NCBI GenBank assembly: GCA_964402535.1
Contig: CAYOCH010000002.1
Span: 6,661 to 70,660 of the forward strand
Source of the DNA: an uncultured Candidatus Saccharibacteria bacterium
GTDB lineage: Bacteria; Patescibacteriota; Minisyncoccia; Phycocordibacterales; Phycocordibacteraceae
Length of the DNA stretch: 64,000 nt
Direction of reading: 5' to 3'
The translations under genes were made by a program, and so were the position numbers. Of this stretch, positions 1 to 64,000 are shown one piece after another. The notes beneath the pieces were generated by a model. It was not told the origin of the DNA. It saw only the letters and a program-made list of their open reading frames with translations, and did no database searches. Position 1 is the first letter of the stretch, and the number at the start of each line of letters is the position of its first letter.

Positions 1-14
1 GCGATCAATATGCG

Positions 15-488
15 ATGATTTTCGTCCGCAACACCCCACAGAACGCGTATATAATCGGGAAGTACGCCATCACGACGCAAAACGCAGGCGATCGGCTCCG
101 CAGCCTCGCGGACTCAGGCGATTATGATGAGATGGTCGCGGCGGCTGATATCGACAACCTGCTCGGCCGTGGCGATCTCTCGGCGAAATTGTTTCTCGAT
201 GTCGTCACGCGCTGGCCAGAGAAGGCGAAGATCTGGATGATCATGGGGGAGTGGGAGCTGACCCGTAATGATGAGCAAGGGAATCTCCTGGCGATGATGT
301 ATCTCGACAAGGCGATCTCGCTCGGAAAGAAGACCGCGGAGGCGTACAGCTTCCTCGGCGCGGCGTACGCACGACTCGGTTACCGCGACCAAGCGGAGGC
401 GGCGCTTCGCCGGTCGCTCGACATCAATCCTGACCGCCAGGACGCGAAGGACTTGCTCAATAAGCTGCAGAACTTCTCGACCCAATGA
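15..488 (+). CDS. TPR-repeat protein (possibly 5' partial at window edge)
   Basis: 157-aa ORF with TPR-like helical repeats (…AYSFLGAAYARLGYRDQAEAALRRSLDINP…); next ORF start overlaps its stop. Confidence 0.5.
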   Translation: MIFVRNTPQNAYIIGKYAITTQNAGDRLRSLADSGDYDEMVAAADIDNLLGRGDLSAKLFLDVVTRWPEKAKIWMIMGEWELTRNDEQGNLLAMMYLDKAISLGKKTAEAYSFLGAAYARLGYRDQAEAALRRSLDINPDRQDAKDLLNKLQNFSTQ

Positions 489-748
489 AGACCCAGTTCG
501 TCGCCGCCAGTTTTCTCGCGCTATTCCTCGAGCTCACGTTCATCCGCTGGCTGCCGGACAACGTGATGTCGCTCGCGTACGACACGAACATCGTCCTCTT
601 GTCGTCGTTCCTCGGCTTCGTGCTCGCGGACCGGCCGCGCGAGCACCTCGGCTATTTCCCGGCGGTGCTGCTCGGCGTCACCGTCATCGCCGTTCTGTTC
701 CGCTCTGTGGATACGGTGGTCCCGAGCGTGAGCAACGAGCTCCTCTGA
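485..748 (+). CDS. hypothetical small membrane protein (possibly truncated)
   Basis: 87-aa hydrophobic ORF; downstream sequence could continue in another frame, so it may be a fragment. Confidence 0.3.
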   Translation: MKTQFVAASFLALFLELTFIRWLPDNVMSLAYDTNIVLLSSFLGFVLADRPREHLGYFPAVLLGVTVIAVLFRSVDTVVPSVSNELL

Positions 749-1003
749 AGCTTCTATACCGGCAACCGGCTCGGCGTCGGGGTCGTGTCGTTCGGCATCC
801 TGCAGTCCTTGACCGCCGTGTACGCTCTATCTCGTCGCAGGGCTCCTCTACGTCGTTGCGTATGTGTTCTCGCAGCCGGAGGAGGGATAGGGCAGGGTAT
901 ACTGTAGCCATGCGTGCGCGCGATAAGAACGGCATCCACACGACGTGGTTGTGCCTATAAAGAATACGAGCAGGACGTCGTCCTGCTCGTCGATACGGGT
1001 GCC

Positions 1004-1381
1004 TCAAATGACCCTGTTGCCGTTCGGTTCTGATGGCCAGCGTACGGTGATGCCCCAAGCGGGTGCCTCGTGTACGATGACTTCCTTCGTCACGCCAGGA
1101 GGGATGATGATGTAATCCCTCGTGGCGGCGTTGAGGATGACCGTCTGATGCTCTCCGTTCATGAACAGTTCGAGACGGAGCGCGCCACTGCTGATGATAA
1201 TGAACTCGCTGCCGCTGAAGGATTTCTTTCCGTACGCGAAGGGTTTGGGGTAATCCCAGCACTTCACTTCGACATCCGGCGTTCGCGCGATGCCTGTCTG
1301 CATGTGCCCGACCGCCCAACCTTTCATCTCGGAATTGTTGATAGATTCGCTCGTCCCGAGGACGAGACCCGGAATACCCAT
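1004..1381 (-). CDS. cupin-domain protein
   Basis: Internal ATG start (MGIPG…). Cupin-like motifs …GWAVGHMQTG… and …YIIIPPGVTKEVIVHEA…. The track ORF is N-extended to 1519. Confidence 0.55.
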   Translation of the reverse strand: MGIPGLVLGTSESINNSEMKGWAVGHMQTGIARTPDVEVKCWDYPKPFAYGKKSFSGSEFIIISSGALRLELFMNGEHQTVILNAATRDYIIIPPGVTKEVIVHEAPAWGITVRWPSEPNGNRVI

Positions 1382-1467
1382 GGCGCATTCCCCCAAAAGT
1401 TGACTGTTTTTATAGTACCACAGTTCCTCGACAGAGCAAGTCCGGATCGCTCGCGTATACTGCCGAT

Positions 1468-2706
1468 ATGTCCAAAACGAGCGGCTATTCTTTGTGGTTG
1501 ACGCCCGATGTCGCATCACAGGAATATCGCAGCCTTTCCGCGAATATCGCAGAACTCGCGGGGGTCTACGGTACGCCGCTGTTCGAACCGCATGTCACCC
1601 TCATCGGCGGCATACAAGGCACGGAAGCAGAGGTGCGTGCGAGGACACAAGAATTAGCAGATCGGCTGTCGACGTTCACGGTTCAGCTCGGTGCTATCGG
1701 ATCACGCGGTAGCTATCATCAAAGCCTCTTCATCTGCGCGGATCCTTCAGGCGAGCTCTTGCGCGCGAACGCTGTCGCGCGCGGCATCTTCTCCATCGAT
1801 ACCGGAGATTATTTCCCGCACGTGAGCCTCGCGTACGGCGACTTCTCGCCGGAGCAGCTTCAATCACTCCGAACCCGCCTCGCTTCAGGGTCGCCGATCC
1901 CCGGTACCGTGTTCGCTGTCTCCGGCATCACGTTGTGGCGGTGCGACGGGGAGGTCCGTGAATGGAAGAAGGTCGCCGACGTACCTTTTGCCGGAGAGGC
2001 ATCTGCTGCGAAGAAGCTGTCGATAATCATACCGGCATACAACGAAGAAAAGACCATTTCTGAACTAATCCGTCGGGTGAAGGATGCGCCGCTGGCGCTC
2101 GAAAAGGAGATCGTCGTCGTTGACAACGGCTCTACGGACCGGACGCAGGGCATCCTCGCGGGAGAGAACAGCATCGTGCTCGTCACGCTTGACCCGAATC
2201 GGGGCAAGGGCGGTGCGATCAAGGCCGGGCTCGAGAAAGCCACCGGCGACCTCGTTATCTTCCAGGATGCGGATCTCGAATACGATCCGCGCGATTATCC
2301 TGCGATGATAGCGCCGCTTCTCGATGGCCGGACGGAAGCGGTCATGGGCGTTCGGCGAGAGACCGATCATGATGCGTATCGATGGCGGTCGCCGTACTAT
2401 TTCATAAGCTGGATCGGGAATCATCTCATCACGTGGACGACAAACGCCCTCTTCTCGAACGATGCTGGCGAGTATGAGGGCTGCTATAAGGCGTTTACGA
2501 AGCGGCTGCTCGATACGATAGAGGTGCGAACGAACGGATTCGCCTATGACAACGAGTTGGTGTGCAAGATTTTGAAGCGAGGGAACAAGACCGTTGACGT
2601 CCCGATCCGTTATCAACCTCGCAGTTATGAAGCGGGGAAGCACATCCGCTGGCGGGACGGCCTTCTGATACTATGGACGATCATCAGATGCCGCTTTACT
2701 GATTGA
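1468..2706 (+). CDS. fusion protein: N-terminal 2H phosphoesterase (LigT-like) + C-terminal family-2 glycosyltransferase
   Basis: Two H-x-T/S-x motifs (PHVTLIGG, PHVSLAYG) in the first ~180 aa. The second half has a GT2 signature (LSIIIPAYNEE…VVVDNGSTDRT…IFQDADLEYDP). Confidence 0.7.
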   Translation: MSKTSGYSLWLTPDVASQEYRSLSANIAELAGVYGTPLFEPHVTLIGGIQGTEAEVRARTQELADRLSTFTVQLGAIGSRGSYHQSLFICADPSGELLRANAVARGIFSIDTGDYFPHVSLAYGDFSPEQLQSLRTRLASGSPIPGTVFAVSGITLWRCDGEVREWKKVADVPFAGEASAAKKLSIIIPAYNEEKTISELIRRVKDAPLALEKEIVVVDNGSTDRTQGILAGENSIVLVTLDPNRGKGGAIKAGLEKATGDLVIFQDADLEYDPRDYPAMIAPLLDGRTEAVMGVRRETDHDAYRWRSPYYFISWIGNHLITWTTNALFSNDAGEYEGCYKAFTKRLLDTIEVRTNGFAYDNELVCKILKRGNKTVDVPIRYQPRSYEAGKHIRWRDGLLILWTIIRCRFTD

Positions 2707-3548
2707 TCATGGCTGCTGCGAACTCGCCGACGAAACTCATCGTGCCGCTTGCTGGCTTGGGTACGCGCTTCATGCCGTATTCCGGTGCCGTCCCGAAGGA
2801 GATGGCCTACCTGGTCGACAAACCGGTCATCGAGCATATCGTCGAGGAAGCGCGCCTTTCAGGCATGACAGAGGTGCTGTTCATCTTGAACAACAATAAG
2901 GAGATCATTCCCGACTATTTTAGACAGCAGAAGGGGGACTATCCCGGGATGAGATTCCGATGCATCCGCGCCGACGCGACGTTCGGCGACGGCCATTCGA
3001 TCCTGCTTGCTAAGCGTTTCGTCGAGAAGGATGAGCCTTTTGCGGTCAGCATGGGCGACCTGATCTCATTCGCGCGCGTCCCGTTCCTGAAGCAGCTTCG
3101 ATCCGCGTACGAGAAATATGAACGCCCGGTCATTTCTGTCGAGGAGGTGCAGCCGATCGATATGAAGGATGTCGCAAGCAAGAACGGGATGATCACGGTA
3201 GCGAGGACTCTCGCAAGCCGTGCCTACGTCGCCAACGACGTCGTCGAAAAGCCCGGCGCAGCGCGTTCCCCGAGCCGGATCCGATTGACCGGCAAGTACA
3301 TCCTGACACCGGATATATTCGACTATCTTGAGCGGCGGCTACGGAACCGGACTGGGGAGGTAAAACTCGCTGATGCCCTCAAAGACTATGCGAATGAAAG
3401 AGGGCTGCTCGCATACGCCTGCCGGGGGGAGATCCTCGACACGGGCAATAAGCTGGATTTCTTGAAAGCGAAGTTCCTCTTAGCCTCGGCGCATCCAGAA
3501 TACGGGAAGCCGCTGCGGGCATTCATCCGGCGCCGGTTGCAGCCGTGA
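2703..3548 (+). CDS. galU: UTP-glucose-1-phosphate uridylyltransferase-like sugar nucleotidyltransferase
   Basis: N-terminal LAGLGTRFMPYSGAVPKEMAYLVDKPVIEH matches the GalU/nucleotidyltransferase G-loop; 4-nt overlap with the upstream gene. Confidence 0.65.
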   Translation: MIMAAANSPTKLIVPLAGLGTRFMPYSGAVPKEMAYLVDKPVIEHIVEEARLSGMTEVLFILNNNKEIIPDYFRQQKGDYPGMRFRCIRADATFGDGHSILLAKRFVEKDEPFAVSMGDLISFARVPFLKQLRSAYEKYERPVISVEEVQPIDMKDVASKNGMITVARTLASRAYVANDVVEKPGAARSPSRIRLTGKYILTPDIFDYLERRLRNRTGEVKLADALKDYANERGLLAYACRGEILDTGNKLDFLKAKFLLASAHPEYGKPLRAFIRRRLQP

Positions 3549-3964
3549 CTCTCGTGTTAGAATACCGGCGTATGCAGTGGTCACTCGACAGCCGGAAGAT
3601 CGCGATCCCCGTGCTCATCGCGCTCTTGGTAGCTGCAATCGCGGCGGCCGTCTATTTCTACGAGAAGGCGAGCAGCACGATCGATCCCTCGCTCGCGTCG
3701 AAGCAGGAGGTCGCGGCGACGATCATCGCGGTTGGGAAGCTCATCGACCTCCCGAGAGGCGAGGCGCCGACCGTCGCGACCGTCTCGAATGCGGACGAGC
3801 TGAAGAGCCAGCAGTTCTTCGCGAACGTGAAGCAGGGCGACAAGGTCCTCATCTATACGACCGCCAAGATGGCCTACCTCTACGATCCGGCCGCTAACCG
3901 ACTCATCAACGTCGCGCCCTTGAACATCGGGATCGCGTCGTCGACACCCGCTCCGAAGAAATAA
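3545..3964 (+). CDS. hypothetical membrane-anchored protein
   Basis: 139 aa with an N-terminal TM helix (IAIPVLIALLVAAIAAAVYFY); translationally coupled to galU; followed by a terminator. Confidence 0.45.
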   Translation: MTLVLEYRRMQWSLDSRKIAIPVLIALLVAAIAAAVYFYEKASSTIDPSLASKQEVAATIIAVGKLIDLPRGEAPTVATVSNADELKSQQFFANVKQGDKVLIYTTAKMAYLYDPAANRLINVAPLNIGIASSTPAPKK

Positions 3965-3992
3965 AAACAGCCCGCTCACGCGGGCTGTTTCG
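3964..3992. terminator. bidirectional intrinsic terminator
   Basis: GC hairpin cagcccgc-tcac-gcgggctg with T-runs on both strands, between convergent genes 3545..3964(+) and 4003..4449(-). Confidence 0.6.
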
Positions 3993-4002
3993 TCTCACGA
4001 GG

Positions 4003-4449
4003 CTAGTTGCCCGAGGCTTCGGAGCCGGAGTTGCCGGCGTCGCTCACGCCTCCCGGCGCCTTGCAGGCCGCTGCGGCAGTGCGGAAGGTCTTCCACGCGT
4101 CGTTGCGCGAGGTGACCCACGCCTTCTGCGCGGTCTTGGTCGAGGCGTTGAAGGCGCTCCACGCGCTCTTCACCGCTGACTTCGCGCCGCCCGCGGTCGC
4201 CTGGGTATAGGCGGCGGCGAGGGCGGCGGCGCGGGCGCTATAGGCTGCGCTCACGGCCGAGGAGTGCGCGCCGATAGCGGTGCCGAGCGCGGTCTCGCGC
4301 GCCGCGACCGCCGTGCCGACGCACGTAATCTTAGACTGGACGGTCGGTGCTGCAGCTGTCGGCGTCGTCGCGGTCTGCGCGAAGGCGAGTGGCGCTGCGG
4401 CGACGATACCGGCGACGATCGTCGAAGCGATCAAGGTCTTGTTCATCAT
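4003..4449 (-). CDS. secreted Ala-rich hypothetical protein
   Basis: 148 aa; signal peptide (MMNKTLIASTIVAGIVAAAPLAFAQ) then low-complexity Ala/Thr-rich sequence. Confidence 0.5.
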   Translation of the reverse strand: MMNKTLIASTIVAGIVAAAPLAFAQTATTPTAAAPTVQSKITCVGTAVAARETALGTAIGAHSSAVSAAYSARAAALAAAYTQATAGGAKSAVKSAWSAFNASTKTAQKAWVTSRNDAWKTFRTAAAACKAPGGVSDAGNSGSEASGN

Positions 4450-4455
4450 GATGAG

Positions 4456-5205
4456 TTAATGAATATTTCTAACTTTGTCAACTGAACGAGGGAAGTATGG
4501 GGCGCGAGCCGCATCGCGACAAGTAGCGGGTTGTTGATAACGGTAGTGCAGTAGGTAATAACCAGCCAGAAATTCCCAGAGGTAGAGCGGTATGCTTGCG
4601 GCCCGTTCAACGAGTCCGGGTATGAACCGGAAGTTGAGAAGCGCTATGAGCGTCAAGAACCCAACGGTACCGATCTTAGCGATCGCGCCGGATATCGGAG
4701 CGAATGACTGCCAATACTGATTCTGCAAAAAAGCACGCGCGAGACAGAACAGGGCTACAACCTCAGCCACATAGGCGATGATAGCCGCAACGACGTGTAT
4801 CGTGCCGGACACGGTTTGAGGTGAACCGGTTGCGTCGGTGGAGAATATTCCGGCGAAGAGAATACCCAAAGCAGAAAGCCCGAAAAAAATCGCCCCAATC
4901 TTTCCCCATCGATGACCCTTGAGTGAATATCCAAGCCCGACCGCCATGAGGCCATTGCCGATGCCATGGATGATAAGTGAAGACCTGAAGAGCGACCCAT
5001 AAGGACCGTTGGCGTAATTGCTGGTGAATTCTGTAATATAATTAAATTCTGGTCTGAGAATATGCATTGCGATCAGAACAATGAACAGATACAAGGCGCC
5101 TGCTATGCCAGCGACACCGCATAGCCGGTAGTAGATGTTCCGGCCGTTGTTGGCTCCTGCTCGGGGTATCGTGTCAGCTGGTACATGCTGGGAATTGATC
5201 ATCAT
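4456..5205 (-). CDS. multi-pass integral membrane protein
   Basis: 249 aa with ~6 predicted TM segments; no recognised catalytic motif. Confidence 0.55.
   Translation of the reverse strand: MMINSQHVPADTIPRAGANNGRNIYYRLCGVAGIAGALYLFIVLIAMHILRPEFNYITEFTSNYANGPYGSLFRSSLIIHGIGNGLMAVGLGYSLKGHRWGKIGAIFFGLSALGILFAGIFSTDATGSPQTVSGTIHVVAAIIAYVAEVVALFCLARAFLQNQYWQSFAPISGAIAKIGTVGFLTLIALLNFRFIPGLVERAASIPLYLWEFLAGYYLLHYRYQQPATCRDAARAPYFPRSVDKVRNIH
4485..4553 (-). promoter_or_regulatory. conserved ~70-nt upstream element, copy 1 (promoter-like; TTGTCG-18-ATACTT on minus strand)
   Basis: ~75% identical to 5252..5322. Both lie 35-50 nt upstream of consecutive minus-strand start codons. Confidence 0.4.
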
Positions 5206-5251
5206 GAGGTGTTTGTATCGATCGCCGAATCTCTCAGGTGCTGTATCACGT

Positions 5252-5322
5252 AACGAGAGAAGTATAGGGGCGCCTGTCGCTCTTGGACAAGCGGTGCGCT
5301 GTTGATAGCGGTAGCGCTACTT
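5252..5322 (-). promoter_or_regulatory. conserved ~70-nt upstream element, copy 2 (TTGTCC-18-TATACT on minus strand)
   Basis: Paralogous to 4485..4553; immediately upstream of the 4456..5205 gene start. Confidence 0.4.
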
Positions 5323-6318
5323 GAGCGCCTCGAGATAGCGATACGTCGTGCCTGAGATCTTGGCGATGACGTCAGCCAGAGCGTTCTGATCCGGACCTTC
5401 GGTCATGACGCAGACGAAATACGGGTGATGCGGGTCGTAGACGATACCGCAATCCGAGAGCTCAACGGCTGTGGCAGTACCGTTTGTGCCGATGACGTGC
5501 TCGCCGTACTTGTGCGCGACGCTGATGCCGCTCCGAACGCCAGCAACGAGCCCTTGGGTATACGTCGACTGGTTCAAGTCTTCGAGGATCTCATTAGAAT
5601 AAGACCAGGGAATATTGTAAGTGCCGTAATAGAGGATGCGGAAGAAGCGCGAGTAGTCATAGGCCGAGATCCTGTAGCCTGTAGCGCCCGGGTCGCTCGG
5701 TTTCGGTATGGAAAGGTCCGTGTACACGCTGCCGAGGATCTCCGGATCGATCGAGGAGAGGAGCGTATCTTTTGCCGCGTTGTCAGAATCGGAAAGCATC
5801 TCCTTGATAAGGTCCGAGATGAAATAGGACTGGCCGACCTTGAGCGAGACCGGCGGTGCGAAGGGGAACTGCGCGTTCTCGCTCTCGAGCTCGGGCGTAT
5901 AGGTGAAGCGCTTTTCAAAGAACGTCGGGTCGCTCTCTTCCTGCTTGTAGGCGGCGATCGCAGCGACCACCTTCAAGAGGCTGCCCGGATCGTATGTGTC
6001 GTCCTCGTTGATGCCCAGCCAGCGGCCGTTCGTGAGGTCGCGCAGATAAAACGAGTACCGAGCGACCGCCCCACGCGGCGCAGCGGACACGGTCTGTTCG
6101 ACCGACCGCTTGAGCGCGTCGAATTGGCCTTGCGCCAGCGTGTCCGGCACCGAGACCAGCAGCAGCGGACGGACGAACGAATACGGCGTGTTATTGTCGA
6201 GGACGAGCTTCACCGAACCGAGAACGTTCCCGTACCATGCTGCGGCCGCTGCATAGCCGGCCGCGCCACCGAGAGCGAGGAGAGTGAACGCGCCGATAAC
6301 AAGCGTCCGTTTCGACAT
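5317..6318 (-). CDS. class A beta-lactamase-like serine hydrolase (secreted)
   Basis: Signal/TM N-terminus; S-x-x-K (GSLLK), SDN (SDSDNAAKD) and KTG-like (HKYGE) motifs. Confidence 0.6.
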   Translation of the reverse strand: MSKRTLVIGAFTLLALGGAAGYAAAAAWYGNVLGSVKLVLDNNTPYSFVRPLLLVSVPDTLAQGQFDALKRSVEQTVSAAPRGAVARYSFYLRDLTNGRWLGINEDDTYDPGSLLKVVAAIAAYKQEESDPTFFEKRFTYTPELESENAQFPFAPPVSLKVGQSYFISDLIKEMLSDSDNAAKDTLLSSIDPEILGSVYTDLSIPKPSDPGATGYRISAYDYSRFFRILYYGTYNIPWSYSNEILEDLNQSTYTQGLVAGVRSGISVAHKYGEHVIGTNGTATAVELSDCGIVYDPHHPYFVCVMTEGPDQNALADVIAKISGTTYRYLEALK

Positions 6319-7577
6319 TATCGTTTCGGCAAGAGCGACCAGAGCTCCTGATCCTCGCCGCCGTCAAGCTTGAAGATCGCGATGCCGCGTACGCCGAGCT
6401 TCTTGGCGATCGCGATCTTGTCAGCGATCGACTGCGCGTCGCTCCACCAGAGGATGTTGGTCGGCGTCGAGCTCGCCGCAAGGCGCGAAGGGCCGGCGAA
6501 AAGAGCATCGGAGTAGGAGACGGTAGTCGACGCTGCTGGCAGAAGCGAGTTGCTCGTCGTGTCGGTGGCCACGCTCGCCGGGACGGTCGACGCGGCAGCG
6601 GCAGCGGCAGGCTGGTAGGTGAATGAAAGTTCGCCCGCGCTGTTGCGCGTCGGCGAGAGACCGAGCTGGGCGGCAAGATCGAGCGCGTACTTCGGGTTGA
6701 AGGCCCACTGCAGGTCGTAGCGGAAGCCGGACTCGGAGAGCGGCGTGATCTGCCACTCGTAGCCGTAGGTCGCGACACCGATCACGAGCTTCTTCTTGGG
6801 GATGATCTGCGCGGCGAGATTCACCGTCTTCGTCACCCAGGCCGGGTCTGAGATCGGGATGTACGGCTGGCCGTCGGCGGCCTTGTTAAGCTTCACATCG
6901 ACGGTCTGCTGGTCATAGGTCATGAGCTGCACGCGGTCGCAATACTTGCCGACGGCGACGAAGTCGTTCGCGTACTGCGTCGCGTCCGGCGGCGGCGTCC
7001 CGTCGTAGCGCGAAGAGACCGGCGTGCGCGCCTCGATCGCGCAATAGACGAGCTTGTTACCCATGCGGCTGTAGAGGCCTTGGAGGAAGAGGGAGAAATA
7101 GGGTTTAGTCTTCGCATATTTTCCTTCGAAGTCGATGCCGATGCCGTCGAACCCTTGGCTCTTCGCGAGCGCAGCGATGCTGTTCTCGAGCGCGATACGC
7201 GACTTCTGTTTGCTCAAGATCGCGTGGATCGCGGCGCCGTTGCTCCACATGACGGTCGGGACGACCTTCGTCTTTGCGGCCTTCGCGCTCGCGATGAGCG
7301 CGAGCGCGAGCGGCGAGGTCGTAGAGTCCTGTGAGCCGAGACCGTAGGCGTCGTAGAGCGTCCCGTCGTTTCTCACCGTGTAACCGAAGGGCATGACGGC
7401 GGTCAGTGACGAGAGGTGCGGCAACACATCCGCCGTGCCGGTTGCGACACGCCAATACGGTATCCATCCGGACACCTCAAGCGGCGCGACTTTCGCGGCG
7501 GCGTGCGTCTGAGACGGTAGCGCCACAATAAACGCCGCTACGATAATGAATAACCGTTTTTGCGTCGTGCGAGTCAC
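6318..7577 (-). CDS. glycoside hydrolase family 18-like protein (secreted)
   Basis: Signal peptide; GH18 catalytic DxxDxDxE motif (FDGIGIDFEG). Confidence 0.7.
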   Translation of the reverse strand: MTRTTQKRLFIIVAAFIVALPSQTHAAAKVAPLEVSGWIPYWRVATGTADVLPHLSSLTAVMPFGYTVRNDGTLYDAYGLGSQDSTTSPLALALIASAKAAKTKVVPTVMWSNGAAIHAILSKQKSRIALENSIAALAKSQGFDGIGIDFEGKYAKTKPYFSLFLQGLYSRMGNKLVYCAIEARTPVSSRYDGTPPPDATQYANDFVAVGKYCDRVQLMTYDQQTVDVKLNKAADGQPYIPISDPAWVTKTVNLAAQIIPKKKLVIGVATYGYEWQITPLSESGFRYDLQWAFNPKYALDLAAQLGLSPTRNSAGELSFTYQPAAAAAASTVPASVATDTTSNSLLPAASTTVSYSDALFAGPSRLAASSTPTNILWWSDAQSIADKIAIAKKLGVRGIAIFKLDGGEDQELWSLLPKR

Positions 7578-7586
7578 CCGAGCATT

Positions 7587-8138
7587 TTACCTTTTCTTGC
7601 CGATCGGGAACAACTCCATCACGCGGATGCCGATCCAGATCCAGAATGCGCCGAGGAGGTAACCAGCGAGGACATCCGTCGGGAAGTGGACGCCGAGATA
7701 GAGGCGCGAGAGCCCGATGAGCACGATGAAGACTGCGGCGGCAATATAGAGGAGCGGCGCGATGCTAGGATAGCGCTTCGCGAGGAGATACGCGCCCATC
7801 CCGTAGAGCGCCACAGAGAGCGTCGCATGCCCGCTCGGGAAGGAGGGAGAAGTCTCGACGACCGCGGGTAAGATCCCGAACGGCCGCGGCCGATTTACGA
7901 TCAGCTTCAGCACGTAGGCGGACACGCCAGAGCCGATGACGGTGACGAATAGTCCGAGCGCGAGCGTCCGGTGCCTGAAGACGTACCAGAGAAGCGCGGT
8001 GATAACCGCCGTGGCCGCGATGACGATGACCGTCTCGCCAAGATATGAGATGAGGCGAGCGGTTTCGACGAGCGATGCTAACCGGCTGCCCGCGAAGTAG
8101 GACACGACGTTTGTATCGAAGGCAGAGATGGAATTCAT
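7587..8138 (-). CDS. PAP2-family lipid phosphatase (undecaprenyl-diphosphatase-like)
   Basis: KxxxxxxRP (KLIVNRPRP), PSGH and SRxxxxxHxxxD (SRLYLGVHFPTD) motifs. Start set at the internal ATG (MNSISAF…); the track ORF extends to 8207, but that extension contains a terminator hairpin. Confidence 0.7.
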   Translation of the reverse strand: MNSISAFDTNVVSYFAGSRLASLVETARLISYLGETVIVIAATAVITALLWYVFRHRTLALGLFVTVIGSGVSAYVLKLIVNRPRPFGILPAVVETSPSFPSGHATLSVALYGMGAYLLAKRYPSIAPLLYIAAAVFIVLIGLSRLYLGVHFPTDVLAGYLLGAFWIWIGIRVMELFPIGKKR

Positions 8139-8152
8139 GCGCGTAGTATAGC

Positions 8153-8201
8153 GTATAAAAGCGGCCGGGGAGGGCGTATGTGTCATACGACCTCCCCGGC
8201 C
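8153..8201 (-). terminator. intrinsic terminator (minus strand) between mltG and the PAP2 gene
   Basis: 11-bp stem ggccggggagg/cctccccggcc followed on the minus strand by TTTTAT, then a TATACT-like box and the PAP2 ATG. Confidence 0.5.
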
Positions 8202-8390
8202 AATCACGCGTTGATCAGCGTCATAGCGTCAGCTATTTAGCTTCTAGGTTTTCATCATTCTCTCCGCGCATTGCACCGAGAGAACCTTGCCTTTCGTTAA
8301 AGAACTGCCGTTACCCTGTATCGTGTGTGCGGTGATGTCGCACACAGTGCGACCATAGCAGGGTGATGATGAAGCGAAGATTAAGAAGCT

Positions 8391-9443
8391 CTATTTGCCG
8401 CGGCCGTAGTACTTCTTGAGGAGCACAACGTGCTCCTTATAGGTGTCGGAGCAGTGGAATCGGCCGTTAGAATCATGGAAATAGAAGAGGCAGGAGGTCT
8501 TGACCGGATTCAAGGCAGCGAGGATCGACGCGACGGAGGGGTTTGCGATCGGTCCAGGCGGGAGACCGGGATTCTGGTAGGTGTTATAGGGCGATTTGCG
8601 ATAGAGGTCGTTCGGGGAGATCTTCGGCCACCAGCTTTTCGCGGCGGCGGTGTTCGCTTTCGCGTATTGCAGCGTCGCGTCGATCTGCAGGTTCATGCCG
8701 ATGAAGAGGCGATTCCAGATGATGCCCGAGATGATACGCCGGTCGTCGGCACCGGCAGCTTCACGCTCGATAAGCGAGGCGACCGTAAGCGCCTCTCCGA
8801 GCGGGACGACGGCTGCCGTGGTCGTACCATAGTGCTCGAGCACATCCGCTTCGAACCGTTTGTTCACCAGTGCCTGCGCGTCGACGGGCGAGAGATCTGG
8901 CGAAACGGCATAAATGCCGGGAGCAAACGAGCCCTCGACGAGCGGCAAGCTCGCACCGCTCTGCGGCGTGAGGAATTGCTGCTTCTGATTGCTGTTCCAG
9001 GAGAGTGCAGAGGCGAAGGCGCTCGCGACCTGCTCCTTGCGCATGCCGGGCGTGACAGCAACGAGCCGGCTGTTCGCTGCGGCGAAGGTCGGGTAGAAGG
9101 GGAGGTCAGAGATCGTTACCGCGAGCCAGTCGAAGACGTTCTTGACGACGTCGCCAAGATCGCCGACCGAGGCGATCAAGGGCGAGCTCGAACGGTTGAA
9201 GAGGGCGTCCGCCTGCGCGTTCTCGACGATCGTCTTGTTGCGCGGATCGACCGAGACCGGGAACTGGTTCACAGGCGCAGAGCGGACTGCGTCCTGCGCG
9301 TGCCGTACATCGAGGGCGAGGATGGTGGGGAGGACGAGGCCGATCGCAATGAGGATGCCGACGAAGATCGCGACGAGCGCAAGGCTGCCGGTGAGCCTCC
9401 GCCGTCCTTCCGTGGCTCTTCGCGGATTCAATCTGGCTTTCAC
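8391..9443 (-). CDS. mltG: endolytic murein transglycosylase MltG (YceG family)
   Basis: N-terminal TM anchor; conserved YceG C-terminal region (…IISGIIWNRL…NLQIDATLQYA…YNTYQNPGLPPGPIANPS…). Confidence 0.8.
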   Translation of the reverse strand: MKARLNPRRATEGRRRLTGSLALVAIFVGILIAIGLVLPTILALDVRHAQDAVRSAPVNQFPVSVDPRNKTIVENAQADALFNRSSSPLIASVGDLGDVVKNVFDWLAVTISDLPFYPTFAAANSRLVAVTPGMRKEQVASAFASALSWNSNQKQQFLTPQSGASLPLVEGSFAPGIYAVSPDLSPVDAQALVNKRFEADVLEHYGTTTAAVVPLGEALTVASLIEREAAGADDRRIISGIIWNRLFIGMNLQIDATLQYAKANTAAAKSWWPKISPNDLYRKSPYNTYQNPGLPPGPIANPSVASILAALNPVKTSCLFYFHDSNGRFHCSDTYKEHVVLLKKYYGRGK

Positions 9444-9465
9444 GTGCTCACTATATCATTTGAGA

Positions 9466-10689
9466 CTATAGCGAATTCAGTGAGGCTCGCGTCGCCGGAC
9501 CGACGTTGCCCACCTTAGGCAGCCCACGCGCCCCTTGGTAGAGCTTCACGGCAGAGGCCGTCATCGTGCCGAAGTAGCCGGTCGCCGCTGTCCTCAAGTA
9601 GCCGAGCGCGATGAGCCGGTTCTGGAGCGCCGTAACGTCTGCGCCCTGCGAGCCGATTGCAAGATTCTTAGCGAAGCGGTAGTTCGAGGCGCTAGTCGGC
9701 GCGCTTGCCGGAGCTGCGACGTTCGTCGCGGCAGTCGAGGCGTTGCCGGTCGTGTTCGCGACCGGTGTTGTGACCGTCGGCGGCGCGTTCGTGACGAGGA
9801 TAGGCACAGTTGTCGTAGCAGCATTGCCGACCGGGTCGGTTGCGACGACGGCGATCGTGTGGCTGCCGAGGTCTGCGGCCACCGGCTTCCAATAGAATTG
9901 TCCCGAGGTCGTCATGTTGCTCGAAGAGACCGTGGTCGATCCGTTGAACGTGTCGCTCACGGAGAATGTGGTCGAGCTCGCAAAGCCGGTTGCGAGCGAG
10001 CTGAGGGAGAAGGTCGTCCCGACGCCGCCCACGCCTCCGGGCACAAGCGACTTGGTCGTCACCTTGGGGTTGATGACCGTCACCGAGAGCGTCGCCTGCG
10101 CGCTATGGCCGTAGGAGTCGTAGCCGATGATGCGGAGGGCGTGCGTGCCGGTATCGTCAGTGGTCGGTGTCCACGTGAAGACTCCTGCAGATGAGAAGGT
10201 GCCGCTCGAGACGGTGCTGAAGGCGACCGAGTCGTAGACGTTGAAGGTCGGCGTCGAGAACCCGGGTGCGGTCACGGTGAAGGAGAACGGACGGCCAGTC
10301 GCGACCGTCGTGCTCGGCTTCACATCGGTGATGAGGAGAGAATTGCTCGCGACGACGAGGCTGATCGTCGTGGTCGCTGCGTTCTTCATGAGGTCGCTCC
10401 CGACGATCGTGAGATTGTGCACGCCGGCGTCGTAGACGGTCGGCGTCCAGGTGAAGTAGCCGTACTTGTCGAGCGTGCCGACGGTCGCGTTGCTCCCGCT
10501 GAAGGCGTCAGTCAGTTTGAATGTCGCATCCGCGAAGCCGCTCGCGGCGACGTAGAAGGTCGCCTGCGTGCCCGGTGTGATCGCGCCTGGTGAGAATCCT
10601 TGGATAGAAAGCGACTGTGCGCTAACGGAGGAAGGGACAGCAGCGAGTAACGTGAAGAGCGCGGCAAGCGCGAAAGTGTGGTGAGTCAT
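9466..10689 (-). CDS. secreted protein with tandem Ig-like domains and C-terminal peptidoglycan-binding domain
   Basis: Signal peptide; repeated beta-rich modules; C-terminal PG_binding_1-like sequence (…ADVTALQNRLIALGYL…GYFGTMTASAVKLYQGARGL…). Confidence 0.6.
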   Translation of the reverse strand: MTHHTFALAALFTLLAAVPSSVSAQSLSIQGFSPGAITPGTQATFYVAASGFADATFKLTDAFSGSNATVGTLDKYGYFTWTPTVYDAGVHNLTIVGSDLMKNAATTTISLVVASNSLLITDVKPSTTVATGRPFSFTVTAPGFSTPTFNVYDSVAFSTVSSGTFSSAGVFTWTPTTDDTGTHALRIIGYDSYGHSAQATLSVTVINPKVTTKSLVPGGVGGVGTTFSLSSLATGFASSTTFSVSDTFNGSTTVSSSNMTTSGQFYWKPVAADLGSHTIAVVATDPVGNAATTTVPILVTNAPPTVTTPVANTTGNASTAATNVAAPASAPTSASNYRFAKNLAIGSQGADVTALQNRLIALGYLRTAATGYFGTMTASAVKLYQGARGLPKVGNVGPATRASLNSL

Positions 10690-10716
10690 ATATATAGTGT
10701 ACCGTGCTGTGTTTCA

Positions 10717-11088
10717 TCACGGGCCCGCTATATACACTATGTTATCGACCGCGACATATTCTGCGATCTCAGTTCCGATGACACGTACATGCGCGCCGCT
10801 CCACGACGCAAAGTCGAGCGGAGCGCCAGCAGGGAAGATGAGCGTCTTCGCAGCGGTATGCCCGCGTGCGTCGGTGTAAAAGAGGTACGGAACCGCTACG
10901 GCGTTGTTGGGATAGAACGCGATCGTGCCCGTCTCATCGAACGCGCTCGTCGTGGGCTGCCCGGAGAGCACGACGACGCCCTCGATTGGGTAGTGGTGTG
11001 CAAACGGCACGATCCGCACGTAGCCCTGCTCGAGCGCGAACGAGAGCCCAGAGAGAAAGAGGAAGAATATGAAAAGGCGCTGCCACAT
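10717..11088 (-). CDS. hypothetical secreted protein
   Basis: 123 aa with an N-terminal signal-like segment. Confidence 0.4.
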   Translation of the reverse strand: MWQRLFIFFLFLSGLSFALEQGYVRIVPFAHHYPIEGVVVLSGQPTTSAFDETGTIAFYPNNAVAVPYLFYTDARGHTAAKTLIFPAGAPLDFASWSGAHVRVIGTEIAEYVAVDNIVYIAGP

Positions 11089-11142
11089 CCATTCCAGACG
11101 CGGCAGCGCTGCCCTCCTTACGCGTATTTCGTCAGCGGCTAG

Positions 11143-11493
11143 CTACATCTCGCCCGGCTGCATCATCTCGGTGACGTCGATATAGGCCGTGGGGATCCGC
11201 AGATGCGGGTGACTGGTGAACGCCTTAGCGGCGTCGTCCTGAGACGCGGCTTCGACGACGCCGTACCAGTTCAGGTCGTTGCGATAGTTGTTGACGCCGT
11301 TACTCGTGACCCGCCGCGTCTTGCCGAGCCCGGAGCCGGTCTCTGCGAAGAGCGCCTTGTGCTCCGCCATCCAGGCGTTCCAATCGCGCATCATCTCGTC
11401 TGACTGCTGCTTGCGCTTATCGGGCTCGGTCATAGAGAGCCACACGTCGACGGCGGCGGCTGGGATGCAGAACGTGACGAGGAATTTTTTCAT
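11143..11493 (-). CDS. hypothetical protein
   Basis: 116-aa ORF with an N-terminal hydrophobic segment. Confidence 0.4.
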   Translation of the reverse strand: MKKFLVTFCIPAAAVDVWLSMTEPDKRKQQSDEMMRDWNAWMAEHKALFAETGSGLGKTRRVTSNGVNNYRNDLNWYGVVEAASQDDAAKAFTSHPHLRIPTAYIDVTEMMQPGEM

Positions 11494-11599
11494 GGATGTA
11501 TGGTTATGGTTTCTCTATATACGTTACTGGCGGCACATGAATTTCTCATGATGCCTGAGGCGAAGTTGTGCACACCCGGCAGGTCTTCACGGTGTCTTT

Positions 11600-11613
11600 A
11601 GAACGTTCGTTCT
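11600..11613 (+). promoter_or_regulatory. LexA (SOS) box, Cheo/GAAC-N4-GTTC type
   Basis: AGAACGTTCGTTCT followed by a TATACT -10-like box ~7 nt before the lexA ATG, suggesting a leaderless transcript. Confidence 0.6.
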
Positions 11614-11627
11614 AGTATACTGTGCGT

Positions 11628-12191
11628 ATGGACAAGCCGCAGGAAAAGCTCGCCAATTTCTACCGAACGCACAAGCGGATGCCCTCGTATGCCGAGGTCG
11701 CGAAGCTTTTGGGCTACAAGACCAAGAGCGCAGCGGCCTACGCGGTCGGCAAGATGCTCGAGGCGGGCGTCGTCGCTAAAGATGCGACCGGCCGCCTCTT
11801 GCCCGGGGAGCTTCTTGGCGGCGCGAAGCTCTTTGGGCTCGTCGAGGCAGGCTTCCCCTCGGCAGCTGAAGAGGAGCTCCTCGACGTGATGGACTTCGAC
11901 GAATACCTCACGCCGAACAAGGAGTCGAGCTACATCTTGAAGGTGAAGGGCGACTCGATGATCGACGCCGGCATCCAGGAGGGGGACATGGTGATCGTCG
12001 AGCGGCGACAGACCTACAAGCCCGGGCAGATCGTCATCGCCTCGGTCGACGGCGAGTACACGATCAAGTACCTCCGCAAGATCCGCGACCACTACTACCT
12101 CGAACCGGCGAACGAGAAGTACAAGCCGATATTCCCGAAGGGGCAGCTCACCGTCGAGGCGGTCGTCACGGCCGTCGTGCGCAAGTATTGA
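11628..12191 (+). CDS. lexA: LexA repressor
   Basis: N-terminal winged HTH; C-terminal S24 peptidase with Ser (KGDSM) and Lys (YKPGQIV) motifs. The track start is GTG at 11622; the ATG at 11628 is preferred. Confidence 0.85.
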   Translation: MDKPQEKLANFYRTHKRMPSYAEVAKLLGYKTKSAAAYAVGKMLEAGVVAKDATGRLLPGELLGGAKLFGLVEAGFPSAAEEELLDVMDFDEYLTPNKESSYILKVKGDSMIDAGIQEGDMVIVERRQTYKPGQIVIASVDGEYTIKYLRKIRDHYYLEPANEKYKPIFPKGQLTVEAVVTAVVRKY

Positions 12192-13501
12192 GTATGGCCT
12201 GGGGCGGCCCACGTTCGTTCCCGCGCGCCATCCTCCACGTCGACGGCGACTCGTTCTTCGCCTCGTGCGAGGTGGCGAAGGACCCGACCCTGCGCGGCAA
12301 GGTCGTCGTGACCGGCAAGGAGCGTGGCATCGTCTCGGCCGTGAGCTACGAGGGCAAGGAGCTCGGCATCAAGCGCGGCGTCGCGCTCCACGACGTGAAG
12401 AAGATATGCCCAGACGCGATCATCCTCCCCTCTGACTACGAGACCTACAGCCTCTTCTCGGAGCGCATGTACGCGATCGTCCGCCGTTATACGAGCGCGG
12501 TCGAGGAGTACAGCATCGACGAATGCTTCGCCGACCTCACGGGGCTCCGGCGGCCGCTCCGACTATCGTATCGAGAGATCGCCGAGCGCATCAAGCACGA
12601 GCTCGACACCGAGCTCGGGATGACCTTCTCGATCGGCGTTGCGGCGACGAAAACATTGGCCAAGGTCGGCTCGAAATGGAAGAAGCCCTCCGGGCTCACG
12701 CTCATCCCGCTCCGCGATGCGCCGACATTCCTCGCCGCGCTCCCGGTGGGAGCGGTGTGGGGGATCGGACCGCAGACGACCGCGTTGCTTGCGAGCCACG
12801 GTATCCGCACCGCCGGCGCATTTGCTGCAAAAGACGAGGCGTGGGTACGCGCGCGCGTCTCGAAGCCGTTCGTCGAGACGTGGCAGGAGCTGAACGGCGT
12901 CGTCGCGAACGAGCTCGACGTCACGGGGCGCGAGACCTACCAGTCGATCAGCAAGACCAAGACCTTCACGCCGCCCTCAAGCGACCCGGCGTTCGTCTTC
13001 GCCCAGCTCTCGAAGAATGTCGAGAACGCGTGCATCAAGGCGCGGCGGTGGGGGCTCGTGGCGCCGGCGGCCTTCTTCTTCTTAAAGACGCAGGACTTCC
13101 GCTATCACGGCTACGAGGTCGGGCTGCCGTTCCCGACCAACAATCCGCTCGACATCCTGAATGAGCTCCGGCCGTATTTCATCAAAGCGTTCCGCAAGAA
13201 CGTGCTTTATCGCACGACGGGCGTGACGCTCGTCAATCTCGCCGAGGAGGGGACGCTGCAGCTCGATCTCTTCGGACGCGTAGGGAAGTCATCGGGCATC
13301 GCGCGCGTCTTCGAGAGCACCGATGCGCTCGCGGAGCGCTACGGCAAGCACGTCGTGTATCTCGGCTCGAGCTTCGCCGCGATGACGCACGCCGCACACC
13401 AGAACGAGCGCGGCGACGCTGCAGCGCGCACCACGCAGCTCTTCAAGGGCGAGTCGACGCGCCGCCGTCTCGCGATCCCGATGCTCGGCGAGGTGCGGTA
13501 G
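12188..13501 (+). CDS. dinB: Y-family DNA polymerase IV
   Basis: ILHVDGDSFFASCE, SIDECFADLTG, …IGVAATKTLAKV…; overlaps the lexA stop (operon). Confidence 0.85.
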   Translation: MSMAWGGPRSFPRAILHVDGDSFFASCEVAKDPTLRGKVVVTGKERGIVSAVSYEGKELGIKRGVALHDVKKICPDAIILPSDYETYSLFSERMYAIVRRYTSAVEEYSIDECFADLTGLRRPLRLSYREIAERIKHELDTELGMTFSIGVAATKTLAKVGSKWKKPSGLTLIPLRDAPTFLAALPVGAVWGIGPQTTALLASHGIRTAGAFAAKDEAWVRARVSKPFVETWQELNGVVANELDVTGRETYQSISKTKTFTPPSSDPAFVFAQLSKNVENACIKARRWGLVAPAAFFFLKTQDFRYHGYEVGLPFPTNNPLDILNELRPYFIKAFRKNVLYRTTGVTLVNLAEEGTLQLDLFGRVGKSSGIARVFESTDALAERYGKHVVYLGSSFAAMTHAAHQNERGDAAARTTQLFKGESTRRRLAIPMLGEVR

Positions 13502-13569
13502 CGGAGGGGGGTGTGGAATCCCCACCTTGCATCCTGCCGGACGTGCTATCCTGCGCTTCACTGCCCGAT

Positions 13570-14595
13570 ATGGAAAAGAGCGTCCTAATCGCCCTGCTCT
13601 TCATTCCGATCGCCCTCGTCGGACTCGTCCTATCGATTCAGGGGACGGTTACCGGGTCACAGCGGTTCATGGCGGACGCGCTTGCGGCGCTCGGCCCCGC
13701 AGCAAGCTCGACCGCGGTCACGGCTGATGCGACCACGACGCCGACACTCACGGATGTCCTGCGCCAGCTGCAGCTCCAGGAAGTCTTCCTCACCCGCGAG
13801 CTCGCGAGCGTCGAAGTGAAGCTGAAGCGGATGGCCTCGACGACCCGAGAGCTGCGCCGCGGCGAGTCGGGAGACGACGTTGTCGCGCTCCAGGCGCTCC
13901 TCGTGCGGCTCGGGGTCGCCTCGACCACGGCATCGACGACGCCGACCGGCTACTTCGGCAAGGCGACCGAGCAGGCGGTGCAGGCGTTCCAGGCGAGCCA
14001 GGGGTTGAAGGCGAGCGGCGTCGTCGACGCTGCGACGCGCGCAGCATTCTCGAGCATGCAGCCGGACGGCGCGAGCCAGACCTTCGATTTCACCCCCATC
14101 GACCTTGCGGGCGTTCCAGCGCTCGAGACGAGCGGCACGCTCGCGTGGATGCAAGGACAGATCTCGCAGCTCGAGCTCGATTCCGGCAACGCGCAGTCGA
14201 GCCTCTCTGACCTGCAGGGACAGGTGTCGGGGCTCTCGTCACAGGTGTCAGACCTGCAGGCATCGGTCAGTTCGGCGCCGATACCGGCCGGACCGACGAC
14301 CCCGCCCGCGCTCGCGATCTCAAATGTCGCAGTCGCGACGACCACCAAATCGTCGGCAACGATCACGTGGACGACCACCAACCCGGCGACCTCGATCGTG
14401 AATTATTCGACGAGCTCGTCGCTCTCGCCGTCGCAGACGAAGTCGATCACGAACACGAGCATGGTCACGAGCCACTCTGCGACGCTCCCGTCGCTCATTT
14501 CGGCGACGACCTACTACTACCAGGTGTCGTCCACGGACTCCTACGGCGCGACGGCGACCTCGACGACGGCATCGTTCACAACAGCGCATAGTTGA
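13570..14595 (+). CDS. membrane-anchored protein with peptidoglycan-binding domain, coiled coil and C-terminal FN3-like domain
   Basis: TM helix; PG_binding_1-like (…DDVVALQALLVRLGV…GYFGKATEQAVQAFQ…); Ser/Thr-rich FN3-like C-terminus. Start at the internal ATG. Confidence 0.55.
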   Translation: MEKSVLIALLFIPIALVGLVLSIQGTVTGSQRFMADALAALGPAASSTAVTADATTTPTLTDVLRQLQLQEVFLTRELASVEVKLKRMASTTRELRRGESGDDVVALQALLVRLGVASTTASTTPTGYFGKATEQAVQAFQASQGLKASGVVDAATRAAFSSMQPDGASQTFDFTPIDLAGVPALETSGTLAWMQGQISQLELDSGNAQSSLSDLQGQVSGLSSQVSDLQASVSSAPIPAGPTTPPALAISNVAVATTTKSSATITWTTTNPATSIVNYSTSSSLSPSQTKSITNTSMVTSHSATLPSLISATTYYYQVSSTDSYGATATSTTASFTTAHS

Positions 14596-14708
14596 TGCAT
14601 ATACAAAGCAAAAGCCCCCGGAGGCAGGAGGGGCTTGCGGCGTAGTATAAACAGCAACTACGTTGGTCCATACACGACGAACTCAATCCTCGCGTATGGA
14701 TGAAGACG

Positions 14709-14870
14709 TTAGTCTTCGGGGCTCCGGTCGTACTCGGAGAGAGACGGTTTGCGCGGTGAGACGAACCGATCCAGCTGCAGCATCTCGATGAGATGCAGAT
14801 AGGCCAGAAGGTTGTTGCCGTACAGCGCCGGGTCTTCCTCGTACGTCGGGAGCTCATGACGATGGCTCAT
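14709..14870 (-). CDS. small hypothetical protein (53 aa)
   Basis: ATG preceded by GGAGAA RBS (MSHRHELPTYEEDPALYGNNLLAYLHLIEMLQLDRF…); absent from the track (<60 aa). Confidence 0.3.
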   Translation of the reverse strand: MSHRHELPTYEEDPALYGNNLLAYLHLIEMLQLDRFVSPRKPSLSEYDRSPED

Positions 14871-14964
14871 GGTTTTCTCCTAGGGTGTTGCGCCTCCTAA
14901 GAGAACGAAAGTGCTTCGTTCTGGTATCCGATACTACCGCACTTTCATGGATATGGAAATGGGT

Positions 14965-15441
14965 TCAGGCCGCCTCAAGCGTGCGCACGTCGAGCTTGTT
15001 CATCGTGAGCATCGCGGCGAAGACGCGCTTGCCGCGCTCGGTGTCGGGCGAGTTCATGAGCTCGGCGAGCACGGTCGGGACGATATTCCACGAGATGCCG
15101 TACTTGTCGGTGAGCCAGCCGCAGGGCAGCTCTTTGCCGCCCTCAGAGAGCTTGTCCCACAGGTGGTCGATCTCACCCTGGTCCTCGCAGTTGACGAAGA
15201 ACTAGAAGCCCTGCGCGGTGGCGAACGGCGTCTCGCCCGGTCCGACGTTGTCGAGCATCATGTAGTCTTCGCCGTTCAGCGTGAAGGTGACCATCATCAC
15301 CGAACCTTTCGGCCCCGGGCCCATGTCGCCGTAGCGGCTCACATTCATAATGCGCGAATTTGGGAATATCGACACGTAGAACTGCGCAGCCTCCTCTGTT
15401 TGCTCTCGATTCATCCAAATCAGCGGGTTGATTGCTTTCAT
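14965..15441 (-). pseudogene. VOC/PhnB-like (3-demethylubiquinone-9 3-methyltransferase-domain) gene interrupted by in-frame TAG
   Basis: N-terminal 79 aa (…MVTFTLNGEDYMMLDNVGPGETPFATAQGF) stops at TAG 15202-15204. The same frame continues FFVNCEDQGEIDHLWDKLSEGGKELPCGWLTDKYGISWNIVP…, the conserved C-half of this family. Confidence 0.6.
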
Positions 15442-15592
15442 CGCGCCATTGTACCGGCCGGAAAGTGAAGAGGAGGTGAGTAGGGATCGGTCTTGTGCAT
15501 AAAAAGCCGCCGGATTCGTCTCGTGCCGTTCATGAAAACCATAGCGATGCTGTGGTAGCGTCGCACTCGATTACCAGCCTCATGCACGGACC

Positions 15593-15802
15593 ATGACTAC
15601 ACTATGGATAGCGGATTGTTCGCGGTTCCCGAGCGAGAATAATTGCGACATCGTGATCAGCGGCACACGCCGCGACGAGGTCGCGCGGGCGGCGATGGAT
15701 CACGCGGTCGGGACGCACAAGCACGACCGCGACGAGGGCGGGCTCTACGAGAGCATCCGCGAGAGCCTCGAGGAGCGCGTCGTCGAGACCTCGCCGGCGT
15801 GA
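15593..15802 (+). CDS. DUF1059-family small protein
   Basis: 69 aa; CSRFPSENNCD…AMDHAVGTHKH matches the DUF1059 pattern. Confidence 0.55.
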   Translation: MTTLWIADCSRFPSENNCDIVISGTRRDEVARAAMDHAVGTHKHDRDEGGLYESIRESLEERVVETSPA

Positions 15803-15816
15803 TGCGTCAGCCGGGG

Positions 15817-16011
15817 CTACTTGGTTAGCGCCTTGAGGAACCGGTACACGACGTGCGGCGCCCAGATCAGGAAGCTCGCGAAGCCGATGATGAAGAATGT
15901 CGGGATGAGCTTCACGGGCAGCACGCCCTCTGCCCAGATATTCGTGAGCGCCGTCGCGGCGGTGAGGAGCATGAAGGTCCAGAAGAGCCGCAGGGTGATT
16001 TTCTCGGTCAT
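15817..16011 (-). CDS. small membrane protein
   Basis: 64 aa with two hydrophobic helices. Confidence 0.35.
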   Translation of the reverse strand: MTEKITLRLFWTFMLLTAATALTNIWAEGVLPVKLIPTFFIIGFASFLIWAPHVVYRFLKALTK

Positions 16012-16263
16012 TACTGTCTATAACTCGATAAGCAGGTAAGACGTTGCACGTGGAATGTATACTGAAGCCATGAGTAAAAATATGATCATCGCAATCGTGG
16101 TTGTCGTGCTCGTTGTCATCGCAGGGGCGTTTTACTTTTTGGCAGTCGTCACGCACTGAGACGACAGGGAACAATGCCGCTGCCGGCTCGACAATGCCGA
16201 CCGGGACTGACAACGGCCTGCCGGCGAGCGATAACGCAGCGCGGTAAATTCGCAGTCTCGTTC

Positions 16264-16299
16264 TAAAACACAAAGAGCCCTGCACAGGGCTCTTTGTGT
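16264..16299 (-). terminator. intrinsic terminator (minus strand)
   Basis: 14-bp stem acacaaagagccctg/cagggctctttgtgt followed on the minus strand by TTTTAGAA; lies just after a 50-aa minus-strand small ORF (16303..16455). Confidence 0.45.
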
Positions 16300-16523
16300 C
16301 CCTAGGCCTTCTTTGAAAGCGAGTCGATCGCGAGGGAGGCAAGTCCGATGCCCAGGAGGGATTCGACGCTTGATGTAGCGCCGCTCAAGATGCTTATGAC
16401 TACTGCAGCGACGCCCATCGCAAGTGCCAGAGCTCGAAAGATGATGTGTTGCATGGTTTCAGTATAGGATATTTTCTGAAGGTGAGGTGGAAGTCAGCTC
16501 CGCGTTCGTGAATTCTCCCAAAT

Positions 16524-16556
16524 CCGAAAATGCCTTAGATAAGGCTTCTTTTTCGG
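16524..16556 (-). terminator. hairpin terminator downstream of the tRNA-Asn gene
   Basis: ccgaaaa-tgccttagataaggc-ttctttttcgg; A/T runs on both sides. Confidence 0.4.
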
Positions 16557-16569
16557 ACGGTATATTATC

Positions 16570-16874
16570 GAACAATCTGCTCCGGCGGTAGGACTCGAAC
16601 CTACAACCAACGCCTTACACGTGTCCTCTGATTACTCAAAGGGGTGGACTATATCATCACCGGATCTCGGTGCGAGGCGCTTCGTACCTTTCGGCACTAC
16701 TCCCGTGCGGGATAGTCTCTGAACCTTCACGGCGCCGTTCTTGCGAATGTGCCGCGCTTGGCTGCTGATTGCCCTCGTCTTGCTCGTTCGGGGTTCCAGC
16801 AATTCACCTCGTTATTCGACTCGAATTCCTTCGAGAAGCTGCGTTAAGCCACAGGGCGCTGCTCTACCATTGAG
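16570..16874 (-). tRNA. tRNA-Asn (GUU) interrupted by a group I intron in the anticodon loop
   Basis: 5' exon TCCGGTGTAGCTCAATGGTAGAGCAGCGCCCTGT (16841-16874). 3' exon TAAGGCGTTGGTTGTAGGTTCGAGTCCTACCGCCGGAG (16570-16607). Spliced product folds as a canonical cloverleaf with anticodon loop CUGUUAA and discriminator G73. Confidence 0.8.
16608..16840 (-). ncRNA. group I self-splicing intron (233 nt) inserted between anticodon positions 35 and 36
   Basis: Conserved P (AATTGCTGGAA), Q (AATCAGCAGC), R (GTTCAGAGACTATCC) and S (TGATATAGTCC) elements in canonical order. R/S can form P7. Intron begins after exon U and ends with G. CUGU/GCAG can form P1. Confidence 0.8.
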
Positions 16875-16959
16875 CTACACCGGAATATGTCGCTCTCCTT
16901 GCGGAGAGCTAGAAGCATATTAACCGAAAATTGGGGCGCTGCAATGGTACAGTTAGGCC

Positions 16960-17442
16960 ATGAGCGCGTTCACCCTCACGAGCCCGGCGTTTCGGGACGG
17001 CGAGCGGATCCCGTCCACATATACGTGCGACGGGAGCAGGGAGTTGTCGCCGCCCCTTGAGATCGCGGGCGTGCCAGAGGGGACGAAGTCGCTCGTCCTC
17101 CTCATGGACGATCCGGATATCCCGCAGGAGGTCAAAGAGATGCACAAGATTGAGGTGTTCGATCATTGGGTGGTCTACAACATCCCGCCAGGCACGACGC
17201 GGATCCCCGAGGGCGCTACGCTAGGCGCTCGCGGCCTGAATGGCGCCGGCAAGCCAGGCTACACCGGCCCTTGCCCGCCGCCGCACTATGAGCCGCGGGA
17301 GCATCGCTACATCTTCGTCCTCTACGCGCTCTCGCGCGGGCTCTCGTTCGACAATCCGCCGACGAAGCAGCAGGTGCTCGACGCGCTCCAACCGTGTCTT
17401 ATCGACAAGACGCAACTCATCGGCCGCTATTCGCGGGCCTGA
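16960..17442 (+). CDS. PEBP-family protein (YbhB/YbcL-like)
   Basis: …SPAFRDGERIP…TCDG…SPPLEI…SLVLLMDDPD…HWVVYNIPP…GPCPP…HRYIFVLYAL. Confidence 0.75.
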   Translation: MSAFTLTSPAFRDGERIPSTYTCDGSRELSPPLEIAGVPEGTKSLVLLMDDPDIPQEVKEMHKIEVFDHWVVYNIPPGTTRIPEGATLGARGLNGAGKPGYTGPCPPPHYEPREHRYIFVLYALSRGLSFDNPPTKQQVLDALQPCLIDKTQLIGRYSRA

Positions 17443-17449
17443 ACCGGAT

Positions 17450-17668
17450 ATGTATATAAAGGTGTTTGTCACGCCGGACGCAAAGCGGGAGAGGGTCGAG
17501 GAGAAGGGCGAGACGCTCCTCATCTCTGTCCGCGAGCCCGCGACCCAGAACCGCGCGAACGACCGCGTCCGCGAGATCATCGCGCTCCGCACCGGACGGC
17601 CGCTCGGCAAGGTGCGTATCCTGACAGGGCACCGCAGCAGGAGTAAAATGATAAGTATTAGTAGCTGA
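17450..17668 (+). CDS. DUF167/YggU-family protein
   Basis: 72 aa from the internal ATG (MYIKVFVTPDAKRERVEEKGETLLISVREPATQNRANDRVREIIA…); the track ORF is N-extended. Confidence 0.55.
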   Translation: MYIKVFVTPDAKRERVEEKGETLLISVREPATQNRANDRVREIIALRTGRPLGKVRILTGHRSRSKMISISS

Positions 17669-17678
17669 CGTCTCGGAT

Positions 17679-18041
17679 ATGAATATCACCATCAAAGCGA
17701 CGAAGTATCAGCTAACCCCCGGCACGGCTGCGATCCTCGAAGAGAAGCTCGCGGCGCCGCTGCGCCTCCTCGGCGAGAAGGGGGAGAATGCCTTGCTCGA
17801 GGTCGAGGTGCAAGAGGCGCCGCCCGAGGGTCGCTCGTCAGAGCCCTGCCGCCTCGTCGCTCGGCTCATCGTCGACAACGACGTCTACCACGCCGAAGCG
17901 GTCAAGCCGACGCCGCAGTCTGCCGCCGATCGCGTGCGGGGCGAGCTTGAGGCAGAGATCCGCCGCTCACGCGGCCGCGCGCGCAAGTTCTTCAAGCGCG
18001 GCACCTCAGCGATCAAGAACATGCTCCGCTTCGGGCGCTAG
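17679..18041 (+). CDS. hpf: ribosome hibernation-promoting factor (RaiA/HPF, S30AE family)
   Basis: MNITIKATKYQLTPGTAAILEEKL…LEVEVQEA… matches S30AE topology. Confidence 0.65.
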   Translation: MNITIKATKYQLTPGTAAILEEKLAAPLRLLGEKGENALLEVEVQEAPPEGRSSEPCRLVARLIVDNDVYHAEAVKPTPQSAADRVRGELEAEIRRSRGRARKFFKRGTSAIKNMLRFGR

Positions 18042-18055
18042 TTGCGCGCGATTTA

Positions 18056-18901
18056 TTACGAGCGCTGTTGAGCAAAGTCTGCGAAGTCCATCTCACGTTT
18101 GCCCTCGGGGATGACGCGCAGCGGAATGAAGCGCCCGCGCTCGAGCGTTGCGGTGACGATCTTGACGCGCCTGCCGTCGGCAGTGAAGAAGTAGGTGCCG
18201 ATCGTGTCGGCGAATGCGCGGTACTTGTTCCAGTTCACATCCGTCGGGCCGTCGAGCGTGAGCTCACCGTCTTCTTTCTTGAGCTTGTGCGAGTGTGTCG
18301 CGAGCGACGCATCCTGCGCGACGGGAGTGACCTCTCCATCGATGTAGCGGGGCAGCGTCTCAGCGAGGAGCTCGGCGCCGAGTGAGATGAGCCGCGGGCG
18401 CAGCTCGCGTGACGTCTCGTTCGGCGAGACTTGCACCGAGCGCTGGGCGATCATGTCGCCCGCGTCGAGCTCCTTCACCATCTTCTGGATCGTGACGCCC
18501 GTTTCGTAGTCGCCTGCGAGGAGTGCGGCCTCCAGCGGTGTGGCGCCGCGGTGTCGCGGCAAGAGCGAGTAGTGGACGTTCAGCACTCCCTGCGGGAACG
18601 ATGCGATGAGTGTCTCGGGGAATATCTTGCCGTAGGCGACAACGACCGCGTAGTCGCGGCCAGCCGCGCGGATCAGGTTCTGCGCCTCCTCGTCGAGCGT
18701 CTCGGGAGTGAGGACAGGAATGTTGTAGGAGAAGGCAAGCTCCTTTACCGGAGACGGCGTCATCTGGAGGCCGCGGCCGGCGGGGCGGTCGGGCGCCGTG
18801 ACGACCAGGCCTGGGACGAACCCGTGCTCGATGAGGTACGCGAGCGTGTCGCTCGCGACCTTCGGCGTGCCGAAATAGACGAACTTATGCGGTTGCGACA
18901 T
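18056..18901 (-). CDS. fmt: methionyl-tRNA formyltransferase
   Basis: FVYFGTP…VVTAPDRPAGRG…NVHYSLLPRHRGATP…; overlaps def (def-fmt operon). Confidence 0.85.
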   Translation of the reverse strand: MSQPHKFVYFGTPKVASDTLAYLIEHGFVPGLVVTAPDRPAGRGLQMTPSPVKELAFSYNIPVLTPETLDEEAQNLIRAAGRDYAVVVAYGKIFPETLIASFPQGVLNVHYSLLPRHRGATPLEAALLAGDYETGVTIQKMVKELDAGDMIAQRSVQVSPNETSRELRPRLISLGAELLAETLPRYIDGEVTPVAQDASLATHSHKLKKEDGELTLDGPTDVNWNKYRAFADTIGTYFFTADGRRVKIVTATLERGRFIPLRVIPEGKREMDFADFAQQRS

Positions 18902-19418
18902 GCTTGATCTCGATTAGGTGGTCGGCGTGATCGATAAAGAGGATCCCGTTCAGGTGGTCGATCTCGTGTTCGAATATCTGCGCCATGATCCCGCCGCCGC
19001 CGCGCTCGAAGCGCGTCCCGTCGGCCTTGCGCGCGCGGACAGTCACGCGCTCGTGGCGCTTCGTCGTGCCGTAGATGCCGCGGACAGAGAGGCAGCCCTC
19101 GTCCATCTTGGCGCGCTTGCGCGAGGTCTTGACGATCTCGGGATTGATATAGACTTCAACCTTCGGGATTACCTTGGGCACTGCGCCCTGAGTAGCCTCT
19201 GGCGAAGCAGGGACCGTGCGATCCTCGCGGACGATGAAGATGCGGTAGGGCAGCGCAATCTGGGGCGCGGCGAGCGCAACGCCCTCGAGCTCGTAGTCGA
19301 GCGCCTCGGTCATATCCGCGATGATCACGGCGAGCTCCGCGCTGCCGAAGAGCTCCTCGGGCACCGGCTTCGCCGTCTCACGGAGCACTAGCGTGCCATC
19401 TTGCACGATTTCTTTCAT
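18885..19418 (-). CDS. def: peptide deformylase
   Basis: Motifs GVALAAPQI, EGCLS, HEIDHLNG; start at the internal ATG (MKEIVQ…). Confidence 0.85.
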   Translation of the reverse strand: MKEIVQDGTLVLRETAKPVPEELFGSAELAVIIADMTEALDYELEGVALAAPQIALPYRIFIVREDRTVPASPEATQGAVPKVIPKVEVYINPEIVKTSRKRAKMDEGCLSVRGIYGTTKRHERVTVRARKADGTRFERGGGGIMAQIFEHEIDHLNGILFIDHADHLIEIKHVATA

Positions 19419-19461
19419 GTTGCCTAGTATAGCGCAGCGGCGAGGCAAAATAAAGGCGGAT

Positions 19462-19746
19462 CTAATGCTTCGTTGGATCCAATTCCCACCAGAATTTTTT
19501 GCTGAAGTTCTGCGCCTGGCTGCAGACGCTCTTTAAGTAGTAGAGGTCCTGTGTCGGAATCTTCTCAAGCGTGACGCCGAGGTGCGCCATCGTGATCGGC
19601 GGCAAGCCGTCCTGTTTGCGCGAATAATTGAGGTGGCGCTGAAAGAATCGCATCAGCTCGCCGCGCTCGGTCTGGCGCTTGCGACCCTTAGGCGCAGCTG
19701 CCGCCTTCTTTTCAAAGTCGGGGAGCAGGTCGCTTATCTTCTTCAT
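19462..19746 (-). CDS. hypothetical protein
   Basis: 94-aa ORF between def and murA on the same strand. Confidence 0.4.
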   Translation of the reverse strand: MKKISDLLPDFEKKAAAAPKGRKRQTERGELMRFFQRHLNYSRKQDGLPPITMAHLGVTLEKIPTQDLYYLKSVCSQAQNFSKKFWWELDPTKH

Positions 19747-19747
19747 A

Positions 19748-21064
19748 TCAAGAGGTCGCTTCTATCTCGGCGCCCAGGTGCTGGAGGCGGTGGACGATAT
19801 CCTCGTAGCCGCGGTTGATCGAGTAGACGTTGCGCAGGAGCGAACGGCCCTTCGCGCCGAGCATGGCGACCAAGATGATGGTCGCGGGGCGGAGCGCCGG
19901 CGGGCAGATCACCTCGGCGGCCTTGAGCCGCGTGGGGCCCTCGATCGAGATGCGGTGCGGGTCGTGGAGCGCGGTCGTGGCGCCCAAGCGATCGAGCTCG
20001 GTGTAGTAGATCGCGCGCTTCTCATAGACCCAGTCGTGGATCAGGGTCGTGCCCCTAGCCTGCGTCGCGATGACGGCGAAGAAGGGCAGGTTGTCGATGT
20101 TCATGCCCGGGTAGGGGCGTGCATGAATCTTCTCGGGGAAGGCGGTGAGCTCTGAGGGCTCGATCGAGAGGTCGACGAGTTTGGTCACGCCGTTTTCAGA
20201 GATGCGCTTGTTCGAGATGGTGAACTGCAAGCCCATCTTCTCGAGCAAGAAGAGCTCCACCTCGAGGAACTCGATCGGGACTGCGGTGATCTCGATCGCC
20301 GAGTGCGTGACGATCGCCGCTGAAATGAAGAACATCGCGTCGGTCGGATCCTCGGCGATGCTGTAGGACATGTCCGTGTTGATGTCCGGCATGCCGTTTA
20401 TGGTGAGCGTCGTCGAACCGATACCCTCGACGCCGACGCCGAGCTGCTTCAAGAAGCCGCACACCTCCTGCACCTGGTAGTTGGCCGAGGCGTACTTGAT
20501 GACCGAGGTACCGCTTATGCGCGCGGCGGCAAGCAGCGCATTGATAGTGGCCGTGTCGCTCGACTCATAGAGCACCACGTCTGCCGGCGCAAGGGATGAG
20601 TGAGAAATCTTGTAGCTGTCGGTCGTCGCATCGATCGCGACGCCGAACTTCTCAAGCGCCATGAGGTGCGGCCGAGCAGAGCGCAGGCCCAAGGTGCAGC
20701 CGCCCGACTGAGGTAGCTCGAACGACTTGAAGAGGTGGAGCAGGGGGCCGATGAACATCAGGATGCTGCGCGTGCGCGTGGCGGCTGCGCGGTCGATCGT
20801 CTCGAGCGAGACCTTCTCGGGCGGCGTGATGATCACATGTGTGCCTTCCCACTCCACGTCGGCGCCGATAGAGCGGAGCACCTCAATAAGGCGGTTTACC
20901 TCCTCGATCTTGGGCATGTGCTCGAGGGTCGTGCGGCCGCGGTTCAAGAGGGAGGCGGCGAGGAGCGCGACGGCACCGTTCTTGGAGCGGCTCACCTCGA
21001 CCGTGCCCGAGAGCGGCTTGCCGCCCTCCACGACGAAATTCATTTCACCCTGCATTGCCGCCAT
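19748..21064 (-). CDS. murA: UDP-N-acetylglucosamine 1-carboxyvinyltransferase
   Basis: EPT-family fold (…SRSKNGAVALLAASLL…GGCTLGLRSARPHL…). The track start is GTG at 21100; the ATG at 21064 is an alternative. Confidence 0.8.
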   Translation of the reverse strand: MAAMQGEMNFVVEGGKPLSGTVEVSRSKNGAVALLAASLLNRGRTTLEHMPKIEEVNRLIEVLRSIGADVEWEGTHVIITPPEKVSLETIDRAAATRTRSILMFIGPLLHLFKSFELPQSGGCTLGLRSARPHLMALEKFGVAIDATTDSYKISHSSLAPADVVLYESSDTATINALLAAARISGTSVIKYASANYQVQEVCGFLKQLGVGVEGIGSTTLTINGMPDINTDMSYSIAEDPTDAMFFISAAIVTHSAIEITAVPIEFLEVELFLLEKMGLQFTISNKRISENGVTKLVDLSIEPSELTAFPEKIHARPYPGMNIDNLPFFAVIATQARGTTLIHDWVYEKRAIYYTELDRLGATTALHDPHRISIEGPTRLKAAEVICPPALRPATIILVAMLGAKGRSLLRNVYSINRGYEDIVHRLQHLGAEIEATS

Positions 21065-21121
21065 CGTACCATCGGCCTCCCGTTTTTGCCCTGTGTACAC
21101 GAGCGCGGTATCATGGCCGTA

Positions 21122-22147
21122 ATGTCATTCTTCTCTCCGAAGCTCGGCATCGACCTAGGGACCACGAACGTGCTGGTCTTCGTGCCCGGCAAGGGGGTCG
21201 TGATCAACGAGCCGTCGGTCGTGGCCGTGGGCAAGGCGCACGGCAAGCTCGGCGCCAACAAGATCCTCGCTATCGGCGCCGAAGCCAAGAAGATGATCGG
21301 CCGAACGCCGGACGACATCATCGCCTACCGGCCGATGAAGGACGGCGTGATCGCCGACTATCGCGTCACCGAGGCGATGCTGCGCTACTTTATCCGTAAG
21401 GCGTTGGGGCGCAACCCGTTCAAACCGACGGTGCTCGTCTCGGTGCCGGCGGGCGTCACCTCCACCGAGAAGCGCGCGGTGATCGAAGCGGCCATGAAGG
21501 CGGGTGCCAAGAACGCGTACGTGGTCAAAGAGCCGATCCTCGCCGCGATCGGCGCGGGCATCCCGATCCACGAGCCGATGGGGCGGATGGTCGCCGACAT
21601 CGGCGGCGGCACGATCGACGTGGCCGTGATATCGCTCGGCGGCATCGTCGCCTCGACGAGCGTGAAGTGCGCAGGCGACAGGCTCGACCGCGCCGTCGTC
21701 GACCACGTGAAGAAGCAGTACAACCTCGCGATCGGCGACAAGACCGCCGAGGAGGTCAAGATCCGCGTCGGCGCGGCCGTACCGATGAACGAGGAACTGA
21801 CATTGCCGATCCGCGGCCGCGACATGGTCTCGGGGCTCCCGCGCACGGTGGACCTCTCGACGAACGACCTGGTTCAGGCGATGTCGCGTGAGCTCCGCGA
21901 GATGACGCAGGCGATCCGCAAGGTCTTGCAAGAGACGCCGCCAGAGCTCGCGGCTGACATCATCGACAACGGCATCATCCTGACCGGCGGCTCCTCGCAG
22001 CTGCGGCAGATGCCGGAGCTCGTCTACCGCCGCACCGGCGTCGTCGCCAAGCTCGCGACCGACCCCTACTACTGCGTCGCGCGCGGCACCGGCATCGCCC
22101 TCAAGCATCTGGACACGTACCAGAAGAGCATCATCGCCAAGCAATGA
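21122..22147 (+). CDS. mreB: rod-shape protein MreB (actin-like), copy 1
   Basis: MSFFSPKLGIDLGTTNVLVFV…VADIGGGTIDVAVISLGG…IILTGGSSQLRQM…; the track ORF 20735.. is an N-extension overlapping murA on the opposite strand. Confidence 0.85.
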   Translation: MSFFSPKLGIDLGTTNVLVFVPGKGVVINEPSVVAVGKAHGKLGANKILAIGAEAKKMIGRTPDDIIAYRPMKDGVIADYRVTEAMLRYFIRKALGRNPFKPTVLVSVPAGVTSTEKRAVIEAAMKAGAKNAYVVKEPILAAIGAGIPIHEPMGRMVADIGGGTIDVAVISLGGIVASTSVKCAGDRLDRAVVDHVKKQYNLAIGDKTAEEVKIRVGAAVPMNEELTLPIRGRDMVSGLPRTVDLSTNDLVQAMSRELREMTQAIRKVLQETPPELAADIIDNGIILTGGSSQLRQMPELVYRRTGVVAKLATDPYYCVARGTGIALKHLDTYQKSIIAKQ

Positions 22148-22857
22148 ACCGACAGCACGCGTACGTGATCGAGGCGGGGGCAGAGGAGGGGATTGAAATC
22201 GCCCAGAAATACGCGAGTGAGGAATTGGGTATTAGGAATAAGGGCAACGCGGACTGGATCGAGCTGCGCTACGGGCTGCTCTCGGTCGAGGATTCTCGGC
22301 GTGTGCAGGAGCTCGCGGTGCAAGCGCCGATCAAGAGTGACAAGAAGGCACTCGCGATCGCCGCGAACCGCGCGTATCACGAGGCGCAGAACGCGCTCTT
22401 GAAGCTCTTTGAGGAGCCGCCAGAGGGGACGTACCTCTTTTTGATCGTCCCCACGGCCGGGATGCTCTTGCCCACACTCCGGTCGCGCGTCCAAATCTTG
22501 GAAAATCCGAAAAAGAAGAACACTATCATATATGATAGTGACGGTATCGCAGCTGAATTTATAAAAGGAAGTAAAGAGAAAAGGACAGCGCTCATCAAGA
22601 AGCTGACGAGCGGGCGGGATGAAGAAGAACGGCGAGAGAATCGCGAGGCGGCGCTCGCGATCGTGAACGGGATCGAGGCGGTCGCATATCGGGACGTAGT
22701 ACGTCCTACAGCTGATGTAGGACGTAGTACGTCCTACATATGGGCGCTATTGAAGGAGTTACAGGTGTTGCGCGGCTATCTGCACGATCGCAGCGCGCCG
22801 GTCAAGATGATCCTCGAGCATCTCTCGCTCGTCCTGCCGCGCAATTTGTTATCATGA
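22144..22857 (+). CDS. holB: DNA polymerase III delta'-like clamp-loader subunit (short)
   Basis: …ALLKLFEEPPEGTYLFLIV…LLPTLRSRVQ (box VII / sensor-2-like); contains an in-frame palindromic insertion at 22692-22738. Confidence 0.55.
   Translation: MNRQHAYVIEAGAEEGIEIAQKYASEELGIRNKGNADWIELRYGLLSVEDSRRVQELAVQAPIKSDKKALAIAANRAYHEAQNALLKLFEEPPEGTYLFLIVPTAGMLLPTLRSRVQILENPKKKNTIIYDSDGIAAEFIKGSKEKRTALIKKLTSGRDEEERRENREAALAIVNGIEAVAYRDVVRPTADVGRSTSYIWALLKELQVLRGYLHDRSAPVKMILEHLSLVLPRNLLS
22692..22738. repeat. 47-nt nested palindromic tandem repeat inside the holB-like CDS
   Basis: Two copies of GGACGTAGTACGTCCTACA (each itself an inverted repeat) separated by GCTGATGTA, which pairs the TACA/TGTA ends; encodes …VVRPTADVGRSTSY…. 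Confidence 0.5.
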
Positions 22858-22863
22858 ACGCAT

Positions 22864-23415
22864 ATGGCATACGACTTTTCTAAACTGAAGACGCAGATTC
22901 AAGAGACCGAGGAATGGCTCTCGCGCGAGCTCGCCGGCGTGCGCACCGGCCGCGCGACACCGACCCTGCTCGACGGGGTGAAGCCCGAGGCCTACGGTTC
23001 TCGCACATCGCTGCGCGAGCTCGGCTCGGTCACCGTCGAGGACGCGCGCACGCTCCGCATCATCCCTTGGGACAAGAGCCTGGTGAAAGCGATCGAGAAG
23101 GGCATCACCGACGCGAACCTCGGTGTGGGCGTCGCGACCGACGACCAAGGGATCCGCGTGTCATTCCCCGAGCTCACGAGCGAGCGGCGTGACCAGCTCT
23201 TGAAGATCGCCGGCGAGCGCACCGAGCAGGCCAAAGTGACGCTCCGCACGCATCGCACCGACGCCTTGAAGGCGCTCGAGGCCGCAGAGAAGGAGGGCGG
23301 CATGGGCGAAGACGAGGTCAAGCGCCTCAAAGGCGAGGTGCAGAAGATGATCGACGCCGGCAACGAGGCGCTGCTCGCGGTCTTGGAGCGTAAGGAGGAA
23401 GAAATCGCGCAATAA
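22864..23415 (+). CDS. frr: ribosome recycling factor
   Basis: Full-length RRF-like sequence (…LAGVRTGRATPTLLDGVKPEAYGS…IRVSFPELTSERRDQL…). Confidence 0.85.
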   Translation: MAYDFSKLKTQIQETEEWLSRELAGVRTGRATPTLLDGVKPEAYGSRTSLRELGSVTVEDARTLRIIPWDKSLVKAIEKGITDANLGVGVATDDQGIRVSFPELTSERRDQLLKIAGERTEQAKVTLRTHRTDALKALEAAEKEGGMGEDEVKRLKGEVQKMIDAGNEALLAVLERKEEEIAQ

Positions 23416-23429
23416 GCGTAGTAGAGGTA

Positions 23430-24524
23430 ATGAGCGTCCTGATATTCATCCTCGTCATCGTCGCACTCATCGTGGTGCACGAGTTCGGGCACTTCGTCGT
23501 GGCGAAGCTCTCGGGGATGCGGGTCGACGAGTTCGGCCTCGGCTATCCGCCGCGCGCCTTGACGATCGCCAAGGTCGGCGAGACGTCCTACACGCTCAAC
23601 TGGCTCCCGTTCGGCGGGTTCGTCAAGATCTATGGCGAGGATGGCGGCGAGCACGGTTCACGCGCCTTCTCCTCGCGGCCGCGCCATTTGCAGGCGCTCG
23701 TGCTCGTCGCGGGCATCGCGATGAACCTCCTCTTCGCCTATGTGCTTATCACCAGTGCACTCGTGGCCGGCACGCCGCGGGCGCTCGCGCCAGGCGAGCT
23801 CGCCACCGCGCGCGACACGCAGCTCCTGGTCGCGAATGTCTTGCCCGGCTCGCCGGCAGCGAACGCCGGGCTCGTGCCTGATGACTCGATTACGGCTGCT
23901 GAAGATGGCCGCTATCAGTTCTCGGGTGTCGATTCGGCTGCATTCACGAAGTTCGTTTCAAACGGGGCGGGGCAGACGATCGTCGCGCTCACGGTCAAGC
24001 ACGCGGACGGCCGCATGGCGACCGTCTTTGCGCGGCCACAGACAGGCATCATCCCAGGCGACCCCTCGCGTGCCGCGCTCGGCGTCGAGGTGGCGACCGT
24101 CGGCGTCGTGCCGGTCTCGTTCACACAGGCGCTCACCGAGGGAGCGAGTCTCACCTGGGGCGCGACCGTGCTCACTGCGCAGGGCCTGTGGAACTTCTTT
24201 GCGAGCGTGTTTACGCTCCGCGCCAACCTCTCGCAGGTCTCGGGGCCTGTCGGTATCGCGGGTGCCGTCGGCGCCGCCTCCGCGCAAGGGATCGGCGACC
24301 TCCTCTCCTTGATGGCGATCATTTCGATCAACCTCGCTCTCATCAACCTGATCCCGGTGCCGGCCTTGGACGGCGGCCGACTCCTCTTCGTGATTATCGA
24401 GAGCGTCATCCGACGGCCGATCAACCAGAACGTCGCCCGCACCTTAAACGCGATCGGCTTCGTCTTCCTCGTCCTCCTCATGGTCGTCGTGACCGCGCAC
24501 GACATCTTCCGCATCGTGGGATAA
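23430..24524 (+). CDS. rseP: RIP site-2 metalloprotease
   Basis: HEFGHFVVAK (HExxH), PDZ region, NLALINLIPVPALDGG (LDG motif). Confidence 0.8.
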   Translation: MSVLIFILVIVALIVVHEFGHFVVAKLSGMRVDEFGLGYPPRALTIAKVGETSYTLNWLPFGGFVKIYGEDGGEHGSRAFSSRPRHLQALVLVAGIAMNLLFAYVLITSALVAGTPRALAPGELATARDTQLLVANVLPGSPAANAGLVPDDSITAAEDGRYQFSGVDSAAFTKFVSNGAGQTIVALTVKHADGRMATVFARPQTGIIPGDPSRAALGVEVATVGVVPVSFTQALTEGASLTWGATVLTAQGLWNFFASVFTLRANLSQVSGPVGIAGAVGAASAQGIGDLLSLMAIISINLALINLIPVPALDGGRLLFVIIESVIRRPINQNVARTLNAIGFVFLVLLMVVVTAHDIFRIVG

Positions 24525-24571
24525 AAGGATAGCGCCGCCCTGGTGGACGGCGCTTGGTTGATTGAAAGAGT

Positions 24572-25093
24572 CTATGCCGTGAGCAGCGTCTTTGTGGCGT
24601 CGGCGACTGTGTAATCGTCGATTTCGCCATAGGTCGGGTGCTTCACGGTGAAGTGGTGGCCTTTTCCGGTCACATCGACGTCGAGACCGACCTGCAAGAT
24701 GCCGTCGCCATAGATGAGGAGCGACCGCTTCGTGACCGGCAAACTGTAGAGCACCGGCTCGTCGCAGACGAGGAGCACGAGCGCGCCGAACTTGCCGTCG
24801 TGCTTCTTGACCCATGACTGCACCGGCACGTTCTTGCCGTTGTCCTGATACGTCTAGACGTCGTTCTGCCGGCTGCCGTGCGCATCGAGCATCACAACGC
24901 CGCCGTGCTTGGCTGCCCACGCATCGAGGAACCACGCGAGCTCCCTTGACAGTCGCTCGCGGTAGAGCCGCTTGATTGCGCGGTTCACTACCTTCTTCGC
25001 GCTAATATTGAGCTTCCGCGCGTGGGTCTGGTACTCGGCCAGGGTTTCTTCAGACACGAACAGCGTACCCTCATTTACATCAAACTTCTGCAT
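24572..25093 (-). pseudogene. RHH-like / putative 2H-phosphoesterase-like gene split by in-frame TAG
   Basis: ORFs 24854..25093 and 24572..24829 are in the same frame, separated by TAG 24854-24856. N-terminal part is ribbon-helix-helix-like (TLFVSEETLAEYQTHARKLNISAKKVVNRAIKRL). Two H-x-S/T-x motifs (DAHGSR, HHFTVK) straddle the stop. Confidence 0.35.
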
Positions 25094-25211
25094 TACTTCC
25101 TCCCGAAAAGAACGATCCGAAGGCCGCAGTATGTCATGAGTCCCGTTCTACGTCAATCGCGCTGCATATGTTTTGGCTTTTCGGTGGATTTTCTCTTACA
25201 ATAGGAGCCAC

Positions 25212-26456
25212 ATGCGTCAATCATCACTCTTCACCAAGACCCGCCGCGAGGCGCCAGCGGACGAGGTCGCGAAGAACGCCCAGCTCCTCGTGCGCGCCGG
25301 CTATATCCATAAGGAATTGGCGGGCGCCTATTCGTACTTGCCTTTGGGCTTGCGCACCCTGAACCGCATCGTGCAGATCATCCGCGAAGAGATGGATGCG
25401 ATCGGCGGGCAGGAGCTCGTCATGACCGCGCTCCAAGACAAGGAGCTCTGGAGCCGCACCGACCGCTGGGACGATGACAAGGTCGATAACTGGTTCAAGA
25501 CGTCATTCAAGAGCGGGGGAGAGACGGGGCTCGCGATCACGCACGAAGAGCCGCTGACCCGCATCATGACCGAGCACATCTCCTCGTATCGCGACCTGCC
25601 GGTCTACGCGTACCAATTTCAGAATAAGTTCCGCAATGAACTGCGCGCGAAGAGCGGCATCATGCGCGGCAAAGAGTTCTTGATGAAGGATCTCTACTCA
25701 TTCTCTAAGGACGACGCCGAGCATGCGGCGTTTTATGCGAAGGCGCGCGAGGCGTACAAGAAGGTGTTCTGTCGCGTCGGGATCGGCGAGGAGACGTTCG
25801 TCACCTTCGCCTCGGGCGGCATCTTCTCTCCGTTCTCTGAAGAATTTCAGACTGTCTCAGATGCGGGAGAAGACACTATTTATATAGACGAGGCGAAGAA
25901 GATCGCGGTGAACAAGGAGGTGATGACCGATGAGACGCTCACGACGCTCGGACTCGACCGCGCGACGCTCGTCGAGAAGAAGGCGATCGAGGCAGGGAAC
26001 ATCTTCAACCTCGGGACGCGCTTCTCCGAGCCCTTGGGTCTCTCCTATACCGACGAGTCGGGCGCGAAGAAGCCGGTCGTGATGGGGAGCTACGGCATCG
26101 GCCCGACGCGCCTCATGGGCATCATCGTCGAGGTGCGCGCCGACGGGAAGGGCTTGGTCTGGCCTGCTGAGGTCGCGCCATTCCCATATCACCTCGTCTC
26201 GCTCGGCAAGGCGGGCGACGACGTGACCAAGGCAGCCGAGGAGCTCTACGAAGACTTCGCCAAGGCGGGCGTCGAGGTGCTCTACGACGACCGCGACCTG
26301 CGCGCCGGGGAGAAGTTCGCCGACAGCGACTTGCTCGGCATCCCCAAGCGCATCGTGGTGGGCAAAGAGGCGGCAGCGAGCGAGGTCTACGAAGTGGTCG
26401 ATCGCGCGACCGGCGCAGTAGAGAAGAAGTCCCGCGCCGAGCTCCTCGCGCGTTAA
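25212..26456 (+). CDS. proS: prolyl-tRNA synthetase (compact, no editing insertion)
   Basis: Class II motifs (…FRNELRAKSGIMRGKEFLMKDLYSF…GSYGIGPTRLMG…) plus a C-terminal anticodon-binding domain. Confidence 0.85.
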   Translation: MRQSSLFTKTRREAPADEVAKNAQLLVRAGYIHKELAGAYSYLPLGLRTLNRIVQIIREEMDAIGGQELVMTALQDKELWSRTDRWDDDKVDNWFKTSFKSGGETGLAITHEEPLTRIMTEHISSYRDLPVYAYQFQNKFRNELRAKSGIMRGKEFLMKDLYSFSKDDAEHAAFYAKAREAYKKVFCRVGIGEETFVTFASGGIFSPFSEEFQTVSDAGEDTIYIDEAKKIAVNKEVMTDETLTTLGLDRATLVEKKAIEAGNIFNLGTRFSEPLGLSYTDESGAKKPVVMGSYGIGPTRLMGIIVEVRADGKGLVWPAEVAPFPYHLVSLGKAGDDVTKAAEELYEDFAKAGVEVLYDDRDLRAGEKFADSDLLGIPKRIVVGKEAAASEVYEVVDRATGAVEKKSRAELLAR

Positions 26457-26457
26457 C

Positions 26458-27510
26458 ATGGCCAAGTTTTCGAAAAGCACCCTTTTCTCTAGCGACATCG
26501 CGATCGACCTTGGCACCGCCAACACGCTCGTCTACGTGCGCGGCAAGGGCGTCGTGATCAACGAGCCCTCGGTCGTCGCGGTCAACGACAAGACGCACCA
26601 GGTCGTCGCGGTCGGCAAAGAGGCCAAGACGATGCTCGGCAAGACGCCGGCGCACATCCGCGTCGTGCGCCCCCTCTCGCACGGCGTCATCTCTGACTTC
26701 GAGGTGACGGAGGAGCTCCTCACGTACCTGATCACCAAGGCGCAGAGCGGGCGCACGCGCCTCTTCGGCCCGCGGGTCGTGATCGGCGTGCCGACCGGCG
26801 TCACGAACGTGCAGAGCCGCGCGGTGCGCGACGCAGCAAAGACGGCGGGCGCGCGCGAGGCGTTCATCATGGAGGAGCCGGTCGCCGGCGCGATCGGCTC
26901 CAAGCTGCCGGTCTTCGACGCGGTCGGGACGATGGTGCTCGACATCGGCGGTGGTACGACCGACATCGCGGTGATCGCCTTGAAGGGCGTCGTCGCCTCC
27001 AAGAGCTCGCACGTGGCGGGTGACCGATTCAACGAGAACATCATCGACTTCGTCCGAAGCGAGTTCAAGCTCGGCATCGGCGAGCGCACGGCAGAGGATG
27101 TCAAGATCGCGATCGGCGCGGTGATGCCGCTCAATGAGCCGCTCTCGCGCACGGTGCGCGGTCGCGACTACGCGACCGGGTTGCCGCGCGAGATCACTCT
27201 CACGGACGCGCATATCCGCGAGGCTATCGCGCCCTCGCTCGACACTTTGCTCGACACGATGAAGGAGGTGATCGAGGCGACGCCGGCCGAGCTCCTCTCT
27301 GACGTGCTGCAGCACGGCGTGACCGTTTTCGGTGGCGGGGCGCTCCTGCGCGGGTTGCCGCAGATCCTCGCCAAGATGCTCGGCGTGCCGGTACGCGTCG
27401 CGCCCGACCCGCTCACCTCAGTCGTGCGCGGTGCCGGCATCGTGACCGAGAATCCAGAGCCCTACGCAGACTTTTTCATCGATGAAGAGGACATCCTTAG
27501 CGAGGCGTAA
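26458..27510 (+). CDS. mreB: rod-shape protein MreB, copy 2 (heads mreBCD-PBP2 cluster)
   Basis: AIDLGTANTLVYV…VLDIGGGTTDIAVIAL…TVFGGGALLRGL. Confidence 0.85.
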   Translation: MAKFSKSTLFSSDIAIDLGTANTLVYVRGKGVVINEPSVVAVNDKTHQVVAVGKEAKTMLGKTPAHIRVVRPLSHGVISDFEVTEELLTYLITKAQSGRTRLFGPRVVIGVPTGVTNVQSRAVRDAAKTAGAREAFIMEEPVAGAIGSKLPVFDAVGTMVLDIGGGTTDIAVIALKGVVASKSSHVAGDRFNENIIDFVRSEFKLGIGERTAEDVKIAIGAVMPLNEPLSRTVRGRDYATGLPREITLTDAHIREAIAPSLDTLLDTMKEVIEATPAELLSDVLQHGVTVFGGGALLRGLPQILAKMLGVPVRVAPDPLTSVVRGAGIVTENPEPYADFFIDEEDILSEA

Positions 27511-28303
27511 CGCGCTCCTCTCTGGTGGGTCCCTCTCGTGGGGCGTGTCCGTGCTCGCCGTGGTGCTTGTGGTCGCGCTCGTCCGCTTCATCGCGCCGAA
27601 CCTCTTCTGGCGCGTCGTGTCGCCGGTCTTTTCAGTATCATCAGGTGTAGCATCGGCGACGCACACGTTCTTCAGCAGTTTTGAGAATGCTGCCGCACTT
27701 GAGAAGAAAGTCGAACAGTTGATTAACGAGAATGCTGCGCTCGCGAGCGAGAACGCCGCGCTCACTGAACAACTGAAGGGGATCGATGCGCTCGGCGCAG
27801 TCCCGCAGGGGATCATCGCTGGCGTCGTCGCGCGGCCACCCGAGAGCCCGTATGACACGCTCGTCGTGGCGCGCGGCTCTGCGACTGAGGTCGTGTCTGG
27901 AATGGAGGCCTTCGGCGCAGGTGGCGTGCCGCTCGGTGTCGTCACCTCGGTGCTTACCGATTTCTCGCGCGTGACGCTCTTTTCCTCACCAACGCTCACG
28001 TCGAGCGTGGTGATCGGCTCGAAACATGTTCCGGTGCAAGTGACAGGCGCTGGCGGCGGCGCGTTGCGCGCCGTCGTCGCACGTGCTTCGAGCATCACAG
28101 AAGGGGACACGGTCTATGCACCCGGTCCGGGACTGTTGCCGATCGGGACGGTCGCGCGGATCGATAGTGACCCATCCTCGCCCTCGGTCTCGCTCCAGAT
28201 CGCTCCCGTGTCGAACCCGTTCATGATCTCGTGGGTCGAACTTCGAGCGACCGGCCCGACGTTCGTGAAGTCGCTCTCGTTTGCGACCTCGACGCTCCCA
28301 TGA
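27482..28303 (+). CDS. mreC: rod-shape protein MreC
   Basis: TM anchor, coiled coil (…LEKKVEQLINENAALASENAALTEQL…), beta-rich C-terminus; position after mreB. Confidence 0.75.
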   Translation: MKRTSLARRNALLSGGSLSWGVSVLAVVLVVALVRFIAPNLFWRVVSPVFSVSSGVASATHTFFSSFENAAALEKKVEQLINENAALASENAALTEQLKGIDALGAVPQGIIAGVVARPPESPYDTLVVARGSATEVVSGMEAFGAGGVPLGVVTSVLTDFSRVTLFSSPTLTSSVVIGSKHVPVQVTGAGGGALRAVVARASSITEGDTVYAPGPGLLPIGTVARIDSDPSSPSVSLQIAPVSNPFMISWVELRATGPTFVKSLSFATSTLP

Positions 28304-28554
28304 TCCGCGGCCTTCTCACGCTCGCACCGCTTATTTCGCTCATATTCTTCCCGTGGCCGTTCACCGCTATGCTCGCGCTTATTGCAGCGGGCTTTGAGCC
28401 CCTGGCACCACTCGCTGCCGGCATCTTTGCAGACGTTCTCTACTACTCGTCATACGCGCAGGCGTGGCCTCGCTATACGCTCTACGGTGCTGTCGCAACG
28501 CTCGCGGCCTACCTCGTGCGTCGCCAGCTCTCAAAGAGTATTATCGGAGGATGA
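28300..28554 (+). CDS. mreD: MreD-like small membrane protein
   Basis: 84-aa hydrophobic ORF from the internal ATG, overlapping the mreC stop (ATGA) and the PBP2 start; synteny. Confidence 0.5.
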   Translation: MIRGLLTLAPLISLIFFPWPFTAMLALIAAGFEPLAPLAAGIFADVLYYSSYAQAWPRYTLYGAVATLAAYLVRRQLSKSIIGG

Positions 28555-30242
28555 TGTGGAGGCGACGCCGCAGGCAGGATCCGGAGATCGCGCCGGACGA
28601 GATATTCCTCGACTCCTCTAATTCGCCAGAGTTCGATCGTCGCCGATTCGAAGGCCGGCTCGAGACGCCCTTGCCGCGCGCGACGTTCGTGTGGCTCACG
28701 GCCGGTCTCTCGCTCATGTTCGGTGTCCTCGCGGTGCGCGCGTGGGACTTGCAGGCGGTGAACGGTGCCGCGTTCGCGGAGGAGAGCGCGCATAACAGCC
28801 TCGAGGCGCGGACGCTCTTCGCTCCTCGCGGCGTGATCACCGACGTGAACGGCGTCGTGGTCGCCGACAATGTGGAGCGGTCGGACGGCACGGTCGGCCG
28901 CGACTACCGGTATCCGTCGCTCAGTCAGGTGATAGGCTATGTCTCGTACCCGAAGAAAGATGCGAACGGCGTCTACTACGACACCGAGGAACGCGGCGTG
29001 GCCGGACTCGAAGCCGGGTATGATTCACTGCTCGCCGGCAAGAACGGTCGACTCCTCACCGAGATGGACGTCGCTGGCAACGTGCGGTCAGAGGGGACGA
29101 TCGTGCCAGCACAGGCGGGTGGGACGCTCGCGCTCTCGATCGACGCAGATCTGCAAGAGCGGCTCGCGCTCGCGATCGCCGATATTGCGCAGGCGCGAGG
29201 CTTCATCGCCGGCTCGGGCGTGATCATGGACGTGCAGTCGGGAGCCGTTCGCGCGCTCGTCTCCTACCCGAGTTACGACTCTGAGGTGATGAGCAACGGG
29301 AGTCCTGCCGCGACGATCGCTGGCTACAACGCGAACATCGGCCGCCCGTTCCTCGATCATGCGGTGCAGGGCGTCTACACGCCGGGCTCGATCGTGAAGC
29401 CGTTCGTCGCGGCCGGGGCTCTCACCGACGGGCTCATAACACAGAACACGGTGATCAACGACCCGGGCAGCCTGACGATCCCGGATCCATATCACCCCGG
29501 CAAGAGCTTCTTCTATAAGGGTTGGAAGGCTCTCGGTCCTGTGGATGTCGAAAAGGCGATCGCCTGGTCCTCGGACGTATTCTTCTACACCGTCGGCGGG
29601 GGCTTCGGCAGTCAGAAAGGGCTCGGCATCGACCGGCTCGAATACTGGTATCGGCAGTTCGGGCTCGGGAGCATGACGGGCATCGACCTCGCGGGGGAGG
29701 CGGCGGGTCTCATCCCGACGCCGGACTGGAAGCAAGCGACCTTCGGCGAGCCGTGGTACTTGGGCGACACCTACTTCACGGCGATCGGGCAGTACTCGGT
29801 ACAGGTGACGCCGGTGCAGATGGCGCGCGCGACCGCCGCGGTCGCGAACGGCGGCAAACTCTTCACCCCGACACTGCTGAAAGAACAAGCGCCCGCCTAT
29901 ACGACCGTTGCTGCGAGTCCCGCGATGCTCGCGGTCGTGCGTGCCGGCATGCGGCAGAGCGTCACGAGCGCGCTCGCGGGCGCGATCGACCTGCCGTACG
30001 TCTCGGTCGCGGCCAAGACGGGCACGGCGCAGACCGGCACGCGCAATCAATATGACAACTCGTGGGTCGAGGGCTTCTTCCCGTACGACAATCCGCGCTA
30101 CGCGTTCGCGGTCGTGCTCGAACGAGGGCCCCAGGGCGCCGGAGAGCAGGCGGTGAACGTGATGCAGGAGCTCTTCAGTTCTCTGTACGCCGCCAATTCG
30201 CCGTATGTAGGCGGTACTGCAACGACGACCGCGCTGCGCTAG
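28551..30242 (+). CDS. mrdA: penicillin-binding protein 2 (elongation transpeptidase)
   Basis: GGAGG RBS; SxxK (GSIVKPF), SxD/N (SSDVFF), KTG (KTGTAQ); follows mreBCD. Confidence 0.8.
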   Translation: MMWRRRRRQDPEIAPDEIFLDSSNSPEFDRRRFEGRLETPLPRATFVWLTAGLSLMFGVLAVRAWDLQAVNGAAFAEESAHNSLEARTLFAPRGVITDVNGVVVADNVERSDGTVGRDYRYPSLSQVIGYVSYPKKDANGVYYDTEERGVAGLEAGYDSLLAGKNGRLLTEMDVAGNVRSEGTIVPAQAGGTLALSIDADLQERLALAIADIAQARGFIAGSGVIMDVQSGAVRALVSYPSYDSEVMSNGSPAATIAGYNANIGRPFLDHAVQGVYTPGSIVKPFVAAGALTDGLITQNTVINDPGSLTIPDPYHPGKSFFYKGWKALGPVDVEKAIAWSSDVFFYTVGGGFGSQKGLGIDRLEYWYRQFGLGSMTGIDLAGEAAGLIPTPDWKQATFGEPWYLGDTYFTAIGQYSVQVTPVQMARATAAVANGGKLFTPTLLKEQAPAYTTVAASPAMLAVVRAGMRQSVTSALAGAIDLPYVSVAAKTGTAQTGTRNQYDNSWVEGFFPYDNPRYAFAVVLERGPQGAGEQAVNVMQELFSSLYAANSPYVGGTATTTALR

Positions 30243-30296
30243 GGCGTTTAACTTGCATGTTCATGAGGCTCGCGTACAATGCCCACACTACACACT

Positions 30297-30770
30297 ATGG
30301 CTGACCAACAACCGACCGTCGTTTCGCAGGAAAAGTTCGATGAGATGATCAAGGAGCTCGAGTTCTTGAAGACGGTTCGGCGCACCGAGATCGCTAAGAG
30401 CCTCGAATACGCTCGCTCGCTCGGCGACCTCTCTGAGAACGCGGAGTACCAGGAGGCGCGCGACTTGCAGGCAGCGACAGAAGAGCGCATCAAGAAGCTC
30501 GAGGAGCTCGTCAAGAACACGACCATCCTCACCGATGGCAAGAAGAAGAACGAGGTCGGCTTCAACTCTACGGTCGCGATCCGCAAGGAGGGCGCGAGGG
30601 AGTTGCACGAGTACACGATCGTCGGCAGCGAGGAGGCGGACATGCGCGTGAAGAAGCTCTCGCATCTCTCGCCGCTCGGCGCAGCCTTGATGGGCAAGAA
30701 GAAGGGCGACACCTTCTCCTTCTCGACCCCGGCCGGCAAGCAGACCTACACGATCGAAAAGGTAAGCTGA
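30297..30770 (+). CDS. greA: transcription elongation factor GreA
   Basis: …DLSENAEYQEARDLQA… coiled coil plus a C-terminal FKBP-like domain. Confidence 0.85.
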   Translation: MADQQPTVVSQEKFDEMIKELEFLKTVRRTEIAKSLEYARSLGDLSENAEYQEARDLQAATEERIKKLEELVKNTTILTDGKKKNEVGFNSTVAIRKEGARELHEYTIVGSEEADMRVKKLSHLSPLGAALMGKKKGDTFSFSTPAGKQTYTIEKVS

Positions 30771-30791
30771 TCGGGTGCTATAGTAGGGCAT

Positions 30792-32258
30792 ATGGCTTTA
30801 CTCGAGACGGTACACGCTGACCGGCTTGCTAAGATCGAACGACTGCGGGAGGCGGGCATGGAGGCGTATCCGGCTCGGACGCGCCGCACGCACGCCGTCG
30901 ACGACTTTCTCGAGAATCACGGCATCCTCGAGAAGAACAGCGAGGAAGTCGCGCTCGCCGGCCGCGTGCTGTCGCTGCGCGAGCACGGCGGGTCGATATT
31001 CGCAGATATTTTCGATGGGACGAAAGGGCAGTGCTACCTGCAGCGCGATAAGCTCGGCGACGACCTGTTCGACCTCTTCGTCGCGACGGTCGATACCGGC
31101 GACGTGATCGAGGTGTCAGGCCTCGCGTTCACGACGAAGCGCGGAATGCCGACGTTGGCCATCACCGGTTGGCGCATGCTCGCGAAGTCGCTCCGGCCGC
31201 TGCCGGACGAATGGTTCGGCATCAAGGACGAGGACGAGCGCTATCGCAAGCGTTACCTCGACATCTTGCTCACCAAGGATCTCGCTGACCGGATCAAGCG
31301 CCGTTCGCGGTTCTGGAACACGATTCGTTCGTACCTGCTCGAGCGTGACTTCATCGAAGTAGAGACGCCGGTCTTAGAGACGACGACTGGCGGGGCAGAG
31401 GCACGGCCGTTTGAGACGCACCACAACGCACTCGACTTGAATGTCTACCTCCGCATCTCGGCAGGCGAGCTATGGCAGAAGCGTTTGATAGTCGCGGGAC
31501 TGCCCAAGGTCTTCGAGATCGGGCGCATCTTCCGCAACGAGGGCATGTCGGCGGAGCATGCGCAGGACTACACGCAGGTCGAGTTCTATGAAGCATTTAA
31601 GGACTACGAGGCCGGGATGGAGATGGTTGCAGACCTGTATCGTAGGATTGCCGACGAGGTATATGGTACGCGCGTCTTCACGATCAAAGGACTTGAGATC
31701 GATCTGAATAAAGAGTGGGAGACCTACGACTTCTGCAAGCTGATGCAGGGCGCGTATGGATTCGATCCGCGCGAAGTCAGTGATCTGTCGGATGCAGACG
31801 CACGTGCGCTCTTGAAGAAACATGACCCGGCGTACGATGGGAATGAGGAGGGTATCGGCCGCGTCGTCGACCTGTTGTGGAAGAAGATCCGCAAGGGGCT
31901 CGCCGGACCCGGCTTCTTGATCAATGTGCCGGTATATCTTGAGCCGCTCGCGAAGAAGAGCGACAAGGATCCGCGCGTCGTAGAGCGATTCCAGGTGATG
32001 ATCGCCGGATCAGAGATCGGCAAGGGCTTCAGCGAGCTCAACGATCCCGTCGACCAGGCGGAGCGTTTCAAGCGTCAGCAGGAGCTGCGCGACGCGGGAG
32101 ACGAGGAGGCACAGATGCCTGACGCAGAGTTCGTCGAAGCACTCGAATACGGCATGCCGCCGGCCTTCGGCTTCGGCGTCTCGGAGCGGCTCTTCAGCTT
32201 TCTCGAGGGCGTCTCTGTGCGCGAGGGGCAGATCTTCCCCTTGATGCGTCCGAAATAG
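30792..32258 (+). CDS. lysS: lysyl-tRNA synthetase (class II)
   Basis: …FEIGRIFRNEGMSAEHAQDYTQVEFYEAF…GFGVSERL…. Confidence 0.9.
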   Translation: MALLETVHADRLAKIERLREAGMEAYPARTRRTHAVDDFLENHGILEKNSEEVALAGRVLSLREHGGSIFADIFDGTKGQCYLQRDKLGDDLFDLFVATVDTGDVIEVSGLAFTTKRGMPTLAITGWRMLAKSLRPLPDEWFGIKDEDERYRKRYLDILLTKDLADRIKRRSRFWNTIRSYLLERDFIEVETPVLETTTGGAEARPFETHHNALDLNVYLRISAGELWQKRLIVAGLPKVFEIGRIFRNEGMSAEHAQDYTQVEFYEAFKDYEAGMEMVADLYRRIADEVYGTRVFTIKGLEIDLNKEWETYDFCKLMQGAYGFDPREVSDLSDADARALLKKHDPAYDGNEEGIGRVVDLLWKKIRKGLAGPGFLINVPVYLEPLAKKSDKDPRVVERFQVMIAGSEIGKGFSELNDPVDQAERFKRQQELRDAGDEEAQMPDAEFVEALEYGMPPAFGFGVSERLFSFLEGVSVREGQIFPLMRPK

Positions 32259-32269
32259 GGCTTTCTTAG

Positions 32270-32310
32270 CAAGCACCGGCGCGGCGAGAGCCGCGCCGGT
32301 GCTTGTTTTT
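32270..32310 (+). terminator. intrinsic terminator after lysS
   Basis: 12-bp GC stem gcaccggcgcgg/ccgcgccggtgc followed by TTGTTTTT. Confidence 0.7.
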
Positions 32311-32338
32311 CTGACTGTTGATAACCTTAATAGGAAAA

Positions 32339-32395
32339 GTGGGGGAGAGTGGTGTAAGATTCATAACTAGTGGGAAGAAGTGGAACCGGAGTGGT
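32339..32395 (+). promoter_or_regulatory. MraZ operator: five GTGG(G/T/A) direct repeats at 10-11-bp spacing
   Basis: GTGGG (32339), GTGGT (32349), GTGGG (32370), GTGGA (32380), GTGGT (32391), ~35-90 nt upstream of mraZ. Confidence 0.6.
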
Positions 32396-32430
32396 GGCCG
32401 GTCTCCGCCCCCTCCCGCGCCACACCCGCC

Positions 32431-32859
32431 ATGTTCATCGGCGAATACCTGCACACGCTCGACCCGAAGAATCGTGTCTCGCTCCCGGCTAAATTCCGGA
32501 AGGACCTGGGCCGCACCGTCGTCATGACGCGCGGCCTCGATCATTGCCTCGTCGTCTACCCGAAGAAGGCGTGGCAGCAGGAAGCGCAGTCTCGCGTCGC
32601 GCACGCGAGCGGCACAGCAGCGGCGCGCGGGCTCGCGCGTCTCTTCCTCTCTGGCGCGATGGAGGCGGACGTCGACTCGGTCGGCCGCGTGCTCGTCCCC
32701 GACCACCTGAAGCGGTATGCAGGCCTGACGAGCAAGACGGTCATCGCCGGCGTCGCCGAGCGCGTCGAGATCTGGGACGAGAAGGCGTGGAAGGCCTACA
32801 CCGCCTCGATCGAGCGCGATGCCGACGCATTCGCCGAGCAGCTCGGCAACCCCGAGTGA
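32431..32859 (+). CDS. mraZ: division/cell-wall cluster transcriptional regulator MraZ
   Basis: MFIGEYLHTLDPKNRVSLPAKFR… and the duplicated MraZ fold; start at the internal ATG. Confidence 0.85.
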   Translation: MFIGEYLHTLDPKNRVSLPAKFRKDLGRTVVMTRGLDHCLVVYPKKAWQQEAQSRVAHASGTAAARGLARLFLSGAMEADVDSVGRVLVPDHLKRYAGLTSKTVIAGVAERVEIWDEKAWKAYTASIERDADAFAEQLGNPE

Positions 32860-32860
32860 T

Positions 32861-33811
32861 ATGGAGGCGAAGCACGACAGCGTCATGACGGCAGAGGTAC
32901 TCGAGGCGCTTGCGGTGCAGCCCGCGGATACGGTCGTGGACGCGACCTTGGGCGGGGCAGGGCACTTCAAAGAGATCATCGCCGCGCTCGGCGAGGGCGG
33001 CACGATCGTCGGCATCGACGCCGACCAGGCAGCGGTCGAGCGCGCCCGCGAGGCCTACGCTGTGGACCGCCGCCCCGAGCGGCCGGTCGCGCACCTGGTG
33101 AACGACAACTTCCGCAATCTCTCGCGCATCCTCGAGCGCGTGAACGTCGGCCAGGTCGACAAGATCCTCTTCGATCTCGGGTGGAGCGGCTATCAGATCG
33201 CCGCGCCGCGGGGCTTCACCTTCCAGAGCGACGAGCCGCTTCTCATGACCTACGGCGAGGGCGGCGAGACGGCTGCCGACATCGTGAACTCCTCGAGCGA
33301 AGAGGAGCTCGCGGACATCATCGCGACCTACGGCGAAGAGCGCTTCGCGCGGAGCATCGCGCGCTCGATCGTCGCCGCGCGGCAAAAGGAGCGGCTCCTC
33401 ACGACCGGCGCTTTGGTCGAGGCGATCAAGGCCGGTACCCCGGCGTGGTACCACAATCGCAAGATTCATCCGGCGACTAAGACCTTCCAAGCGCTTCGCA
33501 TCGCCGCCAATGACGAGATCGGGGCTTTGAAGGAGGGGCTCGCGGCAGCGCTCGCAGCGCTCGCGCATGGTGGACGGCTCGCGGTGATCACCTTCCACAG
33601 CATCGAGGATCGCGTGGTCAAGAACGCGCTCCGCGCGGCCGCTGAGGGCGGCCTTGGCGCGCTCGTTTCTAAGAAGCCACTCGTCCCGTCTCGTGCCGAG
33701 GTGCTCGCGAATCGCCGCGCACGGAGCGCTAAGCTGCGCGTCTTTGAGCGCGCGGCGGCCGCAGAGGTCGAGGCCTCGGGATCGATGAGCATCATGCTGT
33801 CCTATGTCTAG
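32861..33811 (+). CDS. rsmH: 16S rRNA (cytosine1402-N4)-methyltransferase
   Basis: …VVDATLGGAGHFKEI…DLGWSGYQI…HSIEDRVVKN…; start at the internal ATG after the mraZ stop. Confidence 0.85.
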   Translation: MEAKHDSVMTAEVLEALAVQPADTVVDATLGGAGHFKEIIAALGEGGTIVGIDADQAAVERAREAYAVDRRPERPVAHLVNDNFRNLSRILERVNVGQVDKILFDLGWSGYQIAAPRGFTFQSDEPLLMTYGEGGETAADIVNSSSEEELADIIATYGEERFARSIARSIVAARQKERLLTTGALVEAIKAGTPAWYHNRKIHPATKTFQALRIAANDEIGALKEGLAAALAALAHGGRLAVITFHSIEDRVVKNALRAAAEGGLGALVSKKPLVPSRAEVLANRRARSAKLRVFERAAAAEVEASGSMSIMLSYV

Positions 33812-34130
33812 CCTCCGCGTATACCCCGTGAGAGCGAAGCCCTTTTACGGGGCCTATCTCCCGTTCTCGTTCTTCTCTCTTGCGAGCGGCACCGTCGGCG
33901 TGCTCGCGGTCGCCTATATCGGCCTCATCGCGGTCGTCATGAGCTATGCGGCGCTCTCCGTCGAGTTCTCGCAGTCGGTCAGGAGCGACGAAGCAGCAGT
34001 GGCGCAGCTTGAGTCGCAGTATCTCGACGCCGTCGAGCGTATCACGAGTACCGACTACGCCGCCGAGGGCTATCAGAAGCCGATCGCCCAAGTGTTCGTT
34101 CGGGCGCAGAGCGCCACCGCATTGCGCTAA
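33804..34130 (+). CDS. ftsL: FtsL-like cell-division protein
   Basis: 108 aa with a TM helix plus a short coiled coil, located between rsmH and the PBP gene. Confidence 0.5.
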   Translation: MSSLRVYPVRAKPFYGAYLPFSFFSLASGTVGVLAVAYIGLIAVVMSYAALSVEFSQSVRSDEAAVAQLESQYLDAVERITSTDYAAEGYQKPIAQVFVRAQSATALR

Positions 34131-34140
34131 GATTGCGGAT

Positions 34141-35922
34141 ATGCGAGCGCAGTTCCGCAACCGCATCCGCTTCATCCTGTTCCTGGTCGTCGCCGCAGCA
34201 CTCCTCATCCTGCTGCGGCTCTATTTCATACAGATTGTCCGCGGCGACGACTATGCACAAAAGGCTGATCGGCAGTTCGCCTCGGGCGCGAGCGGCCTCT
34301 TCGACCGCGGATCGATCTACTTCACCCGCAAGGACGGGACGCTCATCTCCGCCGCGACGCTCGCGAGCGGCTTCTTGGTCGCGATCAATCCGCAGACCCT
34401 GGGCGACCCTGAGGCGGCGTATACGGCGATCAACGCTGCCGCATCGACCTCCGTCTTCATGTCGCACGACGCATTCATCGCAGCAGCAGCAAAGAAGAGC
34501 CAAGCCTACATCGAGGTAGCGCATCGGCTCTCGATCGCCGACGGGCAGGAGCTCGCCGACAAAGACATCCCCGGTGTGCAGGTCTTGAAGGAGCGTTGGC
34601 GCTACTATCCGGGCGGTACGATGGCGGCGCAGTCGATCGGCATCGTCTCTTACGGCTCGGGCGACACGCTCGCGGGTCAAACCGGGCTTGAGGCGCAATA
34701 TGAGGGCACGCTCTCGCGCGCGGGCGACTCGCTCTACAAGAACTTTTTCGCGCAGCTCTTCTCAGACGTGGGTAACCTGCTCGTGAACGCGCGCGACGCG
34801 CGCGAGGGCGACATCGTCACGACGATCGAGCCCGAGGTGCAGACGCGCCTCGAGCACGACTTGAAGAAGGTCAACGATCAGTATTCGAGCAAGGAGTCCG
34901 GCGGGATCATCATGGACCCCTCGACCGGCGCGATCGTCGCGATCGCCTCGTATCCGGCCTACGACGCGAACGATCTGCGCAATGTCGACGCGAGCCTCCT
35001 CGGCGACCCGCTCGTCGAGCACGTGCACGAGTTCGGCTCGATCGTGAAGCCCCTCACCATGACCTCTGGCCTCGACGCGGGCGTCATCACGCCGCAGACG
35101 ACCTACAACGACACAGGGTGCATCACCGTGAATACGGCGAAGATATGCAACTGGGACTTGAAGCCGCGCGGGGTGATCCCGATGCAGCAGATCATCGAGC
35201 AGTCCTTGAACGTCGGAGCCTCCTGGATTGCGACAGAGTTGGGGCAGGACAAGTTCCGCTCCTACTTCACGACGCTCTTCGGGCAGAAGACGGGCATCGA
35301 TCTGCCGAACGAGGGCCGCTCGCTCTTAAGCAACCTGAGTAAGCCGCAGCAGGTCGGCTACGACACTGCTTCGTTCGGGCAGGGTATCGCTGAGACGCCG
35401 GTGCAGGTGATTCGCGCTGAAGCCGCGATCGCGAACGGCGGCGTGATGGTGCAACCGCACCTCGTGAGCGCGATACGATTGAACTCCGGCATCACGCGCA
35501 CGCTCGACTGGAGCCGGACGACGCCGGTCTTCTCTGCGGCGGCGGCGCGCGAGACGACCGCGATGATGACCGCCCTCGTCGACGAGAAGCTTGAAAACGG
35601 CAAGGCCAAGATCCCGACCATGTCGGTCGCTGCCAAGACGGGCACCGCACAACTCACGAACGGTCGCGGCGGCTACTACACCGACCGCTTCTTCCACTCC
35701 TTCGTCGGCTATTTCCCATCATACGCGCCAAGGTTTATCATTCTCTTGTATACGAACGATCCCAAGGGCGTAGAGTACGCGTCGGAGACCCTGGACTCCA
35801 CCTTCCTTGACCTGACGCGCTTCCTCATCGACTATTACGCGATCCCGCCTGATCGCGGCCTGCCTGCCGGCCAGGCAGGCGTCACCGCGGGCGCGGCCGG
35901 GAGCAGTCAAGCGACACTATGA
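34141..35922 (+). CDS. ftsI: penicillin-binding protein (FtsI/PBP3-like transpeptidase)
   Basis: SxxK (GSIVKPL), SxN (SLNVG), KTG (KTGTAQ); start at the ATG after the ftsL stop; dcw-cluster position. Confidence 0.8.
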   Translation: MRAQFRNRIRFILFLVVAAALLILLRLYFIQIVRGDDYAQKADRQFASGASGLFDRGSIYFTRKDGTLISAATLASGFLVAINPQTLGDPEAAYTAINAAASTSVFMSHDAFIAAAAKKSQAYIEVAHRLSIADGQELADKDIPGVQVLKERWRYYPGGTMAAQSIGIVSYGSGDTLAGQTGLEAQYEGTLSRAGDSLYKNFFAQLFSDVGNLLVNARDAREGDIVTTIEPEVQTRLEHDLKKVNDQYSSKESGGIIMDPSTGAIVAIASYPAYDANDLRNVDASLLGDPLVEHVHEFGSIVKPLTMTSGLDAGVITPQTTYNDTGCITVNTAKICNWDLKPRGVIPMQQIIEQSLNVGASWIATELGQDKFRSYFTTLFGQKTGIDLPNEGRSLLSNLSKPQQVGYDTASFGQGIAETPVQVIRAEAAIANGGVMVQPHLVSAIRLNSGITRTLDWSRTTPVFSAAAARETTAMMTALVDEKLENGKAKIPTMSVAAKTGTAQLTNGRGGYYTDRFFHSFVGYFPSYAPRFIILLYTNDPKGVEYASETLDSTFLDLTRFLIDYYAIPPDRGLPAGQAGVTAGAAGSSQATL

Positions 35923-37205
35923 AAGAAGCGATGAAAAATACATGCAAATATCTGCTCGCGAGCCTGCTCGCGGTGTTTGCGCGCGCTGTCGTGCGTCGCT
36001 ATCGCCCGCGCATCGTGATGGTCACCGGCTCGGTAGGGAAGACCTCTACCAAGGACGCCGTCGCGGCCGTCCTCTCGACGCGCTTTTTCGTGCGTAAAAG
36101 CGCAAAGAGCTTCAATAGCGAGCTCGGCGTCCCGTTCACGATCCTCGGCGTCGAGAATCCGTGGACTGACGCGCTCGCGTGGCTGCTCATCTTCAAGAGC
36201 GCACTCGCACTCCTCCTGTTGCCGAATCATTATCCGAACTTGCTCGTGCTCGAGGTCGGCGCGGACAAGCCGGGCGACCTCGCGCGCATCTTGAAGATCG
36301 CCACGCCAGACGCCGTCGTCGTGACCAAGCTGCCCGAGATCCCCGTGCACGTCGAGGCCTACGCGTCGCCCGAGGCGGTACGCGAAGAGGAGTTCGCTCC
36401 GGCGCACGCGCTTAGGGGTGCTGCGCCGCTTATCGTCTCGACAGACGACCCGTACGCGCTCGATCATGCGCTCCGCACGCCGGCGCGCGTGATGACTTTT
36501 GGCGTCGCAGATAACGCGCTCGTGCACGTCTCGAACATCGATTTCTATACTGAAGAGGGGAAGGTCGCCGGTATGCAGGCAGATATCGGACTCGAGCAGG
36601 AGAAGGGGCGCTGCATCGTGAAGGGCTCCGTCGGTCGCACCCAGATCTGGCCCGCTGCGGCGGCGCTCGCCGCTGGCCATGCGTTCGGCGTCTCGCTAGC
36701 AGATTCTCTCGCCGCGCTTGGGGAGTATGTGCCGCCGCCAGGCCGCGGGCGGCTCTTCGTAGGCGTAAACGGCTCGGTCATCATCGACGACTCGTATAAC
36801 GCATCGCCGACGGCCGTTGAGGAGGCGCTTGCTACCCTCAAGGCGTTCCCGGCCACGGGGCGCAAGATAGCGGTGCTCGGCGACATGCTCGAGCTCGGGC
36901 GCTATTCTGCTGTCGAGCATGAGCGGATCGGTGCGCTCGCTGCAGAGTTTGCAGATGTCATCGTCGCCGTCGGGATCCGCGCTCGCGCGTTCGCGGCAGT
37001 GCCGGGTAGGGCAGAGGCGCTCCTCTTTGATGACTCGGCGAGCGCGGCTCGTGCGCTCGCAGACTATGTGCACGAGGGAGACGTGCTTGTGGTGAAGGGG
37101 TCGCAGTCAGTGCGCATGGAGCGCGTCGTCAAGGCGCTCCTCGCAGACCCACAAGACACTCCGCGCCTCGTGCGCCAAGAGAAGAAGTGGCTCGCTAAAG
37201 CGTAG
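35919..37205 (+). CDS. murF: UDP-MurNAc-tripeptide--D-Ala-D-Ala ligase
   Basis: …IVMVTGSVGKTSTKD…IIDDSYNASPTAVEEAL…. Confidence 0.85.
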   Translation: MKEAMKNTCKYLLASLLAVFARAVVRRYRPRIVMVTGSVGKTSTKDAVAAVLSTRFFVRKSAKSFNSELGVPFTILGVENPWTDALAWLLIFKSALALLLLPNHYPNLLVLEVGADKPGDLARILKIATPDAVVVTKLPEIPVHVEAYASPEAVREEEFAPAHALRGAAPLIVSTDDPYALDHALRTPARVMTFGVADNALVHVSNIDFYTEEGKVAGMQADIGLEQEKGRCIVKGSVGRTQIWPAAAALAAGHAFGVSLADSLAALGEYVPPPGRGRLFVGVNGSVIIDDSYNASPTAVEEALATLKAFPATGRKIAVLGDMLELGRYSAVEHERIGALAAEFADVIVAVGIRARAFAAVPGRAEALLFDDSASAARALADYVHEGDVLVVKGSQSVRMERVVKALLADPQDTPRLVRQEKKWLAKA

Positions 37206-37250
37206 CGCGGTCGGGGAAAGTCTGGTATAAGAAACAGCAAGTGCGATAGA

Positions 37251-37322
37251 TGGCCCTATCGTCTAACGGCTAGGACAGATCCCTCTCACGGATCAAATCA
37301 GGGTTCGATTCCCTGTAGGGTC
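37251..37322 (+). tRNA. tRNA-Glu (CUC)
   Basis: GGCCCTA acceptor, D-arm GTCT/GGAC, anticodon loop CTCTCAC, T-arm CAGGG-TTCGATT-CCCTG, 3' TAGGGTC-A; CCA not encoded. Confidence 0.8.
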
Positions 37323-37328
37323 ACAAAT

Positions 37329-37694
37329 CTAGTGGATCGTCGGTTTGTCGCCGCCGTCAAACAGCTTCTCGGCGAGGTTGTGTTCGAGGAACTTGCGGGT
37401 CTGTGAGAGCGACGCGAGCTCTTCGTTCGCCTGACCGACATTCGCCGCAGAGCCCTCGCCGATCTGGCGTTCGAGGGCAGCGATCTTGCCGTTCGTCGAC
37501 TCCATCCAGTCAGAGACGACCTTGCGGACGACAGCGAGTTCGGCTGCCGAGAGCTCGATGCCGGTGTGCTCAGCGTCGCGCATCGTGCGCTCTTCGCTCG
37601 TGAGGAGATGCTCCGGCTTGCCGTGGCTCTCGATCGCGAGATCGGCCGCGCGATGGATCGATTCTTTGCCAAACCCGAAGTGTGCGAATGTCAT
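37329..37694 (-). CDS. hypothetical protein
   Basis: ~121 aa from the internal ATG; His/Glu-rich helical protein, family not recognised. Confidence 0.4.
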   Translation of the reverse strand: MTFAHFGFGKESIHRAADLAIESHGKPEHLLTSEERTMRDAEHTGIELSAAELAVVRKVVSDWMESTNGKIAALERQIGEGSAANVGQANEELASLSQTRKFLEHNLAEKLFDGGDKPTIH

Positions 37695-37788
37695 ATCTAT
37701 TGATGCTACGCCGCCCGCTCGGGCGGTCAACCGGCTGTGGTGCATAAACAAAAAGGGCGGGGAATCCCCACCCTCAGTGCTTCAGCCA

Positions 37789-38001
37789 TCAGGCCGGAGC
37801 GAACTTTTTTCTTGCGTTGCGGATCCTGCGACAAGCGAGTCGTCGCAGGAGGTTCCCGAGGTATTTCCTCCGGCCGCCGTCCGTGACACCGACTAGCGCA
37901 ATCCGGATCCCGTCCCCAACTCGACTCTCGATGTCACCTGCGAATCCCAACACGACGTTGAGTTTAGCCTCTTCTTCAGACGTCAGTTTCGCCTTAGTCA
38001 T
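37789..38001 (-). CDS. small CsbD-like hypothetical protein
   Basis: 70 aa; the N-terminus (MTKAKLTSEEEAKLNVVLGFAGDIESRVGDG) resembles CsbD stress proteins. Confidence 0.3.
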   Translation of the reverse strand: MTKAKLTSEEEAKLNVVLGFAGDIESRVGDGIRIALVGVTDGGRRKYLGNLLRRLACRRIRNARKKFAPA

Positions 38002-38125
38002 GCGATCCTCCCTGTAAAGGTTCAGCTAACAAGCAAAGGATAGCATACATATGCGCGCATGTCAAGCAAGCATTTATCCACAAAAAGAGTCGGCGCCCCG
38101 AGGGCGCCGATGAATGCGTGCCGGT

Positions 38126-38461
38126 TCAGGCCGCGAGTGCGCGATAGACATGCCGATTGTCGCGGAGCTGACGACAGATCGGCGTCACTCCGGTGATGCG
38201 GCTCACAACGCGCGCGAGCGTCGCCGCAGCGACGCGCGACTCGTGCTTATCCTTGAGTGCGACGATCCACTTCACTGCACTGGCGCCCGACTTGTTCAGG
38301 GTCAGAATGATCGAGCCGTTGACGAGCTCGTTTAGTCCGAGGACTAAGTTTGCCTGCCTGATACTGATCTCCTTCTTGAACCATATGCCGACGACGGATG
38401 GCTGTTCTAGCGAGACCTGTTCAGGGTGCACTGCGACAGCGTTGAAGTATTGATGCTTCAT
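38126..38461 (-). CDS. hypothetical protein
   Basis: 111-aa ORF; no confident family assignment. Confidence 0.4.
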   Translation of the reverse strand: MKHQYFNAVAVHPEQVSLEQPSVVGIWFKKEISIRQANLVLGLNELVNGSIILTLNKSGASAVKWIVALKDKHESRVAAATLARVVSRITGVTPICRQLRDNRHVYRALAA

Positions 38462-38574
38462 GTAAGACTCCTTTCATCTATGTTGTAGGTGGAGCAGCAG
38501 TCGAGAGGCACAAGCATCATGCCGAAGAACACGACCGCTAAAACGGTACGATAAAAAGCGCAAAAGCGCAAGTG

Positions 38575-39030
38575 CTACGCGAGGAGTGCGTCGATGACGG
38601 CCTTCACGTCTGCGCCGTCAGCCTTGCCCTTCAAGTCCTTCATCAGCATGCCGGTGAGCTTGCCGGCCTCGGCCTTCCAAGTGACGCCGAGTTCGGCCAT
38701 CTTGGCCTTTGCGATCGCCTCGATCTCGGCTCGCGGCATCATCTGGGGGAGATAGGAGTCGATGATCTCGAGCTCTGCCTGTTCGACGGCGATCAGGTCG
38801 GTGCGGTTCGCCTTGGTGAACTGCTCGATCGAGTCCTTGCGCTGGTTGCTCGAGCGCTTCAGCACCGCGATCGCCTCTTCGTCGGTGAGGAACTCGTCGG
38901 GCTTACGCTTCTTGGCGACGACCTCGTTCGTCATCGCGGTCACGAGCGAGCGGAGCGTGCGGAGCTTAACCTCGTCGTGCGCCCGCAGCGCCTCGGGGAT
39001 CGACTTCTTCAGTGTTTCGTGGATAGCCAT
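38575..39030 (-). CDS. yqeY: GatB/YqeY-domain protein
   Basis: MAIHETLKKSIPEALRAHDEVKLRTLRSL…IEQFTKANRTDLIAVEQAELEIIDSYLP; start at the internal ATG. Confidence 0.7.
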   Translation of the reverse strand: MAIHETLKKSIPEALRAHDEVKLRTLRSLVTAMTNEVVAKKRKPDEFLTDEEAIAVLKRSSNQRKDSIEQFTKANRTDLIAVEQAELEIIDSYLPQMMPRAEIEAIAKAKMAELGVTWKAEAGKLTGMLMKDLKGKADGADVKAVIDALLA

Positions 39031-39049
39031 ATGGCCGTATAATACACCA

Positions 39050-40105
39050 ATGGACGCGCTCACCATCCTCCTTATTGTCGCGGCGCTCGTCATCATCAAC
39101 CTCGTCGCGCTCGTGGTCATCTATGGGCGGATCAAGAAGCCGGCAGAGGAGGGGAGCGGCCTTGTCTTGCTGCAGCAGCAGATGCAGGAGCTCTCGCGCA
39201 CGCTCGACGCGCGCGTGTCAGAGTCGACCCGCATCGCTGCAGAGAACGCGCATCGCCAGTTCAGCGAGAGCAACAAGCTGATCAAAGAGATCACCACCGA
39301 GCTCACCTCGGTCAAGGAGATCGGCCGACAGACCCAGACCTATGCCGAGCAGCTACAGTCGCTCCAGGACCTCTTGAAGAACCCGAAGCAGCGCGGCATC
39401 CTCGGCGAGTACTATCTCGAGACCACGCTTAAGAACGTGCTCCCGCCCGGCATGTACCAGATCCAGTACCCCTTCAAGAACGGCGAGATCGTCGATGCAG
39501 CCGTATTCGTGAACGAAAAGGTCGTGCCGGTGGACTCCAAGTTCTCGCTCGACAACTACAACCGTTTCGTCTCGACGCCGGTCGGCTCGGCCGAGCGCGC
39601 CGCCGCCGAGAAGGCGTTCGTGAACGACCTGAAGCTCCGTATCCAAGAGACAGCCAAGTATATCCGGCCGGAGGAGGACACCATGGACTTCGCGTTCATG
39701 TTCATCCCGAGCGAGGGCATCTACTACGACCTCCTGACCAACCAAGTAGGCGGGGGAGAGGAGGAGAACCTGATCCAGCGCGCCGCGAGCAAGTATAAGG
39801 TCATTATCGTCTCGCCGACCTCGTTCTTGGCCTACCTCCAGACCGTGCTCCAGGGCTTGAAGGCGCTCGAGATCGAGAAGAGGGCTGAAGAGATCCAGAA
39901 GCGGGTGGGGGAGCTGACCAAGCACATCGAGGCGACCAATACCTTCTATATGAAGCTCGGCAACGCGCTCGGGACGGTCGTCTCTCACTACAATGCCGGC
40001 CACAAAGAGCTCGCCAAGATAGACAAGGACGTCTACCGCATCGCCGGGAACAAGGTCGGCGTCGAGCCCGAGCTCCTCGACAAGCCGGCTGCGGGAGACG
40101 AGTAG
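39050..40105 (+). CDS. rmuC: DNA recombination protein RmuC
   Basis: TATAAT box at 39037; N-terminal TM, long coiled coil, then a conserved RmuC C-terminal domain (…DFAFMFIPSEGIYYDLL…). Confidence 0.8.
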   Translation: MDALTILLIVAALVIINLVALVVIYGRIKKPAEEGSGLVLLQQQMQELSRTLDARVSESTRIAAENAHRQFSESNKLIKEITTELTSVKEIGRQTQTYAEQLQSLQDLLKNPKQRGILGEYYLETTLKNVLPPGMYQIQYPFKNGEIVDAAVFVNEKVVPVDSKFSLDNYNRFVSTPVGSAERAAAEKAFVNDLKLRIQETAKYIRPEEDTMDFAFMFIPSEGIYYDLLTNQVGGGEEENLIQRAASKYKVIIVSPTSFLAYLQTVLQGLKALEIEKRAEEIQKRVGELTKHIEATNTFYMKLGNALGTVVSHYNAGHKELAKIDKDVYRIAGNKVGVEPELLDKPAAGDE

Positions 40106-40877
40106 ATTACGAAAGTCAGACTCTCGTAAATCGTGTACTATGTGATGAATGCGCGTTGAGCCGTACGGCATCGATTCTATTGTCCACGCGATGAAGCGTG
40201 GTGCGCGTGGCTTGCCCATTACTCGTGATCTAGCGGATCAATGGAGATTCGTCCGGTTACTCTATTTTGCGAATGATGAGTACAAGGACGACTCATGGGA
40301 GCGAGAGACGGACGGGCTAGGTATGTTTGGTAGGCCGGACACATGGCCCGAACGCGTTCCGCTCGTCAAGATTCTCGGCTGGGTGCTCATGCCGAATCAT
40401 TTTCATCTGTTGCTTCGGGAAAGTCGCGAGCGTGGTATCTCGAAGTTCATGCAGAAACTGTGCGGCAGCATGACTGCGCATTTCAATTTGAAATATGAAG
40501 AGAGGGGAAGCCTGTTCCAAGGCGCGTATAAAGGGCGCACAATAGATAGTGATGTATACCTGCGGCATATAGGACCGTACATCATGGTGAAGAACGTGTT
40601 CGAACTCTACCCGGGCGGGTATGAGCGAGCCGTCAGCGAATTCGATACGGCATGGGAATGGGCGGTCGAGACGTACCGGTTCTCGAGTTTGGCGGATTAC
40701 GCTGCTGGTCGTAACTCGCCGATTATCGATAAGGATGTACTAGGAGGGCTGTTCCCGTCCCCAAGCGATTTCCGTGAGTACGCGAAGCAGGCCGTCCTTA
40801 GCCGGACTACCGAGTCCTTAGACGAGTTTCGCAGATTGGTTCTAGAATAGTTTACGAAAGTCAGACTCTCGTAAATT
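40106..40877 (+). mobile_element. IS200/IS605-like (RAYT-like) element: Y1 transposase flanked by 26-nt imperfect-palindrome direct repeats
   Basis: aTTACGAAAGTCAGACTCTCGTAAAT at 40106-40131 and tTTACGAAAGTCAGACTCTCGTAAAT at 40851-40877, each right after a TAG stop, bracketing the transposase ORF. Confidence 0.6.
40149..40850 (+). CDS. IS200-like Y1 (HuH) transposase / REP-associated tyrosine transposase
   Basis: HuH motif MPNHFHLLL, downstream Tyr-containing region (…YLRHIGPYIMVKN…); homologous to 60319..61038. Confidence 0.7.
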   Translation: MRVEPYGIDSIVHAMKRGARGLPITRDLADQWRFVRLLYFANDEYKDDSWERETDGLGMFGRPDTWPERVPLVKILGWVLMPNHFHLLLRESRERGISKFMQKLCGSMTAHFNLKYEERGSLFQGAYKGRTIDSDVYLRHIGPYIMVKNVFELYPGGYERAVSEFDTAWEWAVETYRFSSLADYAAGRNSPIIDKDVLGGLFPSPSDFREYAKQAVLSRTTESLDEFRRLVLE

Positions 40878-40933
40878 GAGCCGAGGCGAGCGGGGTTGCC
40901 TTTTAGGGGGAGAAATGCTAGATTGCAGGGACT

Positions 40934-41251
40934 ATGGAAGTGGCCGTGATCAAGACCGGTGGCAAGCAGTATGTCGTCTCAAAGGGCGACACTATCGCTA
41001 TTGAGAAGCTCCCGGGCGATCTTAAGAAGGGTGACACGGTTGTCTTTGGCGAGGTGCTCCTCGTCGACAACGGCTCGGACACGACCATCGGCGCGCCGGT
41101 TATCAAGGGCGCGGAGGTCAAGGGCACTGTTGTTCTCGCCGGGAAGGCGAAGAAGGTCGAGGTGGTGAAGTACAAGCCGAAGAGCCGCTATTTCAAGCGC
41201 AACGGCCACCGCCAGCCGGTCCTCAAAGTCAAAATTGATTCGATAGCGTAA
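40934..41251 (+). CDS. rplU: 50S ribosomal protein L21
   Basis: MEVAVIKTGGKQYVVSKGDTIAIEKL…KVEVVKYKPKSRYFKRNGHRQ. Confidence 0.9.
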   Translation: MEVAVIKTGGKQYVVSKGDTIAIEKLPGDLKKGDTVVFGEVLLVDNGSDTTIGAPVIKGAEVKGTVVLAGKAKKVEVVKYKPKSRYFKRNGHRQPVLKVKIDSIA

Positions 41252-41398
41252 CGCGCCAAAAGCTCGCGCTGCTGCGTTACGGGGCCCCGCAATTTCTTCC
41301 GTCGTACCTCTGAGTACGCCTCCAGAAATCGCATCCCCGTGCCTTGCATCTCGCGCTTTTGACTGCGTTTTGATAATACGCATCACTAACACTACGCA

Positions 41399-42805
41399 AT
41401 GCAAATAGGCAGATGGAATCATCAATCATCCGGCGGCTCTCACGGGGGCAGTCGGGGCTCTCGTCATGACGGCGAGCGCCGTTCTCATACCTCTCATAGC
41501 GCTCACACGTCGAGCGACACCGGCCATGCGCCGCGCCGACGCTCGTTCTCACCGGAGCGCGATGGGGCGCGCCGGAGCTACGGCGAGCGCCGTGGCTATA
41601 GCGGCCGCAGCAGTGGGCGCTCGTTTGGCGGCGATCGGCCGCGCGGCGGCAGCCGCGGTCGCGGCAGGGGAGGCGTCGGCGCCTTCGGCATGACCGAGAG
41701 TGAGATCGCCAAGTTCGTGAACAAGTCAGATGGTCCGGTAGAGGTGCAGCAGGCATTTACGCCTGAACACTCTTTCACCGACTTCGTGATCAACGAGCAC
41801 TTGAAGCGCAATATTCTCGCACGCGGCTACGAGACGCCGACGCCAATCCAGGACAAGGCGATCGAGCCAGCTCTCGAGGGCAAGGACGTGGTCGGTCTCG
41901 CAGAGACCGGCACCGGCAAGACCGCGGCCTTCTTGATCCCGCTCATCGATAAGGTGATGCGGGTGAAGGGGGAGCGCGTCCTCGTGATGGCGCCGACGCG
42001 CGAGCTCGCCGTCCAGATCGAAAAGGAGTTGGCCGGCTTCGCGAAGGGGCTCGGCTTCCGCGGCATGGTCGCGGTCGGCGGGGCGAACATCAACCCGCAG
42101 ATCTCGCAGCTCCGGCACAACCCGTCATTCGTGATCGGTACGCCGGGCCGCTTGAAGGACTTGATGGAGCGTCGTGCGCTAGACCTCTCTGGCTTCGGCA
42201 CGGTCGTGCTTGACGAGGCAGACCGGATGCTCGACATGGGCTTTATCGACGACATGCGCTTCATCCTCGGCAAGATGCGCGCAGAGCGTCACACGCTCTT
42301 CTTCAGTGCGACGATGTCCAAGGAGATCGAGTCGCTGATCGGCGACTTCTTGACCGACCCGGTCATCATCTCGGTCAAGACGCGCGACACGTCGAAGAAC
42401 GTCGATCAGGATGTCGTACGGATCCCGCGCGGCGCCGACAAGTTCAACGTGCTTGTCGATCTCTTGCAGGACCGCGACTTCAGCAAGGTGCTCGTCTTCG
42501 GTCGCACCAAGTACGGCGTCGAGAAGCTCGGCCGCATGCTCCACAAGAGCGGTATCAAGGCCGAGTCGATCCACGGCGACAAGTCCCACAACGCCCGTAT
42601 CCGAGCGCTCGAGCAGTTCAAGAGCGGTAAGGTGACGGCTCTTGTGGCGACCGACGTTGCCGCCCGCGGCCTCGATATCCCGGCCGTCTCGCACGTGATC
42701 AACTACGACCTGCCCTCGACCTATGAGGACTACGTCCACCGCATCGGCCGCACCGGCCGTGCAGAGGCCAAGGGCAAGGCGCTCACGTTCGTAGCCGATC
42801 GATAA
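41399..42805 (+). CDS. DEAD-box ATP-dependent RNA helicase with N-terminal Arg/Ser/Gly-rich extension
   Basis: Q-motif (TPIQ), motif I (AETGTGKT), DEAD (VLDEAD), SAT, HRIGRTGR. The first ~95 aa are RS/RGG low-complexity; the true start may be downstream. Confidence 0.85.
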   Translation: MQIGRWNHQSSGGSHGGSRGSRHDGERRSHTSHSAHTSSDTGHAPRRRSFSPERDGARRSYGERRGYSGRSSGRSFGGDRPRGGSRGRGRGGVGAFGMTESEIAKFVNKSDGPVEVQQAFTPEHSFTDFVINEHLKRNILARGYETPTPIQDKAIEPALEGKDVVGLAETGTGKTAAFLIPLIDKVMRVKGERVLVMAPTRELAVQIEKELAGFAKGLGFRGMVAVGGANINPQISQLRHNPSFVIGTPGRLKDLMERRALDLSGFGTVVLDEADRMLDMGFIDDMRFILGKMRAERHTLFFSATMSKEIESLIGDFLTDPVIISVKTRDTSKNVDQDVVRIPRGADKFNVLVDLLQDRDFSKVLVFGRTKYGVEKLGRMLHKSGIKAESIHGDKSHNARIRALEQFKSGKVTALVATDVAARGLDIPAVSHVINYDLPSTYEDYVHRIGRTGRAEAKGKALTFVADR

Positions 42806-42823
42806 TCTGCAGACCAAAGAGAA

Positions 42824-42851
42824 AAAGAGGCGGAGAAATCCGCCTCTTTTG
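42824..42851 (+). terminator. intrinsic terminator after the helicase gene
   Basis: agaggcgg-agaaat-ccgcctct followed by TTTT. Confidence 0.6.
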
Positions 42852-43262
42852 CATTGTATATACGGCATATCTTGTCTCGTCGAGACGAGATAGCAAGATG
42901 ATACGCGGGTGGATGATAGTAGGCGTGTACGAATGCTGCGATCGTAGCTGTGAGGTGGTCTTGAGCATGGACAGTGCCGGCATGCGGAGGCAAATCTCGG
43001 AGAATCTCCGTGGAACCACGATGACTGTTGATGCTGGTGTCTTGAGGCTCAAAATTCGCGTATGAGGGGGGGTCACATTTTGCGCACTTTTGGCCGCAGC
43101 AAATGGAGCGAGTCGGTGGCTCGATATCTTGCAGATCAAACTTTGAGCTACCTGAGACAGTCGATGCCATCCGAAAATTTTGCTTGAAAAGTTATCCACT
43201 CATAAAGATGCAATGAACTGGAAATAATCAGTTAGTATCTGATTAGTTCCACTCTTGTACGG

Positions 43263-46200
43263 ATGAAATCGAAGCGCGAAACGAAGGGCCTCATCTCCAC
43301 CCGCTACGCCGGAAAAATTTCGGGCTATACGTCTGCCTACTTGCGCCGCCTCGCACGCTCCGGTGAGATCGAGGGTGTGCAGGTCGGCCGCGTGTGGATG
43401 ATCCGCCAGGCCTCTCTGATTCGCTTTCTCGACGAGCAGGCCAAGCGCAAGGAGGAGCTCTCCAAGGAGCGCGCCCGCGTCCACGCCGAGGAGTACCTCT
43501 CACACCAGGCGCCGGTGAAGCGCGTAGTCGCCAAGATCGCGAAGCCGATCCCGGTCAAGAACGTCGACGTCGAGGGGCTCGTCTCGAGCTCGCGCTCGCT
43601 CGTGGTCACGGTCGTCGTGGCGCTCGTCGCTGGCACGATCGCAGCACAAGGTCTCACGCCGACGCTCACAAGGATCGCTGCGCAGCCGGCGGCGGCACTC
43701 AACGCCGGCGAGCAGATCGCCGTTGCGACCTACGAGACGATCCACGGCCTCTTCACCTCGACGACGAGTGCGCTTGCCGACCTCTTCGCTCCGGCGCCGA
43801 CGATCGTGGTACCGGCTCCGCAGATCCGCGTGAACAAGCCGCCGCTCGCAGTCGCGTCATCATCACCGACGCAGACCAAACCGAAGCAGGTCGCTATCGC
43901 TCCGATTCTCCCGGCTCCGTACAAGGAGCCGGCACCCGTTTCGTACCCGACCTACGTCACGACCATCAACGGCGTCTCGCAGAGCTATGTCGATGCCGCG
44001 GTCTCCGCGATGCGGAGCGGAATCCTCGCCACCGTCTCGGGGATGCTCGCGCCGGTCGCGCAGCAGACCGTCGTCAATCAGACGACCATCCAGCAGGTCA
44101 ACATGATCCAGCGGCTCGGCGGCCTGATCGTCGACAACGGCCAGTTCAACGGCGGCACGTTCGACAAGGGGACGATGACGAACGGCATCGCCGTGAATGC
44201 CGAGAATGCGACGTTCACGAATCTCTCGGCGGGCAACGTGAACCTGGGCGCATCGAACCTCGCGACGACGACCGTCTCGGGCGATCTCACGCTCTCGGGC
44301 GTCTTGTCGGCGAACACGAAGGCTGTCGCGCCCTACTTCGTCGCCACCGCCTCGAACGCCACCAGCACCTTTGCCGGCGGCCTTGCGGTCGGCACGCAGC
44401 GTCTCGTGGTCGACTCGACCACCGGCCGCGTCGGCATCGGCACGACCTCGCCAGCACAGACACTCGAGGTCTCGAGCGCCGGCGACTGGAGCGGCATCAA
44501 CATCACGACGACCGCCGCGGGCAACCACCAGGCGATCTCCTTCAATCACCCGGAGGGCTATCCCTTCCAGATCTTCACGAGCTACACCGGCGGGCGACCT
44601 GACACGCAGTTCTACGTCGGGAGCAGCGGGACGGTCTTCATGTCGAGCAACAAGTTGGCAGTGAACGGCGGGGCGATCCCGTCGGCATCTGAGGCAGCAC
44701 TCTCGGTCGTGCCGGTAGGCACTGAGCCTGGCTTGAACGTCAAGAATAACGTTAACGGCTCATCGTCGCTCTTGGTGACGAATCTCGGCAAGGTGGGTCT
44801 CGCTTCTACGACTCCCTGGGCGCAGCTCTCGGTGAACCCGAACGGCATCACGGGCCCCGCATTCGCGATCGGCAGCTCGACCGCCACCAACTTCGTCGTG
44901 ACGAACGGCGGGCAGGTGGGTATCGGGACGACAAGTCCGGCATACACGTTTGATGTTACCGGTAGTGCGCGGATGGATAACCTCGCAGTGTCACAGAGCG
45001 GCGGCTTCCGCGCTGTCACGGGCAGCTGGGCCGGATCGCCGAGCGGCGACAACCTGAGCTGGCTCGCATTCGGTTGGGCTGACAATACGAAATACCATCG
45101 TATCCGCACGTGCGGGTTCTCGAACGATAACTTGTGCTTCGATTTGATCAATCCGTCGACGCACTACCTCTCGATCACCGGGCAGCTGAACTCGGTCTAC
45201 GGTGCGACGATCGGCTATGCCGCGGGTACTGCCGGACCGACAAACGGCCTTGCCGTGAGCGGCTCGACAGGCATCGGCACCACCTCTCCGTGGGCGCAGC
45301 TCTCGGTTAACCCGAACGGGATCACTGGCCCCGCATTCGCAATCGGCTCCTCGACCGCCACGAACTTCGTCGTGACGAATGGGGGGAATGTCGGGATCGG
45401 GACTACTTCGCCGCAAAGCACGTTTGTCGTCAATGGCACGTCCCAGTTTACGAATAATGCTGTGTTCAATGCGCAGATCAGCGTCAGTCAGATTACCTCG
45501 CCGAATAACTTGTTGATTGCTGCAGGCGGACCACTGGTGCAGATTGCGGGTCACCTAGTGCCGCAAGTTACCGGTACATATGATTTGGGTTCTGCGAGTG
45601 CCGGATGGAGAAACGTGTATGTAACCGGGAACGTCGGCATCGGCACCACCTCGCCAAGCGCGACACTCGCAGTGCAGGGCAACGGCCTTTTCTCGGGCAA
45701 TCTCACCGCCTCGGGCAATACCTATATAGGTGCGACATCGGCGAACACCCTCACGGTGAACGCGCTCGTTAACTCTGACATCACGCCGAGCACGAACGCG
45801 GTCAACTCGCTCGGCTCGCCGAGCTTCTATTGGAAGAATGTCTACGCCGCGAACGTGATCGCCAACAACATCAGCGCCGCCTCGACCACGATCGCGGGCA
45901 CGGCCTCGGCCACCTTCACGATCAACTCGGGCAACGCGACGGCCGACACGCTCGACTCCTCACTCGTCTTCTTCCGCGGGACCGTCGTCCCGAACGCCGT
46001 TCTCGGTTGGGACTCGACCAACAAGCGCTTCACGATGAATCAGCCGCTCTTTATCCAGAACGCGTCGAATAACGGCGGCGGCGTGATCTCGCTCGCGGTA
46101 CAAGGGCTCGCTGGCCAGACCGCCGACGTCCTCCGCATCGCCTCCTCGACCGGCACGAGCTACTTGAACGTGACTGCGGGCGGGAATGTGGGGATCGGGA

Positions 46201-49200
46201 CGGCGAATCCGGGAAGCCTCTTCACCGTCTCTGGAGGGTCATCTGGTGAGCAGCAGGTGGCTTTGTTCACGAGTACCGGTTCAGCTAATACGAAGATCGC
46301 GATCGAAAATGCTGCGGTCGGCGGTCACAGGTGGGAATTGAGGTCAACATCGACCGGCACCTTCGATATCGTCGACAGAACCGCGCCTGCTCAGCGCTTC
46401 GTCATAGACACCGCCGGTAACGTCGGCATCGGCACGACCTCGCCGTGGGCGCAGCTCTCGGTGAACCCGAACGGGGTTACGGGCCCCGCGTTCGCAATCG
46501 GCAGCTCGACCGCCACGAACTTCGTCGTGACGAACGGCGGGCAGGTGGGTATCGGGACGACGAATCCGCAGCAGGCGCTGCATATCAGTACGACGAATAC
46601 GTATCAGGGCATCTTCTTGAACGGCAACGCAGCGCCCTCGATCGGGTTCGCCGGCTGGAGCGGGCTGACGCCCGCGTGGAAGGTGGGCATCAGCGGGTCG
46701 GCAGGGAGCAACTTGGCTATCAGCACCGGAGCGGCGAACGCCGACCTCTTCAACTTCACGACCGCGGGCAATCTCGGCATCGGGACGACCTCGCCGTGGG
46801 CGCAGCTCTCGGTGAACCCGAACGGGGTTACGGGCCCCGCCTTCGCGATCGGCTCCTCGACCGCGACGAACTTCGTCGTGACGAACGGCGGGCAGGTGGG
46901 GATCGGCACAAGCAATCCGACGCTCGGGACGGGCTCGACGACCCTCGAAGTCTACGGCAACGGCGGCGGCTTCACCCAGTACGGCTCGCTGTCTCTCGCC
47001 AACACTACGAACTCCGGCAGCTCCTATTCAGGCTCGGTCGACTACTACGGCGCTACCACGTTGTACGGCCAGATTCGCACGCACGTGATCACCGGCGGCC
47101 CGAGCGGTATGTCCCAGATCGAATTGTCGGCGCTGAATGGCGGCGCGCTGAATCAGGTGTTCACGGTCGGTGGCACCGGCAGCGTGACGGTCGGCACCGC
47201 AAACGGTGTGTCGAGCGGGTATCTTGGCGTCTACAACTCGGCCGGATACGGGCAGACGAATACCGGCATCATCTTGGGCAACATGCAGACGGGCGCCGGC
47301 TCGAATATCGGGGTCAACTTCGTCGACTACGCGCAGAACAACATCGCGCAGATCCTCGGCGTGTATCCGGGCGGCACCAAGGCCGGCAGCCTCGCGTTCT
47401 CGACCGGGAACGGCACGAGCCTGAACGAAGCGATGCGCATCACGAGCGCCGGCAATATCGGCATCGGTACCTCGACTCCCGCAGAGAAACTGGACGTCGC
47501 CGGGCGGCTCTCGATCGAGGATATCTCGGGCAATCCGCCGTCGGCGGCTCGGTCGTCATTTGTCTTCGAGAGCAATACGGACCCTCTCAATACGTCCGTC
47601 TCGGCGCTCTACGTGTATCCGAGGACCGACACCTCTAAGCGCTTCTATTTCGGCACGACGACGCACCAGTTCTATGCCGTCGACTTCTCGAACGTCTTGA
47701 GCATCACGGGTGTGACCAGTATCCAAGGCGCTCCCAACACGCAGGCGATCGATTTTTCATCGGCTGCGTATGACACGACCTACGGCACGGCGACGTTCGA
47801 CTTCAAGCCCACGGTCGATAACACCCGGCCGGTCGTGCTGCGCAACTCGCGCGTCACCGACAGCGCGACCTCGGTCGGCTTCGTGCTGAAGACGGTCAAT
47901 ACGCTCTCGAACGCATCGGCGAAGCTCCTGACGCTCGACAACAACACGACGAACCTTCTGACCGTCATGGCGAACGGCAATGTCGGCATCGGGACCACTT
48001 CTCCATTCGCTGACCTTTCGATTGGCGGGGCGAGCAACGGGACTAACCCGCTCTTCGCGGTCTCGACCTCGACTGCGAGCGCGACCTCGACCGCCTTCAT
48101 CATCGACAAGAACGGGAATGTCGGCATCGGGACGGCGAACCCGGGCCAGGCGCTCACGGTGAATGGCGAGATCAGCCTCTTGGGCGCATCTGGCTCGTCG
48201 CGCGGGCTCTTGGGCGCGCCGACATGGGACAACTCATACGTCTCGCTCCAGAACGGGTCGTTGAGTGAGAGCGCCGCGAACTCGGCGATCAACCAAAACA
48301 GCCTCGGTGACACGATCGTGAACGCCGCGACCGGCAGGGCGCTCCACCTGCGCGTCGGCAACACCGAGCAGATGAGCTTTAACGGCACCATCGCCGCATT
48401 CCAGAACGTGAACGTCGGCATCGGGACCACGAGCCCGGCAGACAATCTCGACGTATACGCGCCGAACAACGCGGGATTGGCGAAGATTGGACTGATAAGG
48501 GGCGATGGAGCGGGGTATCTGACGCAATGGACCTATGGCCCGGCGGGGAACGGATTCCTCGAGATCGGCGAGAACGAGGCGTTCAACAGCTCCGGCTCGG
48601 CGCGGGTACAGTTCAATACCGGAGCGCCGTCGTGGTTCCAGCAGTTCAACACCAACGTCGACAGCTATCAGATCGCACGCATCCCGGCGGGCGGCAGCAC
48701 GGCAAACGTGATGCTCTATATACAGAGTAACGGCAACGTCGGCATCGGCACCACCTCTCCCTCGCAGGCGCTCTCTGTGCAGGGCAATGGCCTCTTCTCG
48801 GGCAACATCACGGCAGCGAACATCACGGCGACTGGGACGGTGACTGCCGCGAATTTCTCCGGCCCAGGTGTAGATCCGCAAGGATATGGCAACTACTTGT
48901 CGATAAATCCTGCGACTCAGGATCTCAAATTCTCACGCGGCGGCTACTGGCTCAATTTCAATTTGACCAACAACACGCCTGTCATCACATCACAGAACAA
49001 TCTATTAGCCCTGCCTGGTATCACAGCGACATCCTCTGTATTTACGGGATACTCCGCGCAGCAAGATGTGAGTCGCTCAACGATCCTCTCGCTCACGCGG
49101 CAGAATACCGGCGCCCGCTTTCAACAAGCAGCAAACTTCATAATGGGCGGCTACGATTCGGCACAAACTGCGCATACGCAATTGGATATCGCCCTCACGA

Positions 49201-52200
49201 ACACCGCGACAAACGGCGTCCCAGACGCGACCGTGATGAGCCTCTTGGGCAACGGCAACGTCGGCATCGGTTCGACCACGCCTGCCGCGACGCTCGCGGT
49301 GCAGGGCAACGGCCTCTTCTCGGGCAACATCACAGCCGCGAACATCACTGCGACTGGGACGCTCTCGACAACCGGCGCGATCTCGGCACCGTACTTCGTC
49401 GCGACGAACGCGCTCGCAACGAGCACGTTTGCAGGCGGCATCACGGGGCCGGGCAGCTTTGCGGTGCAGCAGACGACTGGCTATGTCGGCATCGGGACGA
49501 CGTCGCCGACGAGTGCACTCTATGTCGCGGGCAATGGCCTCACATCAAGCGTTATCACGGCTGACGGAGGCGCGAACTCTATATTCGGCCTCACCGTGCG
49601 GGGCTATCAGAACTGGGGCTCGGGTGTCGCCTACACCAACCAGACTGCAAACCGTACCTACGTCACGTATCAGGACACGACAGGTAATTTCAATATCTAC
49701 GACAGCACGGTGGGGAATCGGGTCACGGTGACTTCTACCGGCAGCGTCGGCATCGGCACCACGACTCCGTTCTATAAGCTTGAGGTGAACGGCACGGTCG
49801 AGGTCGCGAACGGGAGCGGTCTTTATGCGCTCTCGTCGAGCGGCACGCACTACCGGCTCGTGGACCTCGACGCGAGCAACGTCGTGAACATGGGCCCCAA
49901 CGGCTCGATCCAGATCGCGAACGGCGCGCCCTCGAGCGCGATCTTCGTGCAGAACACTGGCTCGGTCGGGATAGGCACGAATAGCCCTCAAGTGGCGCTG
50001 CATGTAGGGCCGACGGCAGCCGGCGCGAATGAGGTCGCAAGATTCGAACATGCGAACGCTGCGGGTTCATCCGGCATCACGATCTATCAGAATGGGACAC
50101 TAAAGGGCTCTCTCGGTACTGGCGACTTCGTGGCGACTGGGGGAGCCAACACAGACTTCGGCATCCAGTCTGCTGGCAACATGCTGTTCGCTACTGGCGG
50201 TACTGTCCAAAAAATGGTGCTGACATCAGGCGGCAATGTCGGCATCGGGTCGACCTCGCCCACGAGCCTCTTGAGCGTCTATGGCGCGGCGGGGGCGGCC
50301 ACCGTCACGATCGGCTCGCCCTCGAACTCTGCGCTCTTGACGCTCGATCGCGGCTCGAACACGCAGAACGCGACCTTTAACCTCAACACCGCGGGCGTGA
50401 ATTACGGCTACTTCGGCCTCGACACGAGCGCCAACTCGGTGACGCTCGCCTCGTCGAACAACAACCAGCTCACGGTCTCAGCGCACAACGCAAACCTCCT
50501 CCTGCGCGGCGGCACGAGCAACGGCATCATCATGCAGACCAACGGCAGCGCCGAGGCGATGCGCGTCACAAGCGGCGGCAACGTCGGCATCGGGTCGTCG
50601 ACGCCAAGCGCTGTCCTCGCGGTGTCGAACACGGCCGCGACCGCCGCCAACACGCCGCTCTTCACGATCGCTTCGACGACGGGCGGCACCTCCACGTCAA
50701 GCTTGATGACCGTTCTCGCGAACGGCAACGTCGGGATAGGTACGAGCAATCCGACCTCGCCGCTGTATGTATCGGGTGCGCCTGCGTTGCAGGCGGTCAT
50801 CGGCACGACGGCGAACACGCAGAACTGGATCTCTATCATCAAGTCGAGCAGTCAGACTGCGAGCTTCGGCATCCGCGCCAATAACTACGGCTTCCTCCAG
50901 GCGAACACCGGGATGCAGATCGAGAACTCGTCGTCGCAACCCTATATCGTGTTTGACGGGGTGAACGAAGGGATCGGCACCACGTCGCCATCTGCGACGC
51001 TCGCAGTGCAGGGCAATGGCCTCTTCTCGGGCAACATCACGGCTGCGAACATCACCGCGACGGGGACGCTCTCGACCACAGGAGCGATCTCGGCGCCCTA
51101 CTTCGTCGCGACGTCGCCGACCGCGACCTCAACCTTCGCGGGCGGCGCGACGTTCGCGACGAGCGGCGGCAACGTCGGTATCGGGACAGCGAATCCAGGC
51201 TACGCACTCGACGTCGCCGGTCTTGCGGGCATCAATGGGCGAGTGAAGCTTGGCGCCGGCAACGATCAGGTGGACATTGCGAACGGTGGCCTCGTGCTAC
51301 ATGACAGCGGCACAACTGCATATGTCGAGGCGCAGAATTCTAACAAGCCGCTCGTTCTCGGTACCAGTAACGCGGATATTCAATTCACTACAGGATTCGG
51401 CGTCACAGAGCTGATGAGGATCAAAGCGAACGGGAATGTGGGGATCGGCACGTCGACGCCCGCGGCTACGCTCGCGGTCGCGATGGCGAGCACAACACCG
51501 GCCTTCTATATCGGCGCGGCAGGGAGCTCGTCGCCCGCCTTCTATGTCGGCAGCGCGAACGGGAGCGGGCTCGTGGGTATCGGCACCTCGGCACCCGACC
51601 ATCCGCTCCAGATCACCGGCAACCCGCTACTCACGAGCGCGGTCGTGCGTGTGGGCGCCGTCGCGCAGAACGTCTCTGCATTGCGCGTGAAGGGCTACTT
51701 CAACGGCTTGAACGGCAATGAGGATGCCGGCGGCGTGAACGTCTACAACTACAACTCGGCCACGGTGCAGGCGACGCTCGGCGGCGACAGCGGCCTCTTC
51801 GCCTCGCCGCGCGGCACCAACCTCGTCGCGGCGATCGTCCGCGGCCTCACCGGCCAGACAGCCAATCTGCAAGAGTGGCAGGATGTGAACGGCAATCCGC
51901 TCTCTGTGATTACGAGCAGCGGCAACCTCGGCGTGGGCACCTCCTCGCCCGCGCAGGCGCTCTCGGTCGCGGGGACGGGCTACTTTGCGACGAATGTCGG
52001 CATCGGCGTGGCGAACCCGGGCGTATATAGCCTTATGGTGCAGGCGCCGACGATCGGCGGCCAAGTCTTCGGCGTCACTACGAATTATGGCAACAGCGGC
52101 AAGTTCGAAGTCAGCTTCAACAGCGGCAACGACCCGTTCGCTCACTTGACTACTAAGCAGGGTGGACAGATCGCCTACTACGACATGTACGACTCGGTCG

Positions 52201-54920
52201 GCAAGGCGATGCAGCTTGGTCAGACATTCGGCAACGGGATCAACCTCTCGGCCTCGACGAGCATCCAGATCGGCATCGACTCGAACAATCTCGGCACCGG
52301 CATGTTCGAGATCGCAAGAGGGAACACCTGGAACGGTCGCGCGGGCGTCGACGGCACCTCGCTCTTCAAGATCCTCAACAACGGCAACGTCGGCATCAGC
52401 AACACGAATCCCTCAACCCTCCTCGACGTGAACGGCACGACCACGCTGCGCAACCAGGTGTCGGTGAATGGGGCGAGCTTCTACGACAACACCGGCAAGA
52501 TCGGGCTCGGGGTCAAGATGACGAGCGACCTCAAGACTGCGCTCTATGTCACTGACAACTTTGCGGCGATGAGCGCGATCAATGGCGCATACATCTCATC
52601 GGTCATATACGGCGCCAATACGCAGCAAGGGAAGAACGCGTACTATGGAGCCATCAATGACCCGACGCTCTCGGTGAATATCCAAAACGGTTCCGGGTTC
52701 GTGAGCTATCTCAATAACACCAACAACACCGGCACCAACATCAATCACGGCGGTCTCTTCTATCAGAATCAGACTATGAATGTGGCCAACACCGGAACCG
52801 ATTATGGCTACACCTCGTACAACTACATGCAGAGCAGCGGCAACCCGACCTCGCTTGCGAATTATGTCGGCTTCTACTCTCGCGGGCAATTCGCGGTCGC
52901 GCCGGCGACGACGACCAACCAGTACGACTTCTATGCCGACAACTTCGTGGGGACAGGTAACGGCGCGGTCGTGAACCGCTACGGCGTCTATATCGGCTTC
53001 AACAGCACCGGCATCACGAACCCCTACGGCATCTATCAAGCGAGCCCGACTGTCCAGAACTACTTCGGCGGCAACGTGGGGATCGGCACCACGACGCCCC
53101 TCGCGAAGCTCGCAGTTCTCGGCACGGCAGAGCAGCTCCGTCTCAACTACGACGCGACGAACTACGCGAGCTTCACGGTGAGCAGCGCCGGCACGCTCAC
53201 TATTGCCCCCACGTCGAACGTAATGAATATCTCGGCGACGACACTGAATACGAATACGATCAACGTCGCCACCGGCAACGTCATCAATTTCAACGGGGTA
53301 GGCTACCTCCGCAGCCTGGGCGGCGTGTTTAACATCAATGACACCAACACGAACAACATCCTTCTCGCCAATGGTGGCGGCAACGTCGGCATCGGCACGT
53401 CGACACCTCAAAACAAGCTGACGATCGTCGGCGGGATCGGCACGTTCGTTAACACCAACTCCTCCTACCGAACCGACTGGGATGCCGGCTATATGATCAA
53501 CGACAAGCTTGCGATATCGAAGTACGGCGCAATTGGCCAGCTCTCGATCGACGCACAGGGTCAGTTCGGTTCGGTAATGGTCGGAAATATCGGCAACTAT
53601 GTGAGCAATTTGCTTGTGAGCGGCAACGTGGGGATCGGGACCACGACGCCTGGGAAGAAGTTGGTTATAGATAGCGGCTCGAATGGCAATAGCTTTGCGG
53701 CAAGCTTCAGCAATGGTGGAGCGGGCAGACCATATTGGCTGTATAATTTCCAGCAGCAGAATGTGCAGTGGACTTCTGGATTCGACATTGGAGGGAATAC
53801 AAACGACTTCTCCATCAGCAATACGTACTCTGGAACCCGAGATGTTTTCCACATCGAAAACACGGCGCCTGCGAATAGTTTTAGAATCCAAGCAAATACT
53901 GGCAATATCGGTATCGGTACGACGAGCCCTTCGACCCTCTTACACCTCTACTCGGCGAGTGCGCCATCGATAACGATTGAGTCGTCTGCTGCTGGCGGCG
54001 GCGCGACCGATAGGCGTCTCACCATCAATCAGAACAATGGAGGTACGGCGACACTCACCGCGATGGAGGATGAGAACAGCTCAACTCAGGCGGCGTTCAT
54101 CATCAACGCGACTAACAATCCGAGCAACGCCGCGCTCGCGATTCGGCCCATATTCGATCTGCAGAACGGCGGCAACAGCAAGCTCTTCGTCACAGCCGCA
54201 GGCAATGTCGGCATCGGCAGTACGTCGCCGAATACGAAACTTGTTGTCTCTGACAACAGCGGCCAGACGCTCATCGGCAGCATGGCCGCTTCGTACGGAT
54301 CCATCGGTTTCCAGCCGACCCTCACCACGTCCAATTTCGCGCTCGCCGGCAACACATCTGAAACGATACTTAATACGCTCGCGGGCACGTCGCTCAAGTT
54401 CCGCGTAGCGAACGCAGACAAGATGGTTATGGACCAAAACGGCAATGTCGGCATCGGCACCACGACACCTAGCAATAAGCTGACCGTCGCAGGCGGAGCA
54501 GACTTCGGTACGGCATACAGCCCGACTGGACAGACGATACGTCTAGCGCCGAGCGGAACGTTTTCAGAAGCGGATGTCATTTCTCAAGCGGTAGGATTGT
54601 CGATCTTCGCTAATCCGCAGGCCACAGCGCAGCCGTCATGGATCGACCCGCTTATGAGTCTCCCGAACGGGGCAGGACTGATGTCGACGACGGGAGTCGA
54701 TCTGATTTTGTCCGCGTCATCTCATGCTGGCGGCGGCGTCACGATCGCCGGATATCATAACGGCGCTGCACATGACATCAAGTTCTTCAACGACGGCAAC
54801 GAACAGATGCGCCTCACGACCGCTGGTAATCTCGGCATCGGGACCTCGACGCCGGGCGCGACGATGAACGTCTACTCGGGCGCCGGGACGCCGTGGAATA
54901 CCTACCCATCAGGCACCTGA
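43263..54920 (+). CDS. giant membrane-anchored repeat protein (3885 aa): N-terminal excisionase-type HTH + TM anchor + tail-fibre-like 'GNVGIGTTSP' repeat region
   Basis: N-terminal …LISTRYAGKISGYTSAYLRRLARSGEIEGVQVGRVWMIRQASLIRFL (HTH_17-like). TM helix SLVVTVVVALVAGTIAAQGL. Then ~3700 aa of Gly/Thr/Ser/Asn-rich modules with recurrent GNVGIGTTSP(W/S)A…L(S/A)V and APYFVAT…ATSTFAGG motifs. Ends at TGA, in frame with the next ORF. Confidence 0.8.
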   Translation: MKSKRETKGLISTRYAGKISGYTSAYLRRLARSGEIEGVQVGRVWMIRQASLIRFLDEQAKRKEELSKERARVHAEEYLSHQAPVKRVVAKIAKPIPVKNVDVEGLVSSSRSLVVTVVVALVAGTIAAQGLTPTLTRIAAQPAAALNAGEQIAVATYETIHGLFTSTTSALADLFAPAPTIVVPAPQIRVNKPPLAVASSSPTQTKPKQVAIAPILPAPYKEPAPVSYPTYVTTINGVSQSYVDAAVSAMRSGILATVSGMLAPVAQQTVVNQTTIQQVNMIQRLGGLIVDNGQFNGGTFDKGTMTNGIAVNAENATFTNLSAGNVNLGASNLATTTVSGDLTLSGVLSANTKAVAPYFVATASNATSTFAGGLAVGTQRLVVDSTTGRVGIGTTSPAQTLEVSSAGDWSGINITTTAAGNHQAISFNHPEGYPFQIFTSYTGGRPDTQFYVGSSGTVFMSSNKLAVNGGAIPSASEAALSVVPVGTEPGLNVKNNVNGSSSLLVTNLGKVGLASTTPWAQLSVNPNGITGPAFAIGSSTATNFVVTNGGQVGIGTTSPAYTFDVTGSARMDNLAVSQSGGFRAVTGSWAGSPSGDNLSWLAFGWADNTKYHRIRTCGFSNDNLCFDLINPSTHYLSITGQLNSVYGATIGYAAGTAGPTNGLAVSGSTGIGTTSPWAQLSVNPNGITGPAFAIGSSTATNFVVTNGGNVGIGTTSPQSTFVVNGTSQFTNNAVFNAQISVSQITSPNNLLIAAGGPLVQIAGHLVPQVTGTYDLGSASAGWRNVYVTGNVGIGTTSPSATLAVQGNGLFSGNLTASGNTYIGATSANTLTVNALVNSDITPSTNAVNSLGSPSFYWKNVYAANVIANNISAASTTIAGTASATFTINSGNATADTLDSSLVFFRGTVVPNAVLGWDSTNKRFTMNQPLFIQNASNNGGGVISLAVQGLAGQTADVLRIASSTGTSYLNVTAGGNVGIGTANPGSLFTVSGGSSGEQQVALFTSTGSANTKIAIENAAVGGHRWELRSTSTGTFDIVDRTAPAQRFVIDTAGNVGIGTTSPWAQLSVNPNGVTGPAFAIGSSTATNFVVTNGGQVGIGTTNPQQALHISTTNTYQGIFLNGNAAPSIGFAGWSGLTPAWKVGISGSAGSNLAISTGAANADLFNFTTAGNLGIGTTSPWAQLSVNPNGVTGPAFAIGSSTATNFVVTNGGQVGIGTSNPTLGTGSTTLEVYGNGGGFTQYGSLSLANTTNSGSSYSGSVDYYGATTLYGQIRTHVITGGPSGMSQIELSALNGGALNQVFTVGGTGSVTVGTANGVSSGYLGVYNSAGYGQTNTGIILGNMQTGAGSNIGVNFVDYAQNNIAQILGVYPGGTKAGSLAFSTGNGTSLNEAMRITSAGNIGIGTSTPAEKLDVAGRLSIEDISGNPPSAARSSFVFESNTDPLNTSVSALYVYPRTDTSKRFYFGTTTHQFYAVDFSNVLSITGVTSIQGAPNTQAIDFSSAAYDTTYGTATFDFKPTVDNTRPVVLRNSRVTDSATSVGFVLKTVNTLSNASAKLLTLDNNTTNLLTVMANGNVGIGTTSPFADLSIGGASNGTNPLFAVSTSTASATSTAFIIDKNGNVGIGTANPGQALTVNGEISLLGASGSSRGLLGAPTWDNSYVSLQNGSLSESAANSAINQNSLGDTIVNAATGRALHLRVGNTEQMSFNGTIAAFQNVNVGIGTTSPADNLDVYAPNNAGLAKIGLIRGDGAGYLTQWTYGPAGNGFLEIGENEAFNSSGSARVQFNTGAPSWFQQFNTNVDSYQIARIPAGGSTANVMLYIQSNGNVGIGTTSPSQALSVQGNGLFSGNITAANITATGTVTAANFSGPGVDPQGYGNYLSINPATQDLKFSRGGYWLNFNLTNNTPVITSQNNLLALPGITATSSVFTGYSAQQDVSRSTILSLTRQNTGARFQQAANFIMGGYDSAQTAHTQLDIALTNTATNGVPDATVMSLLGNGNVGIGSTTPAATLAVQGNGLFSGNITAANITATGTLSTTGAISAPYFVATNALATSTFAGGITGPGSFAVQQTTGYVGIGTTSPTSALYVAGNGLTSSVITADGGANSIFGLTVRGYQNWGSGVAYTNQTANRTYVTYQDTTGNFNIYDSTVGNRVTVTSTGSVGIGTTTPFYKLEVNGTVEVANGSGLYALSSSGTHYRLVDLDASNVVNMGPNGSIQIANGAPSSAIFVQNTGSVGIGTNSPQVALHVGPTAAGANEVARFEHANAAGSSGITIYQNGTLKGSLGTGDFVATGGANTDFGIQSAGNMLFATGGTVQKMVLTSGGNVGIGSTSPTSLLSVYGAAGAATVTIGSPSNSALLTLDRGSNTQNATFNLNTAGVNYGYFGLDTSANSVTLASSNNNQLTVSAHNANLLLRGGTSNGIIMQTNGSAEAMRVTSGGNVGIGSSTPSAVLAVSNTAATAANTPLFTIASTTGGTSTSSLMTVLANGNVGIGTSNPTSPLYVSGAPALQAVIGTTANTQNWISIIKSSSQTASFGIRANNYGFLQANTGMQIENSSSQPYIVFDGVNEGIGTTSPSATLAVQGNGLFSGNITAANITATGTLSTTGAISAPYFVATSPTATSTFAGGATFATSGGNVGIGTANPGYALDVAGLAGINGRVKLGAGNDQVDIANGGLVLHDSGTTAYVEAQNSNKPLVLGTSNADIQFTTGFGVTELMRIKANGNVGIGTSTPAATLAVAMASTTPAFYIGAAGSSSPAFYVGSANGSGLVGIGTSAPDHPLQITGNPLLTSAVVRVGAVAQNVSALRVKGYFNGLNGNEDAGGVNVYNYNSATVQATLGGDSGLFASPRGTNLVAAIVRGLTGQTANLQEWQDVNGNPLSVITSSGNLGVGTSSPAQALSVAGTGYFATNVGIGVANPGVYSLMVQAPTIGGQVFGVTTNYGNSGKFEVSFNSGNDPFAHLTTKQGGQIAYYDMYDSVGKAMQLGQTFGNGINLSASTSIQIGIDSNNLGTGMFEIARGNTWNGRAGVDGTSLFKILNNGNVGISNTNPSTLLDVNGTTTLRNQVSVNGASFYDNTGKIGLGVKMTSDLKTALYVTDNFAAMSAINGAYISSVIYGANTQQGKNAYYGAINDPTLSVNIQNGSGFVSYLNNTNNTGTNINHGGLFYQNQTMNVANTGTDYGYTSYNYMQSSGNPTSLANYVGFYSRGQFAVAPATTTNQYDFYADNFVGTGNGAVVNRYGVYIGFNSTGITNPYGIYQASPTVQNYFGGNVGIGTTTPLAKLAVLGTAEQLRLNYDATNYASFTVSSAGTLTIAPTSNVMNISATTLNTNTINVATGNVINFNGVGYLRSLGGVFNINDTNTNNILLANGGGNVGIGTSTPQNKLTIVGGIGTFVNTNSSYRTDWDAGYMINDKLAISKYGAIGQLSIDAQGQFGSVMVGNIGNYVSNLLVSGNVGIGTTTPGKKLVIDSGSNGNSFAASFSNGGAGRPYWLYNFQQQNVQWTSGFDIGGNTNDFSISNTYSGTRDVFHIENTAPANSFRIQANTGNIGIGTTSPSTLLHLYSASAPSITIESSAAGGGATDRRLTINQNNGGTATLTAMEDENSSTQAAFIINATNNPSNAALAIRPIFDLQNGGNSKLFVTAAGNVGIGSTSPNTKLVVSDNSGQTLIGSMAASYGSIGFQPTLTTSNFALAGNTSETILNTLAGTSLKFRVANADKMVMDQNGNVGIGTTTPSNKLTVAGGADFGTAYSPTGQTIRLAPSGTFSEADVISQAVGLSIFANPQATAQPSWIDPLMSLPNGAGLMSTTGVDLILSASSHAGGGVTIAGYHNGAAHDIKFFNDGNEQMRLTTAGNLGIGTSTPGATMNVYSGAGTPWNTYPSGT
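44817..46920 (+). repeat. intragenic near-identical ~125-nt DNA repeats (family A: WAQLSVNPNG(I/V)TGPAFAIGSSTATNFVVTNGG(Q/N)VGIGT)
   Basis: Copies at ~44817, 45291, 46446 and 46797 (>90% nt identity between the last two), plus a fifth in the second ORF at ~56484. Confidence 0.7.
45652..51150 (+). repeat. intragenic ~75-150-nt repeats (family B: ATLAVQGNGLFSGNITAANITATGTLSTTGAISAPYFVAT…ATSTFAGG)
   Basis: Copies at ~45652, 48760, 49283 and 50993; the 49283 and 50993 copies are >90% identical over ~150 nt. Confidence 0.7.
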
Positions 54921-54968
54921 GCTGCGATCGTCAACCAGTCGCAGAACATTAGCGGCGGCAACGGCCTC

Positions 54969-57900
54969 GTGGTGGTCAACAAGTATCTCTCGGCCAACTC
55001 GACCACCTTCGAGGTTGGGACGATCAACGACAGCAACGGCGTCTACGCCTCATCGCTCAAGATCACGGGCGACAACGCGGTCCGCGTGCCGCTCACGCTC
55101 CAGCTCGGCAACTCGGGCGGCAACGTGACCAGTCTGCAGCTCGGCGCCAACACCTCGGTCGCGAGCGGCGCCGTGATCGCGAATATCTATAACGCCAGCA
55201 ATAATCCGGGCATCACGGTCGGTACGAGCCGCACCGACGGCACCGCCTTCACGGTCGCAAACGGGATCACTTATGACGCGAACAAGGTGCCGAACTCGGG
55301 CGGCACCGCGCTCCTCACCGTGCTCGGCGGCGGCAATGTTGGCGTGGGCACCACCTCGCCGTATGCGCTCCTCGCCCTCTCGAACTCAGTGTCGACGCCC
55401 GCTAACACGCCGTTCTTCACGATCTCGAGCACAACCGGCGGCACCTCTACCTCGACCCTCATGACCGTGCTCGCGAACGGGTACGTGGGCATCGGGACGG
55501 CGAGTCCGGGACGATTCCTGGATGTGGTGGCGAGTACCACTGCCGGGACAGAAATCGCGCGATTCACCAACACGCCTGTAAGCAATCGGTATATCTCTGT
55601 CCGCACGGTGGGCGCGTCTGATTTCGGCGGTGCGTACATCGGCGGGCCGATGTTGGACAGCAGTGATCCCCAGGTCATTTTCGGCAAGAATCTGTTACTG
55701 CCAAGTAACGGTGCGAATATAGCATTGGCTCAATCCAGCTTGACGAGTTCGTCTGCCGGGGGAACGGTGCTGACGAGCGGCGGATCGACGGCCCAAGCCG
55801 GGACAACTATCCAGCTGGGGAATAGCTCGACTTTCCAAGGGAATCTGTACGTTAAAGATGGGTCGGGGAACACGGTGATGACAGTCCAACCGACAGGTAA
55901 TGTCGGTATTGGTGCCACCGCACCAACCTCGCCCTTGACGGTCGTGACGCCCTCACTGTGGGGCAATGGGGCAGCAGGCGAGAATCTAGGCGTGACGGTC
56001 AACCCGTCGGCCAACGGCACGCTCTATGGGCTTTTTAACCTGACAAGTGTCACGGCCACGACCACGACCGGCAACGCGGCCGTCGTCGGCTCTCAGAACA
56101 CGGTGACGGCCACCAATAACAACGGCGGCAACACCACGCTCACCGCCGTCTCTGGGACGACGAACAACACCGGCGGTGGGAGCGCAAGCCAGATGACCGG
56201 CTTCTTTACGAATCCGGCGGTCTATAACACCGGTTCGTCGGTGAGCTCGCTCTATAACTTCTACGCAAACGACGTCTATCTCGGCAACGGCACCTCGCAG
56301 CCCTTCGGCTCGGTCAACAAGCTCTACGGCTATTATGTCGGTGCGCTCCAGAGCGCCTCGACCAACTACGGCCTCTTCTTCGCCAACAACCCGAACGGCG
56401 GCTCGATCGCCTCGGCCGCCTCGACCAACATCTCGATCCTGCCCGGCTCGGGCGGGAGCGTGGGGATCGGCACCACATCGCCGTGGGCACAACTTTCGGT
56501 CAACCCGAACGGGATCGCGGGCCCCGCCTTCGCGATCGGCTCCTCGACCGCGACGAACTTCGTCGTGACGAACGGCGGGAATGTGGGGATCAACACGGTT
56601 AACGCGACGAACGCTCTCACGTTCGGCGCGACAGGCGGCTATGAGATCTCGACGGAGCCGAACAATGCAAACGACCTCAACATCACGACGAACGCGACGA
56701 ACGGCGGCGGGATCTCTCTCGGTGCAAGAAACTCGAACAAATCGATCTATGTGAGTATCGGGGGTGGAGTCGGTATCGGCACGACCTCGCCGCGCGCCGC
56801 TCTTGAGATCGGCGGCAGCGCGAACCCGTCCGTCTACCTCAACTCGCAATATTCAACGCCGAGCACGATGCAGTGGTATATCCCGAACATCGCGACGATG
56901 TCGCTCGTCGCAAATGCGGTCGGGAACGAAAACGCAAACGCGCAGTGGGTCATGGACATGGGCTCTAGTGACGGCCTTACAGATTCTTTTGGCGTACTCC
57001 GCGCTAGTACCGTGGGTTCCACCCGCGTGCCGTTCTTCGTGGTGAACAACAACGGCAACACCGGCATCGGCACCACGACGCCGGGCGGCGACCTCTCGAT
57101 CGCAGGCAGCGCCGGCGGCACCAACCCGCTCTTCCTCATCTCTTCGAGTACCTCGGGCTACGCGACCTCGACCGCGTTCATGGTCGACAGTTACGGCAGC
57201 CTTGGCATCGGTCGGGTGCCGAACGCGCAGCTCTCAGTGGCTGGCGACGCCTATATCGGTACTGGCGCAGGCTCCTTCACCTTCACCTCCAACTACAACT
57301 TCAACGCACAAGGCACCAACTTCGGCCCGAGCCTCAACATCTCTGATGGCGATGCGACAAACCGCTGGGCCTCACTGCGCCTATCGACGGCGGGCGGTCA
57401 ATGGGAGATGGCCGACATGGGCGGGAACCTCGGATTCCTCCGCGGCTCGAACAATCGCGTAGTGATCGGTCGCTCCGATAGCAGCAATGCGAACCTGAAC
57501 GTCTACAACGACGCCAACACCATCCTCTTCACGGTTCAGCCGACGGGCTACGTCGGTATCGGTCCGAGCAACCCAGTTAATCAGCTCGACATCGGCATCG
57601 GGCCGTTCGCAACCGCCAAGACGGCCAACTTCAGCACCCTCAACATCGCGAACACGGCGACCTCCTCGTCGTCGTTCACGAAGACCGGCATGCAGATCTC
57701 ATCGACCGGCGCGTGGACAGGCCCGAACTACGGCCTCTATGTCTCGGCGGTCTCGGGCGGCACCAACAACTACGACGCGATCTTCAACGGCGGCGGCAAC
57801 GTCGGTATCGGCACCACGACGCCTTCGGATCTCTTGTCACTCGCTTCAACTAATCCGAGAATCGACCTGTTTGACACGAATGTTTCGGGTCCGGCGCGTG

Positions 57901-60281
57901 TCGCACTCACGGCGTATGGCGGAACCAATGCAAACGCTGCTCTGCAGACGCGTACGAATGTCCCGCTGATTTTCGGTGCAAATTCTAGTGCCAGCCAGCT
58001 CGTGCTCGCAACAAATGGCAACGTCGGCATCGGCACCACGACGCCCGGGAAGCCTCTCACTATCGCTGCTACGGGTTCCGGACCGTCTATCGGCACGGGA
58101 ATGCTTTCGCTCGTAGGTCCGCACAATACGACTGCTCGCCCTGAAATATTCTTCCAGAATTCCGCTGCCGGGACGACATATACCGGCGGTCTGCGCTGGT
58201 ATGACGGCAATGGCAACGAAGGGTGGGGTATTGAAAGCAATAGGGCCATAGGAACCGGTTATCTCGAATTCAACATTGCTGGCTCCAATAAGATGGTTCT
58301 CGACCCGTCTGGAAATGTCGGCATCGGCTCAACGAGCCCCACCTATACGCTTTCAGTTGACAAAGGCAGCGTCGGCAACCAGGCGGCATTCGGGCATACG
58401 GCCAAGGGATATCTCTATGACGACGGCACCAACTTCTGGCTTTCAAGTGCGGCGAGCGTGGCCGGCCCCGGCATAGGCTTTGCGCAATCTCTCGGTACCG
58501 CCTATCTGACCTATGCGACCGGGCAGGTAGGATTTACGATGGACAACTCTGGCAATGTCGGTATCGGCCGGAGCCCGGGCGTGCGGCTGGACGTGCAGGG
58601 TGTGAACAGCTCGTCGATCGTGCGGATTACGGCGGGCGGCGCGGGCGTCATACTCGGAGCCGACGTGGCGGGGAATGCGCTCTATGGGAACTCCGCCTAT
58701 GGCACCGCGCTGACCCTAAGCGCCGCGGGTGCCTTGCGCTTGAATGCCTATGGGGCGGGTACGCTCACGACCGATGCGAGTGGTAATGTCACGGCATCTT
58801 CCGATGCTCGCCTGAAGAATGTGGATGGAGGCTACACGCGCGGCCTCGAGGCGATACGCGGATTGTCGCCCCAGCTCTACCACTGGAACGCGGCGAGCGG
58901 ACTCGATCAGACGACGCAGTATGCCGGCTTTATCGCGCAGAACGTACGGCAGTACATTCCCGAGGCAGTCGGACAGACGCCGAGCGGTTATCTGACGCTC
59001 GCCGACCGTCCTATTGAAGCGGCGCTCGTGAATGCCGTGCAGCAGCTCGATAACCGAACGAGCTGGATCCAGGTAGCGAGCTCGAGCGCAACGACCACAC
59101 CGGTGCTCACCTTCGACCCGACGACAGGCCGCGTCGGCATCGGGTCGACCACGCCGACCCACACCCTCACGGTCGCAGGCGACGTCGGCGCGATCGCCTT
59201 CGTCAACACCTCGACACGAGACGCCAAGACTGACATCTCCTACGTGAACGCCTCGACGACCGAGGATATGCTGAACGCGCTCGTGAACCTCAAGGTCGCG
59301 ACCTATCACTACAAGGTCGAGCCCGAGACCGATCCGCTCCGCCTCGGCTTCATCGCAGAGGATGCAGCTAAGATCGCGCCCGAGATCCTCTCGCCGGACG
59401 GCAAGGGCGTCGACCTCTACAAGCTCGCGACCTTCACGCTCGCCGGCGTCCAGTCGCTCGCTGCGAAGGTCGATGTGCAAGGGACCAAGATCACCTCGCT
59501 TGAACAGCGCGTTGCGGCGCTCGAGAGCGGGGCAGTGTCGGTGGGCAGCTCGGCGCCGCAGCTCTCGACGAGCTCGCTCGCGAGCGCGATCTCGAGCATC
59601 ACGGAGGTCCTCAATATCGGCAAGCTCGTGTCGCAGACGTTCTATGCGGCGCAGGGCTTCTTCGACCGCTTGACGGCGGCGAACGCGACGATCGGTTCCT
59701 CGTCGACGCCGTCTGGCGTAACCTTCTTCGACACGGTTACCAAGCAGCCGTTCTGCTTCACGATCGCGAACGGAGTACCGACCACGACGCCGGGCGTCTG
59801 CGCCACCTCGAATGAGACGACCAATCCGTTCGCGACGTCGACACCGGCTGCTGCTGCAGCGACGAGCTCGCCGATCTCGGTGCTCGGCGCCAACCCGCTC
59901 CTGCTCGCGGTCGGGGCGACCTTCACCGACCCTGGCGTCACGGTCGCGAGCGGGGCAGCGGTGACCACATTCGTGAACGGCATACAGCAAGTGGTCTCAT
60001 CGACGACGATCAGCACGCTTAGTCCGACGACCTATATCATCACCTACCAGTCAACTGACGCCACGGGCGCACTCATATCGGCGACTCGCTCGGTGATAGT
60101 GGGGAACCCCGACGGCACGGTCTCGACCGGCGTTTCGACGACGACCGCTACCAGCACACCGATCACGATCCAGACGGTTGCGACGAGTACCACAGCCTCG
60201 TCTAGCCCGATCACGATCACTCCGGTCGACACCACCACAACCGCCTCAACGACATCCGCCACCTCAACTTCTGCACTTTAA
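54969..60281 (+). CDS. C-terminal part (1770 aa) of the giant repeat protein: repeats + two tandem S74 intramolecular-chaperone domains + DUF5011 Ig-like domain + Thr/Ser tail
   Basis: Same frame as 43263..54920 with no stop in the 48-nt gap; only a GTG start. Shares repeat families with the upstream ORF. S74-like domains: SDARLKNVDGGYTRGLEAIRGLSPQLYHW…GFIAQNVRQYIPEAV…GYLTLADRPIEAALVNAVQQLD (~58800-59090) and DAKTDISYVNAS…LKVATYHYK…LGFIAEDAAKIAPEIL…GVDLYKLATFTLAGVQSLAAKV…LEQRVAALE (~59220-59560). DUF5011-like …PGVTVASGAAVTTFVNGIQQV…TYIITYQSTDATGALISATRSVIV (~59880-60110). Confidence 0.75.
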   Translation: MVVNKYLSANSTTFEVGTINDSNGVYASSLKITGDNAVRVPLTLQLGNSGGNVTSLQLGANTSVASGAVIANIYNASNNPGITVGTSRTDGTAFTVANGITYDANKVPNSGGTALLTVLGGGNVGVGTTSPYALLALSNSVSTPANTPFFTISSTTGGTSTSTLMTVLANGYVGIGTASPGRFLDVVASTTAGTEIARFTNTPVSNRYISVRTVGASDFGGAYIGGPMLDSSDPQVIFGKNLLLPSNGANIALAQSSLTSSSAGGTVLTSGGSTAQAGTTIQLGNSSTFQGNLYVKDGSGNTVMTVQPTGNVGIGATAPTSPLTVVTPSLWGNGAAGENLGVTVNPSANGTLYGLFNLTSVTATTTTGNAAVVGSQNTVTATNNNGGNTTLTAVSGTTNNTGGGSASQMTGFFTNPAVYNTGSSVSSLYNFYANDVYLGNGTSQPFGSVNKLYGYYVGALQSASTNYGLFFANNPNGGSIASAASTNISILPGSGGSVGIGTTSPWAQLSVNPNGIAGPAFAIGSSTATNFVVTNGGNVGINTVNATNALTFGATGGYEISTEPNNANDLNITTNATNGGGISLGARNSNKSIYVSIGGGVGIGTTSPRAALEIGGSANPSVYLNSQYSTPSTMQWYIPNIATMSLVANAVGNENANAQWVMDMGSSDGLTDSFGVLRASTVGSTRVPFFVVNNNGNTGIGTTTPGGDLSIAGSAGGTNPLFLISSSTSGYATSTAFMVDSYGSLGIGRVPNAQLSVAGDAYIGTGAGSFTFTSNYNFNAQGTNFGPSLNISDGDATNRWASLRLSTAGGQWEMADMGGNLGFLRGSNNRVVIGRSDSSNANLNVYNDANTILFTVQPTGYVGIGPSNPVNQLDIGIGPFATAKTANFSTLNIANTATSSSSFTKTGMQISSTGAWTGPNYGLYVSAVSGGTNNYDAIFNGGGNVGIGTTTPSDLLSLASTNPRIDLFDTNVSGPARVALTAYGGTNANAALQTRTNVPLIFGANSSASQLVLATNGNVGIGTTTPGKPLTIAATGSGPSIGTGMLSLVGPHNTTARPEIFFQNSAAGTTYTGGLRWYDGNGNEGWGIESNRAIGTGYLEFNIAGSNKMVLDPSGNVGIGSTSPTYTLSVDKGSVGNQAAFGHTAKGYLYDDGTNFWLSSAASVAGPGIGFAQSLGTAYLTYATGQVGFTMDNSGNVGIGRSPGVRLDVQGVNSSSIVRITAGGAGVILGADVAGNALYGNSAYGTALTLSAAGALRLNAYGAGTLTTDASGNVTASSDARLKNVDGGYTRGLEAIRGLSPQLYHWNAASGLDQTTQYAGFIAQNVRQYIPEAVGQTPSGYLTLADRPIEAALVNAVQQLDNRTSWIQVASSSATTTPVLTFDPTTGRVGIGSTTPTHTLTVAGDVGAIAFVNTSTRDAKTDISYVNASTTEDMLNALVNLKVATYHYKVEPETDPLRLGFIAEDAAKIAPEILSPDGKGVDLYKLATFTLAGVQSLAAKVDVQGTKITSLEQRVAALESGAVSVGSSAPQLSTSSLASAISSITEVLNIGKLVSQTFYAAQGFFDRLTAANATIGSSSTPSGVTFFDTVTKQPFCFTIANGVPTTTPGVCATSNETTNPFATSTPAAAAATSSPISVLGANPLLLAVGATFTDPGVTVASGAAVTTFVNGIQQVVSSTTISTLSPTTYIITYQSTDATGALISATRSVIVGNPDGTVSTGVSTTTATSTPITIQTVATSTTASSSPITITPVDTTTTASTTSATSTSAL

Positions 60282-60295
60282 CGATACTCTGCTCT

Positions 60296-61039
60296 GAATG
60301 AAGGACATCGTATGTCCTTCATTCAAGCTTTTCGTAAGGCTTGAAGCTCGAATCTGAATCGCGGAGATATTCGTGAATGGACACGGAATAGCTTCCGAGA
60401 GCGTCTTTGAATAGCGTCGGTGATAAGAGGGAAGGGAAGTTGTGTTCACCAGTATAATCCGGATAGCTGCTCCAACGATACGTACGCAAATATTTCAAAG
60501 CATCATCCACATTTCGTATTCCAGCCTTCTCGCGTAGACGCCACTGTTCAGCCCCTGGTAGATAATCAAGCGGATTCAAGTGAATGTAGTGAAGGATGTA
60601 CAAGAAGTGCGAGTCGCGGTCGATCAGAATCTTCTTGGTGCGGCCCTGGAAGAGAGTGCCGCTGCGTGAATATCGCTCGTTGAAATATTTTGCGTAGCCG
60701 ACGTTGAGCTTTCGTAAGAAGAGGCTCATGGCACCGTCGACGCGTTCGCTCAACAGCAGGTGGTAGTGATTTTTCATCAGTACCCAGCCATGGATGTCGA
60801 CTAGCAGCTCCCGCGGTTCCCTAAATGAAGGACATACGAAGTCCCTCATGGCAGTCGGGTCAAATAGGCGCCACACGTTGTCTGCGGGTGCTGTATCGTT
60901 AAACTCATAGAGATCGTGCACGAAGCGAGCGTAATCCTGGGTATCAAGGAACAAATCTCTCCCCTCAACGCCGCGATTTAGGACGTGCCAAAGTTCCATA
61001 TACATCATGATACATGAAGGACATACGATGTCTTTCATG
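60296..61039 (-). mobile_element. second IS200/RAYT-like element: Y1 transposase flanked by ~27-nt hairpins
   Basis: Perfect hairpin GAATGAAGGACAT-CGT-ATGTCCTTCATTC at 60296-60324 and CATGAAGGACAT-ACG-ATGTCTTTCATG at 61013-61039; a degenerate third copy lies inside the gene at 60823-60849. Confidence 0.6.
60319..60999 (-). CDS. IS200-like Y1 (HuH) transposase / RAYT, copy 2
   Basis: HuH motif MKNHYHLLL, …FQGRTKKILIDRDSHFLYILHYIHLNPL…; divergent homolog of 40149..40850. The track start 61038 lies inside the flanking hairpin, so the internal ATG (MELWHVL…) is preferred. Confidence 0.65.
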   Translation of the reverse strand: MELWHVLNRGVEGRDLFLDTQDYARFVHDLYEFNDTAPADNVWRLFDPTAMRDFVCPSFREPRELLVDIHGWVLMKNHYHLLLSERVDGAMSLFLRKLNVGYAKYFNERYSRSGTLFQGRTKKILIDRDSHFLYILHYIHLNPLDYLPGAEQWRLREKAGIRNVDDALKYLRTYRWSSYPDYTGEHNFPSLLSPTLFKDALGSYSVSIHEYLRDSDSSFKPYEKLE

Positions 61040-61115
61040 CAGATGACCTCCCAGTGGACAACGAAGACGAACTATGGCACAGTGATTCCTGTCATAGTCC
61101 TTTGGGAGAGAAGTC

Positions 61116-61754
61116 ATGGATGCATGCAACGACGGGCATGTGCTGCCCGCACGGCCGCTCGAGGTCGCACTCGGGTTCAAGGAGTACGTGCTTGAGCTCA
61201 TCGATAACCCGGATATCCCGACGCGCGACGTCGTCTCGGTGCTCACGAAGCAGCCAGGCGTCGTCGCCTACTTCTTGCGGGCGGCGAACGAGGCGTGCGA
61301 GGCGAGCCGGAGGATGAGGAACAGCAAGCCGCGTACGGTCGCGGCTGTCGTGAACACGCTCGGGCTCGTCTACATCGCGCGGCATATGGACGCCTTTACC
61401 GGTGCCGGCGAGCCAGAGGGCGGTCGGCTCGTGCGCGGCGCTATCGACGCCTGCGGCGTCGCCAAGGTCCTCGCTGGGCTCGCTGAAGAGCGGCTCGGCA
61501 AGATCTGGGCGCCTGAATACTTCCTCGTCGGGCTCATGGACCGCAGCTTCATGCGGGACAACGAGCTTTTGGGGATCTGCAATCGCGACCTGATCGAATG
61601 CTACACCGGGCTGCGGCCCGGCGGCCCTGTCATCGCAGAGGCCGAGGCGCTCATCGAGGCGTTCCGCAAGGGCCTGTCGACGCGCGTGCCGCTCTACGCG
61701 GTCTGGAAGCGTGCCGTGAGCGATACGGAGGAGCTCTTCAGGAGCATCAGCTGA
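61116..61754 (+). CDS. HDOD-domain-like protein
   Basis: GGGAGAG RBS; …YVLELIDNPDIPTRDVVSVLTKQPGVVAYFLRAANEA… resembles the HDOD signalling domain. Confidence 0.5.
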   Translation: MDACNDGHVLPARPLEVALGFKEYVLELIDNPDIPTRDVVSVLTKQPGVVAYFLRAANEACEASRRMRNSKPRTVAAVVNTLGLVYIARHMDAFTGAGEPEGGRLVRGAIDACGVAKVLAGLAEERLGKIWAPEYFLVGLMDRSFMRDNELLGICNRDLIECYTGLRPGGPVIAEAEALIEAFRKGLSTRVPLYAVWKRAVSDTEELFRSIS

Positions 61755-61774
61755 ATGAGAGCGCAGACTTCGCA

Positions 61775-61798
61775 ACGGGTCCTACGGGACCCGTTTTT
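61775..61798. terminator. bidirectional intrinsic terminator
   Basis: acgggtcc-tac-gggacccgt followed by TTTTT, between convergent HDOD(+) and recR(-). Confidence 0.6.
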
Positions 61799-61801
61799 CA
61801 T

Positions 61802-62434
61802 TTATGCCTCGTGACGGTTCACGAGCGCGGCGCGCAGCGTCTCGGCGTCGGCGTACTCGAGCTCGCTGCCGGTAGAGAGACCGCGGCCGAGGAGCGAGAT
61901 GGTGAGCGAGTCACGATAGGGTGCGAGCAGCTCGCGAACGCGGTCGCTCGTGTGCTCGCCCTCGCTCGTCGCTCCGAGCGCGAGCACGACCTCTTTTCCG
62001 CCAGAGGCGGACCCGCCTTTGGCGGGCAGGCTCGTCTTTAAATGTTTATCAACTCGTCGCACGAGCTCCTTCTCTCGGATCGCACCCTTGCCGGTCAGGG
62101 TGAGTACGCCGCCGAGAACGAAGTAGCGGCCCTTGTAGGTGCCGGCGCGCTCGATGGCGGCCAGGTCCTGATCCTTCTCGACTACCATGAGCTGCGCATC
62201 GTCGCGGTGCGTGTCGGTGCAGTAGTTGCAGACCGTTGCCATCGTGCCGTTGAAGTAGCGCATGCAGTCGGGGCACTGATGCACGTCCTTGCCGAGCGAA
62301 GCGATCAGCTCTGCGAGCCGTGCGCGGTCCGCGGCGTTTGAGGTGAGGAGGTGAAAGACGAAGCGCTTGGCCTGTCGCGGGCCGATGCCGGGCAGTTTAG
62401 CGAGCGCCTGTGCGAGTGCGTCGATGTGATCCAT
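61802..62434 (-). CDS. recR: recombination protein RecR
   Basis: HhH (LPGIGPRQAKR), C4 zinc finger (CPDC…CNYC), Toprim domain. Confidence 0.85.
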   Translation of the reverse strand: MDHIDALAQALAKLPGIGPRQAKRFVFHLLTSNAADRARLAELIASLGKDVHQCPDCMRYFNGTMATVCNYCTDTHRDDAQLMVVEKDQDLAAIERAGTYKGRYFVLGGVLTLTGKGAIREKELVRRVDKHLKTSLPAKGGSASGGKEVVLALGATSEGEHTSDRVRELLAPYRDSLTISLLGRGLSTGSELEYADAETLRAALVNRHEA

Positions 62435-63795
62435 TAAAACTCTGCAGCGAGGTCGCCGTAGCCGGAAGTGTCGACGGGCTGGAAGGTCGCGCGCTTCTCG
62501 TCGAAGAAGAGCTCGGCGGCGCCGGTCGGCCCGTTGCGGTGCTTCTCAACGAGGATCTCGGCGATATTAGGGCGATCGCTCTCGGGATTGCGCTTGTCAT
62601 CGCGGTGGATGAACATCACCACGTCGGCGTCCTGCTCGATCGAGCCGGAGTCGCGCAGGTCTGAGAGGCGTGGCTTGCCTCCGCGCTGCTCGACCGCGCG
62701 TGAGAGCTGCGAGAGGGCGATCACCGGCACCTGGAGCTCGCGCGCGAGGCCCTTCAGCGACCGCGAGATCTCGGTGACCTGCTGCACAAGCGAGTCCGAG
62801 GCCTTGGTGTTGGTCGGCGCCATGAGCTGCAGGTAGTCGACGACGATGAGGCCGATACCGCGCTCGCGCTTCAAGCGCCTCGCGACCGCGCGCATCGCGA
62901 GGATGTTGTTGCCTGGCTTGTCGTCGATGTAGATCGGCGCCTTCGAGAGCGACTCAAGCGCGTCGCGGATGCGGCTGAAGTCCTCCTCTTCGCGCACCTG
63001 GCCGGTTCTGAGCTTCCACGAGTTGACGAACGATTCGGCCGCGAGCATGCGGTCGATGAGCTGCTCTGAGCTCATCTCGAGCGAGAAGATGCCGACCGGC
63101 ACGTTGTGGCGGATCGCCGCGTTGCGGGCGATGTCGAGGGCGAGGGAGGTCTTACCCATCGATGGTCGCGCCGCGAGGATCACGAGGTCGGATGGATGGA
63201 AGCCGGAGAGAAGGTTGTCGAGGGTAGGGAAGCCGGAGGGCACGCCGCGGATGCCGCCCTCCTTGTGCGAGAGCGCCTCGAGACGCTCCCATGCCTCGTG
63301 CACCTTGTCGCCGATCGCGGTGAACTTGTGCGCAGCCGACTGGTCGCCGATCGCGTAGATCGACTTCTCAGCCTCGTCGAGGACCTCCATCGTCTCGCGC
63401 GACTCGTCGTAAGCAGACTCGGTGATGCCGTAAGCCGCGTCGATCAGCGAGCGCATCACGTGCTTGCGGGAGACGAGATCAGCGTAGTGGCTGTAGTTGC
63501 CGGGAGCCGGTGCAGAGCCCGCAAGCTCGGCCAAGTAGCTCCGGCCGCCGGCACGCTCGAGGAGCCCCTGATCCTGGAGGCGCTGTGAGAGCGAGAGCTG
63601 GTCGATCGGCTCGCCGCGCTGCGCGAGCTCGCCCATCGCGCCGAAGATGATCCGATGCTTCTCGGCGTAGAAGGAGTCGGGGCGGATGGTGTCAGAGACG
63701 TCGTGGATCGCGTCTGGCTTCAAGAGAAGGGCGCCGAGGAGCGCGCGTTCAGACTCGAGCGATTGGGGCGGGACGCGGTCCGCGGTGGTAGCCAT
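62434..63795 (-). CDS. dnaB: replicative DNA helicase DnaB
   Basis: Walker A (ARPSMGKTSLAL), …GIPSGFPTLDNLLSG…, RecA-like C-terminal domain. Confidence 0.9.
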   Translation of the reverse strand: MATTADRVPPQSLESERALLGALLLKPDAIHDVSDTIRPDSFYAEKHRIIFGAMGELAQRGEPIDQLSLSQRLQDQGLLERAGGRSYLAELAGSAPAPGNYSHYADLVSRKHVMRSLIDAAYGITESAYDESRETMEVLDEAEKSIYAIGDQSAAHKFTAIGDKVHEAWERLEALSHKEGGIRGVPSGFPTLDNLLSGFHPSDLVILAARPSMGKTSLALDIARNAAIRHNVPVGIFSLEMSSEQLIDRMLAAESFVNSWKLRTGQVREEEDFSRIRDALESLSKAPIYIDDKPGNNILAMRAVARRLKRERGIGLIVVDYLQLMAPTNTKASDSLVQQVTEISRSLKGLARELQVPVIALSQLSRAVEQRGGKPRLSDLRDSGSIEQDADVVMFIHRDDKRNPESDRPNIAEILVEKHRNGPTGAAELFFDEKRATFQPVDTSGYGDLAAEF

Positions 63796-63811
63796 TGCGC
63801 CGATTATACCT

Positions 63812-64000
63812 CTAGGGGCGCTTGGTCAACACTGGCCCAGAAGGGCCGTCATCCACACGATATCCACGGTTCTCGATCTCTCCTCGGAGCTGGTCAGCCG
63901 CGGCAAAATCCTTGGCCTTGCGGGCTGCCTCGCGCTTGTCGAGCAAGTCGCGTACCTCGGCAGGGATATCTGCGCCAGAGAGGGTAGTGGGAGCTCGTGC
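63812..64000 (-). CDS. cysS: cysteinyl-tRNA synthetase, C-terminal fragment (gene continues beyond window)
   Basis: …DLLDKREAARKAKDFAAADQLRGEIENRGYRVDDGPSGPVLTKRP*, the conserved CysRS C-terminal helix. Confidence 0.55.
   Translation of the reverse strand, partial: ARAPTTLSGADIPAEVRDLLDKREAARKAKDFAAADQLRGEIENRGYRVDDGPSGPVLTKRP

What the first reader, a model, noticed from the sequence alone, without database searches (positions are those of the whole stretch)
4485..5322. Paralogous ~70-nt element upstream of two consecutive minus-strand genes
Segments 4485-4553 and 5252-5322 align at ~75% identity (AACGAGRGAAGTATRGGG…GACAAG…GTTGATARCGGTAGYGC…). Each sits 35-50 nt upstream of a start codon (Ala-rich secreted protein; multi-pass membrane protein). 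On the coding strand each contains TTGTC(G/C)-18 nt-(A/T)ATACT, plus a conserved upstream block CTACCG(T/C)TATCAACA. This could be a duplicated promoter plus operator, or a conserved structured 5' leader. The first copy overlaps the C-terminal tail of the upstream ORF as called.
Basis: seen in the sequence. Interest (0 to 1): 0.5.

Follow-up and report, generated by a model that had tools for sequence, protein, structure and literature searches.

The report
Duplicated promoter flanking an acquired gene
A roughly 66-base promoter-like stretch occurs twice, once in front of a foreign-looking membrane-protein gene and once in front of the native secreted-protein gene after it; this looks like an ordinary local promoter duplication, not a riboswitch or a genome-wide repeat.

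Summary
On the minus strand, 4549-4485 and 5317-5252 align at 49/66 (74%). That is the best of 780 pairs of gene-upstream regions in the window and about 18 sd above shuffles. A second colinear block at the two start codons matches 15/18.

There are only two copies in the 64 kb. Pattern scans of genome, metagenome and viral collections, and BLAST against plasmids and phages, found no relatives.

Each copy carries a sigma-70-like pair: TTGTCG-17-CATACT and TTGTCC-18-TATACT. These lie 44 and 55 nt before the ATG of two unrelated genes.

The gene between the copies (DUF998) is a compositional outlier. Its GC3 is 0.57, against 0.74-0.87 for its neighbours. Its only relatives lie in 42-46% GC contigs and are 212-218 aa long. 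The 27-residue tail in this window is read-through across copy 1.

There is no Rfam match, no covariation and no unusual folding energy.

Best reading: the native promoter, leader and start region of the secreted-protein gene was duplicated, and the duplicate now drives a horizontally acquired gene. An operator role for the upstream block is possible but untested. The rest of the source genome, a Patescibacteria MAG probably from Kaiserbacteria, could not be searched. Low interest.

The parts
5252..5317 (-). Copy 2 of the 66-nt core. It lies directly after the stop codon of the beta-lactamase-like gene and 46 nt upstream of the DUF998 start codon.
   Evidence: nhmmer 66 bits
4485..4549 (-). 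Copy 1 of the core. It lies 35 nt upstream of the start of the Ala-rich secreted-protein gene, inside the read-through tail of the DUF998 ORF.
   Evidence: nhmmer 57 bits
5300..5317 (-). Upstream conserved block of copy 2, GCGCTACCGCTATCAACA, about -63 to -46 from the inferred start site. Candidate activator, UP-like or operator site; function untested.
4532..4549 (-). Upstream conserved block of copy 1, GCACTACCGTTATCAACA.
5261..5290 (-). Promoter-like core of copy 2: TTGTCC (5290-5285), 18-nt spacer, TATACT (5266-5261).
   Evidence: 9 of 12 matches to the sigma-70 consensus
4494..4522 (-). Promoter-like core of copy 1: TTGTCG (4522-4517), 17-nt spacer, CATACT (4499-4494). This is 8 of 12 to consensus, below the scan threshold.
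   Evidence: read from the sequence
5196..5213 (-). Start-codon block of the DUF998 gene, AACACCTCATGATGATCA, 15/18 identical to its counterpart at gene 1.
4440..4457 (-). Start-codon block of gene 1, AACTCATCATGATGAACA.
4456..5205 (-). DUF998 membrane-protein gene between the two copies. It is a compositional outlier. Homology to relatives ends near nt 4540; 4456-4539 is a 27-codon read-through tail across copy 1 and leader 1.
4003..4449 (-). Ala-rich secreted protein gene (148 aa, no Pfam family, GC3 0.87). It is the presumed original owner of the promoter.
5317..6318 (-). Class-A beta-lactamase-like serine hydrolase gene. Its stop codon TAG (5319-5317) abuts copy 2.
3964..3991 (-). Hairpin plus T-run terminator after gene 1. 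It is the only convincing terminator-like site downstream of both copies; the scan's other minus-strand site (4753-4768) is a weak 5-bp stem inside the DUF998 coding sequence.

Best explanation
The two segments are paralogous copies of one sigma-70-type promoter region. Each has an upstream block, a -35-like TTGTC(G/C), a 17-18 nt spacer, a -10-like (C/T)ATACT and a pyrimidine-rich start-site region TTC(C/T)CTCGTT. The duplication originally included the leader and start codon. Copy 1 is the native promoter of the Ala-rich secreted-protein gene. Copy 2 is a duplicate placed in front of a horizontally acquired DUF998 gene that now sits between the beta-lactamase-like gene and the secreted-protein gene.

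Inferred working: transcripts from copy 2 (start near 5254) carry DUF998 plus gene 1. Transcripts from copy 1 (start near 4487) carry gene 1 alone. Both end at the hairpin at 3964-3991. The DUF998 reading frame has lost or never had its own stop and runs 27 codons through copy 1, ending 6 nt before gene 1's ATG.

Shown: the homology, the motif anatomy, the two-copy count in the window, the non-homology of the genes, the compositional oddity and shorter relatives of DUF998, and the absence of RNA-structure signal. Inferred: promoter activity, start sites, direction and mechanism of the duplication, and any shared regulation.
For: - Pair significance.
- Promoter-like hexamers with 17/18-nt spacers on the coding strand: and reading.
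- The conserved core ends about 3 nt past the inferred start site, so it is mostly non-transcribed DNA (reading).
- The downstream proteins are unrelated and the upstream genes belong to different families.
- DUF998 GC3 is 0.57, against 0.74-0.87 for six flanking genes. The same gene has GC3 0.46 in relatives that sit in 42-46% GC contigs.
- Only two relatives of DUF998 turned up among 5.8 billion proteins. Both are 212-218 aa and end where copy 1 begins. The tail has GC3 0.29, unlike host coding sequence.
- In the relatives, DUF998 sits in tight operons with no such element.
- Gene-1 orthologues carry TATAnT 18-51 nt before the ATG (32-51 nt in seven of the eight loci). L033 has CCCGTATACTTCTCT, 14/15 to copy 2; 3 of 300 shuffles reach that score.
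- The core is 74% identical while the leaders are unalignable, and the start block is 83% identical. This suggests the functional parts were kept.
Against: - No transcription data exist, so promoter activity is only a consensus match. Copy 1 scores 8/12 and was not reported by the scanner.
- Mismatch clustering within the 66-nt core is not significant (p 0.10-0.18). Selection on particular blocks is therefore not demonstrated inside the core.
- Many other genes in the window look leaderless, with -10 boxes 6-8 nt from the ATG. A 37-48 nt leader is not this genome's usual layout.
- The ancestral state (gene 3, element, gene 1 without DUF998) was not observed in any relative.
- Only 64 kb of the genome was searchable, so 'two copies only' holds for the window and not for the genome.
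Confidence: 0.6

Rival explanations
1. Regulon or dispersed promoter family. The 66-nt module is one promoter-plus-operator type used at several places in this genome, or a mobile promoter. The two copies here are simply the two that fall in the window. The 18-nt upstream block would be the binding site of a shared regulator.
For: The upstream block is the best-conserved part of the core (16/18). The core is far better conserved than the leaders. A similar 9-mer lies 30-33 nt upstream of the -10 box both here and in L033/L040: (T/C)TATCAACA versus CTTTCCACA. Only about 64 kb of a genome that probably approaches 1 Mb could be searched.
Against: There is no third copy in the 64 kb, even with an nhmmer profile (next best E = 3.6). 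Exact-pattern scans of 185,579 species genomes and of JGI metagenomes gave only chance hits in unrelated low-GC coding sequence. There is no conserved dyad or direct-repeat symmetry in the block and no regulator gene nearby. The two copies are adjacent, as expected for a local duplication.
Confidence: 0.17
2. Insertion scar. The direct repeats are a by-product of how the foreign DUF998 segment integrated, for example Campbell-type or microhomology-mediated recombination duplicating the target, or att-like sites. Copy 2 need not be a working promoter.
For: The repeats exactly bracket a compositionally foreign gene. The 5' edge of copy 1 coincides within about 10 nt with the end of DUF998 homology. 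Experimental work shows that horizontally transferred genes are often activated by duplication or deletion events at microhomologies that capture a promoter (PMC6614815). A scar and a captured promoter are therefore not mutually exclusive.
Against: At 74% identity with unalignable leaders, neutral decay would be expected to have erased the hexamers and spacing too, yet both copies keep them. There is no recombinase or integrase next to the locus among the genes scanned. There is no hairpin or attC-like self-complementarity and no terminal inverted repeats.
Confidence: 0.15
3. Conserved structured 5' leader or other cis-acting RNA, such as a riboswitch, attenuator or processing site, present in front of both genes.
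For: The position upstream of two start codons. Copy 2 alone folds slightly better than shuffles (z -1.4).
Against: There is no Rfam family at gathering score, and nothing better than E = 2 locally. The RNAalifold consensus is -4 kcal/mol with 9 pairs and 0 compensatory changes. Copy 1 has z = +0.5, and the minimum-energy structures of the two copies differ. The part closest to the start codon, where a leader would act, is the least conserved.
Confidence: 0.04

Closest known systems
Putative mobile promoters / promoter propagation (Matus-Garcia, Nijveen & van Passel 2012, PMC3488235; Nijveen et al. 2012, PMC3575422)
   Same: Homologous non-coding sequence within about 150 nt upstream of non-homologous genes in one genome, with unrelated upstream genes. 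It is a two-member family, which is the commonest size in that survey (68% of families; mean alignment length 66 nt for pairs).
   Different: Identity is 74%, and 70% in the 50-nt windows at either end of the 66-nt core. This is below the survey's cut-off of at least 80% over at least 50 nt, and well below the 92% mean of its pairs. The two copies are adjacent (767 nt apart) and flank one gene rather than being dispersed. The similarity also includes the start codon.
Promoter capture by duplication or deletion that activates horizontally transferred genes (Li & Bock 2019, PMC6614815)
   Same: A foreign, promoterless coding sequence ends up behind a copy of a resident promoter. Duplication-type rearrangements are a documented route.
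   Different: That work is experimental evolution in E. coli with recent, identical duplications. Here the event is old (26% divergence), is inferred from sequence only, and lies in an uncultured Patescibacteria genome.
Integron gene cassettes (attC sites flanking promoterless ORFs)
   Same: A single foreign ORF is bracketed by short repeated non-coding elements in the same orientation.
   Different: There is no imperfect-palindrome structure. No R''/R' core sites (RYYYAAC ... GTTRRRY) could be read in either copy. No integrase was seen among the neighbouring genes scanned. The element also lies 5' of each ORF and looks like a promoter.

Membership tests
Putative mobile promoter (PMP) as defined in PMC3488235 | [quoted passage not shown] | tested here: met
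   The cores end 35 and 46 nt upstream of the ATGs.
Putative mobile promoter (PMP) as defined in PMC3488235 | Downstream CDSs and upstream CDSs do not align | tested here: met
   BLASTP of gene 1 against DUF998 gives E = 12. The upstream genes are Beta-lactamase2 and DUF998. Only the first 2-3 codons are shared.
Putative mobile promoter (PMP) as defined in PMC3488235 | Alignment of at least 50 nt with at least 80% identity | tested here: not met
   49/66 = 74%. The 50-column windows at either end of the core each hold 15 mismatches (70%), counted by hand from the positions printed.
Sigma-70-type promoter | -35 and -10 hexamers close to TTGACA/TATAAT, 16-18 nt apart, on the coding strand upstream of the gene | tested here: inconclusive
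   Copy 2 is TTGTCC-18-TATACT, 9/12, and was reported by the scan, which finds 1.0 such site per shuffle of the region. Copy 1 is TTGTCG-17-CATACT, 8/12, below the scan threshold.
Sigma-70-type promoter | Transcription initiates about 7 nt downstream of the -10 hexamer | not testable with these tools
   No transcriptome or start-site data are available.
Riboswitch / structured cis-regulatory RNA | Match to a curated covariance model | tested here: not met
   Rfam 15 gives nothing at this locus at gathering score. At E up to 10 there are only microRNA- or sRNA-model noise hits at 14.6-19.8 bits.
Riboswitch / structured cis-regulatory RNA | Conserved secondary structure supported by compensatory changes and by stability beyond shuffles | tested here: not met
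   0 compensatory pairs, -4 kcal/mol consensus. z-scores +0.49, -1.39, +0.04 and -0.69. Only two sequences were available, so the power is low.
Integron attC site | Imperfect inverted-repeat (hairpin) architecture with R''/L''-L'/R' sites | tested here: not met
   There is no long self-complementarity on either strand. No RYYYAAC/GTTRRRY pair could be read.
Integron attC site | Associated integron integrase and attI | not tested
   Only the seven neighbouring genes were scanned against Pfam; none is a recombinase.
Dispersed repeat (REP / MITE / REPIN) | Many copies per genome, and terminal inverted repeats or a palindromic unit | tested here: not met
   Two copies in 64 kb. No palindrome. The rest of the genome is not available.

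The most novel reading that the evidence does not exclude
The 66-nt module is the signature promoter-plus-operator of a so far undescribed envelope-related regulon, or a mobile promoter family, in Kaiserbacteria-like Patescibacteria. The 18-nt upstream block would then be the binding site of a lineage-specific regulator, and the module would be what this reduced genome uses to plug newly acquired genes into an existing control circuit.
Probability: 0.12. Interest if true: 0.45.

Novelty: new member of a known kind. Interest (0 to 1): 0.18.

Why it matters
If the reading is right, this is a tidy natural example of how a horizontally acquired, promoterless gene becomes expressed in a very small, uncultured (Patescibacteria) genome: by receiving a copy of a neighbour's promoter, leader and start codon. 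It also bears on annotation. The last 27 codons of the DUF998 ORF as called are read-through across that promoter, not a conserved part of the protein. It does not open a new class of element or a new mechanism.

Tried and rejected
- **Further copies in the window.** Three pattern searches with up to 3 mismatches and an nhmmer profile with --max found only the two copies.
- **Genome-contig scan.** ACCGYTATCAACA-N6-12-TTGTC-N15-23-ATACT gave 2 hits, in an Oscillospiraceae and a Pseudomonadales genome, unrelated beyond the pattern. I had estimated about 8 chance hits for this pattern. The source genome is evidently not in that collection.
- **Metagenome-contig scan.** CTACCGYTATCAACA-N6-12-TTGTC gave 25 hits, all in 34-52% GC contigs with no similarity downstream of the pattern.
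- **Viral-contig scan.** The second-half pattern gave 7 chance hits with no nhmmer support.
- **blastn against plasmids and phages.** No match.
- **DUF998 relatives.** Their contexts (L001-L004) hold no element; the genes sit 7-15 nt from their neighbours.
- **Extending the window.** Look-ups of end proteins gave about 0.9 kb on one side and nothing on the other.
- **uORF idea.** Short ORFs starting 11-12 nt after the -10 box and ending in TCATGA across the main ATG exist in both leaders. Their peptides are unrelated. ATGA at the start is universal in the orthologues, and L033/L040 have no such uORF. Rejected.
- **Known operator look-alikes.** The upstream 9-mer resembles a DnaA box (7-8 of 9), which by my own estimate would occur by chance in roughly 5% of such segments. 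Kept only as a note.
- **ECF-type promoter reading.** The spacing does not fit.
- **Mismatch clustering inside the core.** Not significant.

Full report
**1. What is there**

All the relevant genes lie on the minus strand. Read 5' to 3' they are:
- a GH18-like gene (7577-6318);
- a class-A beta-lactamase-like gene (6318-5317);
- a 111-nt gap;
- a DUF998 membrane-protein gene (5205-4456 as called);
- a 6-nt gap;
- a 148-aa Ala-rich secreted-protein gene with no Pfam or NCBIfam family (4449-4003);
- a hairpin plus T-run terminator (3991-3964).

Family assignments come, and the terminator.

Copy 2 occupies 5317-5252 and copy 1 occupies 4549-4485.

**2. Is the similarity real?**

Yes.
- blastn gives 49/66 identities (74%) with one gap, E 4e-10. 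MAFFT gives the same alignment.
- With +1/-1 scoring the pair scores 30. Two thousand shuffles give 8.2 +/- 1.2 with a maximum of 15.
- It is the top pair among all 780 pairs of upstream regions of 40 genes in the window. The runner-up, at 27, is coding sequence of paralogous genes.
- A second colinear block around the two start codons matches 15/18: AAC(T/A)C(A/C)TCATGATGA(A/T)CA.
- The leaders between the two blocks, 35 and 46 nt long, do not align better than random.
- The similarity stops sharply at the 5' edge, GC(A/G)CTACC.

Two small corrections to the finding. Copy 1 has CATACT. The spacers are 17 nt in copy 1 and 18 nt in copy 2.

**3. How many copies?**

There are two in this window. 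Three degenerate patterns with up to 3 mismatches, and an nhmmer profile run without filters, find nothing else (next best in the window E = 3.6).

Searches of outside collections also found nothing related:
- Exact-pattern scans of one genome per species, of JGI metagenomes and of IMG/VR returned only chance matches in unrelated, mostly low-GC coding sequence.
- BLAST against plasmids and phages found nothing.

The source genome itself is not in the genome collection, and the look-up route gave less than 1 kb beyond the window. Copy number in the whole genome therefore remains unknown.

DnaB from the window falls in a 90%-identity cluster with proteins named Candidatus Kaiserbacteria, Parcubacteria or Patescibacteria. 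The organism is thus a small-genome candidate-phyla-radiation bacterium.

**4. Anatomy**

On the coding strand each copy reads, in order:
- an 18-nt block GC(A/G)CTACCG(T/C)TATCAACA;
- 9 nt;
- TTGTC(G/C);
- a 17- or 18-nt spacer ending in GCGCCCC;
- (C/T)ATACT;
- TTC(C/T)CTCGTT.

The hexamers match TTGACA/TATAAT at 8/12 in copy 1 and 9/12 in copy 2. The scanner reports copy 2.

With a start site about 7 nt after the -10 box, the conserved core runs from about -63 to +3. Most of it is therefore DNA upstream of the transcript, not leader RNA. The leaders would be about 37 and 48 nt long and have no Shine-Dalgarno sequence.

Many other genes in the window have a TAnnnT box only 6-8 nt before the start codon and look leaderless. 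These two genes share an unusual layout for this genome.

**5. The gene between the copies looks foreign**

- DUF998 has GC3 0.57 over its conserved part, against 0.74-0.87 for six flanking genes.
- A search of 5.8 billion proteins found, besides itself, only two relatives, at 57% and 53% identity. Both lie in 42-46% GC contigs from the same sequencing project. There the gene has GC3 0.46 and sits 7-15 nt from its operon neighbours, with no trace of the element.
- Those relatives are 212-218 aa long and end at the position of residue ~222 of the window protein, about nt 4540. That is within ~10 nt of the 5' edge of copy 1.
- The extra 27 residues are the translation of copy 1 plus leader 1. 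Their GC3 is 0.29, unlike host coding sequence. The frame stops 6 nt before gene 1's ATG.

The tail is read-through, not conserved protein.

**6. Which copy is the original?**

Gene 1 has native composition (GC3 0.87). Its 13 database homologues are at most 63% identical.

In the eight loci I could fetch, every orthologue has a TATAnT box upstream of its ATG. The box lies 32-51 nt upstream in seven loci and 18 nt upstream in L034.

In the two higher-GC contigs the box is TATACT. L033 reads CCCGTATACTTCTCT, 14/15 identical to copy 2; 3 of 300 shuffles score as well.

This weakly supports the (C/T)ATACT box as the real -10 of this gene family's promoter. Gene 1 would then be its original owner. 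None of those loci has the beta-lactamase-like gene upstream, so the pre-insertion state was not observed.

**7. RNA alternative**

- Rfam has nothing here at gathering score, and only noise at E up to 10.
- RNAalifold on the two copies plus leaders gives -4 kcal/mol, 9 pairs and no compensatory change.
- Single-sequence folds are no more stable than shuffles (z +0.49, -1.39, +0.04 and -0.69; plus strand +0.21 and -1.20). The structures differ between the copies.

With two sequences the test is weak. Even so, nothing points to a structured leader, and the region nearest the start codons is the least conserved.

**8. Interpretation**

The best-supported reading is a duplicated promoter, leader and start region, with one copy now driving a horizontally acquired gene.

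This is the phenomenon surveyed as 'promoter propagation' or 'putative mobile promoters'. There, two-member families of about 66 nt upstream of unrelated genes are the commonest case (PMC3488235; PMC3575422). It is also shown experimentally as promoter capture by duplication or deletion at microhomologies after gene transfer (PMC6614815).

Formally the pair fails the survey's cut-off of at least 80% over 50 nt. It is 74% overall, and 70% in the 50-nt windows at either end of the core (positions). I therefore describe it as working like a propagated promoter rather than as a member by that definition.

The core and the start block remain recognisable while the leaders have randomised. This suggests that both copies are kept functional. 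Within the core, however, the mismatches are not significantly clustered (p 0.10-0.18).

Whether the 18-nt upstream block is an operator or activator site is open. It has no conserved symmetry, there is no regulator gene nearby, and its resemblance to a DnaA box (7-8 of 9) is within chance.

**9. Rivals**

- A genome-wide regulon or mobile promoter family cannot be excluded, because about 64 kb is all I could search.
- A pure insertion scar is possible, but it does not explain why both copies retain the hexamers and their spacing.
- A structured RNA is unlikely.
- Integron attC, REP/MITE and ECF-promoter readings each fail on features I could test or read.

**10. Verdict**

It is best explained as a local, fairly old promoter duplication associated with gene acquisition. 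This is ordinary biology and useful for annotation, and of low wider interest unless further copies turn up in the rest of the genome.

Noticed in passing
window 16574-16884 (-): A tRNA-like gene interrupted in its anticodon loop by a group I intron (Rfam RF00028, 16625-16862, 64 bits). Both exon halves can be read, with an acceptor stem that pairs. ARAGORN did not call it. The anticodon identity was not resolved.
   Followed up: partly
window 60298-61038: A 239-aa ORF (60319-61038, minus strand, GC3 0.58) has a weak IS200-like Y1 transposase hit (E 3.3e-4, below the Pfam cut-off). It is flanked by two copies of the same palindromic hairpin, ATGAAGGACAT-CGT-ATGTCCTTCAT, at 60298-60322 and 61014-61038. 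This is a RAYT- or IS200/IS605-like layout in a Patescibacteria genome.
   Followed up: partly
window 43263-60281 (+): Two adjacent giant ORFs (3885 and 1770 aa) are built from dozens of diverged repeats sharing a GNVGIGT(T/S)SP-type motif. They account for most of the window's direct-repeat families.
   Followed up: no
window, many gene starts (e.g. 1468, 8391-9443, 9466-10689, 16960, 30792, 40149, 62434-63795): TAnnnT boxes, often with TGn just upstream, lie only 6-8 nt before the start codon. This suggests widespread leaderless transcripts in this genome. The two genes of the finding are exceptions, with 37-48 nt leaders.
   Followed up: partly
window 4456-4539 (-): An annotation point. The last 27 codons of the DUF998 ORF are absent from both known relatives and have GC3 0.29. 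They are read-through across the downstream promoter copy.
   Followed up: yes
L033 about 120-200 and L040 about 190-270 (upstream of gene-1 orthologues): The two higher-GC orthologous loci share a conserved intergenic block with each other (ATACAGTCGT...CCTTTTTATGACA, 25/31). Both carry CTTTCCACA 30 nt upstream of TATACT, at the position where the window copies have (T/C)TATCAACA. This could be a common upstream site or a divergent promoter.
   Followed up: partly

Follow-up and report, generated by a model that had tools for sequence, protein, structure and literature searches.

The classical group I introns of bacterial tRNA genes belong to subgroup IC3 and interrupt cyanobacterial tRNA-Leu(UAA) at position 34/35 and tRNA-fMet at 33/34, as well as the tRNA-Ile of Azoarcus and the tRNA-Arg of Agrobacterium (36/37). 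In IC3 introns the 3′ strand of helix P3 (P3′) comes directly after P7; the hairpins P7.1 and P7.2 are the hallmark of subgroup IA.

Williams (bioRxiv 2020, 10.1101/2020.01.27.920355) raised the number of intron-split tRNA classes from 4 to 21, and 'Asn.4Ug' is among the classes of that preprint as cited by Nakagawa et al. (mSystems 2026, PMC13011429; bioRxiv 10.1101/2025.07.03.662931). The latter study described group I introns of subgroup IA at position 35/36 of tRNA-Asn(GUU) in Patescibacteria, with 15 cases in 95 complete genomes; these are the commonest tRNA introns of the phylum. While 81% of bacterial tRNA introns are of the IC type, none of those found in Patescibacteria are. The intron of GCA_016700035.1 self-splices in vitro; the ligated tRNA was sequenced and splicing was precise at 35/36, and a mutant in which omega-G was changed to C was blocked in ligation. 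Homing endonucleases are absent from most Patescibacteria tRNA introns, with HNH endonucleases present in some of those in tRNA-Asn. The tRNA-Asn introns are missed by tRNAscan-SE and miscalled as tRNA-Thr(UGU) with an intron at 33/34 by ARAGORN and tFind (PMC13011429).

Here we analysed a 64-kb stretch of DNA (the window), following up a preliminary description that placed a group I intron in tRNA-Asn(GUU) between positions 35 and 36 and considered this arrangement unusual. While the intron and its position are borne out by the results below, the supposed rarity is not, since the class had already been described as the commonest tRNA intron of Patescibacteria (PMC13011429).

Results

A tRNA-Asn gene split within its anticodon

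The window has a G+C content of about 60%. MAG proteins of Candidatus Paceibacterota, Parcubacteria and Kaiserbacteria share 80-84% identity with its LysRS (30792-32258; NCBIfam lysS), in keeping with the reduced-genome lineage suspected in the preliminary description. On the evidence of this protein and of the sole homolog among the genomes scanned, a Paceibacteria MAG (L003, see below), the host is assigned to the Paceibacteria (Patescibacteria/CPR).

The two halves of the tRNA gene lie on the minus strand (Table 1). Joined in silico, they form a 72-nt cloverleaf that ARAGORN calls as tRNA-Asn(gtt), with the anticodon loop CUGUUAA. All stems are paired in the window (acceptor 7/7, D 4/4, anticodon 5/5, T 5/5), and the same four stems covary across 35 homologs. 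Both junctions are strictly conserved: exon 1 ends in CUGU, exon 2 opens with UAA and the last nucleotide of the intron is G, each in 43/43 homologs. No ORF or homing endonuclease was found in the 233-nt intron of the window. The preliminary description had correctly recognized the canonical tRNA-Asn halves with their CUGUUAA loop and G73, as well as a 233-nt insert that follows an exon U (16851) and ends in G (16618). Its coordinates were uniformly shifted by 10 nt, such that the gene spans 16580-16884 and not 16570-16874, and the spliced junction joins 16851 to 16617 and not 16841 to 16607.

The surroundings of the gene were also inspected. The tRNA-Asn gene of the window lacks an encoded CCA, the bases after its discriminator G being CAG (16577-16580 (-)); GCCA is encoded in about half of the homologous genes of alignment A1 (see below). 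A promoter scan found no sigma-70-like promoter upstream of the tRNA-Asn gene. In the presumed 5′ leader, a hairpin of 7 perfectly matched bp is closed by a GCAA tetraloop (GCUCUCC-GCAA-GGAGAGC, 16892-16909 (-)); it has no T-run and stops 7 nt short of tRNA position 1. Just downstream of the tRNA gene lies a terminator-like hairpin (16532-16545), scored on the plus strand only. ARAGORN detected no other tRNA-Asn in the 64-kb window, as the preliminary description had also noted; run without intron mode, it missed the split tRNA-Asn, and the sole tRNA that it found in the 64 kb was tRNA-Glu(CTC) (37252-37324). Elsewhere in the window, two adjacent giant ORFs (43263-54920 (+), 3,885 aa; 54969-60281 (+), 1,770 aa) together occupy about 17 kb.

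Table 1. Features of the split tRNA-Asn gene and its predicted intron in the window, followed by viral and metagenome contigs with several introns (positions of the latter refer to the respective contig).
Feature	Position	Strand	Description
Split tRNA-Asn(GUU) gene	16580-16884	-	U1 to discriminator G73; in silico splicing and ARAGORN
Exon 1	16851-16884	-	34 nt, ending ...GCGCC-CUGU; U35 (16851) is the -1 nucleotide
P1	16839-16854	-	Exon C32-U33-G34-U35 plus intron G1 (16850-16854) with internal guide CGCAG (16839-16843)
Predicted group I intron	16618-16850	-	233 nt, subgroup IA architecture, from GGCUUAACGCAG to GACACGUG; omega-G is 16618
P2	16820-16835	-	Hairpin, 6 bp, GGAA (GNRA) tetraloop; changes on both sides at 6/6 pairs
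P3, 5′ strand	16805-16811	-	CGAGGUG, partner 16673-16679
Core element P	16794-16804	-	AATTGCTGGAA
P4	16763-16801	-	16796-16801 with 16763-16768, around P5/P5a (16772-16792); contains the P and Q elements
Core element Q	16761-16770	-	AATCAGCAGC
P6 and P6a	16723-16762	-	Hairpin; both-side changes at 8/8 P6a pairs; one A-C mismatch in P6a of the window
Core element R	16713-16724	-	GTTCAGAGACTA
P7, 5′ strand	16713-16719	-	Part of R, bulged A; guanosine-binding helix, pseudoknot with P3; 6/6 pairs with 16646-16651
P7.1	16701-16712	-	Hairpin UCCC-GCAC-GGGA, between P7 and P3′; 95% paired, one both-side-changed pair
P7.2	16684-16697	-	Hairpin GUGCC-GAAA-GGUAC; both-side changes at 5/5 pairs
P3, 3′ strand	16673-16679	-	CGCCUCG
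P8	16658-16672	-	Hairpin CACCG-AGAUC-CGGUG; both-side changes at 4/5 pairs
P7, 3′ strand	16646-16651	-	Part of S
Core element S	16646-16655	-	GATATAGTCC
P9.0 and P9	16619-16645	-	P9.0 (AC 16644-16645 with GU 16619-16620) around the P9 hairpin (16625-16642, GUAA tetraloop)
Exon 2	16580-16617	-	38 nt, beginning UAA-GGCGU, from UAAGGCGU to CCGGAG
Multi-intron contig L144	589-4006
Multi-intron contig L018	106-1272
Multi-intron contig L138	4945-5875
Multi-intron contig L127	4932-5448
Multi-intron contig L176	2874-4134

A predicted group I intron of subgroup IA

The insert matches the Rfam family RF00028 (Intron_gpI) with 64.0 bits (gathering score 50, E=6.5e-14), and the alignment covers 16625-16862(-) and model positions 1-253 of 253. 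This match is far above chance. The four core elements P, Q, R and S are all present on the minus strand in the order reported by the preliminary description, and R and S pair as P7 (6/6).

A full secondary structure model, comprising the tRNA stems, P1, P2, P3, P4, P5/P5a, P6/P6a, P7, P7.1, P7.2, P8, P9.0 and P9, was mapped to 35 distinct precursors aligned with MAFFT (alignment A1), and the pairs were counted. In the window 88 of the 89 modelled pairs are standard, the sole exception being the A-C mismatch in P6a. Across the 35 precursors 94.4% of cells fall in standard pairs, compared with 36-44% when the 3′ partners were slid by 1-3 columns. Both sides have changed at 56/89 pairs, and none of 500 shuffles equalled any of the observed measures. 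Almost all pairs of P2, P6a, P7.2 and P8 covary, and P3, P4, P5 and P7.1 each include covarying pairs. The core of the window intron agrees with the family consensus at every invariant column. The minimum free energy structure of the intron alone (ViennaRNA) recovered all of the nested helices (P2-P6, P7.1, P7.2, P8, P9); its thermodynamic z-score was unremarkable (-1.49). Two of the checks proposed in the preliminary description, an Intron_gpI scan and a fold from P1 to P9, thus support it.

All five pairs of P1 form in the window. Of these, the U.G wobble and three more do not vary, and the remaining one covaries (GC 23, AU 4, CG 2). The wobble at the 5′ splice site is found at U35 in 35/35 homologs, and U33 pairs with A in 35/35. 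P3 is fully paired in the window (7/7) and in 99.2% of cells across homologs, with both-side changes at 4 pairs. Across homologs the paired fraction is 100% in P4, where one pair covaries, and 90% in P5; P5a is weak (67%). The homolog set was picked by a pattern in which the bases of P7 were fixed, and the invariance of P7 therefore carries no covariation information. P9.0 is 100% paired, and its C-G pair is replaced by U-A in three introns that end in AUG (L003, L093 and L119). The joining segment J7/9 follows the same division: introns with GUCCAC end in GUG, and the three with GUCCAU end in AUG.

The P1 loop of the window (GCUUAA) is short, and the CUUA within it could pair with the UAAG of exon 2 as a 4-bp P10. 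As a conserved element P10 was rejected: the UAAG/CUUA match is seen in the window and in L003, is weak in L093 and is not seen in L074, L080 or L119, nor in most of the remaining homologs. Because it is missing from most homologs, P10 is at best lineage-specific.

The terminal loops and their possible partners were compared across the same homologs and show the signatures expected for tertiary contacts. GNRA tetraloops make up L2 in 35/35 homologs and L9 in almost every one. Every intron with an 11-nt-receptor-like P5 (CCUAA...UAUGG/UAAGG) has a GAAA L9, and the short P8 (CCGAGAWCCGG) occurs with a GGAA L2 in 7/7 introns, that of the window included. The L2 and L9 tetraloops thus correlate with candidate receptors, a pattern to which shared ancestry may add. 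The nucleotides flanking P5 switch jointly between G..U and A..C in 32/35 introns of alignment A1, an isosteric wobble exchange; the exceptions at this P5-closing position are L071 (A..U) together with L111 and the window (C..C; 16793/16771 in the window). Comparison of the window with L003 had also raised the idea that the intron segment AAGCGCC at P3′ is a copy of the 5′ strand of the anticodon stem and covaries with it. This was dismissed, as almost every homolog keeps GAAGCGCC, irrespective of its anticodon stem.

Between P7 and P3′ the window intron has ~31 nt with two covarying hairpins. Membership of IC3 was rejected on these grounds, and with P7.1 and P7.2 in this position the intron is not filed under that subgroup. 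Based on this architecture, and on homology to introns classed as IA by PMC13011429, the sequence of the insert assigns it to the group I introns of subgroup IA. That the intron is of the IA and not the IC3 type had been overlooked in the preliminary description.

Homologs in tRNA genes

A set of 185,579 species-representative genomes was scanned with a pattern composed of the junction, the guide sequence and P4. Five loci were returned, one of which is a true homolog: L003, from a Candidatus Paceibacteria MAG, carries its intron in the same tRNA and at the same site (Rfam 77.7 bits). The other four (L001, L002, L004, L005) were discarded as chance pattern matches without an Rfam hit. A second pattern, which describes the core independently of the host gene (UUCAGAGACUAUCC...GAUAUAGUCC), gave at least 120 matches in the metagenome collection and at least 120 in the viral collection. 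Among the 120 metagenome matches listed, 42 are tRNA-Asn genes split as CUGU/...G/UAA (slashes mark splice sites).

Two further loci among the metagenome matches listed, L027 and L034, are tRNA-Asp(GUC) genes split at 35/36 (CUGU/...G/CAC) by the same type of intron, as in the second class of PMC13011429. The tRNA-Asn introns of two other metagenome loci (L089 and L095) are 441 and 537 nt long, which leaves room for an ORF.

Related introns in phages

The window intron shares the exact core UUCAGAGACUAUCC...GAUAUAGUCC with introns of phages. In a sample of 20 viral loci the RF00028 matches scored 54-106 bits, and over viral and non-tRNA metagenome contigs the same core lies in bona fide group I introns with Rfam scores of 50-106 bits. 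Unlike the window intron, the phage introns reside in protein-coding hosts (capsid, class II ribonucleotide reductase, helicase), often several per locus, and some are accompanied by endonuclease-like ORFs. Among the viral loci examined none is in a tRNA except L180.

L180 (IMGVR_UViG_3300045988_176357) is a 192-kb viral contig with an intron-bearing tRNA around 2617-2695(-), beside a tRNA-Met. The anticodon of this tRNA is CUA; it is an amber suppressor, labelled 'Pyl(cta)' by ARAGORN, and is split at 35/36 (CUCU/...G/AAA). Its intron is of the same IA type, with UAUCCC..GGGAGUAG..GAAGCGC in common. The guide reads GGAG instead of GCAG, matching its exon, and the U.G wobble with U35 is kept. 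The IA-type intron thus also resides in a recoding-type phage tRNA.

In several viral and metagenome contigs, 2-4 group I introns that share this R/S core are packed into a few kb (Table 1). In L144 four introns lie in 3.5 kb, with intervening exons as short as ~45-125 nt. Among the flanking ORFs are matches to phage capsid proteins (PF19821, PF25209), to class II ribonucleotide reductase (L007) and to a helicase (L140). Some flanking ORFs are GIY-YIG endonuclease-like by motif, one of which was submitted to Pfam and gave no match.

Splice-site position and identity of the tRNA

Whether the intron is placed at 35/36 or at 33/34, position -1 is a U and the intron ends in G; the two placements were therefore tested against each other. 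With both junctions moved 2 nt upstream (CU/GUGG...CACG/UGUAAGG), the gene would encode tRNA-Thr(UGU), and this is how ARAGORN in intron mode reads the precursor (tRNA-Thr(tgt) i(33,233)). However, the diagnostic U.G wobble is at U35 and not at U33, whose partner is invariably A. P9.0 pairs the two nucleotides preceding the downstream G and covaries from C-G to U-A, which identifies the downstream G as omega-G; under the 33/34 placement L003, L093, L119 and L084 have no G at the omega position. The same miscall as tRNA-Thr is documented in PMC13011429, where the ligated product of the homolog was sequenced as GUU. The body of the tRNA was also compared. The window has the GUU anticodon, G73 and U1-A72, as do 35/35 homologs. 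In the identity sets of E. coli and other bacteria, U1-A72 and G73 are features of tRNA-Asn, as determinants of Asn identity or of transamidation; the corresponding positions of tRNA-Thr are G1-C72 and A73. When the spliced tRNA was compared with annotated E. coli genomes by BLAST, the best match was a tRNA-Thr (79-81% local identity, positions 2-63). This likeness lies, however, in the generic D and T arms, and globally the spliced tRNA resembles E. coli tRNA-Thr (74% identity) no more than it does the published tRNA-Asn exons of Patescibacteria (67-78%); its global identity to E. coli tRNA-Asn is about 68%. The fetched loci contain 7 intron-less tRNAs, with no intron-less tRNA-Asn or tRNA-Thr gene among them. 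Since whole-body similarity does not discriminate between isoacceptors, the Asn call rests on the structure of the splice sites and on the published experiment. Taken together, these results make a tRNA-Thr(UGU) gene highly improbable, and we consider it very probable that the window carries a tRNA-Asn(GUU) of a Paceibacteria (Patescibacteria/CPR) bacterium, whose anticodon is broken between U35 and U36 by a group I intron (subgroup IA, 233 nt, no ORF).

Two readings would qualify this assignment. The family retains CUGU at the 5′ splice site, and in 40/43 members the intron closes with GUG, which makes a functional ambiguity of 2 nt conceivable: a minor alternative splice at 33/34, with the G at -3 as omega-G, could yield a UGU tRNA alongside the main GUU product. 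In the assay of PMC13011429 the major band alone was sequenced. The pairing of U33 with A and the Asn-like acceptor stem argue against such a minor product, and P9.0 accounts for the conservation of the G at -3, leaving this the least probable of the alternatives weighed here. The other reading is that the locus is a decaying pseudogene, with a non-splicing intron in a dispensable tRNA copy and a functional tRNA-Asn elsewhere. The view extends over 64 kb of the genome, such that a second tRNA-Asn copy is possible, and the promoter scan found no sigma-70 consensus upstream. Against this stand the intact catalytic-core elements, with 88/89 modelled pairs preserved, the perfect cloverleaf and the agreement with the family consensus at every invariant core column. 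We therefore regard decay as very unlikely. The tRNA-Asn gene of the window is presumably transcribed and spliced in vivo, and it is probably the only tRNA-Asn of the cell.

Discussion

The features of the locus are consistent with a model in which the tRNA-Asn gene would be transcribed as a precursor of ~305 nt, within which the intron would adopt the P1-P9 core fold, including the IA-specific P7.1 and P7.2. The guide CGCAG would pair with the exon CUGU and intron G1, so that the 5′ splice site would carry the U35.G wobble, and an exogenous guanosine bound in P7 would attack after U35. P9.0 (AC/GU) would then dock omega-G in the same site, possibly aided by the weak P10 (UAAG/CUUA), and the free 3′-OH of U35 would attack after omega-G, ligating the exons and restoring the loop CUGUUAA. 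The guanosine-dependent chemistry of this model is taken by analogy from established knowledge of group I introns and from the assay published for a homolog.

The window intron is a further instance of a known and experimentally validated class and adds no new principle beyond PMC13011429. Its value lies mainly in annotation, because the gene is either missed by standard tRNA finders or miscalled as tRNA-Thr. Where this happens, the genome would seem to be without a tRNA-Asn and would score as less complete. The locus also provides one more case of self-splicing IA introns that persist in essential single-copy tRNA genes of the reduced Patescibacteria genomes.

The agreement with the published class is extensive. 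The window intron shares with it the phylum and class of the host (Paceibacteria), the tRNA, the 35/36 site, the junctions and the IA architecture; it likewise lacks a homing endonuclease, has a length within the published range and is subject to the same Thr(UGU) miscall by ARAGORN. Global identity to six published members (Table S3 of PMC13011429) is 59-67%, with identical junctions (CUGU/...G/UAA) and shared core blocks, and the intron of GCA_016700035.1, which was assayed in vitro, is 63% identical. The published Paceibacteria member GCA_016699245.1 has the core of the window intron, UAUCCC...GGGAGUAG...GAAGCGCC...GAUGAUAUAGUCCAC. The exact sequence of the window intron was not found in the accessible part of the supplementary tables of PMC13011429. 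Compared with the published class, the host is unusually GC-rich (about 60%), and the P1 loop is short, with a possible 4-bp P10 that is missing from most relatives.

Like the classical IC3 introns, the window intron appears to be a small ORF-less ribozyme that sits within the anticodon loop of a tRNA, with a short P1 formed on anticodon-loop nucleotides, and by analogy would splice in two guanosine-initiated steps. Unlike them, it is assigned to subgroup IA, is positioned at 35/36 and resides in another host tRNA.

Follow-up and report, generated by a model that had tools for sequence, protein, structure and literature searches.

The 47-nt palindromic repeat at positions 22692–22738 of the window (the whole stretch of 64,000 nucleotides that we analyzed) is best explained, at a probability of roughly 0.8, as a compact GTAG-type REP doublet. 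It is REPIN-like, with two 19-nt inverted units and a 5-nt spacer, and belongs to a family that is dispersed in Patescibacteria together with a predicted RAYT-like HUH/Y1 single-strand DNA nuclease. The preliminary description had proposed a REP/MITE-like element tolerated in frame, and this idea is supported by ortholog length variation, by dispersed copies and by the bracketing of a RAYT-like gene. The palindrome is accounted for; it is no artefact of sequencing or assembly. Coordinates of all features are given in Table 1.

Inspection of the sequence found the two identical 19-mers exactly as first described, and a repeat search returned them as a 19-nt direct repeat with 100% identity and 28-nt spacing. 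The same DNA also forms an inverted repeat, with 19-nt arms (22692–22710 and 22716–22734) that are 95% complementary around a 5-nt loop. The DNA fold has an energy of –23.2 kcal/mol (z = –6.42, 0 of 200 shuffles equally good) and the RNA fold an energy of –40.6 kcal/mol (z = –6.16). Flanks CATAT (22685–22689) and ATATG (22738–22742) contribute five extra pairs. An earlier suggestion was that a cruciform or multi-hairpin can form; because the 19-nt inverted arms enclose a loop of just 5 nt, the dominant form is one long hairpin, not several small ones.

A 23-nt REP unit folds into a 10-bp stem closed by a 3-nt loop, and the arms of the doublet measure 19 nt. In the holB copy, GTAG forms the foot of the right unit (22717–22720); the 5' foot of the left unit is ATCG, without GTAG. 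There is one central mismatch, and the two loops are AGT/AGT. Because these triplets are identical, the element looks tandem, and it had been labelled a tandem repeat. Inverted REP doublet is the better term: identical loops are peculiar to the holB copy, and 12 of the 13 doublets from other genomes have complementary ones, the thirteenth (L027) being a hybrid. All 13 share one common architecture with the holB copy. An intrinsic terminator or promoter was considered and rejected, as the holB doublet has no T-run after it.

Table 1. Positions of the repeat elements and associated genes in the 64-kb window
Feature	Position	Strand	Basis or remark
Host gene, DNA polymerase III delta'-like, 237 aa	22144..22857	+	Pfam PF13177, ortholog alignment, AlphaFold model
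Second palindrome CACTATCATA/TATGATAGTG, 20-bp perfect	22521..22540	+	In R1 of host gene; unrelated to REP; encodes NTIIYDS
Whole hairpin, REP doublet plus 5-bp flanking pairs CATAT/ATATG	22685..22742	+	DNA and RNA folds, sequence
Left 19-mer GGACGTAGTACGTCCTACA	22692–22710	+	Sequence
Segment between 19-mers GCTGATGTA	22711–22719	+	Sequence
Right 19-mer GGACGTAGTACGTCCTACA	22720–22738	+	Sequence
Left REP unit GGACGT-AGT-ACGTCC-TACA, read DVVRPT	22692..22710	+	Architecture as in 13 other-genome doublets
Spacer/loop GCTGA, 5 nt	22711..22715	+	Other doublets: TCTGA, TCAGA or TTTGA
Right REP unit T-GTAG-GACGT-AGT-ACGTC-CTAC-A, read VGRSTSY	22716..22738	+	Exact instance of dispersed 23-nt core
Imperfect palindrome TTACGAAAGTCAGACTCTCGTAA	40107..40129	+	Upstream of second RAYT-like paralog
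Second RAYT-like paralog, HUH motif NHFHLLL	40149..40850	+	31–34% identical to first type
Identical copy of TTACGAAAGTCAGACTCTCGTAA	40852..40874	+	Directly downstream of paralog 40149–40850
REP variant TGAATGAAGGACAT-CGT-ATGTCCTTCATTCA, 14-bp perfect stem	60295..60325	.	3' end of RAYT-like gene, overlaps stop codon
RAYT-like HUH/Y1 gene	60322..60999	-	Listed ORF 60319–61038; start MELWHV at 60999 matches homologs
Degenerate REP variant, inside RAYT-like ORF, encodes MRDFVCPSF	60827..60847	.	Same position as NVGRxTSYI in homologs
REP variant GAAGGACAT-ACG-ATGTCtTTC (+ strand letters)	61016..61036	.	Upstream of RAYT-like gene

The element lies in frame, as had been claimed, in a gene whose product matches Pfam PF13177 (DNA_pol3_delta2; E = 3.7e-15; 56.7 bits against a cut-off of 27). 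This match spans only profile positions 72–156, and with 237 aa the protein falls short of E. coli HolB in length, so we call it no more than delta'-like. The best ortholog is just 64–67% identical. Alignment of orthologs revealed two hypervariable spots, R1 and R2, and the doublet, which codes for about RDVVRPTADVGRSTSYI, sits in R2 (about residues 181–197). The AlphaFold model has a coil at 187–195 between helices 160–186 and 196–215, a loop of lower confidence, with pLDDT means of 70 and 66 for the two 10-residue blocks of residues 181–200. The alignment agrees with the proposal that codons were inserted here: the shortest orthologs (P0094 and P0097) are 11–12 residues shorter at R2, which leaves them no room for a REP doublet. 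In several others, GRTTS at R2 represents a REP singlet, and there are orthologs with near-identical peptides (DVRRPTSDVGRRTSY) at R1 instead. When three orthologs were inspected as DNA, R1 and R2 both bore hairpins of this same kind. Such related residues at R2 of some orthologs are the same element family, not ancestral protein sequence.

Within the window, no further copy of the 15-mer core (≤1 mismatch) was found outside holB. A relaxed core, GGACRTNNNAYGTCC, again with ≤1 mismatch, occurred five times against 0.6 expected, and the three copies beyond holB all lie at a single gene at 60.3–61.0 kb. REP density is thus low in the 64-kb window, with one REP site plus three variants at this RAYT-like gene, which speaks against a REP-rich genome. 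A genome scan for the core TGTAGGACGTnnnACGTCCTACA gave 77 sites in 59 genome stretches, nearly all of them Patescibacteria MAGs; the pattern specified 20 bases, GTAG being required, and 596 Gb were searched, so that about one site would be expected by chance. The relaxed search and the scan together overturned the notion of the holB element as a unique feature, and the search for other copies that had been recommended found the core to be a dispersed repeat in related genomes, though no exact 15-mer recurs in the window.

Exact core sites number at least 13 in JBAZRE01, 10 in JBBTWA01, 8 in JACRFL01 and 8 in CAYHGO01. Most (61 of 77, 79%) fall within ORFs of ≥200 aa, versus 85% of random positions. 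The reading frame is VGRxTSY at 56 of the 61 intragenic sites; one of the three frames through the REP contains TAG. Host ORFs had strong Pfam matches in all eight cases tested (TGT, GluRS, DnaX, class-V aminotransferase, FAD oxidase, PheT, AlaRS and UvrC). The core thus occurs in at least eight unrelated gene families, and also in intergenic DNA. Doublets make up 11–13 of the 77 sites. The loop triplet is genome-specific: it is uniform within a genome, common to RAYT-flanking and dispersed copies, and different between genomes even at orthologous sites. Labels of hit contigs ('Candidatus Saccharibacteria', 'Chloroflexota', 'Omnitrophota') might suggest a wide host range, an interpretation that we did not adopt. 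On at least three of these contigs (L030, L041 and L056) the RAYT-like protein is 60–75% identical to the Paceibacterota one, and by this similarity the taxon labels or binning of some hit contigs may be loose.

The doublet could also have arisen in place, through replication slippage that duplicated 28 nt in tandem, starting from one REP already in holB, rather than having been inserted as a ready-made REPIN. The perfect identity of the 19-mers as direct repeats, with AGT in both loops, fits such an origin, as do the complementary or hybrid loops of all other doublets and the presence of only a singlet (GRTTS) at R2 in several orthologs. Yet the 5-nt spacer (GCTGA versus TCTGA) and the left foot (ATATCG versus ATGTCG or ATATTG) match the conserved doublet architecture found elsewhere, and AGT/AGT would follow equally well from one C-to-G substitution in a loop. 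We consider slippage unlikely. Whether slippage or a point change was responsible, the unit is a REP of the same family.

The RAYT-like gene is conserved, encodes ∼225 aa with a HUH motif and a catalytic Tyr, and has the TGTAGGACGTnnnACGTCCTACA core on both flanks and inside the ORF. Upstream, internal and downstream copies are all present in L005, L030, L041, L046, L056 and L058, and two of the three positions are occupied in L035, L053, L055 and L061. The window protein is 58–62% identical to the REP-flanked genes of L046 and L005 (tblastn), and the gene is kept at 65–77% identity across many genomes. Residues H78, H80, Y138 and N142 are invariant among 32 RAYT-like sequences and correspond, by motif spacing, to H59, H61, Y115 and N119 of the E. 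coli protein (residue names from PMC3479197). A structure model, confident for residues 1–135 only, gave as its best Foldseek match E. coli RAYT bound to REP (4er8_A, E = 1.5e-5), followed by ISDra2 and IS608 TnpA; pLDDT is below 50 at residues 40–58, around the internal REP variant. By sequence, a profile of the family against PDB reached only E = 0.2, to ISDra2 TnpA. Matches of the REP-flanked gene to Y1_Tnp and REP_Tyr_transpos were weak: the L046 and L005 orthologs scored 18.9 and 16.9 bits with Pfam PF01797, below the gathering score of 23, and 18.6 and 28.6 bits with NCBIfam NF047646, below the cut-off of 80. Existing annotation of some homologs includes a precomputed PF01797 hit as well as the name 'transposase'. 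The three-copy cluster at this gene was also considered as an RNA gene and rejected, as a known-RNA-family search of eight repeat loci (six with the cluster) gave only a tRNA.

Compared with the holB copy, the REPs flanking the RAYT-like gene of the window show two compensated differences per arm and have GAAG, without GTAG. Because of these differences, the holB element is at most a possible substrate of the putative enzyme whose gene lies in the window. A metagenome scan for the RAYT-side variant of the window, GAAGGACATNNNATGTCCTTC, returned 25 heterogeneous matches, one of them beside a RAYT homolog, with no dispersed family evident. Insertion into holB was probably long ago, since the stem GTAGGACGT and loop AGT of that copy have come to differ from the RAYT-side REPs (GAAGGACAT, loop CGT/ACG) and one loop base breaks the perfect hairpin. 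From its open frame, translation into a neutral insert within a loop seems most likely.

Could the hairpin instead be a functional structure specific to holB mRNA or DNA, such as a pause site in translation between domains, a target of RNase, or a signal in regulation or replication, kept by selection as a structure and with its likeness to repeats being secondary? Strong hairpins are present at R1 and R2 of the window gene, and DNA-level inspection of three orthologs showed them at both spots in each; their sequences differ, some types being unrelated to the REP core; R1 is at a domain boundary; and the RNA fold is very stable. Several observations nonetheless make this reading very unlikely. 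The identical 23-nt core occurs in unrelated gene families and intergenic DNA and brackets the RAYT-like gene, the same peptide appears at either R1 or R2 depending on the ortholog, and the shortest orthologs do without a doublet at R2. Moreover, an Rfam search of the holB region for known RNA families gave nothing relevant, and no terminator-like T-run lies 3' of the hairpin. Highly improbable is accumulation by biased recombination, not transposition, of uptake or recognition sequences (DNA uptake sequences or restriction/modification motifs): the frequency in coding regions, strong frame preference and genome-specific variants, and the natural competence reported for Patescibacteria, speak for it, but these elements lengthen proteins instead of recoding existing residues, form hairpins and doublets, flank a Y1/HUH nuclease gene in the manner of REPtrons, and number tens per genome, not hundreds or thousands.

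As a REP doublet, the holB element can be placed in a scheme modelled on E. coli TnpA-REP (PMC3479197). The RAYT-like enzyme would bind the folded single-stranded hairpin via its 5' GTAG foot, and would then cut and rejoin DNA, so that REPs are spread or maintained. Copies would survive only where the extra 8–17 residues meet tolerant surface loops in a stop-free frame.

The system resembles the GTAG REP/REPIN and RAYT pairs (REPtrons) of E. coli and Pseudomonas in several respects (PMC3479197, PMC3116915, PMC2817692, PMC3733652). The hairpins are short and GC-rich with GTAG at the 5' foot; singlets coexist with doublets in inverted orientation, each folding as one long hairpin; the variants are genome-dispersed and genome-specific; and the same hairpins bracket an HUH/Y1 gene (HUH motif, catalytic Tyr, Asn at +4), with one gene of conserved type per locus or window. 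There are also clear differences. GTAG here is base-paired with CTAC within the stem, unlike in classical REPs, and a REP lies inside the RAYT-like ORF itself. Unlike classical RAYTs, the protein, at ∼225 aa, has an extra C-terminal region, and its L046 and L005 orthologs fall below Pfam/NCBIfam thresholds. Copy number, at tens per genome, also differs from that of E. coli and Pseudomonas REPs. The Patescibacteria doublet is very compact (43–47 nt, 5-nt spacer), whereas spacers of Pseudomonas REPINs are tens of nt long. Most classical REPs lie outside genes, whereas about 79% of the core copies here are intragenic and read in one frame.

Intragenic GTAG REPs are themselves recognized, many in replication and repair genes (PMC3733652). 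In Opitutus terrae, Thauera, Xanthomonas and others, they are single or dimeric, in frame and add up to 20–30 residues (Di Nocera et al. 2013, PMC3733652), and the gene classes are the same as here: replication, repair and tRNA synthetase (holB-like, DnaX, UvrC, GluRS, AlaRS and PheT). In the species of that survey, which did not include Patescibacteria, the family is large and extragenic, with only a minority of its members inside genes; in Patescibacteria intragenic copies are the rule. Rickettsia palindromic elements (RPE) are likewise in-frame palindromes in essential genes, translated and tolerated in surface loops. Elements of the RPE-1 type are about 100–150 nt long and RPE have no known transposase, in contrast to the 23–47 nt and the associated RAYT-like gene described here. 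IS200/IS605 elements share the HUH/Y1 fold, and imperfect hairpins with a 5' guide tetranucleotide are their recognition elements. Unlike them, the RAYT-like gene was not observed to form a mobile unit in several copies, there is no tnpB, and hairpins are dispersed without the gene.

Intragenic REPs being already known, what sets the Patescibacteria system apart is that it is unusually gene-resident. We found no literature joining RAYT or REPIN with Patescibacteria or CPR, which, given incomplete coverage, is weak evidence of novelty. REP/REPIN and RAYT are usually studied in Proteobacteria and in intergenic DNA; here they occur in ultra-small, gene-dense Patescibacteria, mostly in housekeeping genes. 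This offers an explanation for the unusual peptides (xVGRxTSYx, DVRRPTSDVGRRTSY) that recur as inserts in CPR proteins, and for the hypervariable loops of such proteins, features that affect annotation, alignment and structure prediction. It also provides a natural experiment on the persistence of selfish hairpins where non-coding DNA is almost absent, and a compact, well-defined hairpin/enzyme pair for tests of RAYT function, including concerted change of the loop triplet.

A further and more tentative idea, which we regard as possible but doubtful, is that a conserved, apparently vertically inherited RAYT-like HUH nuclease keeps genome-specific compact REPs alive in essential genes of Patescibacteria, with ongoing conversion or turnover and possibly a cellular role. 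It is suggested by the loop triplets, uniform in each genome yet divergent between genomes at orthologous sites, and by the REP within the nuclease's own ORF. If so, protein loops would be the habitat of REPs where intergenic space is almost nil, and candidate roles would include single-strand DNA landmarks, mRNA structure and autoregulation, rather than dead insertions.

Two other palindromes were seen in the window. The AlphaFold model places spot R1 of the host protein at a domain boundary. The perfect palindrome in R1 of the window gene lies in a low-GC stretch, with pLDDT below 50 at residues 124–132, and has no other copies within the 64-kb window. The imperfect palindrome TTACGAAAGTCAGACTCTCGTAA is found on both sides of the second RAYT-like paralog, where 0 occurrences are expected by chance.

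Two identical 19-mers (GGACGTAGTACGTCCTACA) with GCTGATGTA between them lie within the delta'-like (holB-like) gene, just as the preliminary description had it. A repeat search returned the element both as a 19-nt direct repeat and as a 19-nt inverted repeat, with arms 95% complementary and a loop of 5 nt; flanking CATAT/ATATG pairs lengthen the hairpin. Predicted folding gave -23.2 kcal/mol for DNA (z = -6.42) and -40.6 kcal/mol for RNA (z = -6.16), with 0 of 200 shuffles as good in either case. With such arms and so short a loop, either strand preferentially folds into a single long hairpin. The suggestion of a cruciform or multi-hairpin holds for hairpin formation, with one long hairpin favoured over several. 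The loop triplet is AGT in both units, which accounts for the single central mismatch and for the 'tandem' look; the direct 19-mers are indeed identical, and identical AGT/AGT loops are peculiar to this copy.

Features of the window discussed in the text
Feature	Position	Strand	Details
Hairpins unrelated in sequence to REP	8163-8201, 16268-16299, 32270-32305		arms 15-18 nt, loops 2-4 nt
holB-like ORF	22144-22857	+	237 aa; element in frame
Palindrome at R1	22521-22540		20 bp, perfect; CACTATCATA/TATGATAGTG
holB element	22692-22738
Inverted-repeat arms	22692-22710 / 22716-22734
Lengthened hairpin	22685-22742
Paralog with its flanking palindromes	40107-40874
RAYT-like paralog	40149-40850	+	tblastn, 31-34% identical; HUH motif NHFHLLL
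Two very large adjacent ORFs	43263-60281	+	3,885 aa and 1,770 aa
Downstream hairpin of RAYT-like ortholog	60295-60325		14-bp perfect stem; overlaps stop codon
RAYT-like ortholog	60322-60999	-	tblastn, 58-62% identical
Degenerate REP copy inside RAYT-like ORF	60827-60847
Upstream hairpin of RAYT-like ortholog	61016-61036

Pfam places the host protein in PF13177, the DNA polymerase III delta/delta' family (E = 3.7e-15). Its homologs number more than 2,000 and, where the source is named, are from Patescibacteria/CPR (Kaiserbacteria, Paceibacterota, Parcubacteria); the best is only 64-67% identical. Alignment of 36 orthologs revealed two hypervariable spots in an otherwise well-conserved protein, R1 after LRSRVQxL and R2 after NGIEAxAY. 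The element occupies R2 of the window protein (AVAY-RDVVRPTADVGRSTSYI-W), where the shortest orthologs, P0094 and P0097, have 11-12 residues fewer. Near-identical peptides (DVRRPTSDVGRRTSY, HVGRTTSYI) are found at R1 of eight other orthologs, and shorter forms (MSGRTTSRH, HVGRTTSYM) at R2 of five. Because the same peptide appears at two different spots, the alignment points to an inserted DNA element, as first proposed, rather than ancestral protein sequence. An AlphaFold model made from this alignment had a mean pLDDT of 85, with values below 50 at residues 124-132 (R1) and 10-residue block means of 70 and 66 across residues 181-200; R2 was modeled as coil (187-195) with helix on either side. 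On this evidence both R1 and R2 are loops, which should tolerate extra residues. R1 of the window gene has its own AT-rich palindrome, which encodes NTIIYDS and lies in a 37% GC stretch; a T-rich run then follows on the minus strand, and the whole looks terminator-like. Orthologs have NTTIYGSN there, and if ACTACCATATATGGTAGT were its coding sequence, this too would form a palindrome with compensated changes.

Strong DNA hairpins were present at both R1 and R2 in all three orthologous holB loci compared. Recurrent among them are a 'half' element, TGTA-GGACGTnnnACGTCC-TACA (10-bp stem, 3-nt loop), and a 'full' element, GGACGTnnnACGTCC-TACA-(5 nt)-TGTA-GGACGTn'n'n'ACGTCC. At R1 as well as R2, the genome of locus L003 has a compensated version, GGGACGT...ACGTCCCGAC. 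Thirteen doublets of other genes and genomes have the same architecture as the window copy, ATRTYK-GGACGTnnnACGTCC-TACA-TCTGA-TGTA-GGACGTn'n'n'ACGTCC-TACA, and 12 of the 13 have complementary loop triplets, the doublet at L027 being a hybrid. A less likely origin of the window doublet, by duplication of 28 nt around a singlet in place, could account for its identical loops and would leave the identity of the unit unchanged.

The search for further copies that had been proposed showed that the core is dispersed. Scanning one genome per species (596 Gb) with TGTAGGACGTNNNACGTCCTACA (20 specified bases) yielded 77 sites in 59 stretches, from Patescibacteria assemblies nearly throughout, against ∼1 match expected by chance (our own arithmetic). 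Several genomes were multi-copy (JBAZRE01, 13; JBBTWA01, 10; JACRFL01 and CAYHGO01, 8 each). Of the 77 sites, 61 fell within stop-free ORFs of 200 aa or more, versus 85% of random 23-mers of the same loci, so the elements are not excluded from genes. Eight host ORFs analyzed with Pfam were all housekeeping: tRNA-guanine transglycosylase (TGT), GluRS, DnaX, class-V aminotransferase, FAD oxidase, PheRS beta, AlaRS and UvrC. The palindrome encodes the same peptide from both strands, with TAG in one of three frames, and VGRxTSY is read at 56 of the 61 ORF-resident sites regardless of coding strand. A functional hairpin specific to holB is unlikely, given how many unrelated genes contain the core and how its place shifts between orthologs.

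These small repeated hairpins (REPs) cluster by two or three at ten loci, with spacings of ∼195 and ∼535 nt, where they bracket an ORF of ∼225 aa and one of them lies within it. This ORF weakly matches Pfam Y1_Tnp (18.9 bits; cut-off 23) and the NCBIfam REP-associated tyrosine transposase (RAYT) model (28.6 bits; cut-off 80). Its HUH motif (NH[YF]HLL) and the Y...N of LHYIHLNP are invariant; judged by motif spacing, their counterparts in E. coli TnpA-REP are H59/H61, Y115 and N119 (residues as named in PMC3479197). An AlphaFold model was confident for residues 1-135 except 40-58, the translated internal REP. Its top structural match in the PDB was 4er8_A (E = 1.5e-5), the E. coli RAYT bound to a REP hairpin, followed by the ISDra2 and IS608 transposases. 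There are ∼2,800 homologs at 65-77% identity, Patescibacteria where named and some annotated 'transposase'. Together, these findings are evidence that the ORF encodes a distant RAYT-like nuclease of the HUH/Y1 type.

The window has an ortholog and a paralog of this gene. At the ortholog, the REP core is GAAGGACAT-nnn-ATGTCCTTC, without GTAG, and differs from the holB core (GTAGGACGT-nnn-ACGTCCTAC) by two compensated changes per arm. A metagenome scan for this ortholog-side variant gave 25 heterogeneous hits, only one of them next to a RAYT homolog, and was uninformative on dispersal. For a relaxed core (GGACRTNNNAYGTCC, up to one mismatch), five copies were counted across the window versus 0.6 expected, each at the holB element or the RAYT-like gene. 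Two identical, directly oriented copies of a different, 23-nt imperfect palindrome, TTACGAAAGTCAGACTCTCGTAA, flank the paralog, and none was found elsewhere in the window. Just upstream of the RAYT-like gene, the two very large ORFs are G/T/S/A repeat-rich and probably encode giant surface proteins.

A REPtron comprises a RAYT gene with REPs on both sides and a dispersed REP family, whose doublets (REPINs) form long hairpins; of the two REP superfamilies, one is characterised by a GTAG foot. The dispersed hairpins and the HUH/Y1 gene match this arrangement, and the paralog, together with its separate hairpin, probably makes up another REPtron-like unit. In E. coli, the GTAG foot is needed for RAYT binding and cleavage (PMC3479197). 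Di Nocera et al. described REPs within genes, many of which function in replication and repair, and drew a link to Rickettsia palindromic elements (PMC3733652). Taken with these published cases, the REPtron-like arrangement identifies the window feature as an in-frame REP doublet that a replication protein accommodates in a tolerant loop. The feature is real and belongs to an element type that is already known; the dispersed family and its association with the HUH/Y1 gene support the original REP/MITE-like reading. The added length, the hairpin doublets and the nuclease-gene association all speak against an origin like that of uptake sequences. On the REP reading, the RAYT-like enzyme would mobilise or maintain the hairpins, and the holB insert would be translated. 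We infer that the holB copy is old, since it is mismatched to the REPs at the genome's own RAYT-like gene.

Loop triplets are uniform within a genome, including RAYT-flanking and dispersed copies (L004-L062), and vary across genomes (GGT/ACC, ACG/CGT, AGT/ACT, TGC/GCA, CGG/CCG), while orthologous sites (holB R1, GluRS, AlaRS, TGT) are occupied in different genomes. Uniform loops despite many orthologous sites are, at the sequence level, a signature of concerted evolution, and may reflect conversion/turnover or recurrent insertion at few tolerated sites. At 45% of sites (1.6% expected; L004-L062), the palindrome extends 3-13 bp into variable sequence beside the 23-nt core. A longer consensus (CCCA...TGGG) explains part of this extension, and the remainder resembles flanking sequence duplicated in inverted orientation. 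Other peptides recur at holB R1/R2 (GFTKP, SRSSKQEI, KRGDGV) and at the internal REP site of RAYT-like homologs, including P0216 (VGFTKPNI, MRDFVNPSF). These peptides suggest that additional, lineage-specific REP variants exist, e.g. a putative GTTGGGTTTnnnAAACCCAAC, back-translated from VGFTKPN.

Compared with the classical REP system, the Patescibacteria doublet is very compact, having a spacer of 5 nt, and its GTAG base-pairs inside the stem. About four-fifths of copies are intragenic and share one reading frame, a REP lies in the RAYT-like ORF itself, and copies number tens per genome. The RAYT-like protein exceeds E. coli RAYT in length, with orthologs below curated family thresholds. We found no paper joining RAYT or REPIN with Patescibacteria in the literature covered, which was incomplete, and such elements appear to be undescribed so far for this lineage and genomic habitat.

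Paceibacteria-type REPs also occur on contigs filed as 'Chloroflexota' (L030, DASVZE01) or 'Omnitrophota' (L006, JADGBR01), and on CAY*/CAZ* contigs labelled 'Candidatus Saccharibacteria'. On three of these contigs (L030, L041 and L056) there are also RAYT-like genes, which share 60-75% identity with their Paceibacterota counterpart. These labels likely reflect mis-binning or generic labelling, not true cross-phylum spread. Among the window's other strong hairpins, at least the one at 32270 is intergenic and looks like a terminator.

Follow-up and report, generated by a model that had tools for sequence, protein, structure and literature searches.

A RAYT-like Y1 HUH gene between two palindromes of its own in Patescibacteria, with features of REPtrons and TIRtrons

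The REPtron of Escherichia coli consists of TnpA_REP (a RAYT protein, YafM; PDB 4ER8) and the REP/BIME sequences that flank its gene. Elements of the IS200/IS605 group occur as many near-identical copies and insert by a fixed tetra- or pentanucleotide, which is read by a guide at the foot of a hairpin. REPtrons and RAYTs have reportedly been treated in work of Nunvar (2010), Ton-Hoang (2012), Messing (2012), and Bertels and Rainey (2011), and the host function of RAYTs is still unsettled. In the classification of TnpA_Y1 proteins by Quentin et al. (2018), subclass 2.1 equals group 1 of Bertels and the TIRYT/TIRtron type; its proteins have a median length of 238 aa and tails that resemble HTH domains, and no REP-like structures were found for it (PMC6006769). 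The same work reported in-frame REP insertions inside tnpA_REP for subclass 2.4 (Cyanobacteria/Bacteroidetes) only, listed TnpA of IS200/IS605 as a protein of ~150 aa with a Y-x3-Q motif in its Table 1, and has no Patescibacteria in its table of taxonomic distribution (PMC6006769). TIRtrons are RAYT-like genes within inverted repeats, some of them self-complementary, with few or no dispersed copies, and TIRYT repeats share a GGGGWSAS motif (Di Nocera et al., 2013; PMC3733652). Our literature search returned no paper linking RAYT- or IS200-type genes with CPR/Patescibacteria.

We analysed a 64-kb stretch of Patescibacteria DNA (the window), in which an ORF of 233 aa at 40149-40850 on the + strand lies between two copies of a short palindrome. 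A REPtron/TIRtron-like RAYT (subclass-2.1-like) describes this unit better than an active IS200 element does, and we assign a probability of about 0.62 to the reading that it is a REPtron/TIRtron-like unit, namely a RAYT-type Y1 HUH gene (class 2, subclass-2.1-like) between two palindromes of its own of 23-25 nt. A first-pass annotation of the locus had compared it with IS200/IS605 ends or REP-RAYT units. The comparison was right in kind, and the hairpin-gene-hairpin structure proved to be real, not a chance arrangement, and family-wide. Neither the copy number nor the protein type is that of IS200, however, and the unit is best filed under the REPtron/TIRtron type, not as IS200/IS608-like. 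Although new, it is a fairly ordinary representative of the RAYT/REP-type domesticated mobile elements.

The protein had been singled out as a HuH protein by its MPNHFHLLL stretch, and this held: it passed the Pfam Y1_Tnp cut-off (PF01797; 32.5 bits, cut-off 23), the match covering profile positions 41-119 only, that is, the C-terminal two-thirds. Against the NCBIfam RAYT equivalog NF047646 it scored 32 bits, far under the cut-off of 80. The sequence contains H84-F-H86, Y144 within PYIMVKNV, and an FSS tail motif, and H84, H86, Y144, and N149 were invariant in an alignment of 26 sequences. The Tyr motif YIMVKNV has the spacing Y-x4-N (Y144-x4-N149), with a P present in some relatives only. An AF2 model (pLDDT 89.8) predicts a Y1 core followed by a helical C-terminal domain of ~80 aa and places the Tyr on helix 135-151. 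In a Foldseek search with this model, 4er8 (E. coli TnpA_REP with a REP hairpin) was the best match, followed by TnpA of IS608 and ISDra2 (2a6m, 2xm3), and a PDB search by sequence only gave ISDra2 TnpA as the sole match (E 0.04). The HUH motif and the single Tyr on a predicted Y1 fold support the assignment of this protein as a Y1 HUH enzyme. Relatives are numerous: a sequence search retrieved 1673 homologs at E<=1e-3 from 5.8 billion clusters, and a profile run against 1.84 billion representatives returned 442 clusters (50% identity) at E<=1e-30. The best hits listed in the former search were full-length (~233 aa) and 55-76% identical, and those with names came from Patescibacteria MAGs (Kaiser-, Taylor-, and Adlerbacteria); when the same locus in a Logan assembly was excluded, the best non-self homolog among the 5.8 billion clusters was 76% identical. 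A search of IMG/VR found no relatives on viral contigs, which leaves a phage or plasmid vehicle unsupported.

The repeat TTACGAAAGTCAGACTCTCGTAAAT is an exact 25-mer with two direct copies on the + strand, at 40107-40131 and 40852-40876. No other match with up to 3 mismatches was found in the window, and a control with 100 shuffles gave 0 matches. Identical repeats of 26 nt had been described in the first-pass annotation; the direct pair is real, but the two copies are identical over 25 nt, a length that grows to 29 nt, with one mismatch, when the preceding TAG is counted, and the pair had been drawn one base too wide at each end. The proximity to TAG stops and the imperfect palindromes reported there were both borne out, because each copy begins one base after such a stop (40103-40105 for rmuC, 40848-40850 for the Y1 ORF) and both are odd palindromes with arms of 11-12 nt, a central A, and one A.C mismatch. 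The left palindrome (40107..40131) reads TTACGAAAGTC-A-GACTCTCGTAA with 11-nt arms, and the right palindrome (40852..40876), in the same orientation as the left, has 12-nt arms when T40851/A40875 are included. As single-stranded DNA the window hairpin folds weakly (-4.4 to -6.4 kcal/mol, z -0.6 to -3.2). Over 5534 bp that include both copies, the window agrees without any mismatch with a Logan assembly of SRR5161805. An intrinsic terminator at the window hairpins was ruled out, since there is no T-run and none was called there, and Rfam at E<=1 gave no known RNA family over 39900-41100. We found no target duplication outside the hairpin in the window, and no copy of the 25-mer in GTDB species representatives.

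The left palindrome lies close to a putative promoter. A -10-like hexamer, TACTAT (40136..40141, + strand), is located 7 nt 5' of the ATG, where no Shine-Dalgarno motif is seen, and the palindrome occupies the position expected for the -35 element. A consensus promoter scan did not call the TACTAT hexamer at 40136..40141. Among 78 family genes, however, TANNNT occurs at -12/-13 from the ATG in 50 and a Shine-Dalgarno-like motif in 5, and the frequent hexamer together with the rare Shine-Dalgarno motif suggests that the transcript is near-leaderless.

Comparison with a related genome, L094 (GCA_018968865.1), indicated that the whole unit is an insertion. L094, whose RmuC is 84% identical, has the gene order YqeY-rmuC-rplU-DEAD-recR-dnaB, and its rmuC and rplU are separated by 42 nt without a hairpin; this is an empty site of the kind that the first-pass annotation had suggested looking for in related genomes. 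Because L094 has neither the gene nor the hairpin, hairpin-gene-hairpin (~0.79 kb) constitutes an insertion relative to L094, while a deletion in L094 could in principle account for the empty site instead. The rplU promoter region of L094 aligns to the window from ~40896, where this region restarts. Between the right palindrome and this point, the segment TGAGCCGAGGCGAGCGGGG (~19 nt, 40877..40895, no strand assigned) could not be aligned to the L094 empty site (L094 5057-5098), and the right boundary of the insertion may lie somewhere within 40877..40895. The closest homolog, P0001 (76%), also lies between rmuC and rplU. Three MAGs, of which two carry the names Kaiser- and Taylorbacteria, have homologs of 67-71% identity 5' of gap-rpiB, and another homolog follows ilvN; close homologs thus occur in three different contexts. 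Insertions recur in the rmuC|rplU gap, and in the ortholog L095 the element is followed by what may be a relic of the rmuC 3' end, a statistically weak match that was reached in 31/500 shuffles.

The association of gene and palindromes extended to the family. Our sample comprised 80 loci from GTDB Patescibacteria genomes and several metagenome loci. Matching flank repeats (score >=15) were found at 73 of 78 family genes, compared with 9 of the 556 remaining genes of these loci, and ~90% of the relatives examined have the hairpin-gene-hairpin layout. In 71 of 81 loci, palindromes with arms of at least 7 nt are present on both sides at fixed distances, with median distances of 30 nt from the left centre to the ATG and of 14 nt from the stop to the right centre (81 loci). 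In 1.1 Mb of loci, 131 of 169 GTCNGAC palindromes adjoin a Y1 gene; control cores gave 4-46. What is conserved across loci is the hairpin tip, AAGTCNGACTT (A-A/G-G-T-C-N-G-A-C-T/C-T), and the stems vary between loci: no conserved bases were found beyond +-5 of the centre, either in the hairpins (73 upstream, 78 downstream) or in a 62-sequence alignment, and the GT[AG]G foot was absent from the hairpins of the Patescibacteria Y1 family. Co-orientation with neighbours, considered as a sign of lagging-strand targeting, was uninformative; the Y1 gene points the same way as 79% of its upstream neighbours, 74% of those downstream, and 65% of the coding bases around it.

The variable stems nevertheless keep their pairing. 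Compensatory changes were found in 10 of 11 stem pairs of the 62-sequence gap-free alignment, and the covariation score was 0.748 versus 0.21 for shuffles and 0.12-0.20 for controls with slid partners; as the set had been pre-selected as palindromes, the percentage paired is biased and the variety of pair types is unbiased. These changes bear on a further claim of the first-pass annotation, which had taken the TTAC at the start of the repeat for an IS608-type target/cleavage site. That claim fails, because TTAC makes up outer stem positions 1-4, which covary in 61 relatives; the equivalent columns there read TTGC, CCCG, TGGG, and so on, with AU, UA, CG, and GC pairs all in use, and the family hairpins have no conserved foot tetranucleotide. 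Stem identity tracks protein identity only above ~60%. Despite this divergence of stems, the two copies at one gene are nearly identical, and the copies therefore appear to evolve in concert. Across the family, the two copies at a gene share their central base about as often as they show it flipped.

Palindromes were also found away from the two borders. An exact copy of the 26-mer is located in an intergenic gap of an unrelated 109-kb metagenome contig, as the sole orphan in a scan of the metagenome collection. Genes of the HsdS, ParA, and ParE types lie beside it, and the 3 kb fetched around it contain no Y1 gene. A third exact copy of the repeat thus exists elsewhere and the catalytic Tyr is present, two points on which the first-pass annotation had made its reading depend. 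Near the genes of relatives, 888 kb contained 12 cognate orphans (~1 per 75 kb), all of them at most 4 kb from the gene. In the MAG VGJQ01, the hairpins of each of two paralogs occur as orphans on the contig of the other paralog. In L095 the right hairpin has the inverted orientation, asymmetric mismatch included, in contrast to the direct copies of the window, and relatives at the gap locus have inverted doublets with a REPIN-like look. Genes L041 (+13 aa), L052 (+11 aa), L062, and L015 contain in-frame palindromes, and most such in-gene copies precede the HuH strand (codons ~45-70) or fall within the C-terminal domain. The copies have nothing in common outside the palindrome itself. With two copies in the window, one metagenome orphan, and ~12 orphans per 888 kb near relatives' genes, REP-like mass dispersal, which the first-pass annotation had suggested checking for, was not seen; a high palindrome copy number in the genome looks unlikely, and the low copy number in the data covered counts against the "repetitive" feature that defines REPs. 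The genes themselves are likewise low-copy. Eleven genomes have 2-3 paralogs each, 45-69% identical and with distinct stems, and near-identical gene copies were not found in the sequences searched, within-genome paralogs being 36-69% identical and each having its own stem.

The window holds one such paralog. A second RAYT-like gene (60319..61008, - strand) is 36% identical to the first and carries NHYH, LFQG, YIHLNP, and WSS motifs, YIHLNP being the canonical Y-x3-N-P motif. Judged by homology, it likely starts at 60999 with MELWH, and it scored 21.3 bits against Pfam Y1_Tnp, under the cut-off of 23. Gene and palindromes together span 60298-61038. The palindrome ATGAAGGACAT-CGT-ATGTCCTTCAT (60298..60322, no strand assigned) is located at the 3' end of the gene and overlaps its stop codon, a copy with 1 mismatch lies just 5' of the gene (61014..61038), and a third copy with 2 mismatches (60825..60849) lies in frame within the gene, where it encodes AMRDFVCPSF before the HUH strand. 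The loci L028, L032, and L050b show the same three-copy layout with stems of their own.

Compared with the described systems, the window unit with its family shares with the REPtron a Y1 HUH fold whose top structural match is 4er8, a low-copy gene with its own palindromes on both sides, diverged paralogs that each have their own palindrome family, and the occurrence of both singlets and inverted doublets (REPIN-like). It differs in its host (Patescibacteria versus Proteobacteria), in protein length (233 versus 165 aa), in the Tyr motif (Y-x4-N versus YIHYNP), and in its NF047646 score (32 bits against the 80-bit cut-off). Moreover, its palindromes are very few, whereas the REPtron has hundreds per genome, and the GT[AG]G foot is absent, the conserved part being the hairpin tip AAGTCNGACTT. 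The missing foot, the low NF047646 score, the Y-x4-N motif, and the weak hairpin thermodynamics all count against the preferred reading. Among the subclasses of Quentin et al. (2018), both genes resemble subclass 2.1 when judged by eye against Table 1 of PMC6006769: the first gene agrees in length, NHFH, LFQG (FQ replacing WQ/WE), and the FSSL(180) tail, and the second in NHYH, LFQG, WSS, and Y[IV]HLNP. The Tyr motif of the first gene, YIMVKN[VP], is one residue longer than in this subclass. The family has in common with TIRtrons a RAYT-like gene between repeats of which few dispersed copies exist. Unlike the repeats of TIRYTs, its flanking sequences are true palindromes centred on GTCNGAC and lack GGGGWSAS. 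Cognate palindromes in frame within genes, in surface loops, recall subclass 2.4, but here the host protein is 2.1-like and the copies are mostly located before the HuH strand or in the C-terminal domain. With IS200, IS608, and ISDra2 the unit has in common a single Y1 gene, similar subterminal hairpins, a size of ~0.7-0.8 kb, and a related fold; it differs in the 233-aa protein with its Y-x4-N motif and C-terminal helical domain and in having neither a fixed target nor near-identical copies.

We also considered an autonomous, active insertion sequence of the IS200 group, in which the hairpins would be LE and RE and TnpA would excise a top-strand circle and insert it by a short target (peel-and-paste). 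A single Y1 gene between similar end hairpins on the same strand, ~0.77 kb in all, is the IS200 layout, and the fold also matches TnpA of IS608 and ISDra2. The presence or absence of the unit at rmuC|rplU, the different contexts of its homologs, and its atypical composition (a GC content that is low for the genome, with GC3 of 0.62 versus 0.89 in rmuC) are also in line with such an element. We nevertheless regard an active IS200 element as unlikely, because near-identical copies are missing (76% identity for the best non-self homolog, 36-69% for paralogs) and because a 233-aa protein with a class-2-type Tyr motif and a C-terminal domain is not of the ~150-aa Y-x3-Q type. Orthologs also hold their locus across deep divergence (rmuC in the window and P0001, gap in Kaiser- and Taylorbacteria), a conserved target tetranucleotide and relatives on viral contigs were not found, and the orientation of the hairpins is free, unlike that of strand-specific IS ends. 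Free orientation likewise argues against a duplication of the attL/attR type, in which integration of the gene would have duplicated the TAG and a pre-existing hairpin (a terminator) after rmuC. The window repeat is indeed direct and reaches into the preceding TAG, the rmuC|rplU gap has been used recurrently, and the possible rmuC relic in L095 would fit such an event. However, the empty site in L094 has no hairpin, the right copy in L095 is inverted together with its mismatch, copies across the family are inverted as often as direct, and the relic is weak by the shuffle control. Since the same conserved tip occurs beside genes at unrelated sites, the palindrome travels with the gene, and we consider an att-type origin highly improbable.

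The palindromes could also be purely regulatory or structural, acting as a duplex operator, a read-through barrier, or a 3' mRNA stabiliser, with a domesticated Y1 protein that no longer moves DNA. Their positions, directly 5' of a conserved -10 box of a near-leaderless gene on the left and directly past the stop codon on the right, agree with this, as do the operator-like character of perfect palindromes with a conserved centre and the HTH-like tails of subclass 2.1 (PMC6006769). Yet outer stems that covary with pairing kept speak for a folded single strand and against a duplex site read by its sequence, and the hairpins have neither a T-run nor a called terminator. The invariant catalytic residues, the insertion of the whole unit relative to L094, and the orphan, inverted, doublet, and in-frame copies, which require a copying process, make a solely regulatory role very unlikely. 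In a bolder variant of the preferred reading, the unit would not be a decaying transposon but a domesticated module found throughout Patescibacteria, whose Y1 HUH enzyme continually re-copies one short palindrome. We hold this to be quite unlikely. If it were true, border and in-frame copies would be kept identical while the stem drifts between lineages, and the unit would amount to a minimal, self-templating system that copies palindromes and has a role in the host, for example in ssDNA processing at forks or in gene-boundary insulation in ~1-Mb genomes; it would also extend the hairpin association to the large "REP-less" 2.1/group-1 class of RAYTs.

With the unit read as a REPtron/TIRtron-like RAYT, the following mechanism can be proposed. 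The palindrome would fold into a hairpin once the DNA becomes single-stranded, for instance at the replication fork, and the enzyme would bind it by reading the conserved tip AAGTC-N-GACTT and requiring a paired stem. The single strand might then be cut and rejoined through Tyr144, with a metal held by His84 and His86. At low frequency, this could relocate hairpin-gene-hairpin as a whole to another intergenic position, copy or flip a bare palindrome to give orphans, doublets, and in-frame copies within genes, or keep the copies at one gene identical by homogenisation. Because the gene's -10 box adjoins the left palindrome and its transcript is probably near-leaderless, binding would probably also repress the gene and so provide autoregulation.

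The finding leaves the general picture of Y1 elements unchanged, but it bears on the largest RAYT class, subclass 2.1/group 1, which was previously reported as hairpin-less; a big, subclass-2.1-like family of Patescibacteria here shows the association. In these tiny, streamlined genomes the association takes its barest form, with two palindromes per gene, a conserved tip, freely covarying stems, concerted change, and now and then an orphan or in-frame copy, and it offers a compact pair of substrate and enzyme for biochemical tests of hairpin recognition. It also provides a practical annotation rule for genes that are labelled "transposase" or left unannotated, as the second gene of the window, under the Pfam cut-off, illustrates. 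In a few loci, orphan hairpins bound accessory genes (L014/L007, and L091 beside ParE, ParA, and HsdS), anecdotes that bring to mind a cassette array.

The window carries a second RAYT-like unit at 60298-61038 on the minus strand, the gene of which is 36% identical to the first RAYT-like gene. Copies of its own palindrome lie upstream of the gene and at the stop codon, and one more is located in frame within the gene. Because its Pfam Y1_Tnp score is 21.3, under the cut-off of 23, this gene is easily overlooked in annotation. The unit is part of a stretch of approximately 19 kb (window 42806-61800) that is additional relative to L094, a relative (GCA_018968865.1) in which a DEAD helicase gene is directly followed by recR. 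The same stretch includes two giant ORFs of 3885 aa (43263-54920) and 1770 aa (54969-60281), both rich in GNVGIGTTSP-type repeats, and a 227-aa ORF that had no Pfam match.

Cognate palindromes were also found in frame within the Y1 genes of four comparison loci, L041 (10181-10203), L052 (6133-6151), L062 (3766-3784), and L015 (10554-10574). In L041 and L052 they add 11-13 residues, which are located in surface loops, and the in-gene palindrome core AAGTCNGACTT is translated as K-S-D-L/F or S-Q-T-F, depending on the frame.

Some palindromes occur away from Y1 genes. An exact orphan copy of the palindrome of the first unit is present at 1966-1988 of the metagenome contig L091 (Ga0163155_10000059), in a region with a GC content of 0.49, where genes for an HTH protein and a ParA-like protein flank it; a ParE toxin gene and a fragment of a type I RM specificity subunit are in the neighbourhood. 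GTCNGAC palindromes also cluster in twos or threes away from any Y1 gene, at L073 1379-1509, where the stems of the three members are all different, and at L011 7409-7452, where the palindromes form an inverted doublet. These two clusters look like BIME/REPIN arrangements.

In the JGI metagenome contigs L092 (5062-7125) and L093, the rmuC|rplU gap is occupied by four unrelated ORFs, one of which has a weak endonuclease/exonuclease/phosphatase match; therefore, this intergenic site is a recurrent insertion spot in the lineage of the window. In L095, which carries the orthologous element, an in-frame relic, LGIKPELLEKLVSAIIE-stop, lies 3' of the right hairpin (approximately 1465-1520) and is similar to the RmuC C-terminus, VGVEPELLEKPTTAVD-stop, with differences mostly at synonymous positions. 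The relic might represent the former 3' terminus of rmuC, now displaced; at the nucleotide level, the significance is weak (31/500 shuffles).

In the region from -50 to +6 around ATG of 78 family loci, TANNNT was present at -12/-13 in 50, and only 5 had an SD-like motif. Enrichment of G/T immediately 5' of TANNNT suggests an extended -10. The transcripts of the family appear to be near-leaderless. Some relatives carry a repeated module of 46-71 nt (L018 9946-9998 and 10702-10754; likewise L050 and L090), which spans the palindrome and the promoter-like stretch and ends just short of ATG, so that the downstream gene, too, has a promoter-like copy directed towards it.

Apart from the RAYT-like finding, to which they have no relation, two ORF starts in the window (21131-21228 and 26485-26582) share a 98-nt stretch with 79% identity, which suggests that the two genes are paralogous.
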